A stretch of 63,923 nt of DNA, counting the filler, from Reclinomonas americana ATCC 50394 (lineage: Eukaryota): assembly GCA_048213135.1 (NCBI GenBank). It is 16 parts of 16 records of this genome, joined end to end, with 100 filler letters (N's around TTAATTAATTAA, not from the genome) between each part and the next. Parts side by side here need not be neighbours in the genome. Positions count along the whole stretch, not along the records: positions 30,324 to 37,946 come from AFZH01020626.1; 15 more parts are not named here. The stretch is one strand, 5' to 3'. A program made the translations under genes and the position numbers. Every line of letters begins with the position of its first letter. Position 1 is the stretch's first letter. Shown in pieces: positions 1-63,923 of this stretch. A model generated the notes under the pieces. That model did no database searches. It worked only from the letters and a program-made list of their open reading frames with translations, and was not told the origin of the DNA.

Positions 1-3000
1 GACAGCGACAGTGCGGCGGCGGTGAATGCGGCGGCAGCTACTACTACAGCCACTACTACTGCTCTGCCTGGTGCGACTACCGCCGGTGATGCAGTTGTGG
101 CCTCACTCGGCCTCACCAATCGTCTGCCCAAGGTGACGCGCCTCATTTCGATATCTTCAATCAAACTCTGCTTTGTCTCTCACCCCGGTCTCGCCTTCCT
201 GCGGTGCAGATGTCGGGACCGACTACTACAGGCAGTGGGAGTACATCGGGTCAGCCACTGCCGCGGCCAGCCAGTGCACACAAGTTCTCGATGATGATGG
301 CCATGGGAGATGAGGCGACGTCGACCTTTGCTCCTCGCAGTGGCGGTGCCGGCGGCGGCAGTGGTGGCGGTGGTGGTGGCGGCGGCGGCGGAACACATAC
401 GGCGGTGACTGGGACAGTCAGTGCGCCGTACAGCGCGTGTCCCAGCAGTCGCGTGACAGCTTCGGTGGCCGACTCGGAGATTCTGACGCTGGGCGATCTG
501 GCAGGCGGAATCCATGTTGGTGGCGGTGGTGGTGGCAGCAGCAGGAGTAGCAACAGTAGCAGAAACGGCAGCAGCAGCAACAACAGCGGTAATCGCCTCC
601 GCGACAGCAAGGACAGTGTGGGCACCAGTGGCAAGACAGCGATGGCACACGACGAACTACGTACGCACCTCAAGTCGCTTCTCGACGCCTCGATGCCGCA
701 CTCGGTGCAGCAGCGCTCATCGAAAGTGCAGGCGCACGCAGTGCAGGGAGTGCCGCCAGATGTTGTCGACATCGCGCCAACACAACCATCGGAGGCGGAG
801 GCAGCTGAGCAAGCAGTTCGTGTGATGGACGCAGTACTGCAGGCCAGTGCGAGTGTGTTGCACGACTCCACCGGAGCCAGGACGAATCAACAGCACCAAC
901 AGCAAGCGCACTCGCAGCAATTGAACCTGTCGTTCGTCAACTCCAACCCCAAGTCGCTGGCACTCGGGCAAGTGGACAATCCGACGCCGTTCCCCTCACT
1001 GCGCAGCTCGCCACAGCGGCCCACCTCGTCGCAGGCATCAGCGGCGGCGGGCAATCCGTATGCCACGGAAATTCATCAGCTGCATCACGGTTTGCAACGG
1101 AAGGCGCGGCGGGAACGCAAGTCGACACGCAGCTGCAGCGCCTCGCCCAGCCGTATGACTCGCTCGCCGTCGCCAACTGTTCGCCCCGCCAGCAGCATGA
1201 CACTGGAGAACGTGGTCATGCAGATGCCTCTTGTGTCGTTTTCGCAGCCTCGGGAACTGGCCCAGAGTGTCGAATTCCCCGACATTGCTCACCTCTACGG
1301 CGGTGTACTGTCGACCGACGTGTCGTATCACGTGCCGGAGCAGACGGCGCAGCGAGCGGCCAACAAGCAACTGTCGGTGCAGGAGGCCAAGGTGCGGCGC
1401 GACAGCGACGAGTCAGTGTGTTGTCTCCGTTGGTGTGTTGCTCATTGAGTGTCGAGAAAACAGGTGGCACAGTTTGCTCGTGATGCGTTCGCCGAGTGTT
1501 TTTCCGACGAGGACAGCAAGTACGACGACTATGCCATGATCTTGCGGCAGTGGCTGCACGGATGCATTCCAGAGACAAAGATTCCCGAGTCGTATCACGT
1601 GTTTGCCGACTCGCCCATTCCGCTGGTGCCCTACGCCAAGGTCTGTTGTTTTATGCGCTCTGTCATTGATGTTGCAAGAGTCCTCATGCCGTGCACCGTG
1701 CGTGTCAGGTGGCGCACGACCGAGAGCAGAAGGTGTACAAGCACCTGGTCTTCCCGTCGTCGCGGCCGAGTTCACGGTGAGAAGGCTACTCCATGTTGGT
1801 ATTTGTCGCGAGTGTTGGCGCGCAAGCACTCACTTCCGTGTGAAACAGTGTCGAGGTCATTTTTCTCGCCAAGGCGTTGGAGAGCATGATACGACACAAA
1901 CTCACTGACGACTTTGCGCTGTCGGACCTCGATTCGTTGCGTCGAACGCCTTGCACGACGCAAGAAGCAGGCTGTGTGTTGCTGACGCCATGTGCCGCCA
2001 TAGTTTCGAGGAACATCGCAAGGCTGATCTCGAGTCGCTGACGGAGGAGTTTGGCATCTACGACGTCGTGCTGAGTGAACTCAGTCGCCAGGTACTGCAG
2101 CAGCTGCTCTATAGCAACGTATCTACATATAAGCGCGCGGTCCACTCACGACCTTGCATGACGCGTTTTAGGTGTTTGTGCACTGCGTCGAGCGTGGCAG
2201 CCTGTTGGAAAAAATGCGGTGCAGAATGGTGGAGCTGTGGCGGGCACTCGGCAAGGCATACACAGAGTTGCATGCTAGCATCGGGACGGTGAACGAGGAC
2301 ATGGAGAGGAAGGAGTTTGAGATTGAGAGAGCTCGCGCCGAACTGGCGGCGTGCGAGCAAGAAAAGGTGTGTGTATGCATGTCTCAACTCCTCCTCCCTT
2401 GCTTTGGGCAGCGCTGACAGACATTACGACAGGCCTGGCTCCGCGAGGAGCTTGCGACCAACATTAGCAAACAAGCGCAACTGAGCAAGGAACTGCAGCA
2501 GAAGAAGCAACAGATTCAGGAGCTACAGAACCGCTCTTCGATTGCGGGACGATCGGTGTGCACACAAGTGGGTGAGGAGGCCATGCACGTGTGGTTCCAG
2601 GAGGCCATCGAGTTGCGCGTCCACGATGAAGTCGAACGCGTCCTCAAGCCCCAGTTGGTGAGTACGGCGCTGAGTGACGTGGACGCGTTGCGGTTGCGCT
2701 CACTGCATGTGCACAGGAAATGGCAAATGCACTGGCCGAGGGTGGCATGCCGTCTGGTGGAATGATGGACGTGCATCAAGACCTGGGCAGTGACGACGAA
2801 GAGGAACCGTCCAGTGTGCAAAAACAGGCCGCCAAGCCCCAGTCCAAGTCGCTCGCCGACACGATTGTGGAGCGTCGGCGTCGACTGGCTGCCAGTTGCG
2901 TCTGCTGCTCTGTGCATTGTCGGGGTTCGGTGGGCTTGCACTGATCTGTTACCACAGATTTGTTCGAGTGCGGCGTGATCACAGAGTCCAAGAAGGAGGA

Positions 3001-5421
3001 GGCTGAGGAGGAAGAGGACATTTTCGCCGATGAGGAAGAAGATGGCGATTTCCTGTTCGACACTGATGATGACGACGACGATGGGAACGGTCGCGGTGGT
3101 CGATCGCTCAAATCCATGTTTGAGAAGATTGCTCGACTGGAGCAACTGATCCGACATGCCGGATCGTCGTCGTCGGCATCGTCGTCGTCGTCGGCGGCAT
3201 CGTCGTCGTCGTCGGCCGCCTCGTCGGCAAACAACACGGCTCGCGGATTCGGAGGTTTTGGTGAGCGGGGTCCCCGGGGGGGGGGGGGGGGGAGGGGACG
3301 GATTGTTGTTCTCTTGTTGTGCGGTGACTTACTGCCTATTTGGAACAGGTACATCGACAACTGCTGCCTTGGCTGCTGGGGATGTAACAGCTGCCGAGAA
3401 GCTTGCTGCCGAGCTTGTCTCCGGCAACCTCGGCTACAAATACAATTCCAACACCAATGTCAGCGTGTGCTTGCTGCTGGACCAGATGACCGAGGCTCTC
3501 AACAAGAAGGTGGCGAACTTGGCGAGCGCCGGTGGTGCTTCAAGTGCCGCTGGAGACTCGGCACCAGCAGCCGCAGCACTTGGTCAGTTGTATGTGTTTG
3601 AATCGCTTCGCGGGTATCTACTTTAGCGGCAACTGACACCGCGACTATGTGCGTAGACTCTCATCAAGCCTCGGCGCAAGTGGGTCACTTGACGAGAAAT
3701 CATACGAGTGTCAACATGGGCGTGCACTCTGTGGAGGAGCTGCGACGCGCTGCTGCTGGAGTGCGTCCCGCCACAATATCGGATCATCAACGCGGCCAGT
3801 TGCTGCGCGCGGGATCTAACAGCCACACGGCGGAGGATAGTGATGCCAGCACAAGGAAGATGGTACTTGAATTGGCTCCGCATCACCGTTTCGACCTGTT
3901 CCGTCAACTCGGGTGCGTCACCCCCTCTCCCCTCAGCATTGGTTGTGTTCGTTTCGCAACTCGCTGCTGAAATGGACCTGTTTGTCGCACAGATTTACGC
4001 AAGACAACGGCACGCAAACTGATGCCAGTGAGACCGGTGGTGAGCTGTCGTTGCCTATGGCTTCACAGTTGCCATCGAAACTGCGCCGGCTGAAACTCGG
4101 CGGGATTGGGCACAATTCAAGTTCGGGTTCACTGGCCACACCGGGACGCGGCACAAACACGCCACGTGGTATCACTGGTGCAGCAAACGCACGCAGAGTT
4201 ACGTACTGTCGTCGTTCCATTATATTCAGTTCTGCGTGTTGTTGAGTCTCACACCACACCGACGTGCAGGGAAGTGTGGCGCTGAGCCGGCTCGGTGCGG
4301 GGGCTGGCAGTCTCAATGTCGACGACTTCCTCAAGATGCCGGTTCCACGCATGGTACGCGCACTGGCTGACATGCCTCCGAAGACACCAAAATGGGCGCT
4401 TCGTCTGGTGCGAGATGTGTACAAGGGACGTGCGGCACTGGTGCAGCAGAATCGAGAGGAGGAGTCGACGCCGTTGGTGGCCTACATTTTCCAGTTCTTC
4501 AAGGAACAGTTCGGCACTGGTGACTTGGTCACGCAGTACACTGGCGCCCTGGTGTCGACGGCCATCAAGAACTCGAAGACCGACAAGAGATTCCTCGTGT
4601 TCACTCGCTTCATTCGGTGTGTTGTTATTGTTGTTGCTGCTGTTGCCACTAGGTGCTGGGTAAGCTAACCGAGATGACAACTTCGTGTAGCGAGGAGTGG
4701 AATCGCGTCGTTCTCAAGTTCTACTTGGCGTTCTTGGCCACGGTGCAACGAGGCGTCGTGACACAAGGACTGGAGGTTTGTCGTCGCACTGTGTGGTGCG
4801 AGTGCTCTCTCTCTCGCCCGGTTCGTGACAACTGTGCACATGCAGGTCTTGCCGACCAGTAGTGCTGCTGATGCCTTTGTCAGTCCGACGTGGTCTGTCA
4901 GCCGGTGTCTGGCCATGCTCAAGGCATCATACCAGTTTCGTTCGTTCGTTCCTCCCATGTGGTGACTGTCGTTGCGCTGATTGCTTGTCTCCGCAGTGGG
5001 TGGGATGCCATCGATCTTGACTGGTTCCATCAAACGGTACGTGTGATGGATATCGACTCGACAACACGCTCTTCGCTCTCAATGATATGCTAATCTGCCC
5101 CACATGCTGTTTTTTCTGATCTGCAGCTCATGGATCGATCGTCGCCCATCTCAAAAATGGACTACCTGGTCGCCGCTCAGCGCTCATCTTTGCGCGGATG
5201 TAAATACGAGTGCGTTCGATGTGGCTGTGCTTTGCGTGCGCCTGGGTTCCGCCACTCACCAGTAGTAACTGCGTTGGTGTTGCAGTTCCGTGGATCGTGA
5301 GGACGTAATGGGATTGCCACAAATGGACTTTGAGTACTTGTACCTTGAGCGCCTTGCCGAGAAGGCCGCAATGACCGCAATGCCGGATGATGACGGTGCA
5401 GCAGGCTCCGCGGCTCCGTGA
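1..5421 (+). CDS. Axonemal dynein light chain domain-containing protein (AXDND1-like), multi-exon, 5' partial
   Basis: Spliced exons give HLVFPSSRPSSRVEVIFLAKALESM...YDVVLSELSRQVFVHCVERGSLL, matching the p28/AXDND1 motifs FPS..P..RVEV and ELxRQVxxxCxERGxLL. A coiled coil follows, then a C-terminal helical domain (KWALRLVRDVY...FFKEQFG). Inferred stop TGA 5419-5421. Confidence 0.65.
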
Positions 5422-5530
5422 AAGCACATCACGTGAGCAGGAATAATACAACGTCCGCATGACTGTTTGCTTGTTTACATGCTGTGCGAACGCGCCACGA
5501 AACACAATCGCACTGCTCATTTACTCATCA

Positions 5531-8500
5531 TTATTCCTCGCCATCCGCTCGTCGTACAGCCTGCTAACAGATCGACGAATTAGACACACGTCGCGCAACC
5601 TGCAATGCAGCACGCGGCACTCACCATGCTACCCTGGCTTCTCGACGCATGCATTGCACTCGCACCCACCGCTCCACCGGCACCCACCGTGCCACTAGCA
5701 CCAGCACCGCCACCAGTGCCAGCGTTTCCACGACCACGACCCGCCGTCGGAGGCATGGTGGAATTGAGCCGGCTGGCGGGGTCTTCGGCCGGCGGCGACG
5801 ACGCAGCCGTCAGCGATGCCATCTCAGCCCACGACCGGGAACGCACTGCGAAAAAGAAATCAGTTGTGAGCCGAGAATCGCCAATGCCGCAGACACGCCA
5901 GACAGCCGACGAACCCCACGCATTGGTGTTGGTTTGACGCGCTCGCACCATGGACTTGCTGAGATCCATCTGACTGCCGTTCTCCGACGACGACGAAGGT
6001 GTGCTCTGGAACGACGATTGCGACTGATGATGTGACCGAGTGTTGATATCGGCAGGTGGTGGCCGCCTCTGCTGTGGCTCTATTCGAAACGCACAAAAGT
6101 GTCAGCGTACTCGTGTCTCTTTGTTACACGCGTCGGTGACACTACATTGTCGCAACTTGGCGGCAGGGACACCGGAGCCATTCGTTCTGACAAGCCTGTG
6201 CGATATGGCGGTTTCTCTCCTGCGTATCAAAGTCAGACCTGACGCTGCGCGCGCACATACACACACATAGACGCTGCACGCACCGCCACTGCGCTTCTCA
6301 GATTCGTCGTCCTCGGCACCTTCGATGTCATCGTCGTCACCTTCGTCGCCGCTGTCGTTGCCGCCGCTTTCGTATTCGGCATCGCCACCATCGTCAACAT
6401 CATACTCGTCACCATCGACCTCATCCTGGAACCGCTGCATAGCATCCGTGTCGTCCTCCCCGGTGGACTCGCTCTCCACCGCTTCTTCGTCAAGTGTCGA
6501 CGAAGAGACGATCGAGCTTGCCACCGTGGAAGAGGCCGAGACACCCTGGGGCACCGTTGCCACTGCGCCAGGTGTGATTGAGTTGCCGCTCTGTAGCGAG
6601 GTCAGCCGTGTGCCGCGAGATGCCGAGGCGTATGACAGGCCACGAACAGGTTGCGCCGCTGCGTAGTCTCACGCCCGTGAGACAAAAAATGACAGCACCA
6701 ATTGCGATTACAAAGGAGCACTCGCCACACCCACCAGCGCCACCCTCTCCGTGGTCCTGCAGGAACGGGTGATCCATCAGCTGCTCGCACGTCCATCGTT
6801 TCTCCGGATCGCTGTGATGCACACATAGACACAAGCATACGAATCGAATGAACACATGAACCAAGAGCGCCATGCAACACTATTTCAGCTGGCGCACCGT
6901 TCGAGACAACGCAGGACAAAGTCGCGAGCGTCGCCTTGCAGCGAGGGCGGGATTTGGGGGATTTCGCGAAGCTCGGCCGTACCGAGACGATACAGGATTT
7001 TGAGAGGATGGCTGAGCTGCAGCTCCGACCACGGCACATCGCCCGACGCCATCTCAATGATGGTGCACCCGAGGCTCCAAATGTCAACAGATCTATGACG
7101 ACAATGACACGCGGGTCAGTGCGTGGATCGCATGACATGCGCGCACTGTGGACTGCGAGTAACTTTCTGTATCCCTCGCCAGTCACCACCTCTGGTGCCA
7201 TGTAATGCGGCGTCCCGACTAGGCTGTTGACGACACTCGAGTCTGCAGCGAGCACGCACGTGTGAGCAAAAGAAACCCGCAGTCGCCAGCAACGTACTTC
7301 ACACTCACCATCCTAGTACGTAGTGCACGGGGAAGGAAAAACAACAAATAACACATTGTCGTGAGAAAAAGAGTCGCATGCCAACATTCACAAACGGATC
7401 GGCATGAACACAAACCAGTCGCTTGCTGCAACCAAAGTCGCCGAGTTTTATCGAGCCGTCGGTGTTGACCAGAATATTGCCACCCTTCAAATCTAACGAT
7501 TCTCATCCCGTCAAAACAACTCTTGTGGCACACAAACAATCAAGTGCACATTGCACGAACCGCGATGGATGTATCCCGAATCGTGCAGGTACTTAAGGCC
7601 ACTGAGAATGTCCCGCGTGTACTTGCGAATGAGAGTGACCGACAGCTGACCAAACTTGGACACGTGCGTCGACAGAGAGCCACCTGTGATCGATATGGGT
7701 GGCACGTGAGCTGAGAGTTGAGAAAAAAGACAAGAGCGCGCACGCTGCATCTCCAGACCTGGGCAGTACTCCATAAAGATATACAACTTCTTGTCGTCGA
7801 CTTCGGTGCCGAGGTAGCGCACAATGTTGGGGTGGTTCAGTTGCTTCATCAGCGCAATTTCCCTCTCAAACGCTTCCAACTGTGCACCGCAAACCGCGGT
7901 TGAGTACCTTGTGTCACACCGACAACCGAGCACTGAATGCACACAAACCTCTTTCTGCTTCTGATCAGCGGAGCCCTTGATGCGCTCCAACTCCAGCTCT
8001 TTCGCGGCAAACTGTGCACCCGTATCCAAATCCAACGCCAGATGCACCACACCACCACCTACATGCGTGTGAGGATACTTGCACCACCATTAACAACATG
8101 GGAGACACGGACTGCGCACTTCCTTTGCCAAGCAAGGACCCCTTGGTCCACCGATGTGGAGTGCCATCACTCCGCCGCAAGCTGCTCGGCAGGTACGACT
8201 GCACGGCAACACCCGACTGCTCGTCACTGACTCTGGCACTGCTGCTACCGCTCCCACTGTAATTGCGACCGTTGCCACCAACGGTTGAAGACGAGGCGAA
8301 TCCACCGGTGGCTGTGGTAGGCCGATTCGGTTGCTACAACACACGCGATTAACACAATGTTGAAATTGCATAACTTTGGCACTGGCTGCGCAACTCGCTG
8401 CTCGATAACCAAATGCATGCTTCGCTCGCCCGACTTTTGAAAATCTTCCACGCACAGCCGCCACTCGTGCTGCACGCACGGAAGAGAAGGGTAAGTCACA

Positions 8501-10881
8501 TGCACACACAGACTCACGCACACGACAGCAAGAGGCGCAGTCGAACCTCGGTCACAATGTGAATGCGCGAAGGGCCATCGAAGTACGACAGGTCAGGCAC
8601 ATCGCGAAGTTGGCATAGATCTTGCACGCGTCGTAGAATGTTGTTGAAAGAAATGTCAGCTGCCACATTATCACGCCGTGCTCGGCCGTGAAATTCAAAG
8701 CGGATCGGCAGCTGCGCAACACGTCAGACACGCGCAAACACAGCAAAGTTGCGTTCGCATGAATCGACTAACCGTCTGCGCTGGAGGAGAGGGAGGCGGT
8801 GCGGAACCAGAGCCTTCTCCAGCCTCCCGCACTTGTGTGCGAACGTCGCCCGGCTGGTTGGTCAGGATGGTGAACTCGGTCGAAGCTGAGTTCTCGTTCT
8901 GGCCGCCAAAGACGAACAGTGCGTTGCCGAGTTGCACACCACCAACATGCGTGCGCGCACGCGGGCACTTGCCTGCCACATTGAGCTTGCGCCACGATCC
9001 CTTGTCTACGAGGTGCAAAATGAGACGCCGCACACGCGTATATGCACGCAAAGAACAGCACCTATTTGAAACGAATAAACAGTTGGCTCGCCAAAGCCGA
9101 AAATCACCACCTCCTTGGTATTCGAAAAGTACGCCACCAACATGCCTGTCATGGACGGCGGTTTTTCACCCAACACATTGGCCGGCGTCCATTGCAAGTG
9201 GGCTGTTGTGCGCACACAATTTTATGAGTCACAGCAAGTGACACCAACAGCAGAGGTGCGTCGCATACCGAGATCCATGACATACAGGTTGGCGCTGTGA
9301 CCGTGGCGCGTCAAGCCGCCAAACACGAAAATGTAGTGATCGTCAATCAGCACAGCTCCATGTCCACAGCGCGCTGTAGGCTTTGGACTGCCCATGTTGA
9401 GAGCGGACCACACAAAGGTGTCTGTGCGAGGAGAGAAACTAAGCAAAGCAGAAAGAGAACGCAACCACCTCGCATGCACATCGTCCGCAACTGAGATCGA
9501 GGGCGTAGACATCGTCCAGGTAGAACCATTCACCACTTTCGGGGTTCTTCGAAAGCCCGCCAAACACAATCAGCTTGTTGGTTCCCATCAGCGTGCAGCT
9601 GTGTGACACACGTTCGCAGGGCACGTCGCCGGTGCACACCAACTTGTTGAACACGTCGTTTTCTGGCCGCACAAGTGCTCTCGTCAGCAGGCCACACGCA
9701 CACACAAACACACAAACCACAGCACTGACCGCTATCGTAGGCCAACACATGCGAGCCGTCCAGCAGCGTACCGTCTTGCGTTTGTCCAAACAGAATGTAC
9801 AGTTTCTTGTCGCCAACGACGGTGCACGAGTGGCCAATGCGTGGCTCCCACGTCGGACTCTCGATCGGTACCGTGCGCCATCTTCTTGCATCTGCACCCC
9901 ACATCATCAATCAGCATCACAATCATCCATCATCGTCGGTGGTGAGTGAGCAGTACCAAAGTCGTAGCACAGGAAATCGCGACCGTACTCGACACCCTGT
10001 CGTCCACCAATGACCCACATGCAGTTCTTGACGCGCACACACGTGTGCAGGAAGCGGCCAAACGAGGCCGAGTTCGTGGCCTGCTCCCGCTCCCATCGCC
10101 ACTGGTGCGCTGCGCGCGTGCACGCACCACCACTCAGCAATGTGGCAAGCAAACAAACTCACACACAACTCAAAAACACACAAGGCACACCAGTGGACAC
10201 CAGTGACGCCGGCGCAGCTGCATCCGCCGCAGCCGATTGCTGCTGACCACTGCCTCGTCGCTTACCACTCCTGTAATGCCCCTCCTCATTCAGTCGCACA
10301 GATTCGAAGAATGCATCTTTCTCTTCGGGCAATGCACAGACACACAGACGTGTGTGTGCGGGTGTGTGCGCGTGGCGAGGACATGCACGCAACTTGCGTG
10401 AACTCGAAGGCTGCTGCTGCTGCTGCTGCTGCTGCTCCGGCTTTGCGGAGGATGCTGATGACGATGAACCTTCACTGTTCCGTCTCTGCGTGTATTGCGT
10501 ACAGAGCAACAGTGAGCACGCATACACACACACGCGCATACACACACAGAGAGCGAGAGAGAGCGTGAGCGAGAGAGCGAGAGAGGGTGTTGGTGATGTC
10601 ACCAGGACATGTCTCAGCTCAGCGCGTGACAGTGACTCCCACTCACTCACCGGTCGTGTCTGCCCCGGCGACGGAGCAGCCGCACCACCCGCACCACCTG
10701 CACCAGCTGCTCCATTGCGCTTCCCACCTCCACCACCAGAGGCATTCTTCTCCCCTCCCTTGTGCTTTTTTGGTCTTGCACTGCCGCCACCGGCACCACC
10801 ACCACCACCACCACCAGAAGAGGAAGAGGCAGGCGACGCGCCAACCCGCTTCTTGGGTTTCACAGTGACAAAATCACTCAT
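5531..10881 (-). CDS. MAP3K (MEKK/STE11 family) with N-terminal Kelch beta-propeller and PB1-like domain, multi-exon
   Basis: Continuous in-frame GT-AG splicing from ATG 10881: about six Kelch repeats (RFLHTC..WVIGG, RIGHSC, RVSHSC..VFGG, RCGHGA..VFGG, RTHVGG..VFGG), PB1-like IRFEFHGRARR..ISFNNILRRV, then kinase WTKGSLLGKGSGGVV, FAAKE, HPNIVRYLG, HRDLKGGN, DFG, GTPHYMAPE, DIWSLGC, and an acidic tail. The 3' end is approximate. Confidence 0.85.
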
Positions 10882-10939
10882 CAAAGTGGGGAATGAAAGC
10901 AAGCTATAAGGACTAAAATTTCAGAGGTACATCATCGCA

Positions 10940-12934
10940 ATGCGGCTTGCGTGGAAGCACCTGCTGCTCCAGCGCGACTATGGAGGTTCGTTGTGCATCA
11001 CTGTCTTTCTCTGTGTCATGCTCATTTTTTGTGTGCCAGTGGGCATGAGTTTGACGCGAAGACTCGCACAAATGGGACCGTGCTTTGCAATGGCCGGCGA
11101 TCGAATCACTGTGGAGCAGGAGCCGGCGGGCTTCCTGCGCAGACTTGAGGTGTGCGCTCCCTTCTCCTCTCTGTCTCTCTGTCGCTTTCTCGTGCCCACC
11201 CCCCATGTGCAGGCGGGCATTCAACGCGCACAGCATCGCATTGTGCTGGCATCGTTGTACTTGGGGCATGGACCCGATGAGAAGCGCATGGTTGGGATGC
11301 TGCGCGAGGCCTGTCAGCGGCATCCGCAGCTGCAGGTGACCATGCTGTTTGATTACAATCGAGCTTTGCGCGATCACGGTGTGTGCCCTTCTCATCGATG
11401 GTGCAGTGTGGGTGTTGTTGTTGTCTTGGCTCACCGCACTCTCTGCACACAGACAGTCATCAGTCGACGGTGTCACTTGTGTCGCCGCTGGTCAGCGAAT
11501 TTGGCGATCGCGTGTCACTGCACTTGTTCCACACGCCGCTGTTGCGGGGGCCGACCAAGAGACTGCTGGGTCCGCGCTACAACGAATCCATTGGCGTGCA
11601 GCACCTAAAGGTGTACGTGTTTGACGACGACTTGCTCCTCAGTGGGTGAGTTGGCGAGCCCAACATGACGAAGAAGGCGACACCGATGACTGACACACTC
11701 CGCAGGGCAAATCTCTCCGACTGGTACTTTCACACACGACAAGATCGATACTATGAACTGCGCGGTGTATCACAACTGTGCACGTGGTACCAGAACCTGG
11801 TGCACACCGTGAACCGATTCTCGCATCGCATGCACACAAACTCTGACATTCGGCCTCCCGCCGACGATTCAGTGGTGAGTGCGTCAGCGCCTCGGGAGTT
11901 TCGTACATATTCATGAGTTCGTGCACGAACAGACGGCTGGCGACGCGCTGAACCGACTCTTGTCGCCGTCTTTCCGTTGCGTCGCTCAGCGCCATTGTGC
12001 GTGGCGGTGATGGTGCTGGTGGTGGTGCGGCTGTTGACCGCGATTGCAGACTGCGAGGAGCCGGACACCGACACGGAGCGCATCGACACGTTGCTCTTCC
12101 CCACCATCCAAATGCGCCCGTGGGGCGTGCGACACGACGAGTCTGTCACGCTGGCCGTGCTGGACCGCGCCGTGTCACCACCGACACATGCCGACGAGCA
12201 ACCGGTGCAGCGTCTGTGGATGAGTTCTGCGTTGCGTCCACGTCATGCTGTGTGTTGCACGTGCAAGGATACGACTCGCCAACGATGCGTGTCTGTGTGT
12301 GTGTATGTGTGTGTGTGCATCACCACAGCTACTTCAACATCACCAAGGAGTACGAAATGGTGATTCTGGGCGAAAAGGCTCGGTCGTCGCCGTGCGAGGT
12401 TGACATTATCACGGCTGCACCGAGAGTTGCGTCTCTTGTGTCGAGATGTTGACGTACGTGTGTTTATGCGCCTCACGCCGTGGGTGACAGGCAAATGGCT
12501 TCTTCAACGGCAAAGGCATCTCGCGGTATCTGCCACACTGCTACAGCGAGATCGAGAGACGATTCTTCTTGCGAGCTTCGCGGTTCACACGACCAGTGGT
12601 GCGTCTGTGGGAGTATCAGCGGGCACGCGAGACCTCGACACCGTCAGGCGCGCCCGAGTACACCTTCCATGCCAAGGGCTTGTGGTTCCCCGACAGTGGA
12701 CTGACGCTCATCGGCTCACCAAATTTCGGTGTCCGTTCCGTGGACCGCGACTTGGAGTCGCAGGTGGCTATCGTCACTCGCTCGCCGCGATTGCGTCGTG
12801 CCATGATTGACGAATTCAACAACATGGCCGCGCATGCAAAGCGAGTCACTGAATCCACCTTTACGAACGCACCGGAACGTGCCATGCCCCTGTGGGTGTG
12901 GATCGCCAGCTACGTTCTAGTACCCTACCTATAG
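10940..12934 (+). CDS. PGS1: CDP-diacylglycerol--glycerol-3-phosphate 3-phosphatidyltransferase (PLD family), multi-exon
   Basis: Spliced product contains RIVLASLYLG, FDYNRALR, GVQHLKVYVFDDDLLLSGANLSDWYFHTRQDRY, SAYFN, ANGFFNGKG and TFHAKGLW...LIGSPNFGVRSVDRDLE. Confidence 0.92.
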
Positions 12935-12989
12935 GCCTATAGATTTAGTAAAGTACTTCCATTTTTACATCATACTGCTACTACAGCAG

Positions 12990-14150
12990 CTATCTTCTGC
13001 CATCTTGCTCTACTCGCAACAGGACCAGTCGTGCCTCCTCTAGCATGAAACAACGCAACACGATTTCGACCAAACACCATTGCATGCCCTCCTCATCTGC
13101 ATCCTCGTCCATATCCACGTCCGCATCGCTGTCGACAGCTGCGAAATCACATTCAAGCTCGTGCTGCATGTCTTGCACGGTTGACAGTGCGTCACGTACA
13201 GCGACGACCTCCACAGCAGCCAGACCCAGTGGCGTGCCCCACAGTCGAATATCACCGTCGCTCCCTGCACTTACAATGTGCTGCTCATCGCGCGACACGG
13301 CGACGGCACGAACACGGTCCGTGTGTCCAACCAGACACTGAACTTGGTCGCCAGTCAGCAAGCACCACACGCGGACTGTGCAGTCCGCACTCCCACTCAC
13401 CACCTGCCTCGAGTTGGACAGCACAGCCACCGACCATACTGTGTCGGTGTGGCCGCGCAAGCGCATCGCTGGCATCTGCTGACGGTCGCCGGACGAAAAG
13501 TGCGTGCCCGACCACACGCAAACGGTGTGGTCAGCCGAGCCACTTGCCACAAAGTGATCGTTTGCAGACACTGCAATCGACTTGACGCCCTCCATGTGAC
13601 CCAGCAACTCGCATTCCACATCAAAAGTCCACAACGACACCACAGACAGCACGCCATTGTCGGTGCCGCACACCGCCAGGCTCCCACTATGCATCACAGC
13701 AATGGCGGTCACCACGTGACCGTTTCCCGTGATCACTCGCACATTATCTCCTGTCTCCATGTTCCACACATTGATCTTGCAGTCCGTCCCTCCACCTAAC
13801 ACCAGTTGTCGCTCAGCATGCACAGCCACCGACAAGATCCAGTATGGCGCACGTGACGGCGACATCATCAGCATCGGCTGCCGCGCAGTCAGCGACCACA
13901 TACGCACTCGGTTGTCTGCACCGCCCGTTACCAAGTGCTCACTGTCGGGGGTCGACGTCACCGCCAGCACCCAGCCACAATGCGCCTCATCCCAACACTC
14001 CAGCAACTCACCGGACAGCAGCGACCACACACGCAGCGAGCGGTCCATGCTGCCGCTCACAAAGGTGTCTGGGTGCGACGGATGACCACCTGTGGTCGTG
14101 ATTGACACCACTCCTTCGCACGGAATGCAAGCCGAGCGCCGCGTGAACAT
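12990..14150 (-). CDS. Intronless WD40-repeat protein (~7 repeats, acidic C-terminal tail)
   Basis: Uninterrupted ORF from ATG 14150 with repeated GH....V..V.......SGSxDxTVRVW units. Confidence 0.85.
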   Translation of the reverse strand: MFTRRSACIPCEGVVSITTTGGHPSHPDTFVSGSMDRSLRVWSLLSGELLECWDEAHCGWVLAVTSTPDSEHLVTGGADNRVRMWSLTARQPMLMMSPSRAPYWILSVAVHAERQLVLGGGTDCKINVWNMETGDNVRVITGNGHVVTAIAVMHSGSLAVCGTDNGVLSVVSLWTFDVECELLGHMEGVKSIAVSANDHFVASGSADHTVCVWSGTHFSSGDRQQMPAMRLRGHTDTVWSVAVLSNSRQVVSGSADCTVRVWCLLTGDQVQCLVGHTDRVRAVAVSRDEQHIVSAGSDGDIRLWGTPLGLAAVEVVAVRDALSTVQDMQHELECDFAAVDSDADVDMDEDADEEGMQWCLVEIVLRCFMLEEARLVLLRVEQDGRR

Positions 14151-14207
14151 CGATGGGGAGTGAGAAAGCGGACAAGAATTGAGCGGTGTGTCCTGCTTTC
14201 GACGTGA

Positions 14208-16769
14208 ATGGCCTTGGCGGGCAATGTGGACCACGAGTGTCTGCTGACATGGGAGAACCAGCTGGAGCTGCAGCACGACCCGGCGGCTCTGGCGCGCTCG
14301 GGTCGATCCAAGCTGACTGCAAAGATGTGAGTTGGGTGCGAGACTGACTGTTGACAGACATTCCGAACTCTCACCGAAGGACAGTGTGCTGCCGATCGCC
14401 GTGACTGTTGTGCTGGTGGTGCTGGTGATGCACTTCTTGTTGCGCAAGCACGAGATCATGCGGGCACGTTCTCGGTGGATGTTGTGGGCGCAGGTTGGTG
14501 TGTGTGTGCATTGATGACAGGAATGATCGCCTGGCGATGTTCGGATTTCTTGGTGTTGATATCCTTCTTTGCTTGCGCTTCCGTGCAGGCCATGTTTGCA
14601 TTGGGTGCCCTTATTGCTCGACTGGTGACGGCGACGGGATTTGTGGCCGGCGGGCAACTGCACCAGCTGTCACCGACTGCAATTGTTCGTGGTGCTCTCT
14701 CTCTCTCACACACACACACTCACCTGCTGCACTGCACCATGCCACGCCTCGTTGTTCACAGTGTGCATGCGATCGCTGTGTTGTACAGTGGGGCGAACTG
14801 ATTCCTTTCTTGGTCTTCATTCCGCTGGTGTTGGTCATCCCAATTGTGAGTCGTCGTCTGCCGCTCGCCGCATGTCTGCCGTGCACAGCTCTCACTTGTT
14901 GTTGTTGTTTGCAGCTGAGGGCGTTGAGTATGCAAGCGGTGTGGAGCTGATGTTTGTCACGCGTGTTGCTGATTTTCACGCTTTTGTTTGATGCAGAGTG
15001 CGCCTGTGGATAGTCTTTGATGCCGGCCGAGTGCGAGCACAAAGGAGACTATCACTGGTCAGTCTCACCAAGGCTATCGATGGTGGAGCGGAAGCCGAGA
15101 ATATGAATGCAAACACCGCAGTGGTGGCCCGTCTACGTCGTGCGCGAGCGTGGAGGTGGGTTGAGGGTGCGACGAGTTGTGATGCTCATCGAGCGGTGAC
15201 TTAATGACCACCGCTGCGTGCAGCGAGGGGCGCTTCCTGTTGATACTCGCCGGCTTGACTGTCGCGCTCACCATCATGTACGTCCTCGTGTTGGCCGTGG
15301 CCATTGGACCGTTCGTTTCGTTGCATGCCAGCGCGTGTGCGTGTGTGTGTGCATGTGTGTACCTCTCACGCCCTTCATGCACGAATAAGGTACCGATGCC
15401 CACCGAGAGCGAGGAGCAGACTGATATTGTGGCATTTGAGCGCGATGTTCTAGCCTGGTGTCCATTCTTCCACGCGGCCGCCACGAGTGAGAGTAACACA
15501 GTCGTAGCCAGTGCATACACGATTGTCACTCTGAGCGCGGGATACCTGTTGGTGCGCGCTGCAAGAGCATTGCTTGCTGTCTCCCAAGATGGCTGACATG
15601 TGCGTGCGACCTCAGTGTGCCTGGCTCATTCGCGGCGTGCGAGATGTGTTTTCGAACCGTATTGAGTTGCGTGAATGCGCCGACACATAATATCTCATGC
15701 AGGTTGTGACTGACTGTCATGATGCGCGTGTGTTGCTGCTGCACACTGCAGGCTGCTGGTGAACGCGATATTCAGCGTGCCGCTCAGTCTCACAGCCGCC
15801 ATATTGAGTCTGGTCGACTACAAGAAGCTTGTCGTTGGTCCTTTGCAGGTGGCGACCGATGTGATGATGCCGACATTGATTTGTGTGCATGTACTGGTGC
15901 CGATTGTGCTTCCACTGCTGCGACTACGTGCGTGGAACGCGACCCTCAAGGGGTTTTCTCGCGCACGCGAGGGCAGTCAACTCGGCGCAAGTTTGATGGA
16001 CGCGTCGACGACGCAGTTTGAGTACGTGATGAGCACGTCGGAGGCGCGGGAGCAGTTTCGACAGTTGCGCAGCGTACTTGCGAGGCACTGATCGATGAAT
16101 GCACTCACAGTTGTGTTGTGTAGGTATCTGGTCGGCGAGTTCAGGTGCGCACTCTGCCTAGATCTGTGTGCAATGTGCCGTCGTTCCTCAAAAAAGAGCA
16201 TGCTTGCCTCTCAGTGTGGAAAATCTCACATTCATGGACGCCATTGATAAACTCCGTGAGGTGAGGTCTCGTGCAACGCAGCGCAAGTCGCCACTGTCGC
16301 TCTCTCTTTCTCTGCTTCTCGTGTCCTCAGAGAGCACGACATTGCAGATGCCGTCGGCTTCGCGGTCAGCTGCCGATGTTCACCGACACGCGCACGCCAT
16401 GTACGAGGAGTACCTGAAAGAGAATGGTGGAACCCTGATGTGCACCAGCGTTGATGCTGCCCATTCAGTTGCTGACTGCTCGTTACGTGCTCACCAGGCA
16501 TCAGCGAACTGAACTTGTCGGGTGGCATTCTGTTGCGTATTCGACAGGCGTTCGAGGGTGCTCATCAGCCACAGACGTCTCCCACTGAGGGAGTGACTGC
16601 CGTCGTGGAGAGCTACCTGTCGCTCTTTGATGGGGCCGTGAAGAGTGTCATGAGAACGTTGCGTGCCGACAGCTTCCCGCGCTTCGTGGCCAGCCAGGCG
16701 TGGCAGCAGTGGTCATCCGGACATACTGAAATGGTGCGACTTGTGGCGGAGAACGGACTGGTTGGCTGA
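14208..16769 (+). CDS. 7TM-RGS protein (seven transmembrane helices fused to a C-terminal RGS domain), multi-exon
   Basis: Seven hydrophobic segments with IMRARS after TM1 and RGVRDVFSNRIEL before TM6. RGS box FRQYLVGEFSVENLTF...YEEYL...ELNLS...LFDGAVKSVMRTLRADSFPRF. Confidence 0.82.
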
Positions 16770-17042
16770 TGGAGGTGACACGAGATCGACAGCTAGCCAA
16801 GCGGACGAGCCAAGAGGATACACCTTCTGTGGGGTTCGACACCGCGCCAAGTGCTGATCATGAGCGATATCGATCGCAGCTGCCACTCATGATCTGGTGA
16901 CCCGAAACACAGTGTCGTCACTCGTTACCAATACACAACATGCATAGCATTCGATGCACATCTTGCTCTACGCGAAGCCTGCGTCCATGCAGCACGCATT
17001 GATATCGGGTGGATCAAAGTCGGTCGGAGAATTAACCTACGA

Positions 17043-17306
17043 ATGGCAGAGCGCCAGCAGCTGCTCGGTTCTGGCGGCGGTCGCAAGAGCCACTCCTACG
17101 ACATCCAAGTGCGTGCCTCGAAGAGCAGCAGACTGCGTCTGAGTGCGCGTGTGTGACATGTTGTGGCCCTCACACGCACACACACACACACAAACAGGAG
17201 CCAGCACGCGACTATGCGACGCCTGTGCTGCTGAATGAGGACGGTGCGATTGGCGGCGCTCCACCGCCGAAGAAAGAGCGCATCGTGTCGATTGATGGAG
17301 CGCGAG
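17043..17306 (+). CDS. 5' fragment of an HGSNAT/DUF1624-like membrane acetyltransferase (truncated by gap)
   Basis: Two exons give MAERQQLL...DIQ|EPARDY...KKERIVSIDGARG, containing the RxxSxDxxRG motif and an ExxxLL dileucine sorting signal. Not in the ORF track. Confidence 0.45.
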
Positions 17307-17312
17307 GTCAGT

Positions 17313-17396
<84 letters not shown>

Positions 17397-17399
17397 TGA

Positions 17400-17499
17400 N
17401 NNNNNNNNNNNNNNNNNNNNNNNNNNNNNNNNNNNNNNNNNNNTTAATTAATTAANNNNNNNNNNNNNNNNNNNNNNNNNNNNNNNNNNNNNNNNNNNN
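17400..17499. other. Artificial scaffold gap linker (N-run, TTAATTAATTAA, N-run); about 15 copies in the window
   Basis: Near-identical ~100-nt linker with stops in all six frames, also near 19060, 20494, 23726, 30224, 37947, 39765, 41118, 43204, 47119, 49450, 53876, 58863, 61345 and 62726, often next to microsatellites. Confidence 0.97.
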
Positions 17500-18339
17500 C
17501 CAGTGGCCGGCACCGACACTCCCGATATGGTAAGCACTTGGAGGCAGACTCATTTTCTCCTCCTCATCTTCCTCCTCCTCCTCTCTCTCTCTCTCACACA
17601 CACATGCTCACATATCCTCACGTCCCCCACTTCCCCACAGGCAACGGGGTGGTCTATAGATCTAAAGGGCTTCTGAGTCGCCAGATACCGCTGCTTCCCT
17701 TCTAGATCTGCACTTTCTGGTCTTCGTTCGTCAATATTTCTTCACACGCAGTGTGCTCCTCTATGCGTGCGTGCTCGCGCAGTGATGAAGGAGATGAAGA
17801 ATCACAAATATCGATTCCTGTTTTCTCAGTGGAGCTATCGATCGAGGAGGAAGAGGTCGTAGGAGAATTTATGGTGATGTGAGGACGAGCTGCTTTCTCT
17901 CTCTCTCTCTCTGTTCACATGTGAGTGTCGTTCAGCGAGTTGTCCTCTGTGCCTTTGATGGATCACATCGCGGAACACTCAGTACAGCGAGTTGTCTTCT
18001 GTAGTCTCTGCATGCATATGCCTGCCTGTGCTCATTACGATGAAGACTCATCGATCACGAAACGCTGCGCTGCGAGACCAACACCAACTGCACACATGTC
18101 GACAAAGTGTGCACAGCGAGCTCGAGTTGTCTAGTCTCTGCATGGGTACCTGTGCTCTGTAGAGGATCACTTGTCGAGACCAACACCAACTAAAGGCACA
18201 TTTGTCGTCACCAAGTTGTCCTCTGTGTCTCTGCATGCACTATGCAGGCACCATACTAGAGACACTTACTTGTATCGGTGATACACATTCGACTACACAG
18301 TCAATCATGATGTTGCCAGTTGCGGATGTCCATCATATT

Positions 18340-21300
18340 TCATGCAACACTGCCCTCTCCCCGCCGCTGCGCCGCCGCCAACGCCACAATCTCATCACGC
18401 AACGCCTCCGCACTCACCGCCTCCTCGCGCACGGCATTATCGTCGCGAGTGCGCACCGACACACGTCCCTCGGCGGCCTCACGGTCGCCGACCACTGCAA
18501 TGTAGTTGAATTGGAGGAGTTGGGCGCGACGGATGCGCTTGCCAAGTGTCTCGGCCGACGAGTCGACCTCCACGTGCAGGCCCGACGAGTGCAGCAGCTG
18601 TTCGACGGCGTGGCACTGTGCCATGTGTGCGTCGTTGGCTTGCGAGACGGGGAGGATGGCGACTTGGCGTGGGCTGATCCAGACGGGCCAGCGGCCGCTG
18701 GTGTGCTCGATGAGGATGGCCATGAAGCGTTCGACACTGCCGAGGATCGCGCGGTGGATCATGACGGGGCGGCGGAGGGAGCCGTCGCGGTCTTGGTAGG
18801 TGAGGTCGAAGCGGGAGGGCAACTACAGGGGAAGGGAAATTAGGGGAAGGGTGAGGGGGAAGGGGGTGAGGAGGGAAGGGGTGAGGAGGGAAGGGGTGAG
18901 GAGGGAAGGGGTGAGGAGGGAAGGGGTGAGGAGGGAAGGGGTGAGGAGGGAAGGGGTGAGGACGGAAGGGAGTGAGGAGGGAAGGGGTGAGGAGGGAAGG
19001 GGTGAGGACGGAAGGGATGAGGAGGGAAGGGGTGAGGAGGGAGGGGGTGAGGAGGGAAGANNNNNNNNNNNNNNNNNNNNNNNNNNNNNNNNNNNNNNNN
19101 NNNNTTAATTAATTAANNNNNNNNNNNNNNNNNNNNNNNNNNNNNNNNNNNNNNNNNNNNTCTCTCTCGCGCGCGCGCACTTAATCATCATCCCTCCGTC
19201 GATATCTTTGTTTGCCTACTTCCGTCTCTCAGTCCATTCGCGTTCTCCCTCTGTCGATATCTCTGTTTGCCTCCTTCCTTCTCTCAGTTCCCCTCAGTAT
19301 TCGCGTTCTCTCCCTTGAGCTTCTCAGTATCGCACTCTCTCTCTCTCTCTCTCTCTCTCTCACCTGGAAATCCAACTGCACGGTCGCACACTGGTGCTCC
19401 CTCTGCAGCGCATCCCGCACGATAATGTCGATTTTCGGCCCGTAAAACGCTCCGTCGCCCGGGTTGAGGGTCCACGAGAGACCCGAGTTCTCCAGGCACG
19501 ACTGCAGCGCCTTTTCCGCACGATCCCACACCTCCAGCGAGCCGACGTAGTGATCGGGGCGGGTGGAGAAGCGGGCGCTGATCGACATGCCAAACACGTG
19601 GTACAGGTGGCGCACGAAATCGATGCAGTCGGCAATCTCGCCGCCAATCTGCTCCTCGGCGCAGAAAATGTGCGCGTCGTCCTGTCGGAAGAGGCGCAGG
19701 CGCGTGAGGCCGCCGAGGGCGCCACTGGCCTCGTTGCTGCGGCAGGGGGAAGTTGGAGAAGGGAGGTAAGGGAGGGGGGAAAGGGTGTGTGAGAGGAGAG
19801 AGAGAGGGAGAGAGAGAAAAGAGGGGGAGGAGTCAAGAGTGAAGGAGGAGCAGGGAGAGAAGGAGGGAGTGAAGAGCGAGGTGAGGAATGGAGGAAAGGG
19901 GTGGGAGGAGTGGGGTGCGATGAGTTGGGATGGGGTGCAAGGGAAGTGAAAGTAAGGACGGGAATAGTCAGGGATGGGAGTGAGAGATTTAGAAGAGGGG
20001 GAGGAGATGGAGGGAGAGTGGAGAAGAGGTAGGGCAGAGGAGAGGGAGGAAAAGGGGGAGGAGGGAGGGGAGGAAAGGGGTGAGAGGAGTGGAATGGGAT
20101 GGGGAAACAAACACTGGTACTCACCGATGCAAGGGGCTAAAGTCGGCCCATCGCACAGGCAGGTCGCGGTACGACCAGCTGCGGCTCTGGAAGAGCAGGC
20201 AGTGGCCGGGGCAGTTCATGGGTTTCAGACCCATTTCCGCCTCGTGGTCGTGCGGGTGGGAGTGGGAGCAGGCTTCGGTGGTGGTGGGTGGCGTGGTGAA
20301 GGAGCTGACACGGAACATGTTTTCGCGGTAGTTTTCCCAGTGGCCGGAGGTTTGCCAGACCTGTGGGAGGGAGATGAGGGGGACATGAGGGGAAGAGGGA
20401 TAGCGGGGAAGGGGGAAAGGGGGGAAGGTGGAAGGAGGGGGAAGGAGGGGAAGGAGAGGAGAGAGGAGAGGAGAGGAGAGGAGAGGAGAGGAGANNNNNN
20501 NNNNNNNNNNNNNNNNNNNNNNNNNNNNNNNNNNNNNNTTAATTAATTAANNNNNNNNNNNNNNNNNNNNNNNNNNNNNNNNNNNNNNNNNNNNAGGAGA
20601 AAAGAGATGAACGAACGAGAAACGAAGAGACGACGAGAGGAGAGGGAAAGAGAAGAGAGTGGTTGAGAAAGAGAAAGAAGAGAATATAAGAAGAGGAGAG
20701 AAACATGATGAGAAGAGGAGAGACAAGAGATGAGATGCGAATAGACAAGAGATGAGACGAGGAGTGAAGAGAAGAGAGAACTGAACAGAAGAGAAGAGAA
20801 GACAGGAGACTGGAAGACTAGGAGAAGAGAAGAGAAGAAAGAGAAAAAGAGCTGAGAAGAAGAGAAGAGAAGAAGACAAAATTGGGAAAGGAGAGGAGAC
20901 AAGAGATGAGAGAAGATGAGAAGAGACGAGAGAAGATGTGAACAGAACAGAAATGGAGGGAAATGAAAGAGACAAGAAAAAGCAATGAATATGAGGGACG
21001 CGAGGGGACGGAGAGCATTACAGGGGCAAGACACGGGAAAGGGGAATAAATGGACTGAGAAAGTGAGAGACAACAGCTGGAACAAGATGGAGAGAATGCA
21101 CGATTCGCGAGAGCAGTCAATTCGTTGACCACAGCGAGAACTTGAGGCAGAGCTTCCCTCCCCTCACCTCCTTGTTGAAAACCAGCGGCGACATGACCTC
21201 CTGATAACCCCTCGCGCGACATTGCTGCGAATGAAATTCATGAGCAACAACAACACCATCTCCTCGATCTCCATTACAAGCCATGGGGTACCTCGCGCAC

Positions 21301-24300
21301 AAAATCCTCCAGTCTTCGATAGATTCGCGTGCCGTGGGGCGCAAAGAACGCCGAGCCTGGTGAGGCTGGGTGGAAGAAGAAGAGATTCTGCGCCTTGCCG
21401 ACCACGCGGTGGTCGGCCTTGGCACGTTCCTCGCGCAGTTTTTGCCAGTCTTTGAGTTGGGCGGTGGAGGGGAAGGCCACACCGTAGACGCGTTGGACTT
21501 TGGTGCCGTTCTGCGAGGGAGAGAGAGGGAGAAGGGGATGGGGGAAAGGCGGAATGAGGGAGAGGGAGAGGGAAGGGGCAGGGAGAGGGAGAGAGAAGAA
21601 GAGAGAGGAAAGGACAAAAGAAGGGAGGGAAAGAGGAGAGAGGCTGAGAAGAAAGAGATAAGAGAGGCGACGAGATGAAAAGAAAGATATGAGATGTGAC
21701 GTTTGAGTGGGAGATGGAAGAGAGGACGACGAGTGAGAGAGGGAAGAGAGGATGGCGAGTGGGAGAGGGAAGAGAGGGCGACGAGTGGGAGAGGGAAGAG
21801 AGGACGATGAGTGGGAGAGGGAAGAGAGGACGGTGAGTGGGAGAGAGGGAAGAGAGAACGATGAGTGGGAGAGGGAAGAGAGGATGAGAGGGGGAGAGAG
21901 GACGGTGAGTGAGAGAGAGATGAAAAGAAAAGATAAGAGATGTGACGTTTGAGTGGAGATGGAAGAGAGGACGACGAGTGGGAGAGGGAAGAGAGGATGG
22001 CGAGTGGGAGAGGGAAGAGAGGACTGCGAGGGGGAGAGAGGAGGAGAGGATGGAGTGAGAGAGGGAAGAGAGGACGGTGAGTGGGAGAGGGAAGAGAGGA
22101 TGAGAGGGGGAGAGAGGTCGGTGAGTGAGAGATGAAAAGAAAAGATAAGAGATGTGACGTTTGAGTGGGAGATAGAGAGAGGACGACGAGTGTGAGAGGG
22201 AAGAGAGGATGGCGAGTGACAGAGGGAAGAGAGGATGACGAGTGGGAGAGGGAAGAGAGGACGATGAGTGGGAGAGGGAAGAGAGGACGATGAGTAACAG
22301 AGGGAAGAGAGGACGAGGAGTGGGAGAGGGAAGAGAGGACAGTGAGGGGGAGAGGGAAGAGAGGACGATGAGTGGGAGAGGGAAGAGAGGACGATGATGG
22401 AGGCAGGGAAGAGAGGACGATGAATGGGAGAGGGAAGAGAGGACATTGGGGAAAGAAGGACGAGGAGTGAGAAAGAATGGGAGAGGATGCGCGGCCAAGG
22501 GAAGTGAACAGAACGAGAGAGCATGTGTGACAGGGATTACGAAAAGCGATGTGAGGAGTGAGGGATACGCGCGATCTATATCCTCTCTCCCATCCCCCCT
22601 CTCTTTTCTCTCTCTCTCTCTCATGCTCCTCGTCCTCTCTTCCCTCTCTCGCATTCAAACCTCACTCTCTCATTCTGTCTCGCTTTCCCCACCATCTGTC
22701 ACGCACGCTCTCTCCTTCTGGCCTCTCCTCCCTCTCCCCTTCTACCCTCCCAACTCACCAGCGGTCCCGCATCATGCCACTGCACCTCCGACACCCGGGT
22801 CACCGCAAACGCCTTGACGGCGTCGGCCGAGTGCAGGTGCGGACCGCGGCACAAGTCGATCAGGGTGCCGCTGCGGTAGAGCGTCACCTGCTCGGTGGCG
22901 GGGATGCGATCGATCATGGCCAGCTTGAAGGGGTTGTAGGCGAAGAGCTCGCGGGCGAACTCGCGCGACACGAGCATGCGCTCGAAGACCTTGCCGGACT
23001 TTTGGCGGAGAAAGTCGGCGATGTGCTGTTCGAGGGCGCGCATGTCGTCCTCGTGGATGGTGGTATGGGGGGCGGGGAGTTGCACGTCGTAGAAGAATTC
23101 GCCTTCGCGGAGGGGTGGGCCGTCGCAGAGGAGGGCGCCGGGGAAGTGGTGTTCGAGTGACTGCACAAAGGGGAAGGGTGATGAGAAGGGGAAGGGGGAT
23201 AAAAGGGGAAGGGGGATAAAAGGGGAAGGGGGAGGGCAAGGTCAGCCTTTTTTGCAACGAGAATCAGCGCGAGAGAACAGGACTCCAAAGAAGCGGCAGG
23301 GATCAACGCGACAAGGAATGAGAGTGCTCTCACACACACTCAGAACGCAAGTCTACAACATACAGCCCTCCTTCTCTCGCTGACAAGTATGCAGCAACTG
23401 CATACCGCTGCCTCTTCACCCTCAGATTGCACGTCTGCAGCGCAAACATCCCTCTCTCCAAGCTCCAGAACGCAAATCTACAATGCAAACAAGGCGCTCT
23501 CTCCACATCCCACTCACTGTAACAAGTCTGCAGCACAACGAAGTCACTATCACTCCAATACTCAGGACGCCAGCCCACCTCCTCTGAATCCCGTTCAAGG
23601 CACGTCTGCAGCGCCAGCAACGCACACTCCTTCCCATTTCTTCATCCTTCTCTGAATCACAAAGCAAGTCTGCACTACAAAAGGCGATCTCTCCACATCC
23701 CTCTCACCAAATCGAGTCTGCAGCAANNNNNNNNNNNNNNNNNNNNNNNNNNNNNNNNNNNNNNNNNNNNTTAATTAATTAANNNNNNNNNNNNNNNNNN
23801 NNNNNNNNNNNNNNNNNNNNNNNNNNCTACAAAGCGCTGTCTCTCCAACACTCAGAATGCAAGCCTACAATACACAGCCCTCATTCTCTGCATCCCTCTC
23901 ACCATGACAAATCTGCAGCAAGCGCTGTCTCTTCTCTGACTCAGATTGCACGTCTGCAGCGCAAACATGTTCTCCCTCTCTCCAAATCCCAGAACGCAAG
24001 TCTGCAATGCACACAAGGCGCTCTCTCCACATCCCTCTCACCAAAACAAGTCTGCAGCAATTACAAAAAGCGCTGTCTCTCCAACATTCAGAATGCGTCT
24101 ACAATGTAGCCCTCCTTCTCTGCATCCCTCTCACCGTGACAAATCTGCAGCAACTGCATAGCGCTGTCTCTTCTCTGACTTAGATTGCACGTCTGCAGCG
24201 CAAACATGTTCCCTCTCGCCATTCCTCTCTCCAAGCTCCAGAACGCTAGGCTACAATGCAAACAAGGCGCTCTCTCGACATCCCTCTCTCCCTGACAAGT

Positions 24301-24869
24301 ATGCAGCAATTACAATGCGCTGTCTCCTTCTCTCAACTACCCTTGCCCCTTCCCTCCATTCCCTTGTCCCCTCCCACTTCCCTCCACCCACCATTCCCAA
24401 CAAATGCGCACTGGAATGCGCAAAAACGAACTCCCCCTCCGGCGTCGCATACCCGCGCGCTTCCACCGTGACTAAACCGCCATCACTGCTCAACGGCCGC
24501 GACAGATCAACCAACTGCTTTCCACGTCCATCCGTGTCGCACGAGGCCACAATCGCCGATTTCACCACCGACAATGGACAGACAGCTGATGAACAGATCA
24601 TCAATAATGACTCCTTTTGAAGGGCGAGAAAGAGAGAGAGGGAGACCTTTGAGGGCATCATACGCAGTCAATGCGCTCACGATGCGCTCTTCTTCTCCGC
24701 CTGCATTTTCAACACGAACGCGAACTTGTGCGGGTTGTGATTGTTGTTTTTGGCGCGAAAGCTCTGCTTGCCAGAGGCGCTCGCGATGGGCGATGATGGA
24801 GGAGGAGGAGGAGGAGGAGAAAAAAGAGATGCGCGAGGCCAGAGAGTGGCCTGTGCGCGAGAGGAGCAT
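18340..24869 (-). CDS. Threonyl-tRNA synthetase, probably mitochondrial (TARS2-like), multi-exon across gaps
   Basis: [102 protein letters not shown]. The N-terminus [20 protein letters not shown] resembles a mitochondrial presequence. Confidence 0.93.
18850..19059. repeat. 15-bp G-rich minisatellite (GAGGAGGGAAGGGGT)n in a ThrRS intron
   Basis: About 13 visible tandem copies running into the gap. Confidence 0.9.
21700..22445. repeat. ~26-bp purine-rich minisatellite (GAGTGGGAGAGGGAAGAGAGGACGAT)n in a ThrRS intron
   Basis: Many near-identical tandem units, plus a higher-order repeat GATGAAAAGAAA..GAGATGTGACGTTTGAGTGG seen three times. Confidence 0.85.
23330..24330. repeat. Degenerate intronic tandem repeats
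   Basis: Recurring AAGTCTGCAGCA, CAGATTGCACGTCTGCAGCGCAAACAT and GGCGCTCTCTCCACATCCCTCTCAC blocks. Confidence 0.7.
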
Positions 24870-24954
24870 TCAAGGGGCGGAGGACGGTGCAGGACGTGGC
24901 GGTGGTGTGGTGGGTGGTGCAGGCGTGCTCTGTGAGTTGACTGGACGAGTGTGC

Positions 24955-25709
24955 TACACATCGCAGTTGTGTGTCTTGCTTTTTGCGAGGAATTCGGAGC
25001 ATTTTCTCAAGAGTGGGAGGGACTTCGTGATGCACAGCGCTACACACCCACGCACCCACCTACCTTGGCGACGTCTGCAAATCTCGTCGGTTGGTCCCGA
25101 CAATTAATTATGATTTCGAAGTCTCGCGAAACTGCATCTGACCGGTGAACCGGCACGGTGTCGCTACGAGCCGACATGAAATCTCGCTCAACCACCGCGC
25201 CGACGAGCGCTGTTGCAAAATCATCGTACATGAGGTTTCCAAGTCACTACAAACCATCGCAACGATTCATTCCAGTTACATCTAAGGTGGTGCAGCGGCA
25301 GTTGGCGCGCAGGGTTCTGTCGCTTCCCGAAAGGCCTTGGACGGAGGTCGGCCGGCTTGCAAGCGCTGCCGTCCGCGTGCAAACTGTCGCTCATTGCTGC
25401 TATCGTCCCACGTGCGCCACCATCTGTGTCGCACTGACGTCGCACTCGTGAGGTGCTGCTGGCGAAGGAGGGGAACACTCACAGCAGAGGACACACCAGC
25501 GGCGATCTACAAGCGAGTAATCAACACCAGAGCGGTCTCGAAAGCATCACGCAGGGGTCGTCACACAAGCAATCGGGGAAACCCGACGCCCTGTCGTCAC
25601 CGGTGTGCGCGTCGACACCTTCTGGAGCTGCGGGTCGCGGAGTCTCCACGCCTGTGATGACACGCCGAGCGTGTGCCGCAGATGACAAATGGAAATGCCA
25701 CGCACACAC

Positions 25710-25743
<34 letters not shown>

Positions 25744-26043
25744 ACACACACACACACAAACACGCACACGCAAGCTGTCTTTCGCTCTCACAGAACTTGG
25801 CAGAGACAGATACTCGCGCCACGCAAGATTGTTCTCACGCACCTCCAGAACTGTCGAGTGAGCGAGGAACTTGTGCTCTGAGCAGAGTCGCACCGGCACC
25901 AGTCAACGCTAGTTCTTTTTCACTCGTTGACCCAGTGACTTCGCAGCGCGATGAGGCAAACGCGCTATTGCTCATTCAGCATGCCAACCTCCTGAAGGTT
26001 ATCAGTGGCCTCGCGGACCTCCTTCTCTTGCATCTTGCTCATT
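24955..26043 (-). CDS. Hypothetical multi-exon protein
   Basis: Putative exons MSKMQEKEVREATDNLQEV|EHKFLAHSTVLE|AWRLRDPQLQK|IAA|AAMSDSLHADG...|ALVGAVVERDFMS, separated by short introns (the first needs a GC donor). No recognisable family; boundaries uncertain. Confidence 0.3.
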
Positions 26044-26306
26044 GCTCTTGTGTGTGATTGTGTGTGCTGTGTGCGCTGTGTGCACTGTGTGCGTGACTCG
26101 CGCAGAGCGCCTGCAAGGTGCAAGGGGTCATCTGGGGGTCTGACTCTCGCCCACTTTGAGCTTTTGCGGTCATCGCATCTGCAGCGACCCTGCTGTGTGA
26201 GCATATTCGTTGCGTATTGATTGTCTTTCACCCTATCTCTCGGAGAGCAAACACACTCACCAACATCAAAACGCATACACAACACAGCATTATTTGACTC
26301 AGTCCA

Positions 26307-26840
26307 ATGTCGATGATGACCGATGACGGCGCCATCGCGGTAGTGGGAGGGCTCCGCTGCTCTGAACTCGGCGGTGACACGTGGCAGCCCCGCTTCTTGT
26401 TAACCACATGTTGGCTCTAGTCTCGTGTCGTCTCGCACCGTTTTGTTAATGTTGGATGACCAGGGAACGGTTCGTTTGCTCGCCGAATGCGGCCTGTTGC
26501 GCTGACGCAGCACTGTGCGCATGGTTGTCTCACTCTGTCACGCATCAGGACGCGTACCAGTCAGCATTCGGTGTGTCATCGAGTGTATGGGTTTCGCAGT
26601 GTTCAGCCATTCGACACTTGGTGCAGTGTGTCGTGTGCGGATCCCGATGGCGGTATACAGCTGGCGCACTTGCCGTGGGAGTTCTTGTTTCCGGCTGTGC
26701 ACGGGAATGGTGACGGTGTTGCACGAGTGGATCAACAGCCGATGGAGGACGCAGCTCGATTGCGCTCGGTCACGCCAGTGCGTGGCGATGGTGACGGTGG
26801 TGCATCGATGGAGGAGTCTCCTGACGACTGGCATGACTGA
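26307..26840 (+). CDS. Small hypothetical protein (four exons)
   Basis: MSMMTDDGAIAVVGG...FLLTT|WNG|RVPVSIR|VSCADPDGGIQLAHLPWEFLFPAV...DDWHD* with frame-consistent GT-AG introns. Confidence 0.4.
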
Positions 26841-27379
26841 GTGCGAGGAGAGCAGCAGTGTAGCAATAGTGTAGCAGATATTGTTGTAGAGCGTGCAGCA
26901 ACAGATTGATGAGTGAACACAGTATTCTGTGGTATTTGTATGCAGTGCACTGCGAGGCGTGGGTGCGGGGGCGGGTGCAGGGTACCGCGCGCGGGCGCGC
27001 AGCTGGGCTTGGTATCAGAGCCGGTGAGACGTCTGCTACAGTTCTTGCCTCCACCGCAGAATCGTCTCGTAGATAATTCACACACTCTAACGACATTGCA
27101 CAGGAAACGAGCAGGAATCGCCGGAGCGAGGAGCCAAAAATGGACACCTCGGGGAATGGATTCTCAGGGTTATCGCCTCACTTAGAGTTCCGAGCCATCG
27201 TCGCGACCGTCGATACGATGGTAAGTTGAAATTTGCGTTCTTACACTCGAATAGGCAGGCAAACGCCGGCGAATAATTGGCCAACGTCAGCATCGGCTCG
27301 TCAAATTACCGTAACGAAGATGTGAGCCTGGGTGTGTACGCGCGCGGGTCGATCTCGTTGACGCTTGGGCTCTGAAAGC

Positions 27380-28070
27380 GAGGTAGAAGTGCGCTGTTTC
27401 TGTAGGATGTTGTGCCACCCTTTGCAAGCGCGTTTCTTCCTTGCTGAGGCGAGTTTGTGCAAGTACTAGTGGGCGTGACTTCGCGGTTCACTGCGCGTCC
27501 AGGTCGCGATCGACGAAACTGGAGCTCTGAAGGCAAGCGACGGGTGCGTTGTTCGTGTAGGTAGTGGTGCCACACACTGCAGTCGCGTTTCCACCTTTCC
27601 GAGGCGAATTCGGATCATTTTTCGAATTCGCGAGTGGGAGTGACTTCGCGGTTCACACAGGGTCGAGATCGTCGAATGCGGGGCTCTGAAGGCGAGCGAT
27701 GGATGCGTTGATTCTATAGGCGATGGTTCTGTACATTGCAGTTGCGTGTCTCACTGCTGGAGGCGAATACAGAGCAAGTGGGAGTGACTTCGAGGTTCAC
27801 AGCGAGCTAAGCTCGTAAAATGCGGGGCTTCATATGCGAGTTATAGGTGCGCTGTTCCTGTAGGATGTTGTGTCACCCAGTGTTGCAAGTGCGTGTCTCC
27901 CTCTCTGAGAGCATTTTTCGCGAGTGGGAGTGACTTCGAGGCTCACAGAGGGTCGAGATCGTCGAATGCGGCGCTTCATATGCGAGTTATAGGTGCGTTG
28001 TTTCTGTAGGTTGTGGCGCCTCACACTGCAGTTGCGTGTCTCCCTGTTGGAGGCGAATTAGGTGCAAATA
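27380..28070. repeat. Degenerate ~145-165-bp tandem satellite (4-5 units), intergenic
   Basis: Anchor AGTGGGAGTGACTTCGMGGYTCAC at 27468 (one mismatch), 27633, 27777 and 27923, with shared downstream blocks (GGTCGAGATCGTCGAATGCGG, CACTGCAGTTGCGTGTCTC, GAGGCGAAT). Confidence 0.8.
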
Positions 28071-28261
28071 CCGACCTCACGACGTCGCAGTTGTCTCCTT
28101 CACTTCCGATCACAATTCCAAGCCGCAGACACGGTGAAGCTCAGTAGCTCTGCTCGACATGCTGCATCCTCTCTCACTGTCAGCGCCTCACTGCTGTTCA
28201 AAAACGTCGCAGGACAATTCTCGTTTCCGCATCTCACTCTCTTCCAAGCAGTGAGCACACG

Positions 28262-30176
28262 ATGTCAGGAGGAGGTAGTGGAGGAGGAGGAGGAGGAGGA
28301 GGCACAGGAGCTCGCGCGCGCTGCTCCTTCCGCCTGCACCAATTCGCGCACGAATATGCGCAAGTGTGGCGTCGCGTGCCACCACTGATTGTCGCCTGCG
28401 CGGCCTCGCTGGCCACGGTCTACATAACGCTTTGTGTAGGGGAGAGAGCGCGGGCGAGGGCGGTGTTGGTGCAGCGGTTGAGATGGTGAGAGGGGGCGAA
28501 GAGAGTGAGAGAGAGAATGAGAGGTTATTCTGAGCGGACACGCGTGCTTGAGAGAGTGGAGAGAGAAGGGAAGAGAGAGAGAGAGAGAGAGAGAGAGAAG
28601 GAGGAGGCAAGGAGAAGGAGGAGAGAGAGAAGGAAGGGGAAGGGAAAGGAGAGAGAAAGAGAGAGTCCGTGTTCGGATTTGTCAGTCTTTCTCTCTCTCT
28701 TCTCTCTCTTCTCTCTCTTCTCCAACCCTCTCCTCTACTCCTCTCTCTTCTCCGTCTCTGCCATTCTCCTCTCTCTCGTCTCGAGATTACACTGTGTTCT
28801 GCCCTTCTCTGACTTGTCTCTCCTCTTCTCCTCTTCTCCTCTTCTCCTCTCCTCTCTCTCATCTCTCTCTCTTCTTTCTTTTCTCTCTCTTCTCTGCCTA
28901 TCTCCATCCCTCTCCTCCCTCCTCTGCCTCCTCTAGCTCCTCTCTCTCTTCTCTCTATTCCTTTTATCTCTTCTCTCTCTTCTGTGCCTATTTCCAACCC
29001 TCTCCTCTTCTCCTCTTCTCTCTCTTCTGTCTCCTCTGTCCCCTCTGTCCCCTCTGTCTCCTCTGTCTCCTCTCTCTTCTCTCTCCTCTCGACATACACT
29101 GTGTGTTCTACCATTCGCCGACTTGTCTCTCCGCCTCCTGTTTACTCTGACTCTTTAGCATTGACTGTTTCTGCCTCCTCTCTCTCTCTCTCAATCCTCT
29201 TCTCTGCCAGTCTCTTCTCTCTTCTCTCCCCTCTCTCTTCTAAGTTCTCCACTCCGTCTCCCACTTGTCACTTCACCTCCTCCTGCTCTCTCCGACTCCT
29301 CATCAATTGAATGTTTCCGGCCTCTCTCCCTCCGCAGGTGCATCTCACTGACCATTCTGCTCCTCCTATGCCTGGTCGACTTGTCTTCACTGCTCGTCGA
29401 TGTGCTTCTCCGCGGTCGGCGATCCGCGGCCAACGTCGGTGGTGGCGGAGCACAAGGAGGCGATCACCGACTGCTGCGTGGCGATGCGGAGGATGCCGCG
29501 CATGGTACGAGTGTCTCTTGCCCCTCTGCATATCAGTCGGTGTCAGTCTCCCTCTCAGTGGGATTGAGGTAGAAGAGAGACAGAGTGACCGACAGAGAGA
29601 CTGACAGAGAGACTGACAGAGAGACTGACAGAGAGAGAGAGAGACTGGAGTGATTGTGAGAGAGGGACTGGAGAGATTGTGAGAGGGACACTGAGAGGGA
29701 CACTGAGAGAAAGAGAGACAGACAAGACTATTAGAGACTTCGCGAAACTGATTAAGAGGAGAGAAGGAGAGAGAATGAGAAAGACTGGGATAGAGACTCA
29801 GTCTCTTCGAGTCTTGTCTGTTTCTCTCACAGCCTCTCTCCCAGTCTATCTCAGTCTCTATCTCAGTCTCTCTCTGTCAGTCTCTCTGTGTTTCTCACAG
29901 TCTTTCTCTCTCAGTCTCTCTCTGTCGCTCTCTCCCAGTCTCTCTCAGTTTCTCTCGCTCTCTACCACAGTTTCAGTCAGTCTCTGTCAGGTGCTCAGTC
30001 TTTCTCAGTCTTTCTCAGTTTTTCTCGCTCTCTTAGTGTCACTCTGTCACTGTCAGGTGCTCAGTCTTTCTCAGTTTTTCTCGCTCTCTTAGTGTCACTC
30101 TGTCACTGTCAGTCACTCAGTCTCTCTCGATATCGCTCATTTGCTCTCTCAATCTCTCTCAGTCAGTCGCTCTCTC

Positions 30177-30223
<47 letters not shown>

Positions 30224-32229
30224 NNNNNNNNNNNNNNNNNNNNNNNNNNNNNNNNNNNNNNNNNNNNTTAATTAATTAANNNNNNNNNNNNNNNNNNNNN
30301 NNNNNNNNNNNNNNNNNNNNNNNGCCAGCGCAGCCACCACCACATCATCATCACCAGCATGTGCAGCAACAGGCAGGGCCTGCGGGTGTTGGTGCGGCGG
30401 CGGCGGCGGCGGCTCCCGGTGGTGTGCAGTTCCTTGCGGGGCACGACGATGTGCAGCGGTTTGTGGTGATGCAGCAGTTGTTGAGGTTGCTGGCGGAGGG
30501 GCAGCAACAGCAGCAGCAGCAGCAGCAGCAAATGGTGAGTGGGGTTGGTGTGAGGAGATGGCGTAGGCGATGTGCCGCTGAGTGTTCATCGTCTTTTCTG
30601 TGTTGTCTCTCGCTCTCTGTGCGAGTGTGCGTGTGCGTGAGAGAGGGAGAGTATCGCTTTCATGCACTGCCGCAAACGTGGTTATTTCTGGTTGACAGTG
30701 TCTCATTGGATATCTCTCGTCCACTATTCTTTCTTGTGCACCCCACTCGCGATGTGTTGCTCTCTCTCTCAAATACTCAGAAACGATCTCTTTCGGGCAC
30801 TTTCATTCTCGTTGCTGTGTTTTTTCTTTGTTTGTCTCTCCCCTCTCTCTTTATTGTTTCTCTTCTCCTCTCTGATTGCTCCCGTCTCGTGCTATTCAAA
30901 GGCTCTCCTTCTGTCTCTGTCGGACGATCCCCGTGCTGCGTCGCTGTGATGCTCTGATGCAGTGACCTGTTCCGCCGTTTCTTCGTTCCTCTGTTGCTCC
31001 AATTTTTTCGGGCATTCTGATTCTTTTGTTGGGCTTCTTTCACTGGGATGCAGTGACCTTCCACCATTTCTTCGTTCCTCTGCTGCGCACATTTTATCGG
31101 GTACTTTGATTCTTTTGTTGGGCTTCTTTCACTGGGATGCAGTGACCTGTTCCACCATTTCTTCGTTCATCTGCTGCTCACATTTTATCGGGTACTTTGA
31201 CTCTTTGCTGGCCTTCTTTCGCTGGGATGCAGTGACCTGTTCCACCATTTCTTCGTTCCTCTGCTGCGCTGTCATGAACACCCAGAAGCGATTTCCGTGT
31301 ACTGATCACTTTTCCTTCTTTCTCTCTGCGTCTCTCAGATTTTCTTTCTCTCTCTATGTTTCTCTCAGACTTTCTTTCTTTCTGAGTCTCTCTTTCTCTC
31401 TGTCTCTCTCTGTCCCTCTCAGTCTATCTTTTCCTCACTCTGTTTCTCCCAGACTTTCTTTTTTTCTTCTCTCTTTCTCTCTCTCTCTCTCTCTTACTCT
31501 TTGTGTTCCTTCATAGTTCGCGCGCACTCTGGCAGTCACGAATTGTTCCTGTGTTCTTTTGCCCTCTCTCTTTCTTTCTTGCTTCATTGCTCTCTCACTG
31601 TCGCTCTCCCCCGGTCTCTTTCTGTTCCTCGCTCGTGTCGCTCTCCCCCGTACTCTGTCTGTTCTTCGTTCGTGTCACTCTTCTCCCCGGTCATTTCATT
31701 TAATCTCAGCTTCCTTCCCCTTGTTCTCTTCTCTCACAGGGCCGCCACGCACACGACCCACTGGCCCTCGGCGGCCTGCTCGCGGCACTTCACCAACAGC
31801 AACAGCAGCAAGCACCCGGCATGTTCATCGCCAGACCGCACGCCCGCTCGCCGCTGCCGCGCCACTTGTTGCGACAGTTGCCGGTGTTCGAGTGTCATGC
31901 AGCGAATTTGCCTGCCGATCATCAGTCGTGCGAGATTTGTTTGGGGCCGTATGAGGAGGGCGAGATGTTGAGGACGTTGCCGTGCATGTTGCGTGGGGTG
32001 GTGGTGGGAATGGGCAAGGGAGTGATGGGTGCTTTGGGGCTTATGATTGTGGAGCAGGCATTTTTATCATCAAGAGTGCGTCGATGAATGGTTGACGACG
32101 CGCGATCGGTCGTGTCCGCTGTGTAAGGTGCGGGGGGAAGGGTGTGTGTGTGTGTGTGGGAGTGTGTGGAAGGGGGACTCATGGGTGGGGGTGGTGTAGG
32201 ATAAAATCACACTGGAGCCCAGTGAGTGA
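28262..32229 (+). CDS. Membrane-associated RING-H2 E3 ubiquitin ligase, multi-exon across gap
   Basis: Two N-terminal hydrophobic segments, a Q-rich linker, then spliced CEICLGPYEEGEMLRTLPCMHFYHQECVDEWLTTRDRSCPLCK. The 3' end is approximate. Confidence 0.8.
30950..31270. repeat. ~90-bp tandem repeat x4 in a RING gene intron
   Basis: GATGCAGTGACCT recurs at 30956, 31047, 31136 and 31226. Confidence 0.85.
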
Positions 32230-32403
32230 GTGAGGGAGGAATCAATGTATATTTTCATGAAAATAGATGTCGGTCAATACAGTTATGAACAGCGATGGCT
32301 TGTAACTGAGTTCACAGATAAATGCGACTAATATACAAAGTATAGAATTTCTTCGCAAATAAAGTAGTGCGGATCTCTGCTGAGGTCGCCACCAGCCTGC
32401 TCA

Positions 32404-35400
32404 CTACGACGGCCCAGCAGAAGGCGCACTTACTGCGGCTAGCGTTCCCGCAGTCTCACAAAGCCGCCTCAACTCGTCGTGCACGTACGATGCCGACACA
32501 CGTGTCGCTTGTGGCCTCTGAGTCACACGAATGGTGAGTGTGCTGATCACCATTTCCAATTGCTAGACCAGCCGCACGCAACCCAGCACTGTCGAATGAG
32601 ACTGCGAATGTCTTCCGGCACTGTTGCCCTTACAGCTTCGTCGTCAAGATTGCCAGGTGGGATGCCATCGTGCATGTGGCGCATGATTGCGGCCAGCGCC
32701 ACCCCGGTGAACGGTTCCCGACGAGTGGCGATGAACCAAAGCAGCGAACCGAGTCCGTACACATCTGCTCGTTCATCGTACTGCATATTGCGGAAGAAGG
32801 GTGAGAAATCCAGAGCCACTCTTACTTGTTCCACATTTGTGTGACAGTCGTGAGCGCACCTCTTGATCCAACATGGCCTCGGGTGCAGCGTACGCCGCCG
32901 TGCCGTGATTCGACTGCATCTTCCCGAGAGTGCCGTGAATCCTGGCCTCCCCAAAGTCGCACACCTTGGCCACAAGTCGGTCCTCGCTAATGAGAATGTC
33001 TGTGGGCATGCAGAAGGTAGCAGAGTCAGCAGTGAGAAAGAATTGCACAGCGACAGACCTGGAAGATGTCTCCACTGCTCTCTCTCTCTCTCACACCTAA
33101 TTGGCTCACATTCTCTCTCATTCTCGCTTTCTCGAATCAAGATATTATAATCCTCATTTCTTGCAGTCTCAGTTTCACCCATCATTCAACCCATGACGCA
33201 ACTCTGCGGCTTGAGATCTCGATGCACCACTCTACGTGAGTGCATGTGCACCACTGCCGATGCCACTTGTTCGAGCAGACAAAGCAGGCCTAGAGTTGCC
33301 ATATGCTCATCCTTCACCAGGTCGTGCAGCGTCTCGGCAATGCCATCCTCGTCTTCATGACCAACGTATGCAAGAACAAGACCGAGACCACTTGGGTCGT
33401 CTTCGCACACAGCCATCAGTTTCACAATGTGTGGGTGACTGTGTGCGGATGCACGTGAGCGGTGGCAGTCAGTATTCAAGCGCAGTAATCATGAATGTAC
33501 GCAACTCCAGTTGCATCAACAGAGAGTGCTCGTTCTCGAAACTCTCGTGAATGCGTTTCCAGTCCGCCGATTGTGCATCTCGAGCTTGCGGCCTGACCAG
33601 GTATCGCTTGTATGCCACAATTTGCGATACCCCACCAACATGGAGCGTGGCACGGGAAACAGCATTTTGACCTGCAAATGAATGTAGATGCAATGAGCTT
33701 GAAATTGATGGTGAGCATAGTCCTCAAGAAAAAGAGCAGAGATCACACCGATGGCAATTTGCCTCGCAGGCGACAGGACAGAGAAAGACACTGTAGGTGC
33801 GCGCATGGCGAGTCTGGCTGCTCTGGCTGTCACCAACTGGGCCGTCACATCGATGTGACATACATCTATGCCAAAGGAGAATGATATGAGAAAATGTACG
33901 CGTCAATTGGCACGTGAAGACGCAACTGTCGTATGCTTGAAAAAGACGACAGATGCTCTCGTGTCCGTCGGGGAACAGCGTGTGCAGTGAGTCGCGGACT
34001 AGCCGCATGACGCTCACATACTCTGCGTCTTCGAGGGCAGAGAGACGGGCCAAGTGAGAGACGCGGTGACGCACATGTCGCAGGTTCTCCACTGCTTGAA
34101 TCTGCAAAAAGCACAGAGAAAAATATGATCCCCATAGATGATGATGATGCAACAGCAGAGCATACCTTGGTGGAGTCGGCGAGGAGTTGCACCGCGAGTC
34201 GGTCCCTGTTTGCGGCTGGATCCATACGGACGAGGCTCTCCAGCAGGTCCACATCACGACATTCAGCGGCAGGAACGAATGTTGTGTACAGCAGCAGAGT
34301 GCTCAGCAGTGACACGTCCATGCCGGTTGTTTCTCCACTTCGCTTGAACTCGCGGATTGCCTCGTAGTTGGAGGGGAAAAGCTCGACGGAGCGCATGCGA
34401 ATGTTGCCACGCTTGTCCAGAGTCATTCGGCAGTATCTGTGGGGCAACAATGAGAACAAAGGACACAACCAAGCACAGAGAGAATAAGATCCAGTACCTC
34501 GGTGGTGGAGCTGGGAAGCACAGCTGCTCAATGTCAAATTCGCCAGGGAAAAACTCAACGACGAGTTGTTGCAGGAGGGAGCCAAGTGCCAGTGGAATGA
34601 TTTCGTGAACGACTTCGGTGAGCATGAGGATAGGGCGGCGGTCGCTGGGTGTTTGACAACGAGTGAGTAGGATCACAAGACACCACACGCAACAAAATGG
34701 GGGTGGACAAACCTGAGAAAGTCCATGTGGAAGAGGGCGCGCAGCTGGCCTTCCACCTCGTCGACTCTATGTTGCAACTGGACGCGGTCTGCGATAGCCG
34801 CATGAAGTTGACCCGCATAAAGGGAATTCTTCTCCCGCTCTGTGGCAAGAGTGTGTTCCAACTGGTCAATGAGCTGACGAAGCTGGACCACAGTGCTTTC
34901 GTTCTCTCGGCGCTTCCGATCCCACTCTTGCTGTTGCCACTCTCGCTCTTGATTTGCTGCGTCGAGCTCGCGTTGGAGTTGAGCGACAATGGCCGCATGC
35001 GCAGCATCCGACTGCATTTCCGGCGAGCGATCAGCGACGGTGAAAGAACATGGATCTGAGGAATACCAAAAGGCGAATTAACTCACCTGATACACTGTGC
35101 CAGCTGGGACAGCAAGCGCGTCGAACAGGTCAGTCAAGGTTCAAGCCAACAATGTACAATACTGGATTGAAGATGTCGAATACAGATCTAACGTACCTGC
35201 AGAAAAAGACACCGGGAGCGGCATCTGATCTTGCTGCGACTGAAGAAGTGGCGCCTGTACAGCGATGTGGTCAAGCAACTCGGCTACTTGCTGCTTGCCG
35301 TTGCCGCGGGCTAAATGAGCTGCGGTCCTCCCAGCCTTGTCGACAAGGGGTATGAAATCGGGATAGCGAGTGGCAAGGAGTCGCACAATGGCTTCATGGC

Positions 35401-37474
35401 CATTCGCGGCTGCAAAATGCATAGCTGTGCAGCGTGAATGCCTCGCACTGTCGTTTGTGACCGCCCACACCATCTCCGGTGGACATCGTCGCTCATCGGC
35501 AAGCAACCACTCCACAACGTGAAGTCGCCCCCAGCTGGCAGACGTCATGAGCGAAGTCCAGCCGCCATCAGTGACTAATCGCGCGAGTTGTGGCCCCACG
35601 CCACTCTCTTCCCACAAATACGTCAACACAAGGAGGTGACCTCTGTAAGCGGCCCAGTAAAACGACGAGCCGCCGCCATCGCCCATCTCCTCTCTGCGCA
35701 GCAGAACATGCGCGCCCTCGCGCGCCACCAAGCCGCGAAGCGCCTCCACGTCTCCATCTCCTGCCATTTCGCACGCCTTCTTCCTCTGCTGCTGAGGAAG
35801 AGAGCTTGCGGTACCGGGGGCTACATTGGCGACTGCTACACACGAGAATAATAAATGAGAACTTCGCATAGTACGAAACTAGCACAACAGATGCACATAA
35901 AGGAACTGGGATAGCATCAACACGCACCTCCAGATTGCATTTGTTGTGATAACTGTTCCACTTCATGTGGAAGCGACTGTGGAGCAAGGAGTTCAATTAA
36001 TTCGGCCACTCGTTGAATGCCAAATTCTCGTGTCCACTGGGATGCCGTTTTGCCAGCCTTATTAGCCATCGGGATGAGGTCTGGAAAGCGAGCGGCGAGA
36101 AGCTGTACAATGGCCTCATGCCCCCAAATAGCAGCATAATGTAACACAGTGGATTGAGGATGGTTGGAGCGACCATTGGTGACAGCGAGCACCATTTCCG
36201 GCGGACATCGTCGTCCATCGGCAAGCATCCACCCCACCACCTGCAGATGCCCGTTGCTTGCTGCAATCATAAGTGGTGTCGTATTCCAATCGGATACCAT
36301 CAGAGCAAGTTGTGACCCCACACCACTCTCCTCCCACAAATACTCCAACACGGGCAGATGGCCTTTCCACGCAGCACAGTAATATGCAGAACAGCCGAGC
36401 TCGTCCATCTCTTCTCTCTTCAGTAAAACGCGCGCGCCCTCGTGCGCCGTCAACTCGCGCAATCCCCTGACGTCACCGTCAAGAGCTACTTGCCACGCTG
36501 CCTTCCGACGTTGCGGCGGCGGAGACCTTGCTGCAAGCGTGGAGAAACAATTACGTATACAACACACCTTGATTGGACTTTGCACTTCAGAACGACGCAC
36601 CTTCTAGTAGAAGCGACTGTGGAGACAGAACGAAACCTGGCTGTGGCTGTTGTTGACGTGGTGGTAATGACTGTGCCGCGCGGATGGCGAGCACGTCGGC
36701 CGCATGTCCGTTGCCGATGTTTCGTGCCCACTCAGCCGCCGTCATGCCAACCTTGTTGACAATGGGAATGAGGTGGGGGAAGCGAGTGGCGAGGATTCGC
36801 ACAATGGCTACGTGGCCGTTCATCGCAGCATAATGAAGCGCAGTGGAATGTGGATTGCCGTCTCGATCATTTGTAACCGCCCGCACCATCGCCGTCGGAC
36901 ATCGTCGCTCATCAGCCAGCAGCCACTCCACCACTTGCAAATGCCCATTATTGGCAGCCGCTATCAGCGGCGTCCAGCCAGAGTCGGTGACCATTTGCGC
37001 GAGTTGTGGCCCGACACCACTTCCCTCCCACAGATACTCCAACACGGAGAGATGTCCTTCGCGAGCGGCAAAACAGAATGCCGAGCTTCCATTCACATCC
37101 ATTTCCTCCCTGAGCAGCAGAGTCTGTGCGCCCTCACTCGCCACCAACTCGCGCAGCGCCTTCACATCTGGAACCCAAGCCAAGTACCACGCCTTCTGTC
37201 TCTGATGTGCTGGCGGAGGCAGTGGCGGCAATGGGAGTGGCAGTGGCACTAGCGGCGGCGGTGGTGGTGGTGGTGGCGGTGGTGGCGGTGGAGGAGGAGG
37301 AGGCGGTAAAGCACTGAGCACATCACAGAAAAACTCAGACGCACAGCACAGCACAATGTCCATTTTTCATCAGACAGACCTGTCGTCTTCACCGCCGCCC
37401 GCTGCGCCATCTTGCGCGGCATCCACCCTCTGCACGAAGAAATAGTTCACGGCACTGTGAAACGCGGAACCCAT
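32404..37474 (-). CDS. Ankyrin-repeat (three tandem modules) / coiled-coil / HEPN (DZIP3-like, RxxxxH) / TKL-like protein kinase fusion
   Basis: In-frame GT-AG splicing from ATG 37474 (MGSAFHS...) to TAG 32404: poly-P, three ankyrin exons, a coiled coil, MDVSLLSTLLLY...AVENLRHVRHRVSH...YVSVMRLVRDSL, then kinase VAYK, HPHIVKL, HRDLKPQN, DFG, GTAAYAAPE, DVYGLG, LIRQCW. Confidence 0.82.
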
Positions 37475-37588
37475 TGCGCGCTCGGAACACAAAGACTATC
37501 TGACAGGACAATCCATGCAGTGACTCATCGCACGCAGACGTTGTATTGACTCTTCAGCCAAGGCACGTCTCTACTCTCCCCCTGCACA

Positions 37589-39643
37589 ATGCCAAAGAAA
37601 GGAAAGAAGGGAAAGGTGCGTCTTACTCTCTCCTCCTTCTCCGCTCCCCCTCTCACTCTTCTTCACAGGGCAAGAAGGCCAAGGAGGTCGAGGTGTACAA
37701 CTCGCCCTTCCTGCTCCCACCCGGACTGGACGAGGCCAAAGCGCTGTTTGAGACAGCGGAGCGCATTGTGACACTGCATCTGCGATTGGTCACGGTGAGA
37801 GAGAAGGAGAGAAGAGGGAGAGAGAGAGAGAGGAGGGCAAAGGGAGAGGATAAGAGAGCAAGAGAGAGAAGGGTACCAGGAGAGAGCGCAGGGCGATGGG
37901 GCTGAGATGAAGGGACAATCATCCTGTGAATGATCGCGATCAAGGCNNNNNNNNNNNNNNNNNNNNNNNNNNNNNNNNNNNNNNNNNNNNTTAATTAATT
38001 AANNNNNNNNNNNNNNNNNNNNNNNNNNNNNNNNNNNNNNNNNNNNCATAGAGAGAGAGAGAGAGAGAGTAAGGCAGGGAGAGTGAACATCACAACGAGG
38101 GACACATCTTAGAACTGCGAGATCACCTTCTGCTGATTGCGACTTTCCCTGTCCCTCACCCACCCTCCCCCTCTCACCCAGTGGCACTTCCTCGACTTCG
38201 ACGCCTTCCTCCCCGTCAGCGCCAACCTCCGCGTCGTGCAAGAAATCATCTCACAACACCACTCGGGCGCCGTCGGCCAAATGACGCTGTGGAAGGCGCA
38301 GGTGCACCCGAAGAACGTGCTCAAGGATCACTTGCGCACCCTGGAGGACATTTTTAAGTTCTCCGAGCAGTCGTCTGGAGGTGAGTCGGGAAGGGGGGGA
38401 GGAAGGGGGAAAGGGAGAGGGAAACGGAGAGCGATAGGGGAAGAGATGTGGAGAGTTATCGTCGAGCAAGGGTAGAGGGTGGAGGGAGACACTGATCACA
38501 CGCACACACCGATCAAGGGTTGAGGGGTGGAGAGAGACACTGATTGCACGCACACACCGATCAAGGGTCAAGGGGTGGAGAGAGACACTGATTGCACACA
38601 CACATCGATCAACGGTCGAGGGGTGGAGTGAGAAACTGATCACACGCACACATCGATCAAGGGTAGAGGGTGGAGGAAAGACACTGATTGCACACTGACC
38701 AAGGGATAAGAGTGGAGAGACATTGATTGCACACGCGCACACCGATCTTTATCGCTTTTCGTGGGTCGTCCCTAAAATATTTTGGGCTTTCAACCCTTGA
38801 TGTCGAGGGTTGAATCGAGAGGGTCGAGGGTCCATTCCCGAGGGTTGAGGGTCGTTCCTTGGGGGTCACGGGTTGCTGTCTACTTCTCATCTTCACCAAC
38901 GACACGCAATTCGGTCAATGGCGCACAAGGGTGAAAGGGGAATAGACCACGCAGGGTTGAGGCTGGAGGAAGAGTTGAGATTCGATGGAGACACAAGTCG
39001 CATGCACGTCTATCTTCTTCTCATTCCGTGGGCCGTCCCTAAAATATTTTCCTATTTAACCCTTGCTGTCGAGGGTTGAATCGAGAGGGTCGATGGTCAT
39101 GGTCAGAGGGTTGAGGGTCTTTCCTTCGGGGTCAAGGGTTCTGTCTGTTTCCCATCTTCACCAACTACACGCACTTTGGCTGATAGTACACGAAGCACAG
39201 ACCACGCAGGGTTGAGATTGGTGGAAAGGAAGAGTTGAGGTTGGATGGAGACGCAAGTCACACGCACATCTATCTGTATTGCTTTCCGTGGGCCGTCCCT
39301 AAAATATTTTGGCCTTTCAACCCTTGCTGTCGAGGGTTGAAGACAGAGGGTCAAGGGTTATGGTCAGAGGGTTGAGGGTCTTGCCTTGAGGGTCGGGGGT
39401 TGCTGCCCTTTGTGAGGATTGAGGGAGAGATTGGTCCGTAAACATTTTATTACACTGTTGCCTCACCGCCGCCGCCTCTGCAGACGAGATGCCGGAGAAA
39501 CTCGAGTGCACCATCTTTTACGACTTCCAGCCCGTGGCACCCGACTGTCCACTGCTGCTGTCAAGGTACACTGCGCAAACGGCTCTGCAAGCTGACTTTC
39601 TCTTTCCTGTTCAACTGCCCTGCATTCATTCTTTTTCAGGCTG
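37589..39643 (+). CDS. Small protein with Lys-rich N-terminus and possible ubiquitin-like fold, multi-exon
   Basis: MPKKGKKGK|GKKAKE...VTLHLRLVT|WHFLDF...IISQHHSGAVGQMTLWK...PKNVL...|...TIFYDFQPVAPDCPLLL. The fold is inferred and the 3' end is uncertain. Confidence 0.55.
38470..39400. repeat. Intronic tandem repeats (~48 bp x6, then ~265 bp x3) rich in GAGGGT
   Basis: GGGTGGAGAGAGACACTGATTGCACGCACACACCGATCAAGGGT units, then GTGGGYCGTCCCTAAAATATTT near 38761, 39028 and 39288. Confidence 0.8.
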
Positions 39644-39879
39644 AGATCTCCGTTCAGCTCCCCTCTCTTCTCCTCTTTTTGTCTCTCGCCCTCTCTTCCT
39701 CCCTCCTAAAAGCCTGTATTTGTCACTCACGACCCAACCCTTCACGTTCACAAGCATTATTTCTNNNNNNNNNNNNNNNNNNNNNNNNNNNNNNNNNNNN
39801 NNNNNNNNTTAATTAATTAANNNNNNNNNNNNNNNNNNNNNNNNNNNNNNNNNNNNNNNNNNNNGTCGTCTCTCTCGTC

Positions 39880-39939
<60 letters not shown>

Positions 39940-40180
39940 GCGGTCTATCTGTGTGTGTTTTTTTCTCGTGCCCTTGTCACTCGCAATCCTCTCGTCATCT
40001 TCTCCATTGCTCTGTCCTTCCTCTTCTGTCTCTCTTGCGTCACTCGCTTTCTTGTTCTCTCTCATCGCATTTTCGCTCTCCGCACATCTGCTCCTCTTCA
40101 ATCTTCACTTCCCCTCCTCCCCTCTCTTTTCCCTCACTCCTCCCTCCCCTTCCTCCCCTCCACAGTCCCCGCATCGCCAG

Positions 40181-40376
40181 CCAACAAAAAGAAGAAGAAC
40201 AACAACCCGCCAAGAAGGGCCGCGCACGTGGCGCCACCGTCAAATCCGCCCCCGGCGGCAAGAAGGGTGAGAGCGCCGACGCCGCCGCTGCCTCTGCCGC
40301 CGCCGCCGCTGCCACGACGACCACCACCGCCACTGCAGATTCGTCGGGGGATGCCGCCGGCGCCTCGGCACCATGA
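40181..40376 (+). CDS. Terminal exon of an unidentified gene
   Basis: Pyrimidine tract plus CAG, then coding-like QQKEEEQQPAKKGRARGATVKSAPGGKKGESAD...SAP*. Confidence 0.35.
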
Positions 40377-40489
40377 GTCGATCTCGAAAAAGAGGGTGAT
40401 GAAGAGCACTGTAAAGAAAACGATTGTGAAGAAAGAAGAGCGGGAGGCACGCAAAGAAAGGAGAGAAGAGAGAGGGGGGACTGAGAGCG

Positions 40490-40805
40490 AGGCACGGAAG
40501 GAAGGAGAGGGAGAGAGGGAGCACCTTTGCTGCACTTGCGTACATACTTGCCTCTGCAGAGAGAGAAGTGAGAGAGGGATGCACGGAATTAAGGACAGGA
40601 AAAGAGGGAGCACCTTCGCTGCACTGCGCACATACTTTCTTCTGCAGAGAGAAAGGAAGGACAGGAAGGAAGGAGAGGGAGAGAGGGAGCACCTTCGCTG
40701 CACTTGCGCACATACCTTCCTCTGCAGAGAGAGAGGTGAGAAAAGTAGGCACGGAGAAGGACAGGGAGAGAGGGAGCACCTTCGCTGCACTTGCGCGCAT
40801 ACTTT
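40490..40805. repeat. ~80-90-bp tandem repeat x4
   Basis: GAGAGGGAGCACCTTYGCTGCACT(T)GCGYRCATAC repeated four times. Confidence 0.8.
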
Positions 40806-41235
40806 CTCCGCAATCGAGTGTTTGCGTTGCAAGTCGAATCTCATTGTGCCGAATTTCTCTTTCCTTCATCCCTCTCTCACTCTCTCACATACCTCAACAT
40901 TTCTTCACAAGGCCACACTCAGAAAACCGACACCAGCATGTTCGCAACTTCGAACACTCTCCTCTCTTCTCTCTCCTATCCTTGTCTCACTCTCTCACAC
41001 ACACAGTCGCCTCTCTCTCTCCATCTCTCACCCACAGTCACGTCTCACCTAAACACTTCTCCACAAGGAAACACAAGGCAGCGCGTGCACGTGTCAGCAT
41101 GTTCGCAAAGTCGAATTNNNNNNNNNNNNNNNNNNNNNNNNNNNNNNNNNNNNNNNNNNNNTTAATTAATTAANNNNNNNNNNNNNNNNNNNNNNNNNNN
41201 NNNNNNNNNNNNNNNNNAACAACTAACTACTACTA

Positions 41236-41349
<114 letters not shown>

Positions 41350-41593
41350 CATGTACGCGAAGCCTTGCGGACCCGCGCAGGTACACACTCTCACTAATCT
41401 CTTTGTGTGTGTGTGAGAGAAAAAGTGAGTGAAAGAGAGTGTGTCTCTGTGCAGCTCTCTCTTCTCCTCTCTGTGAATGTGTGTGTGTGAGAGTGTGTAT
41501 CAGTGCTCTCTCTCTCTGTGCATTCATGTGTATCTTTGCAGCTCTCTTCCCCTTCTCCTCTCTCTCTTTGCCTCTCTTACTCTCCCTCCACAG

Positions 41594-42686
41594 CGCCTCA
41601 CCGCCAGCCACGTGGACCTCCTCTGCCCCCCACTCGAGTCTCGCTACCTAGTCACGTCCACCCCTCCTCCTCACACGCACACACTCTCCCCCTTCTCACC
41701 CTTCACACACACAGTCATACCGCTCCTTCCGAGTCGACCACCTCAACCCCTCCGACACCTTCGCCATTCCCTCTCACACCCTCGCCACCTCACACCGCAC
41801 CTCCCGACGCAACAACACACTGACCGCACTCACGCAGCACCTAATCGCCACAGCCTCCGACCATAACCACACCTTATCGCTGCTCACACGCAGTGGACGC
41901 GCAGTGGAGTCATTGCCTGTGCCGGAGCACGAACGCGTCCGTGGGATTGTAGCTGCAGGCGATGGGATGTTGACTGTGTATGGACTCCATCATGCACGTG
42001 TATGGCATGAAAACGGCATGAAACGGCGACTACTGTGGGATGTCTCGCTGGAGTCGACTGTGGTGGATGCGGCGAGTGGAAATGGGGCGGTTGCGGTGCT
42101 GTTGGCGACGGGGGAGGTGGTGTGGTGGTGGAATGGCGAGGAGGTGTGGCGTGTGCAGAGTGAGCTGAGGGCGTGCTGCTCGTGTGCGTTTGGCGCGCTG
42201 CCGTTGAGTTTGTTGGTGGCGGGTGAGGCGGGCGTGTCGCTGGTTGATTTCAGAGTTGCGCCTTCTTGATTTCTCTCCTTTTTTTGCTTTCTTGGTTGAT
42301 GACTTGTGTGATTGTAGAGTTTTCAAAGTCATGGTGTGTTCTCGTCGCGTGTGTTGAGCACGGGTCCGGTGCTGGCCATGGTACCGGCTGGTGCGGCGCG
42401 CGAGTTTCGGTTTATTGTGGTCACAGAGGTGGCGGTGGTGCTGATGGATCAGAGGTGCGTGTTTTTTTTAAAGGGTCTTCTCGAAATGACATGCCTCCAC
42501 TTTGTCTTGTTTCTCTGTCTCTCGCTCTCCCTTGTCTCGCTCTCGACTCTCTCTCTCTCTCTCTCTCTCTCTGACACGCGTACTCTCTGTCTTTCTTTGC
42601 ATTCTCCATTTCCTTTGATTCTCGACCTGGTTCGTTCACGTCATCCAATCATCTTTCTCTCTTCCTCCCTCCCTCCCTCCTCTCTC

Positions 42687-42742
<56 letters not shown>

Positions 42743-43168
42743 CTTTCTTTTCTTTCTCCATGTCCTTTGATTCTCGACCTGGTTCATTCACATCATCCAA
42801 TCATCTTTCTCTCTCCCTCCCTCCCTCCCTCCCTCCCTCTCTCTGGTCCGTTCACTCTATTCTGTGTCTTTTTCTCTCTTTTCTTCTCTCACCTTCCGTT
42901 GTTCTCTATCCTTCGTATCTCGTCTTCCGTGGATTGCTTCCTGCACGTATCACTCTCTCTCGCTCCCTCTCTCTCTCTCTCTCTCTCTGGTCCGTTCACT
43001 CTATGCTGTGTCTTTTTATCTGTCCTTCTCTCGTTCTCTTCCTCTTGTCGGTCATCTGTCTCTCTCCTTCGTGACTCGCCTCCTGTAGAGCTCTTCCTGG
43101 GCGTATCACTCAGTCTTGCTTCTCTCTCTTTCTCTCTCCTTCGTCTCTCCTCGCGTTGCATTCCCGCT

Positions 43169-43203
<35 letters not shown>

Positions 43204-46200
43204 NNNNNNNNNNNNNNNNNNNNNNNNNNNNNNNNNNNNNNNNNNNNTTAATTAATTAANNNNNNNNNNNNNNNNNNNNNNNNNNNNNNNNNNNNNNNNN
43301 NNNGACAGCGGCCGGTGACCGTCGAGGGCATGGATGTCTTGCAAGGCGGCGGCGACAAAGATGGCAGTGGTCGATGGTGGACCTTTGAGGCCACGTCGGC
43401 CGGCGATGTGATAAAAAGGGTGCGTAGTAATAATCAATGGAGCTGGGACGAGGTGGCGGGGTCGCTGACTGTATTTTCGTGCAGGAGTGGCGCTTTGCCG
43501 ACGAGGCGGAGGCGGATGAGGAGAAGAGGGGGACGAGAGGCTCGGTGTCGGCGTTTGCGCCGGAGATGTGGTTGGCGTTGGGTGGGCGGTTGCCGGAGTT
43601 GGGTGTGATCAGGGAGGTGCGGGCGACGACTGATTTTTCGGCGGTGGCGAGAGGTGCGTGAGAGGGGGAAAGGGGGGGGAAGGGGTGAAAGGGGAAGGGA
43701 GGGAAGGGGGAAGGGGGAAAGGGGAGGAGTGAGGGAGAGGGAGTGGGCAGGGTGGAGAATGGGAGAGAGAAGAGGAAAGGTGTGTGAGAAGGAGAGAAGG
43801 AATGCATGGAGATCTTCGCAGACGAGCATCGGCACTGTTGGTAAAGTAGCTGAGCTGGGGGAAGCACATATTTGAAGCACAACATGATAATGCCTTGCTT
43901 CTTTCTCACCTTTCTACTTTGTTTCGTTTGGATGCTTGTCAGCCAGTGACATTTCTATTTTTTTCTGGAGGTGCTTTTCTTCCTTTCCATCTCTTCACCT
44001 CTCTCTCCTTGTAGTCTTGTCTTTTCCGCGTTTGTCTCTCACACACACTCACTCTGTTGTCTCTTTCCCCCCCTCCCTAAGTCTCCTCAATTCTTATCAG
44101 CTTTCTGTCTCTGCTGCTTTTGTTGCCGCTCCCTCTTGTCCCCCTGTGTCTCCACTATTCTCACACTTCTCTTCTCCTTGTTTTCCTCACCTGCATTATT
44201 CTCTCCAGTCTTACTTTTCCCCCATTTTTCTCTCTTGTCTCTTTTATTTCCCCTCCCTAAGTCTCCTCAATGCTCCTCTCTTCGCTGCTTTCGTTGCCGC
44301 TCCCTCTTGTCTCCCCCTGTCTCCTCTCTTCTCTCATCTCTCGTCCTTCCTCCTTGTTTTGCTCAGTCGTGTCTCGCTCTCCTCTCTCTCTGCTCGCAAT
44401 TCTTCCTATCGTGCTTTCTCCTTTCATCTCTTTCTCAGTTCCACTTCTCTCCTTCGTACCTCCACCCTCATGATCCCCACTTTTTTCTTTCTTCTCTCTT
44501 ATTTCACCACCGTCTATTCTCCTCTCCTCCCGATCTCGTTGCCCCTCTTCTCATCTCTCCTCGGCCTTCACTTCTCGTGATTATTCTTTTTGCTCTCTCT
44601 TTCTACTCGTTTCGCGGCCTCCCTCCTCTCCATACTGTTCCCCTCTCTCTCCTCCTCTAACCTCCACCCCCTCAGTTCCATATTTCTGTTCCTCTTTTCC
44701 TCTCTGTTTCCTATGTTTCCAGTCCCCTCTCCTCTCCCCTGTGCATCTCCCTTTTCTCCTTGTCCCCCTTTCCCTCCCCGCCACTCACCCTTTCCCCCTC
44801 TTCCCTCTCCCCCCTCCCGTCTTTCCCTCGCAGACCTGATGCACAGCGAATGGAGCGTCGACGACGTCAAGCTCCAACTGCAGCGCCTGTCACGCGCCGA
44901 TCTGGACGAAATCCTCAAGCAGCCACGCGCGTGGTTCGTCACTCGTCGACTTCTGCCCTTCTTCATCGACCCTCACCGTCAATCGCAGTGATCAAATGGC
45001 CAGTGCGCTGCGCGCCAAAGTCACCCCGCATGTCTGCCAGCGACTGGTGCTGGAGGCACTGGCGGAGCACGTGGAAGCGGAGGAGCAGCGTGAGGAGGCT
45101 GCCGATGTGCGGCAACCACCACGCGGCGTGGTGCACAGCGTGCGGGAGCACTTGCGGGAGTTGTATCCGCGACTGTATCGCTCGCAGAGTTGCGGTGTGG
45201 GGGGTGCTGTTTGTTGCACACGGAGCAAAGCTTACATTGCGTGCCAGACCTGCTGCTGGCCTCGATCAAGCACGTCAGGTGGCCGGGACAGACGCGCGGT
45301 GTGGCGCTGGCCTGTTGGTGCTGGAGGTTTACGGGGGCGGAGCCGGAGGTGCAGGTAGGGAGGGAAGAGTGGAGGGAAGAGTGGAGGGAAGAGTGGAGGG
45401 AAGAGTGGAGGGTGGGGAGACAGTTTGTCTTGCTGCTCTCTCTCCCTCATGCGAAGTGTGGACGTTAGAGGAGAAAGAGCACATGCCATGCTCATCTCAC
45501 CTCTCGCCTGTTGCAACTCTCCTCTCACATCCCTTTCCCCTCATCCTTCGCCTTCATGCAACTCTCCCCTGACATCACTTTTGCTCTTCGTCTCTCGCCT
45601 TCTTGCTCATATTCCTCTCTCCTTAATTGTGACTCTCCACCCTCGCCTCTCGATGGTGAGGAAGAAAAGGATTGCTGAAAGAACAGATTAATGGAGGGGG
45701 CATGGTAACCTTTCGACCCTCACCTATTTTCCCCCCTCACCCTCACCCTTTCCCTCTCACCCCTTTCCCATTTCCCTTCCCCTTCTTTGTGCAGTCGTTC
45801 CCCTCCCACCGCCCGCCCTTCTTCATCCTCACCAGCGACCGCTTCCTCAACGACCTCTCCGTCGCCGCCAACAACACCTCCGCGCGCGCCAAGCTTCTCC
45901 ACACCCTCGCCCGCGCCTTCCCACCCCTGCGCGCCGTGGGCGACTCGCGCGACCTGGCCGACGTGCCGATGCTGCCTGACGACGTGGACGCGGATGTGGA
46001 AACGTACGAGGAGTTGGTGCGCGACTTGCCCGAGTTCGGCTGCAAGTGGCGCGACGACTACGTCGGCGACTTGCTCTTTGACGATGTGCACGACGCGTGG
46101 AACGAGGGCGACGTGAACGAGGCACTGTCGCGCGACGTGCTCAAGGAGACGCCGCTGGACGAGGTGTCGGCGGCGTTCCTCGTGCACCACTTGCGGCATC

Positions 46201-46588
46201 GGAGGAAGCCAAAAGGGAAGAGGCGGTCCAAGTCGACAAAGAAAACGACGACGCCGACGTCGACAACGAAGAAGGAGAAGAAAGAAAGTAAGAAGAAGAG
46301 CGCCAAGACGGAAGAGGAGGTGGAGGAGGAGGAGGAGAAGGCCAGTCGAGCGAGCTCGCCCGGATCGCGGTCGTCGGCGAGCAGCAGTGGATGGGAGTCG
46401 GATATGCAGGTGTGTGTGTGTGGTGGGAGGAGAAGGGGGGAGTCTGCGGGCTGATACTCATCATGGGCGAGCAGAGCATGCGCAGTGCCAGCAGTTCCAA
46501 TTTGACGCCCATGGCGAGTGGCAGTGCAGCTGCAGGAGGTGGAATGTTCTCGTCGCTGCTCAAGTCGCTGAGTCAGTCGGGCAAGTGA
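41594..46588 (+). CDS. TAF1C/Rrn6-like RNA polymerase I core-factor subunit (beta-propeller), partial, across gap
   Basis: CAFGALPLSLLVAGEAGVSLVDFR, FIVVTEVAVVLMDQR and TVEGMDVL...WWTFEATSAGDV parallel the TAF1C motifs ADFTAHPRVLTVGDRTGVKMLD, LVCTQFSLYLVDER and LFQLSAAGDV (recalled from memory). K/E/S-rich tail. Confidence 0.55.
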
Positions 46589-48240
46589 AGGGAGGTGTAG
46601 ATTCACGCTTGTGGCTTCAGCGTCGGTGGTCTTTGGTATACTTTCTGCATTGTCTCAACGCTGACGGCCGATGCTCAGGTGCAAGGACGCACTGATCGTC
46701 AGCTGCACAGGTGCTGCTCGCGTGTTGCCTGACATGGGCGGCGCACTTGTGTTCGCGTCACCACTGCACGGCAGTAACTGCTGACACTCTGCTTTCACGC
46801 AGACAGCTTGCCTTGCACGTTCTTCCCCTCCCACTGCCATCACTGCACACAATGTCATCACAACAACGACAATTCTGTGTCTGTGGTCAATGTCGCCTTC
46901 AACCCTCAGTTCTCTTGTTTCTCACCGGTCAGTGGCTGTCACAGTGTTGAAATCACCGCCTCTGCAAAACAACAACAACAACAACTGCGCCTACCACCAG
47001 CCACCACCGATATGAGCCTCACCAACAACATGACAATCTTTCTCCTGTTTCAACCATGTCACACCTCCACTGCTTTTGCTTTGCCTGCTTCACGGATCCA
47101 GACCCGGCTTTGCTTTTGNNNNNNNNNNNNNNNNNNNNNNNNNNNNNNNNNNNNNNNNNNNNTTAATTAATTAANNNNNNNNNNNNNNNNNNNNNNNNNN
47201 NNNNNNNNNNNNNNNNNNAATCCACTGGTCAACCACGCTTATGCGGTGAAGATCGCAGTTCTCGACTTGTTCGGGAGCTCCGAGATCGAGCGAACACACA
47301 CACACACACACACAAGAAACCTGCTGCTGCCTCAAGATTGGTGGATACGGTTGAACTTGGTCATCAAGACAGCTGTTGCTTGTTTGTTGGCGAATGAAAT
47401 TATTGTTGTTGTTTGGAGCTCCGAGATCAAGCGTGCTGCTGCTCTCAAGTTTGGTTTTTATACTTTTTGGTACTGTTGGCCTTGGTCAAGCCGCAGTATT
47501 TCCTGCAGAAACGCCAGCAGGAGGACATTTCGACTTTCTCTCTCGCACTGGGATGTCTCCGTTTCTCTGGAGCTCACAGAATCAGGCAACTGTGGAGCTG
47601 CGAGAGAGAGAGAGAGAGAGTACTAGTACATTGCCATTTTCGATTCTCCTCTCGTACAGTTTCTTAGATGTCTTAATTCCGCTGGTGCTCACAGGAGATA
47701 GTGATCGTCAGGCTGTTGTGCCTTCCTGCTTGCTTGTGTACCCGTGTTATGTAGGCCGCCGGAAACTGGTGAAATTTGCGCGCCTTCTCCAACTCACACA
47801 CCCATCGCACTCAGAACGCCATAAGTTGACCCACCGATTGCTGCAGTCAACAACACACAACACACAACACACACACACATCTCTCTCGCCTTCTCTCTGT
47901 GTCAACTACCCCTTTTTATGTTCTCCGCGCCCTGTCTCTTCAACAACGGACTGAAGAAGAAGAAGCACGAAGGACAGCACATCGCAACAGCAACTCACTA
48001 ACAAGCAACTAGCAGCACCTCAACAAACAAACAAACAAGGTGAGATAAAAGTGCACATGTCCATCTTGAGACATGTCGCCCAAAGTCACTCACTTTTTCT
48101 CTCTCTGCTTGTGTGTGTTTCTGCGTGCGTGTGTGTGCCTGTCTCACGCACTCTGTTTGCGCGACTTGTGTCTTGTTTTTTCTTGGGGGTCTATTTCCAG
48201 TTCACTTCAACTCTCTTTTCTTCGTATCAAGCAAGCAACC

Positions 48241-49558
48241 ATGGCGACTGTCAACATTGGTGATGTCAAGGACGAGTTCTATCGTTACAAGATGCCTGCG
48301 CTGCAGTCCAAGATTGAGGGACGCGGAAATGGTGGGTCGCGCGAGTGATGCAGCATAAGTGATTGATCTTCGTTTGTGCTTCTCACTCTTCTCTCCTTTT
48401 GTCACTCACCCTGTCTGTTGTCTTTCTTCTCTCTCTCCCTCTCGGCGCTGCCCTTCTCTGGGCTCAAATCTCCAATCACTCTCACTCTTACTCCTCTCTC
48501 CTTTCCTCGCTCGGCATTCCCCGTCTCTCTGTCTTTCTCCTCATGGCTCTCGAGTCTAACTGCACTGTGCTTCTCACTCTTCTCTCCATTTGTCACTCAC
48601 CCTGTCTGTTGTCTTTCTTCTTCTTCTTCTTCTTCTTCTTCCTTCTTCTTCTTCTTCTCTCTCTCTCTCTCTCGTCTCTCTCTCACACACTCATTCTCTC
48701 ATTCTAGCTCTTATTCTCTCACTCGTCCTCCAAGTCTTGCTTTGCTCGCTCGTCTCTCAGACTTGCCCTTCCCTTGACTCGCTGTTCTCGTCTTTCCCCC
48801 TTCCCTCTTCTGACTCTGTGCATCTCAATCTTCTCTCAGTTCCTCTCAGCTGAAACTTCCCTTCTCGCAGTTCTGTCCTCTTGCTTGGTCTCTCCCCGCT
48901 CTTCCCTGTCTGGCAACTCAGTCTTTCCTTCTCTCGCTCTTCTCGTCCTCTCCTCACTCCTTTCCTCACACGCCCCGCCCCTTCCCCTCTTGTCTTCACG
49001 CGCATTTCTCGTCTCGCCACTCGGTTTTACCCCCTTCTCTGTGCTGACTTTTTCGAGCTCTCGCTTGTCTCGCTTCCTCGTCGCTTGCCGTGCCCATTCT
49101 CAGCTCATCCTTGCCTTCTCTCCTCGCTTGTTCATCTGTCCCCACTCCTTCGAAAGCCACAAATGCCGTCCTTGGCATCCCGACCTGAACACTTTCTGTC
49201 TCTCATCCAGTTCCCAGTCTCTTCTCCATCTCGCTCGTCCATGTATCCTCGCTCCTCTTCTCTGGCTCTTCCCCTTGCACAACTCACTTGCAACGTTTCT
49301 CTCATCTCTCCTCATCCCACCCTCTTCTCACCCTTCCCTCTTTTCCACCCAGGTATCAAGACGGTGATCGTCAACATGTCCGCCATTGCGCAGGCTCTGG
49401 AGCGTCCTCCCGAGTGTTGCGTCTCCCTTCCCATTTCTCGCCCTCCCCTNNNNNNNNNNNNNNNNNNNNNNNNNNNNNNNNNNNNNNNNNNNNTTAATTA
49501 ATTAANNNNNNNNNNNNNNNNNNNNNNNNNNNNNNNNNNNNNNNNNNNNTCTCTCCTC

Positions 49559-49608
<50 letters not shown>

Positions 49609-50116
49609 CTCCTGAATGCCTCGCCTCCCCCCTTGCCCTTCTTTTTATCCCCTTTCCCCTTCCCCTCTTTCCCCTTCGCCCCCTGTCCCCTTCCCTTCGC
49701 CCCCCTTTCCCCTTTCTTCCCTTTCCCCTTACCTTCCCCCTCCCCTTCCCCTTCCGCAGTACTTCCGCCAAACGGAGGGCGCCGAACAAGGCTCCGGCCA
49801 AAAGCTCGTCCTGCGCTACTTTGAAAAGGTGGCCGTGGAGTGGAACGCCAAGAACGTGCTGCCAATGGCGGCTCACATTCTCAAGAAGCTCTACGACCTC
49901 GACGTGCTGGAGGAGGAGTTCATCCTCGGCTGGTACCACAAGGCCATGACGTCCAAGAAGCGTGTGCGTCTGCAGCCGCTGCTCGAAAAGGTCAAGCCGG
50001 TGATCTCATGGCTGGAGAGCGCCGAGGTCGATGAGGAGGATGGTGACGAGGGGGAGGAGGAGGGGGATGCCGATGAGGATGACGACGACGACGACGACGA
50101 CGAGGACGACGAGTGA
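48241..50116 (+). CDS. EIF5: Eukaryotic translation initiation factor 5; middle lost in gap
   Basis: MATVNIG..DEFYRYKMP..KIEGRGNG|IKTVIVNM..IAQALERPPE; W2 domain ILKKLYDLDVLEEEFILGW...KPVISWLESAE with acidic tail. Confidence 0.93.
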
Positions 50117-50379
50117 ATGTGAGTTGCTGTGTGGCGCGCGCGCGCGGTCTCCTCCTCGTTGGGTGTCCTGGCAGCAGTGTCGGGAGCATGCATGCGTGAG
50201 GACAATGAGAAACAGAATGTAAATGTATCTTGTGTGTTAAAGAGAGGGAGGGAGATGGAAGGGGGTGGGGGAGTGAGAGAGGTCTTCCTTTGCAAACAGT
50301 CTGCGTGCATGTGCAGCCTTGGGCATAGGCAATTCAGCGGTGCAGAAGCTGTCGCTCGGTGCGTTGGTAGTCAGTTTCG

Positions 50380-50517
50380 CTGCGCTCTTGTGCTCACACC
50401 TGATCGCAAGCGGCTCGTGGATGTTCACGGCGTCGATGGAGCAGTGTGCCGAAGAGTGGCGTGGTGGTGACATCGACCGGGACCGCTTGTGCGACGAGCG
50501 GAGTAGACTACACGTCA
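50380..50517 (+). pseudogene. Frameshifted remnant copy of the terminal PAN/Apple exon of the downstream gene
   Basis: Aligns by eye to 57575-57712 (GCGGCTCGTGGA..TTCAC.GCGTCGA...AGCAGTGTG(TG)CCGAAGAGTGG.GTGGTGG...TGTGCGACGAGCGG) with a 2-nt deletion. Confidence 0.75.
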
Positions 50518-50563
50518 TAAACTTCAATTTTGGCGCCAAACTCGGCGTTTCAACCGTTTCCTC

Positions 50564-57728
<7,165 letters not shown>

Positions 57729-58583
57729 TGAGTTGGGAGAGTTGGCGAAGCTGCGGGCTTTGAGCAGTTTCCTGTTGGTGAATTCTGTTATTCTGCCTAT
57801 TTGTTGCTTGGTGGCCATGGAACCTGCAGCGGCGAAACACGAGAGACTGTCAGCATTCTTCTCTCGTTGATCTTGGGCAGATTTGCGGTTGTGTCGCCAA
57901 GGTTTCCTCTCGTACGAGCTGTCGTGCGGAAATGCCGTCACCACAGTTTCTGGCACAAGTTTGTTGAAGCCCAAGCTCCTTGCTTTTCTGTCGGCACACA
58001 GCTGCAAAGATGTCTTGCTCACGAGAAGTGTCAAGCTCTCTTCCTCATCTTCTTCGCCGATAGAGAATTTGAAGACAGACAGACAGAGAGAGAAAGACGA
58101 GACGTCTGCAATGAGATAAGTATTTATGTTTTGCGGCTGTTGGTGTGCATGCTCTTGCTGTTCTTCTGCTTCAATAGCGTATATAATAGAAACTTCACTG
58201 ATCCATACACAACAATGAGCATCTACCAGTGATCGCCAACAAGTCTCGTGTGCTTTCCTTCTACAACTAAAACTGTTTTAAGTGTGTTGTCGATGTTAAG
58301 AATAAAGCCCTATTCAGGACACACGGCCTCCAGGCCAGGAAGAAGACTTCGTCAGCAGTGACCACCTGTACATGTAGATCAAGATCTTCTTCTTCTTCGA
58401 AATCCACCACACTTCTAGATCTTCTCTGTCTTGCGAGTGTATACGTTCATATGCATGTCTCTTGCAATCTATATCACGCATGTTGACGTTGCTGTTCTTC
58501 TTTCTCTGTCTCTCTTCCCAAACTATTTACAGCAACTGTTTACATAACAACTTTTTGTTTGTGTGGCCGTTTGTGAGAGAGGA

Positions 58584-59958
58584 ATGGAAGTCGACGGAGA
58601 TCGATGGGCGGATGTGCGCCGCGTAGTCGGCCGCAGTGGACCTCGTCAGCAAGCCGACTATGATCCTTCGTTTGTTGCGTGTGTGTGTGAGTGAGCTAGA
58701 GACAGAGGGAGATGTCACACTCTCACCCTCGCCCACTGTTGTGGTTGTCGTGTGTGCATTCTCTCTCTCTCTCACACACACACACGAGAGAGAGAGGCAA
58801 AGGGAGAGAGAGAGAGAGAGTAGAATGTGATGAGAGTGCGCGGAATACTTGTGCTATTCTTGNNNNNNNNNNNNNNNNNNNNNNNNNNNNNNNNNNNNNN
58901 NNNNNNTTAATTAATTAANNNNNNNNNNNNNNNNNNNNNNNNNNNNNNNNNNNNNNNNNNNNCCCGGCTGCAAAGTCAATCCGTTGCGCTCTTTCTCCTC
59001 ACCTCTTCTCCCTCACCTCCCTCACCTCCCTGCCATGCACCCTCGCAGGCACAACTGCGCCATCCAGGACAAGGACGACGACTTTTACCGCCAGTTCCAC
59101 GTGGTGATTACGGGCCTTGACGCTGTGGCACCGCGCGCGTGGATGAACGCCAAGCTGGTGGAGTTGTGTCAGCGAGATCCGGAAACCGGCGAGGTCGACA
59201 TGTCGACTTGCATTCCGATGGTGGATGGCGGCACCGAGGGTGAGCAATGAGGAACAAAAAGACACTTCTTCTTCGCTCTCCCCTCAATCCTTTCGTCGCT
59301 CGCAGGATTCATGGGCCAAGTCAAAGTCATCATCCCCCACAAGACCGCCTGTTTCGAGTGCATTCTCAACTTGTTCCCGCCACGCGACGCGGTGCCGCTG
59401 TGCACTCTCAAGTCCGCCCCGCGTCTCCCCGAGCACTGCATCCTGTACGTGCGGTACCAGTGGGACGGCAGTAACCCGGGTGTCTCCTTCGACACGGACA
59501 ATCCCGAGCACATCAAGTGGGTGTTTGAGCAATCGGTAGCGCGCGCCCAGCAATTCAACATCCAGGGCGTGACACTGCAGCTGACGCAAGGCGTGGTGAA
59601 GAATATTATCCCGGCCATTGCCTCCACCAATGCCACCATCTCGGCCGTCTGCTGCAGCGAGGCCATTAAGTTGTTGACGCTGTTTGCCAGCAACTTGAAT
59701 GATTTCATGCTGGTGGTGGGACTGGAGGGCGTGCACACGTCGACGCAGTGCATTGAGAAGTGAGTGGGATGGGGAGGGGAAAGGGAGGGGGTGATGGGGA
59801 AGGGGATGAAGGGACGGGGAAGGGAGGGTGAAGGGGAAGGGGGTGTGGGAGGGAGACGATGGTGAAGAGACGGGGAGAGAGATATCTGACTGGGTGTCGC
59901 TCATGGTCGATGACTCTGTCCCTACTTTGTCGATTCCACAACGTGCATTTCTAATACT

Positions 59959-59995
<37 letters not shown>

Positions 59996-60293
59996 CTCTT
60001 TACTTTTCCTTTGTCTTTCGTCGACTGAGCGTCTTGCTTTATTGGGCACCGAGAGCATCTCTCATTCGTTGCTAACTGGTTATTCTTCTTTGGGGATTTC
60101 TGGCCCTTGCTTTCACCTCCTCGGTTATCATCATGCTGCTGGTGCGTGTCGTTCTTGCCAAGTCTGTCTCATGCAGTCATGTGGACGAAGTCTGTTTCAT
60201 TCTTGTGCGCATCATTTTCTCTCTCTCTCTCTCTGATTTTCTCCTCAGTCGAGGTCTGTCTCTCTCAGGTTATCGGGTTCTCTGTCTTCTTGA

Positions 60294-60334
<41 letters not shown>

Positions 60335-60837
60335 ACACACACGCACGCACACCCTATTTTCTCCTTCCCCTCCCATCTTCCCTGCCTTTGTTTCTTGTGT
60401 TACCTCTCTTCCCCTCCTTACCCCCTTCCCTTCGCCCACAGGAACCCCAACTGCCCGGTGTGCGGTCGCGGCGGCGTGCGCTCGATTCAGGTGGCGAGCG
60501 AGAGCACCGTATTTGACTTTTTGGAGAGCCTCAAGCACTCGCCGGTGGTTCACGTGCACAACGTGGTGCGCCTGGCCAAGGCGGGCACGAACATTTATGA
60601 TTGCAGTGTGCCGGCGCTGAAGGCCAGGTGAGCAGCGGAAAGGGAGAAGGGGCTCGCATTTTGCTTCAGTCCTCTCTCACACACACGCATGTTCGCGACA
60701 GAACCGAGGTGAACCTGGAGAAGAGTCTGTCGGAGTTTGTCATGGGCGGTGAGGTGGTGACGTTGTTCGACCTGGTGCCGCTGCCTGGAGGAATGGAGGA
60801 CATGGTGCCGGTGGACTTGAGGGTGGACTACAAGTGA
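58584..60837 (+). CDS. UBA3: NEDD8-activating enzyme E1 catalytic subunit; part lost in gap
   Basis: First exon MEVDGDRWADVRRVVGRSGP; FYRQFHVVITGLD, PMVDGGTEG, TACFEC, catalytic PLCTL..PRLPEHCI, TQGVVKNIIPAIASTNA, NPNCPVC. Confidence 0.93.
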
Positions 60838-61218
60838 GCAGCAGGCTGGCGGTGGTGATGAGGGATTGGTGAAGTGGACGTCTGTGTGAATGAAAAAGTT
60901 GCGAGGCTGCGATGAGGAAGGACGAGGAAACTGGAGACGATTGGGCGAGGGTGAGAGAGCGAGAACGCAGTTGGTTCGTTACTTCGAAGAAAGGAAGATC
61001 ATTTGCTTGGCGCCAAAATCTGGCGTTTCGTTTGCGCTTTTTCTCATTTTCTTGATTCGTTCTTGTCTCACGTTTATCAGTTGCACTCTCACGTCAGCAT
61101 GCGCTTTCTCCTTGCCATGGCGTTCGTCGTCAACCTGCTCTTCATTACTGCAAGTTGTGTATATGCGTTTGTTTTTATATGTGTTTGTGAGTGTACAAGT
61201 TTCTTTGTGCGCGCGCGC

Positions 61219-61270
<52 letters not shown>

Positions 61271-61508
61271 ATGTATGTGTGTGTATGCTTGTGTGTGTGC
61301 GTGTGTGTGTTTGCCAGCACGAGCTTAAGTTCGACACACGATTGNNNNNNNNNNNNNNNNNNNNNNNNNNNNNNNNNNNNNNNNNNNNTTAATTAATTAA
61401 NNNNNNNNNNNNNNNNNNNNNNNNNNNNNNNNNNNNNNNNNNNNGAACAGAGTTATGGAGCGAGACAGAGAGAGAGAGAGAGAGTGCGACTGAGTGAGCG
61501 TGTGTTTT

Positions 61509-61547
<39 letters not shown>

Positions 61548-62200
61548 GTTGCCGAGACAGGCACATCGTAGAACAGGATTGAGAGAACAGAGTGATGGAG
61601 CGAGGCAGAGAAAGAGAGAGAGAGAGAGGGTTACCGAGACATGCAACTCGTAGAACAGGATTGAGAGAACAGAGTCAGAGACAGATACTCGGAGCAAGAC
61701 CGACAGTGCGTTTGCGTTTGGAGAGAGGTAGGCAGGGGAGGTAGAAGCAGCTGCGTGTGAGCGAGACAGAATGGGTGTAGAGCGAGACAGTGTCTGCGGG
61801 AGTAGAGATGGAGCGGGAGGTCTGGGGTAGCACGAGAGACTGGGAACGAGAGGGCGTGGGAGTGGGAGAGAGAGTTTGTGCGGATGAAGCTGAGCGAGTC
61901 TGAGATGCGCAGCTGTTCGGGAGGGTGTATGTTTTCAGGCGTGTGAGATGGAGAGAGTCTTTGAGGCAGGGAGTGTGCGTGCGAGAGAGAGAGAGAGAGA
62001 GAGTGTCAGATGGGAGAAGGGAAGAGCGAGTTTGAGGTGCGCAGCTGTTCGGGAGCGTGCGTGTGTCGAGCACCTGTATGTGCGCGAGAGAGACTGAGAA
62101 AACTCAATCAAGTGGACTTGTGCTTCTCTTTCGTATCTGTGTGCTTCTCCTCCTCTTCCGCTTTCCGCCTCTCACATCCCCTTCCCCCTTCCCCCTCCAG

Positions 62201-62655
62201 GTCCGCACCGAACCCAACCGATTACGCCACCGCCTGCAATCCTTGCACTCGTCACCCTCCGCCTCTGTCGCCGCCACCGCCGCCGCACCGGACAGACGCG
62301 GCAGCATTTACTCCGTACCCGCCATCTCCTCGGCCTCGGCGACCATCCTGCGCGTGGCCGACGAGCAGAGGCGCGGCTCGTCCACCCTCGGACGTCAGCC
62401 GTCGCACGGCGGTGCGCCCAAGGCCGTGGTCTCCGGGTCGGTGGTGTCGATGCAGAATGCGTTGTTTCGGTGAGCCCCCCATATCATCCCTGCCTCTTCT
62501 GATTGGTTTCTCACCTTTTCTTGTGCCGTGGCAGCGGGCCGAGCTCCGAATTCATCTCTCTGTTCCCGGCGGAGGATGGCGGCATGGACATGGATGCCAT
62601 GGGCGACGATGAATCACAGGTGCGTGGGATTGAGAGGGAATCTTTCCTGCCTTCA

Positions 62656-62725
<70 letters not shown>

Positions 62726-63863
62726 NNNNNNNNNNNNNNNNNNNNNNNNNNNNNNNNNNNNNNNNNNNNTTAATTAATTAANNNNNNNNNNNNNNNNNNN
62801 NNNNNNNNNNNNNNNNNNNNNNNNNAATAAAGGTGGAGAATGGAAGAAAAAAGATGGAGAATAGAAGACAGAGAATGGAAGAGTGAGACGGAATGAAAGA
62901 AAAAGATGGAGAATGGAAGAGAGAGAGATAGATGGAGAGAGAAAGGTGGAGAAAAAGAAAGAAAAGAGACGAAGAATGGAATAGAGAGAAAGGAAAAATG
63001 GGGAATGGAAGATAGAGAGAGGCGGAGAGGGAGAGGGAGACGGAGAGAGAGAGAGGTGGGGAATGGAAATGAGAGAGAGGCGGAAGGAGAGGGAGACGGA
63101 GAGAGAGGGAGGTGGGGAATGGAAAAGAGAGAGAGAGGTGGGAAATGAAAGAGACAGGGAGAGAAAGCGTGACGACGAGAGACGAACTCGACAACAAGAA
63201 AAACTGAGAATAACGCAGGGAAAGAAGAAATAAAGAGACATTGAAAGAAACAGAAACGAACAGAGATAAGCAAGCGAAGGGGATGCGAGAGAACAGTTGG
63301 CAACAAGTTCCCAGGTGGCCCAAATGAGTAATTCATGCGGCACGAGAGCGAGTGCGGAAGGCAGAAGCAGCGAAAAGAAGACGAGATTCAGAGATAGAGA
63401 GAGTGCAACATGAACAAGTCGAGGCTTTCATGCTGGGATGTAGTCTAACACTTCCCCTTCCGTGTGCGCACCTGAGGCAACAGGCAGTGCACGGCTCGTG
63501 GGTGCAAGCAACCGAAGTGTACGCTCCAGCAGCTGCATGAGCTGCTCGTGATGTTGCTGGAACGCCTCAGAGCACAGCAAGTGCAGCAGCGAATCAAAGA
63601 TAAGGGGATGGAAGTGCTGCGTGATTCGCCCGTGGAGGTGCATGATGAAGATCATCATCTGCGACGAGCAGTGAATGCGGAAGCAGAACGGGAGAGTGAC
63701 GATTCCAAACAAATTACCTCCTTGGGTTTGACAGCCATCAGCTCGACCACTGCTTGTTGTGTGGCGGTCCACGCATTCGTTACGGCGTGCTGCAGAATGG
63801 CGGGCATGCTCGTGGCCCACACGAGGACGGCTTCCCACCACTCAGAGACCTCTGTGGGGACGG
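62201..63863 (+). CDS. Exon fragments of an unidentified large protein (partial)
   Basis: AG/GT-bounded coding-like exons near 62201-62469, 62535-62619 and 63484-63863; no recognisable domain. Confidence 0.35.
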
Positions 63864-63923
63864 GTGAGGTCCGGGAAGAGACGAGTGCACAATAGAGACA
63901 ACAGAGAAAGGATGTGAGGAGAG

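Follow-up and report, generated by a model that had tools for sequence, protein, structure and literature searches.

A locus of Reclinomonas americana ATCC 50394 (assembly GCA_048213135.1) raises the question of whether a single gene encodes an RNase L-like protein, with ankyrin repeats, a protein kinase and a HEPN-type ribonuclease in the same chain, or a scaffolded protein kinase whose helical part belongs to no known family. The locus lies within part AFZH01020626.1 (positions 30324-37946) of the window, by which we mean the whole stretch of DNA analysed (63,923 nucleotides). Thirteen minus-strand exons between 32404 and 37474, with splice sites picked so that the frame stays open, join into a coding sequence of 3840 nt (1279 codons, without internal stop) that begins with an ATG at 37474 and ends with a TAG at 32404-32406. 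All twelve introns (61-255 nt) are bounded by canonical GT-AG, their acceptors are of the C/TAG type and their GC content of 0.41-0.52 is below that of the exons. The original prediction of one spliceable ORF at 32404-37474 is borne out by this open model, which ends at the same limits, and the predicted architecture was recovered in the modelled protein: sorted by content, three tandem ankyrin exons are followed by one coiled-coil exon, three helical exons (198 aa) and five kinase exons. The helical region, expected at 33927-34645 over three exons, does occupy three, at 34644-33927, and the RHRVSH motif is encoded exactly where it had been placed, at 34054-34071.

It is improbable that this model is an artefact, in which two adjacent genes, a pseudogene or a mis-assembly would simulate a five-part protein that is never made. 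Such a view could appeal to the choice of splice sites for an open frame and to the RNA record, where no run contained the stretch and the one public run containing part of it was genomic, with an intron left unspliced. It could also appeal to the window being an artificial chain of small contigs, but the gene is wholly contained in one contig, and 3840 nt without a stop, together with the GT-AG borders, C/TAG acceptors and lower GC of all 12 introns, argue for a genuine gene. A fusion of two neighbours is likewise countered at the junction of the third ankyrin exon and the coiled-coil exon, where the gap is just 141 nt and the intron phase agrees, being 1 at either end. The recurrent donor word AGTTGCGT points in the same direction: it occurs 10 times in the whole window against 2.15 expected, none of 100 shuffles reached 10, and three of the ten occurrences are donors of the ankyrin-kinase gene. 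With the ankyrin and kinase exons as training set for codon usage, the frame of the gene model had the best likelihood for 4/4 middle exons (the coiled-coil exon and the three helical ones). The first exon (37380-37474; 31 codons starting MGSAF), placed from its ORF and the donor CAG/GTCTGT, is the least certain of the model, and its weak support counts on the side of an artefact; an in-frame ATG at 37362-37360, inside the ORF next to it, offers an alternative start. Past the end of the kinase gene, the DNA carries a convergent RING gene on the plus strand.

The N-terminal part of the protein consists of ankyrin repeats. The first ankyrin exon (36601-37313) encodes aa 32-269, a proline-rich stretch and then module 1, the second (35928-36530; 603 nt, phase 1-1) module 2 at aa 270-470 and the third (35197-35835; 639 nt, phase 1-1) module 3 at aa 471-683. 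The Pfam family Ank_2 (PF12796, cut-off 27.3 bits) matched them with 71.7, 87.3 and 60.3 bits, respectively (E=7.9e-20, 1e-24 and 2.8e-16). Module 1 shares 58% identity with module 2 and 53% with module 3, and skipping of the second ankyrin exon would keep the frame. The PDB matches of an ankyrin module were generic, with DARPin and ankyrin chains on top; RNase L did not appear among the 60 top-ranking PDB matches of the ankyrin profile, and no close relative of the module was found among 5.8e9 proteins, the best being 39% identical over 32% of the query. The next exon (34713-35055; aa 684-797) is predicted to form a coiled-coil-like helix of roughly 100 aa: the longest proline-free stretch of the whole protein spans aa 696-801, its best heptad windows lie at aa 736-793 and the coiled-coil signal is confined to this exon, for which Pfam coiled-coil families gave sub-threshold matches alone (best E=4e-4).

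The C-terminal part is a protein kinase. Motif positions assign the beta-3 VAYK (aa 1014, with K1017) and the alpha-C helix of the N-lobe to the first kinase exon (33506-33671). The second (33203-33438) runs from the hinge to the catalytic loop (HRDLKPQ/N, aa 1123) and by itself matches Pfam Pkinase (PF00069) with 42.3 bits (cut-off 31.7). The third (32860-32999) contains the activation segment from DFG (aa 1144) to APE (aa 1168), with a Pkinase match of E=2.1e-6 on its ORF; the fourth (32583-32780), placed by its PDB matches, encodes the C-lobe and the fifth (32404-32517) the kinase end with a 37-aa tail. The catalytic Lys, HRD, DFG and APE are all intact, and the position of the G-loop (aa about 991-998) has no glycine, so that ATP binding may be atypical. 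In the PDB, the second kinase exon matched IRE1 best (E=2.6e-5), by a slight margin over Snf1 (5.4e-5), CDPK and AMPK, the matches to IRE1, Snf1 and CDPK all falling between E about 3e-5 and 6e-5; the third had a single match, Rad53 (E=1.2e-3), and the fourth matched TAK1 (E=4.4e-5), then PknB, WNK1, RIPK1 and MLKL, the last two at E about 6e-3. By sequence comparison, the C-lobe exon thus appears closest to kinases of the TAK1, RIPK1 and MLKL type (TKL), and the kinase does not look specifically IRE1- or RNase L-like.

The presence of MLKL in this list, and of a helical domain immediately N-terminal of a TKL-type kinase fold, could suggest an executioner in which a membrane-targeting helical bundle precedes the kinase, the strongly basic helix at aa 945-956 binding acidic lipids and oligomers permeabilising membranes. 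We regard this as very improbable. The MLKL match of the C-lobe exon is weak, and TAK1, PknB and WNK1 score equal to or above it. For the helical part, no sequence or profile link to MLKL was found, the helical exons scanned singly giving no Pfam MLKL or HeLo-type match at E<=10. The four-helix bundle of MLKL is N-terminal, whereas the bundle here is internal, behind about 800 residues, and the kinase, which keeps its catalytic residues, looks catalytically competent.

The label "RNase L-like", under which the locus was first described, holds as an analogy of parts and fails as a statement of family membership. As in RNase L, ankyrin repeats stand N-terminal of a kinase fold in one polypeptide, and if the helical domain were a HEPN domain, the two proteins would contain three parts of the same kinds. 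However, Pfam found no KEN domain (Ribonuc_2-5A) on the 10 ORFs scanned and the protein ends 37 aa past the C-lobe exon; lacking KEN, the gene is not a member of the RNase L/IRE1 family. The order differs too: in the passage of the HEPN survey that deals with RNase L, its nuclease is the KEN domain located C-terminal of a pseudokinase (PMC3710099), whereas here the candidate nuclease is N-terminal of the kinase, which is followed by 37 residues alone. Unlike RNase L, this protein also keeps the kinase Lys, HRD and DFG and presents three duplicated ankyrin modules and a coiled coil. With IRE1 it would share a Ser/Thr kinase physically linked to a helical domain that is a candidate nuclease, and IRE1 is the top PDB match of the second kinase exon, but there is neither a lumenal or transmembrane part nor a KEN domain, and the C-lobe exon prefers TAK1, PknB, WNK1 and RIPK1.

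The main difficulty concerns the helical region (aa 798-995, 198 aa), which two introns (61 and 64 nt) divide over three exons. Its first exon (34498-34644; aa 798-846) has its frame from codon usage, the second (34166-34436; aa 847-937) includes DVSLLSTLL at aa 887, and the third (33927-34101; aa 938-995) contains RHRVSH at aa 948-953, completes the domain and leads into the kinase N-lobe, whose first residues it encodes. Scanned singly against Pfam, PADLOC and NCBIfam, these exons matched no family at E<=10, and two longer ORFs over the region matched no Pfam family at E<=1. The HEPN_DZIP3 profile (PF18738; 144 positions, cut-off 27 bits) gave no match at E<=10 to any of the three exons taken one at a time. 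A phmmer search with the second exon (90 aa) against 1.84e9 representative proteins found no DZIP3-family protein, its sole match at E<=1e-3 being a Nostoc HEAT-repeat protein, on a repeat and spurious; a word-indexed search with the same exon found nothing at E<=0.01, and PDB searches with the helical exons gave nothing significant. All these searches used single exons, which lowered their power and leaves room for a divergent HEPN domain.

A dual HEPN-kinase enzyme, in which aa ~798-985 would be a divergent HEPN of the DZIP3 type or another, is possible but doubtful. Ligand on the ankyrin modules and pairing through the coiled coil would tentatively bring two HEPN domains together; R948, H949 and H953 might then form a composite metal-independent RNase site, which the adjacent kinase could either regulate or accompany with a parallel signal, as a co-effector or timer. 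Such a protein would perhaps be an independently assembled analogue of RNase L from a unicellular eukaryote, with the order ankyrin, coiled coil, HEPN, kinase. The argument for it starts from the motif. The passages of PMC3710099 that define HEPN domains describe R-x4-6-H with a polar residue, typically N, D or H, after the arginine, and RHRVSH is R-H-x3-H, with the histidine directly following. The surrounding segment RHVRHRVSHLAR (aa 945-956) is the densest 12-mer of the protein in R, K and H (7/12). In those same passages, the motif is near the C-terminal end of helix-3 and is followed by a loop and helix-4. The AlphaFold2 model of the third helical exon, folded alone as a fragment (pLDDT 85.6), consists of a helix (residues 2-20), a loop (21-24) and two further helices (25-42 and 44-57), with RHRVSH at residues 11-16 of the first; this predicted placement agrees with the published description and is weak evidence. 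The single-sequence model of the second exon is also all-alpha, with a short hairpin and then four helices, at low confidence (pLDDT 54.5), and fold searches with the fragment of the third exon returned generic helical matches and nothing else.

The statistics of the motif are less favourable. R-x4-H occurs 5 times in the whole protein against 3.72 in shuffles, which is the chance level, and R[NDH]xxxH appeared in 6.7% and 6.5% of shuffles of the 198-aa region (two runs). The combined pattern D..LL..LL followed by R[NDH]...H is rare, with a frequency of 4e-5 when the domain was shuffled and 2.5e-4 when the whole protein was, but it was defined post hoc, with the sequence already in view. DZIP3-family features, as we presume them to be, seem to fit as well, namely an LFP-like element upstream and an acidic-aromatic pair after the histidine; we take this as a lead only. 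PMC3710099 also describes an acidic residue that HEPN domains conserve further upstream, often as part of E-x3-[KR]. Here ESLVR at aa 913 is the only such word upstream of the motif, a second lying after it at aa 985; words of this kind are common and, taken outside an alignment, prove nothing as to an equivalence of ESLVR to the HEPN acidic residue. Nor was any homologue found in which conservation of R948 and H953 could show.

The known distribution of the DZIP3/hRUL138 family can be read both ways. Table 1 of PMC3710099 gives ankyrin, TPR, NACHT, Death, CARD, LRR and RING as partners of its HEPN, and the same survey reports an expansion in the unicellular Capsaspora; an NLR-like protein of Aplysia has been described as one example of such fusions. 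These animal and Capsaspora proteins are, like the protein described here, multidomain, and the R-polar-x3-H motif is common to both. On the other hand, the present protein is fused to a kinase, a combination that the table of PMC3710099 does not give for the family, and differs further by the missing PF18738 match exon by exon. Among the matches listed, the literature naming the family concerned animals or was a general HEPN survey.

We favour, with a probability of roughly 0.5, the reading in which one gene encodes a 1279-aa scaffolded Ser/Thr kinase that acts in signalling and carries an orphan domain next to its kinase part. The helical part would then be a lineage-restricted all-alpha domain of ~190 aa set directly against the kinase N-lobe, and the gene would belong to the general kind of ankyrin-repeat kinases. 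Ankyrin repeats commonly stand in front of a kinase. Proteins such as ILK, TNNI3K, RIPK4/ANKK1 and DAPK combine ankyrin repeats with a TKL-like or related kinase. Unlike these proteins, the one described here has its whole ankyrin module triplicated in tandem, and a long coiled coil and an orphan helical domain of 190 aa separate its repeats from its kinase. For such a scaffolded kinase we infer a mode of action in which the ankyrin modules would bind a protein or a small ligand, dimers or oligomers would form through the coiled coil and the helical domain, and their formation would switch the kinase on via trans-autophosphorylation. As a juxta-kinase module, the helical domain may have a regulatory role or bind a ligand, and its last-but-one helix would expose the most basic and His-rich surface of the protein. 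As to its biological role, an antiviral immune or cell-death function would be pure conjecture.

Should the helical domain turn out not to be a HEPN, the gene would still provide a kinase with a 190-aa domain that has no detectable relative in 1.84 billion representatives, together with an ankyrin module triplicated exon by exon, a case of modest interest. If it is a HEPN RNase, sensor repeats, kinase and HEPN would have come together more than once, and in differing domain orders. The protein would then have the first HEPN to stand on the N-terminal side of a kinase, from a branch too distant from known families for single-exon searches. The immunity-like architectures of the DZIP3 type would then extend beyond animals and Capsaspora, and an RNase activated by dimerisation and joined to a kinase fold would look like a favoured design for stress or antiviral responses.

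We read the gene at 32404-37474 as most likely that of a scaffolded signalling kinase, with a probability of about one half. The region is a chain of open frames on the minus strand, in which 13 predicted exons are joined through canonical splice sites into a CDS of 1279 codons (3840 nt) with no internal stop, probably starting with an exon at 37474-37380. All 12 introns are GT-AG, with lengths of 61-255 nt and a GC content of 0.41-0.52, and four donors of the gene share the sequence GTTGCGT. The window contains 10 copies of AGTTGCGT where 2.15 would be expected, a count reached in none of 100 shuffles; three of the 10 are donors of this gene (A/GTTGCGT, exon/intron, minus strand, at 33196-33203, 33499-33506 and 33920-33927), with seven further sites in the window, and the fourth GTTGCGT donor reads G/GTTGCGT. 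The GTTGCGT donor appears to be an unusual 5' splice-site consensus that is typical of the lineage. With a codon table trained on the ankyrin and kinase exons, the frame of the model ranked first of three in all four middle exons, namely those of the coiled coil and the helical domain. No RNA run was among the public runs that matched the stretch; the sole run matching part of it gave one genomic contig of 312 nt (32613-32924), with the intron between the third and fourth kinase exons unspliced. Searched with the model by tblastn, the window showed no further copy of the gene. The original prediction had placed ankyrin modules, a coiled coil, a helical domain and a kinase at this locus, and its description is borne out because the open 13-exon model, the splice signals, the codon frames, the coordinates and the motif agree: the limits of the gene and of the helical sub-region are those of the model, and RHRVSH is encoded exactly at 34054-34071. 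That the gene model is in truth split or artefactual is improbable, since the gene lies inside a single contig, the intron between the third ankyrin exon and the coiled-coil exon measures 141 nt with matching phases, and the splice signals are uniform.

The window contains, between 17400 and 62825, 15 spacers of the form N44-TTAATTAATTAA-N44 (e.g., 30224-30323 and 37947-38046). The spacer is a six-frame stop linker and the window is therefore an artificial chain of contigs of about 1.3-7.6 kb, several of which end in CT/GA microsatellites. Order and adjacency across the spacers are untrustworthy, and the only trustworthy neighbour of the kinase gene, in contig 30324-37946, is a convergent RING-H2 gene (31704-32199, plus strand) whose end faces the 3' end of the kinase gene; on the other side, 472 nt separate the ATG from the contig end. 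The neighbour matches Pfam zf-RING_11 with E=1e-4; its CEICL...LPC is continued by HFYHQECVDEWL...CPLC in a second frame, and this change of frame suggests an intron. DZIP3 is a RING protein, and nothing ties this neighbour to the kinase gene here. Three tandem repeats flank the gene in the window, at 30956-31267 (89 bp x 3.5, 90% matches, inside an open plus-strand frame), 38463-38688 (48 bp x 4.7) and 38732-39405 (261 bp x 2.6). Farther away, a threonyl-tRNA synthetase exon (19229-20215, minus strand; tRNA-synt_2b, E=1.1e-15) has its best matches in animals, fungi, oomycetes and a giant virus at no more than 64% identity, the top two scores going to records labelled insect and 'UNVERIFIED_CONTAM' fish (56-58% identity), and a WD40 propeller ORF lies at 12990-14669 (minus strand). 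The segment 20001-22000 is strongly asymmetric between the strands (GC skew 0.53, AT skew 0.47) and overlaps long low-complexity open frames at 21117-22661 that have no Pfam match. Rfam gave no match in the window.

Three large exons (37313-36601, 36530-35928 and 35835-35197, minus strand) match Pfam Ank_2 with 71.7, 87.3 and 60.3 bits for a cut-off of 27.3; they encode ankyrin modules, and this places the gene in the ankyrin-repeat family. Modules 2 and 3 are 58% and 53% identical to module 1. In the PDB the closest matches were designed and natural ankyrin repeats, RNase L being absent among the best 60, and the relatives of the module are five generic ankyrin proteins with identities of at most 39%. 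The second and third of these exons are whole-module duplicates of 603 and 639 nt in phase 1-1; their lengths being divisible by three, each should therefore be skippable without a frameshift, and isoforms with one, two or three ankyrin modules in frame are possible. The next exon (35055-34713) contains the longest proline-free stretch of the protein (aa 696-801) and its best heptad windows (aa 736-793), and its matches to coiled-coil families are all sub-threshold.

At the other end of the protein, five exons (33671-33506, 33438-33203, 32999-32860, 32780-32583 and 32517-32404) encode a protein kinase, which assigns the gene to the protein-kinase family as well: the second of them alone scores 42.3 bits with Pfam Pkinase for a cut-off of 31.7, and the motifs VAYK, HRDLKPQN, DFG and APE were all found, with no glycine at the expected position of the G-loop. 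The nearest solved kinases differ from exon to exon: IRE1, Snf1 and CDPK for the second (E of about 3e-5 to 6e-5), Rad53 for the third, TAK1 followed by PknB, WNK1, RIPK1 and MLKL for the fourth. Judged by these matches, the kinase appears generic and partly TKL-like, and the IRE1/RNase L branch is not specifically indicated. The original prediction likened the protein to RNase L. RNase L and IRE1 are kinase-KEN proteins, whereas no KEN domain (their C-terminal nuclease domain) was found here: the kinase is followed by 37 residues and nothing more, then by the DNA with the convergent RING-H2 gene. The gene lies outside the RNase L/IRE1 kinase-KEN family.

Between the coiled coil and the kinase, three exons (34644-34498, 34436-34166 and 34101-33927) encode the helical domain, aa 798-995. 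Profile, homology and fold searches on this domain used single exons: taken one at a time, the three matched no family in Pfam, PADLOC or NCBIfam (E<=10), and two longer ORFs containing helical exons matched none at E<=1. For the second exon (90 aa), a word-indexed protein search gave no match and phmmer against 1.84 billion representatives returned one at E<=1e-3, a Nostoc HEAT-repeat protein aligned six times on its repeat, which we rejected as spurious. The PDB yielded nothing for the second exon and only matches at E>0.5 for the third. AlphaFold2, run without alignment, modelled the second exon with low confidence (pLDDT 54.5) as a short hairpin and four helices. The fragment of the third exon alone was modelled confidently (pLDDT 85.6), with a helix at 2-20, a loop at 21-24 and helices at 25-42 and 44-57, the last of which is probably part of the kinase N-lobe in the native protein. 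Used as a query in fold searches, the 58-aa fragment gave generic helical matches only. An MLKL-like bundle at this place is very unlikely, its resemblance being one of position only.

A dual enzyme, in which the helical domain would be a HEPN domain joined to the kinase with RHRVSH as its R-x4-H motif, is a doubtful alternative: it agrees with each checkable feature, but in the single-exon searches no profile, homologue or fold match came out in its favour. Against it, R-x4-H occurs five times in the protein against 3.72 in shuffles, and R[NDH]xxxH arises in 6.5-6.7% of the shuffles of the 198-aa helical region. The longer pattern D..LL..LL followed by R[NDH]...H, which we take to be a DZIP3 signature, was defined after seeing the sequence and appears in 4e-5 of domain shuffles and 2.5e-4 of whole-protein shuffles. 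The HEPN fold is described as four-helix up-down, and its motif as an R followed by a polar N, D or H, often with an upstream acidic residue inside E-x3-[KR] (PMC3710099). In RHRVSH the residue after R is H; in the model the motif occupies residues 11-16, towards the end of a long helix, after which come a loop and another long helix, and the word ESLVR, at aa 913, precedes the motif. Of all 12-mers in the protein, RHVRHRVSHLAR at aa 945-956 is the richest in R, K and H (7/12). For the DZIP3/hRUL138 family, Table 1 of PMC3710099 gives ankyrin among the fusion partners and an expansion in Capsaspora, and that table names no kinase fusion. The literature search found no publication on an ANK-HEPN-kinase architecture in a unicellular eukaryote, and those naming PF18738 (HEPN_DZIP3) concerned animal genomes, among the matches listed. 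At its 27-bit cut-off, PF18738 matched none of 401 cyanobacterial genomes and none of 14 control genomes. A 699-aa Nostoc STAND-type ATPase (15492-18701 of its own contig) reached a sub-threshold 17.2 bits over PF18738 positions 53-124; the matching part has no R-x4-H, and the match is probably due to chance.

In the scaffolded signalling kinase that we favour, the ankyrin modules would bind a partner or a ligand, the molecules would be paired through the coiled coil and the helical domain next to the kinase, and the kinase would then be activated in trans; the helical domain itself may be a module confined to the lineage, with a basic surface and a role in regulation or ligand binding. The gene is an ankyrin-repeat kinase, a known kind, which carries an orphan domain, and its importance would rise sharply if a HEPN fold were shown.

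Follow-up and report, generated by a model that had tools for sequence, protein, structure and literature searches.

Three tandem ankyrin-domain exons ahead of a kinase domain in Reclinomonas americana, probably the product of an old exon triplication

In the jakobid Reclinomonas americana, three tandem exons, each corresponding to one complete, capped ankyrin (ANK) domain, lie ahead of a Ser/Thr kinase domain, and an old exon triplication has probably provided this kinase with three docking domains of different specificity. The window, that is, the whole stretch of DNA that was analysed (63,923 nt), consists of contigs concatenated via N44-TTAATTAATTAA-N44 linkers. The predicted product would start with a proline-rich stretch, continue with three five-repeat ANK domains that fold independently and are connected through short P/Q-rich linkers, and end with a coiled coil, ∼245 aa without a family match, and the kinase. 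Under the favored history, a single phase 1-1 exon would have been duplicated in tandem twice to form the three ANK domains; these duplications would be old, with purifying selection since then on the residues that determine the fold and on the unusual extended inter-repeat loops, and the residues of the concave face would meanwhile have changed by drift or by re-specification. In consequence, the kinase would most likely bear three docking surfaces that differ in the partners or substrates they select, and the coiled coil would add dimerisation. Read in this way, the locus is a clean textbook instance of tandem exon duplication at the level of whole domains, in a little-sampled branch of the eukaryotes, ordinary in other respects, and a natural counterpart of engineered multi-DARPin fusions; its importance would be greater if transcripts showed cassette use or genomes a large, fast-evolving family of modules.

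Gene model and domain order

The three ANK blocks are each open in one minus-strand frame only, at 36637-37313 (exon M1), 35928-36530 (M2), and 35197-35832 (M3), and when the modules were searched one by one against the window with tblastn, these three places and no others were recovered, at 57-59% identity along 180-195 aa and well outside chance expectation (E between 1.6e-60 and 4e-65), as had been proposed in a preliminary description that assigned one module to each exon. A gene model was built around them by hand, with exon borders set by open frames and GT-AG sites alone; it comprises 15 exons and 14 GT-AG introns, and its reading frame stays open for 1,296 codons. Under this model, the exons for the ANK and kinase parts would form one gene of ∼1,300 codons with predicted splice sites, all on the minus strand.

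The putative first coding exon, E0 (37380-37474; 95 nt), begins MGSAFHS, ends in phase 2, and keeps the frame of the hand model uninterrupted, while an alternative start ATG at 37363 lies unspliced and in frame inside the putative 66-nt intron. A divergent gene on the plus strand begins ∼115 bp from this exon. Exon M1 (677 nt) encodes a poly-proline stretch and then five-repeat ANK module 1, and a second phase-1 donor at 36601 may extend it. Exon M2 (603 nt) encodes a short P/Q/R-rich linker followed by module 2, and M3 (636 nt) a linker followed by module 3. M2, M3, and the following exon all start in phase 1, which makes M2 and M3 symmetric 1-1 exons, so that skipping either would leave the frame intact; on this point the phases under the predicted borders agree with what had been claimed for these two exons. 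Phase symmetry is a requirement of any in-frame exon duplicate. The introns after M1, M2, and M3 (106, 95, and 93 nt) gave no convincing alignment to one another.

Downstream of the modules, a putative 17-nt micro-exon (35087-35103), placed on a splice path found to hold the frame open, would link M3, in phase 1, with the coiled-coil exon, in phase 0. The latter (34713-35011, ∼100 aa) is assigned from its Q/E/R-rich, heptad-like composition, and Pfam coiled-coil families matched it only weakly and below threshold (E 6e-4 to 1e-2). Four further exons (34498-34644, 34166-34436, 33900-34101, and 33749-33865), joined in an open frame via GT-AG introns, encode ∼245 aa, and their translations matched no Pfam family at E ≤ 0.1. 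Kinase exons K1 to K4 follow at 33506-33671, 33203-33438, 32860-32999, and 32583-32780 within segment 32404-33671, and the kinase tail exon K5, from 32517, either ends by read-through at a TAG (32404-32406) or splices on at a GTAAGT preceded by GCA (32433). The one DNA run listed contributed a single 312-nt contig, which corresponds to 32613-32924 with no differences, outside the ANK exons. In Pfam scans that covered the three ANK exons, the coiled-coil exon, the four further exons, and K1 to K4, all matches were to ANK, to kinase, or, weakly, to coiled-coil families, and no NACHT or NB-ARC (NOD) domain was found.

The kinase domain was recognized by Pkinase (PF00069) in exon K2 at 40.0 bits (cut-off 31.7) and in the K2-containing ORF at 42.3 bits, and K2, K3, and K4 are collinear on that profile (positions 57-127, 129-169, and 174-244). 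The conceptual translation contains VAYK, HRDLKPQN, DFG, and APE. The sequence of its Gly loop, at an exon junction placed by hand, is G-Q-N-A-V-S, with two of the three canonical glycines missing, which suggests either that the X4/K1 junction is mis-set or that the kinase is atypical. An ANK docking region and a kinase occur on the same polypeptide in TNNI3K (coiled coil, ANK, kinase), ILK, and ANKK1/RIPK4, and the architecture here is alike, predicted coiled coil included, except that those proteins carry one continuous ANK stack rather than three separate capped domains. No specific sequence relationship to TNNI3K, ILK, or ANKK1/RIPK4 was found, the kinase exon matching generic Ser/Thr kinases only (IRE1, Snf1, CDPK, NEK; E ∼1e-5).

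The ankyrin module and its relatives

The exon ORFs of M1, M2, and M3 scored 71.7, 87.3, and 60.3 bits against Pfam Ank_2 (PF12796; cut-off 27.3) and 62.8, 49.8, and 47.8 bits against Ank (PF00023; cut-off 21.1). An AlphaFold2 model of module 1 (pLDDT 93.7, pTM 0.88) contains five helix pairs, with short extra helices in the loops and disordered last residues. With Foldseek, its best matches were five-repeat DARPins (TM ∼0.8-0.88, target-normalised; rmsd 2-3 Å), and among the PDB matches listed, every one was a DARPin, a DARPin fusion, or another ANK protein obtained by design or engineering (E ∼1e-7). The module profile likewise scored highest in the PDB against triple-DARPin fusions (5lec, 5le2, and 5leb; 183-187 bits in three stretches). 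Each module is predicted with confidence to be a self-contained five-repeat ANK domain of DARPin size. Like N3C DARPins, on which they superpose, the modules are capped five-repeat domains, but they are natural rather than designed, and their inter-repeat loops, extended by 4-10 residues and containing short additional helices, are conserved instead of variable. Unlike the DARPin-DARPin-DARPin fusions, in which rigid helices join the units, the modules are predicted to sit on flexible low-complexity linkers.

Relatives of the module are few. Among 187 hit proteins retained from a HMMER pass over 1.84 billion representative proteins, just two, P0020 and P0070, contain the loop motif of the family. 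P0020, the one close relative, is an EST-derived ORF of R. americana itself, which shows that the organism transcribes one or more modules of this kind; it represents a fourth type of module, whose concave residues differ again. P0070 is 41-48% identical to the modules and retains the extended loops. A profile search among proteins of near-module length (8,000 candidates) gave 32 proteins at E ≤ 1e-10, led by P0070 (501 bits) and P0020 (300 bits), and the next match was a generic one at 112 bits. When longer proteins were searched with M2 by word index, the seven matches at E ≤ 1e-3 among 1,019 candidates were all generic ANK proteins (27-39% identity), and the 64 loci from a metagenome scan with the module profile were likewise treated as generic ANK (25-44% identity in the best segment; E 1e-10 or weaker). 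A threonyl-tRNA synthetase exon, used as a guide to taxonomy, reached at best 68% identity among the 120 hits listed, so that no proteome close to this organism is represented there. Full-text literature searches found no paper on this gene and none linking R. americana to nuclear ankyrin genes. The modules define a small ANK subfamily, marked by its conserved extended loops (RRCPxxMVxAVTN) and hardly represented in present databases.

Divergence among the modules and among unrelated ankyrin repeats

Pairwise protein identities of the modules are 111/195, 112/203, and 109/200 (55-57%), with 64-69% identity in DNA. The shared frameworks that had been reported (YLWExSGVGxQLA, WxLADxRRCPxxMVxAVTN, and AIVxxLAxRxPxxIP) are present, as are the variable stretches AAREGH/AAWKGH/AAYRGH, AANNGH/AASNGH/SASWGR, and AAMNGH/AAIWGH/AAANGH and the loops DRDGNPH/GRSNHPQ/DSARHSR; to call the frameworks near identical was an overstatement, however, given the overall identity and the 76-81% identity even at core ANK positions. 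Whole-module dN/dS is 0.20-0.35 (with dS, at 0.86-1.6, near saturation), and 41-47% of identical residues are encoded by different codons between modules. Core synonymous sites have not been homogenised (core-codon dS 1.2-3.2), which indicates no concerted evolution and rules out conversion between the framework sequences. At synonymous sites, M1 and M3 are closest to each other although they are not adjacent; this closeness may stem simply from the lower GC3 of M2 (0.52, vs. 0.62-0.63 in the other modules) rather than from the order of duplication.

Divergence is unevenly distributed over the surface of the modules. In repeats A-C, identity is 0.20-0.27 at concave positions, 0.50-0.67 on the convex surface, and 0.76-0.81 in the core, whereas loops and insertions, taken over the whole module, are as conserved as the scaffold (0.66-0.71 identity, 24 of 41 columns invariant, dN 0.19-0.25); the unusual extended loops are SGVGxQLA and RRCPxxMVxAVTN. 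Within the three central repeats, 14 of the 15 columns at concave positions 2, 3, 5, 13, and 14 vary and 7 of the 15 differ in all three modules, compared with 7 of 12 variable columns on the convex surface. The modules therefore do differ most where the preliminary description had placed their differences, at positions randomised in DARPin libraries (2, 3, 5, 13, 14, and 33), although the contrast between concave and convex columns is marginal (Fisher P 0.06 and 0.08), because the columns are so few. Trp, Tyr, and Arg are frequent at the concave positions of M2 and M3. Class-specific dS was erratic and in part undefined (12-24 codons), so the dN of each class was set against gene-wide dS; concave-site dN (0.63-1.01) then gives a ratio of ∼0.4-1.0, which, with three sequences and dS near saturation, is never clearly above 1 at the proposed binding face.

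Of 32 unrelated ANK proteins, 28 showed the same order of identities among their repeats, concave below convex below core (medians 0.29, 0.43, and 0.79), and thus the pattern is no mark of a diversifying array. The concave/convex ratio of identities in the modules (0.38) is among the stronger values seen in these controls but does not leave their range (5th-25th percentile, 0.34-0.49). Variability of the concave face is the default behavior of ANK repeats, and variability at DARPin-randomised positions alone should not score as a diversifying system.

Alternative readings and known arrays

The locus had been described as a diversifying recognition array, in which cassettes under positive selection at contact residues would be skipped, shuffled, or changed in copy number to give the kinase a repertoire of targets, and this reading is now considered unlikely. 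Several features are in its favor, namely the symmetric phases of M2 and M3, the extent of variation at positions 2, 3, 5, 13, and 14, the Trp, Tyr, and Arg at the concave positions of M2 and M3, the expression in R. americana of a fourth module type with different concave residues, and a concave/convex ratio toward the strong end of the controls. Against it stand the same ordering in most unrelated ANK proteins, whole-module dN/dS well below 1, concave-site dN no higher than dS, old copies that bear no trace of homogenisation, and small numbers, with only three copies in the window and just two relatives among the representative proteins. Fungal NLR-type ANK, TPR, and WD arrays undergo concerted evolution and diversifying selection, have repeats at least ∼85% identical and polymorphic in number between isolates, and accompany a NACHT or NB-ARC domain on the same protein (Dyrka et al., 2014; PMC4986451). 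The variable ANK positions of those arrays also lie on the concave face (inner helices and the hairpin/loop region), but the modules are only 55-57% identical, their synonymous sites are saturated, and the attached domain is a kinase. In brown-alga ROCO genes each LRR has an exon of its own, and these exons are shuffled and alternatively spliced (Teng et al., 2024; PMC11378527); the genes resemble the present gene in having recognition-type units on separate tandem exons of symmetric phase that are removable in frame, and differ in that each unit of the present gene is an entire five-repeat domain, that there are only three units and no ROC-COR, and that no signature of shuffling was found. 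A bolder version, in which the exons would be splice cassettes of an expanding lineage-specific family of DARPin-sized ANK domains, skipping of M2, M3, or both would yield up to four kinase isoforms with different combinations of docking surfaces, and every duplication would be followed by an episode of positive selection that re-specified the concave faces, is very unlikely; if true, it would mean that a signalling kinase of a deep-branching eukaryote is targeted in a combinatorial way.

A different possibility, improbable but deserving more weight, is that the conserved extended loops are the functional surface and that the modules are redundant, sharing one partner for avidity or acting as spacers, while their concave positions drift neutrally. 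The conservation of loops and insertions at the level of the scaffold and their retention even in P0070 agree with this proposal, and a concave dN/dS of ∼0.4-1.0 is what neutrality would give; indeed, with concave dN similar to or below dS, the concave-face divergence fits neutral drift as well as it fits re-specification. On the other hand, all three copies have been kept intact at omega 0.2-0.35 over a dS of ∼1 or more, which argues that each is useful without implying that they bind different ligands, and the aromatic-rich concave faces of M2 and M3 resemble, if only weakly, binding surfaces more than drifted ones. Three docking domains of different specificity, retained after an old exon triplication, continue to be the preferred explanation. 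That the tandem copies are instead an assembly error or a decaying pseudogene is barely credible: the window was indeed concatenated from contigs, but the whole gene lies inside a single contig piece (30324-37946), the level of DNA identity between copies makes a duplicated or collapsed assembly error impossible, the 15 exons are open throughout, and the low omega of the modules denotes purifying selection.

The ankyrin-kinase gene model

The three ankyrin (ANK) modules, M1 (36637-37313), M2 (35928-36530) and M3 (35197-35832), lie on the minus strand with one open frame apiece and contain every string quoted for them in the preliminary description. A tblastn search of the window with each module recovered these three sites only, at 57-59% identity over 180-195 residues (E 1.6e-60 to 4e-65); the repeat is real and well past chance. 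Global pairwise protein identities among the modules were 111/195, 112/203, and 109/200, and nucleotide identity over 188 shared codons was 64-69%, so "near identical" overstated the likeness of their frameworks.

Joining 15 exons and 14 GT-AG introns on the minus strand gave 1,296 codons with zero stops. The model opens with a short putative first exon (37380-37474), a hand-joined open frame. Next come the three module exons: M1 (677 nt), with a string of prolines at its start, then M2 (603 nt) and M3 (636 nt). A 17-nt micro-exon links them to a coiled-coil-like exon of ∼100 aa with weak, sub-threshold Pfam coiled-coil matches only; the next four exons matched no Pfam family at E<=0.1. The kinase exons, K1 to K4 (33506-33671, 33203-33438, 32860-32999, and 32583-32780), lie at the 3′ end, followed by a tail exon from 32517. 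K2 scored 40 bits against the Pkinase profile (cut-off 31.7), and K2, K3, and K4 matched successive parts of the profile (positions 57-127, 129-169, and 174-244, respectively), a collinearity that lends the gene model independent support. The conceptual translation contained the kinase motifs VAYK, HRDLKPQN, DFG, and APE; the Gly loop of the putative kinase is atypical and sits at a hand-set exon junction. Database matches to the kinase exon searched were generic Ser/Thr kinases only (E ∼1e-5). In overall architecture, the model is reminiscent of proteins that combine ANK repeats with a kinase domain, among them TNNI3K and ILK.

Each end of the model has two candidates: for the start, a spliced ATG at 37474 or an in-frame unspliced ATG at 37363, and for the 3′ end, a stop codon (TAG, 32404-32406) or a splice donor (GTAAGT, 32433). 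M1 likewise has two candidate donors, at 36637 and 36601, both phase 1; the 36 nt past the former (36601-36636, minus strand) stay in frame, end at the phase-1 donor aag/gtgcgt, and share a 13-nt identical run with the M2 tail (35960-35980, minus strand), and M1 may thus be 713 nt long instead of 677 nt. At the start of M1 (37210-37313, minus strand), ∼20 prolines in a run are followed by LVPLPLPLPPLPPP, possibly a ligand stretch of the SH3, WW, or profilin type.

Predicted structure and relatives of the module

The AlphaFold2 model of M1, with a five-sequence alignment as input (mean pLDDT 93.7, pTM 0.88), showed five helix pairs, with additional short helices within three of the loops between repeats, and ended in a tail predicted to be disordered. 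All listed Foldseek matches to this model in the PDB were DARPins (designed ankyrin repeat proteins), DARPin fusions, or other designed ANK proteins, with TM scores of 0.66-0.76 when query-normalised and about 0.8-0.88 when normalised to the DARPin-sized targets, and the module sequence profile scored highest against engineered triple-DARPin fusions. Each exon thus codes for a linker and a single ANK domain that is complete, capped, and of DARPin size, and the predicted protein carries three ANK beads, not a single long solenoid.

A HMMER pass with M2 against 1.84 billion representative proteins (E<=1e-3) gave 16,343 matches, nearly all of them long multi-ANK proteins scoring via many stretches. 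Only two single-stretch matches spanned most of the module with scores that clearly exceeded those of generic ANK proteins: P0020 (154 aa, 68% identity), an ORF in EukProt that derives from an EST of the jakobid Reclinomonas americana, and P0070 (400 aa, 45% identity), from a Logan contig. These were also the only two of 187 stored proteins with the loop motif RCPxxMVxAVTN, and a profile search and a metagenome scan with the module added no relatives beyond them. Over 132 reliable columns, P0020 shared 75% of its residues with M1, 70% with M2, and 67% with M3, and its residues at the concave positions, the repeat sites randomised in DARPins, form a set of their own, unlike those of M1-M3; by sequence, it is a fourth module type and not a copy of any single one of the three.

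Divergence of the concave face

Repeats were set in the standard 33-residue register (TPLH at 6-9, AA at 11-12, GH at 15-16), in which we take positions 2, 3, 5, 13, 14, and 33 to be those randomised in DARPins. Across the three central repeats, the concave positions (2, 3, 5, 13, 14) had one invariant column in 15, pairwise identities of 0.20-0.27, and dN of 0.63-1.01; the convex helix-2 surface (18, 21, 25, 26) had five in 12, 0.50-0.67, and 0.21-0.31; and the core, comprising 14 scaffold positions (4, 6-9, 11, 12, 15-17, 19, 20, 23, 24), had 29 in 42, 0.76-0.81, and 0.12-0.15. All three modules differed mutually in 7/15 concave columns, and over the whole module the extended loops and insertions were invariant in 24 of 41 columns (identity 0.66-0.71). 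Differences were therefore concentrated at the DARPin-randomised positions, as first described, with Fisher P = 0.0004 for concave against all remaining columns, and P = 0.06 (three central repeats) or 0.08 (all five) against convex columns. The preliminary description had set evenly spread substitutions with dN/dS at or below 1 at the binding face against its own reading; the spread was uneven, and concave dN over gene-wide dS was ∼0.4-1.0, a ratio from three sequences with dS near saturation.

Whole-module NG86 dN/dS for the three pairs was 0.20, 0.35, and 0.21, with dS of 1.53, 0.86, and 1.61, respectively. Different codons were used at 41-47% of identical residues, and core-codon dS was 1.2-3.2, so conversion is not homogenising the frameworks. 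The closest-looking pair, M1 and M3, is non-adjacent, and the lower GC3 of M2 (0.52 versus 0.62-0.63 in the other modules) may be the cause.

As a control, repeats were compared within each of 32 proteins that have six or more 33-residue repeats in canonical spacing, drawn from 185 of the 187 stored search-match proteins (family members P0020 and P0070 excluded). Median identity rose from 0.29 for the concave class through 0.43 for the convex class to 0.79 for the core, the last inflated by the repeat-finding anchor, which fixes five core positions. Concave identity was below convex in 28/32, and the 5th, 25th, and 50th percentiles of the concave/convex ratio were 0.34, 0.49, and 0.69; the ANK-kinase gene, at 0.38, is on the strong side of this range yet inside it. 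Given the same ordering in the controls, concave-face divergence is the default for ANK paralogues. The preliminary observation stands; its interpretation as a diversifying recognition array is supported only in part.

Origin of the exons and surrounding sequence

On the best-supported reading, a symmetric exon encoding a complete five-repeat ANK domain was duplicated in tandem, in two steps and long ago, within a gene for a multidomain kinase. Purifying selection acts on the scaffold and unusual loops; the concave faces have diverged, probably yielding three different surfaces with a putative docking function. That the exons serve as cassettes or a repertoire seems quite improbable. M2 and M3 are indeed symmetric phase-1 exons, as originally proposed (M2, M3, and the exon after M3 all start in phase 1), but an exon can be duplicated in tandem without breaking the frame only if it is symmetric, and the symmetry is hence no evidence by itself for cassette use. 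In fungal NLR repeat arrays, between-repeat identity is ∼85% or more, repeat number is polymorphic, and concave positions are positively selected (PMC4986451); M1-M3 fall short of that identity. In brown-alga ROCO genes, each exon carries a single LRR, and the exons undergo shuffling and are alternatively spliced (PMC11378527); exon symmetry is common to both, whereas the unit in the ANK-kinase gene is a whole domain.

Introns and a G+C content of ∼55% mark the window as eukaryotic. All 15 gaps read N44-TTAATTAATTAA-N44, a six-frame stop linker (e.g., 37947-38046 and 30224-30323); the window is thus a set of concatenated contigs, which may be artificially ordered and oriented from one side of a linker to the other, and neighbourhood is readable only inside one piece. 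The ANK-kinase gene lies entirely in the piece 30324-37946. There, a divergent gene (37590-37946, plus strand), cut by the contig end, begins ∼115 bp from the putative ATG of the ANK-kinase gene. Its translation starts MPKKGKKGK, is interrupted by an intron, and resumes with GKKAKEVEVYNSPFLLPPGLDEAKALFETAERIV; a bidirectional promoter between the two genes is possible.

Elsewhere, recognisable coding pieces on the minus strand include a WD40-repeat protein (12990-14669), a threonyl-tRNA synthetase exon (19229-20215; top identity 68% among the matches listed), and a second protein-kinase fragment (6602-7312; VGTPHYMAPE). Long CT/GA-rich low-complexity tracts at 20500-22700 and 28000-32000 translate as SLSLSL or PLFPLP and are strongly strand-skewed (GC skew +0.53 and AT skew +0.47 at 20-22 kb). 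Two long plus-strand ORFs in separate contig pieces (52174-52965 and 54729-55340) have clearly alike Thr/Ser-rich repeat domains, with the pattern ...SATPATS...TYY(Y/F)RA...GSPLAVT(V/I)RS(T/F)DNGTP...FDKAFT(I/V)T(T/S)GE, and resemble extracellular modules of the cadherin- or Ig-like type.
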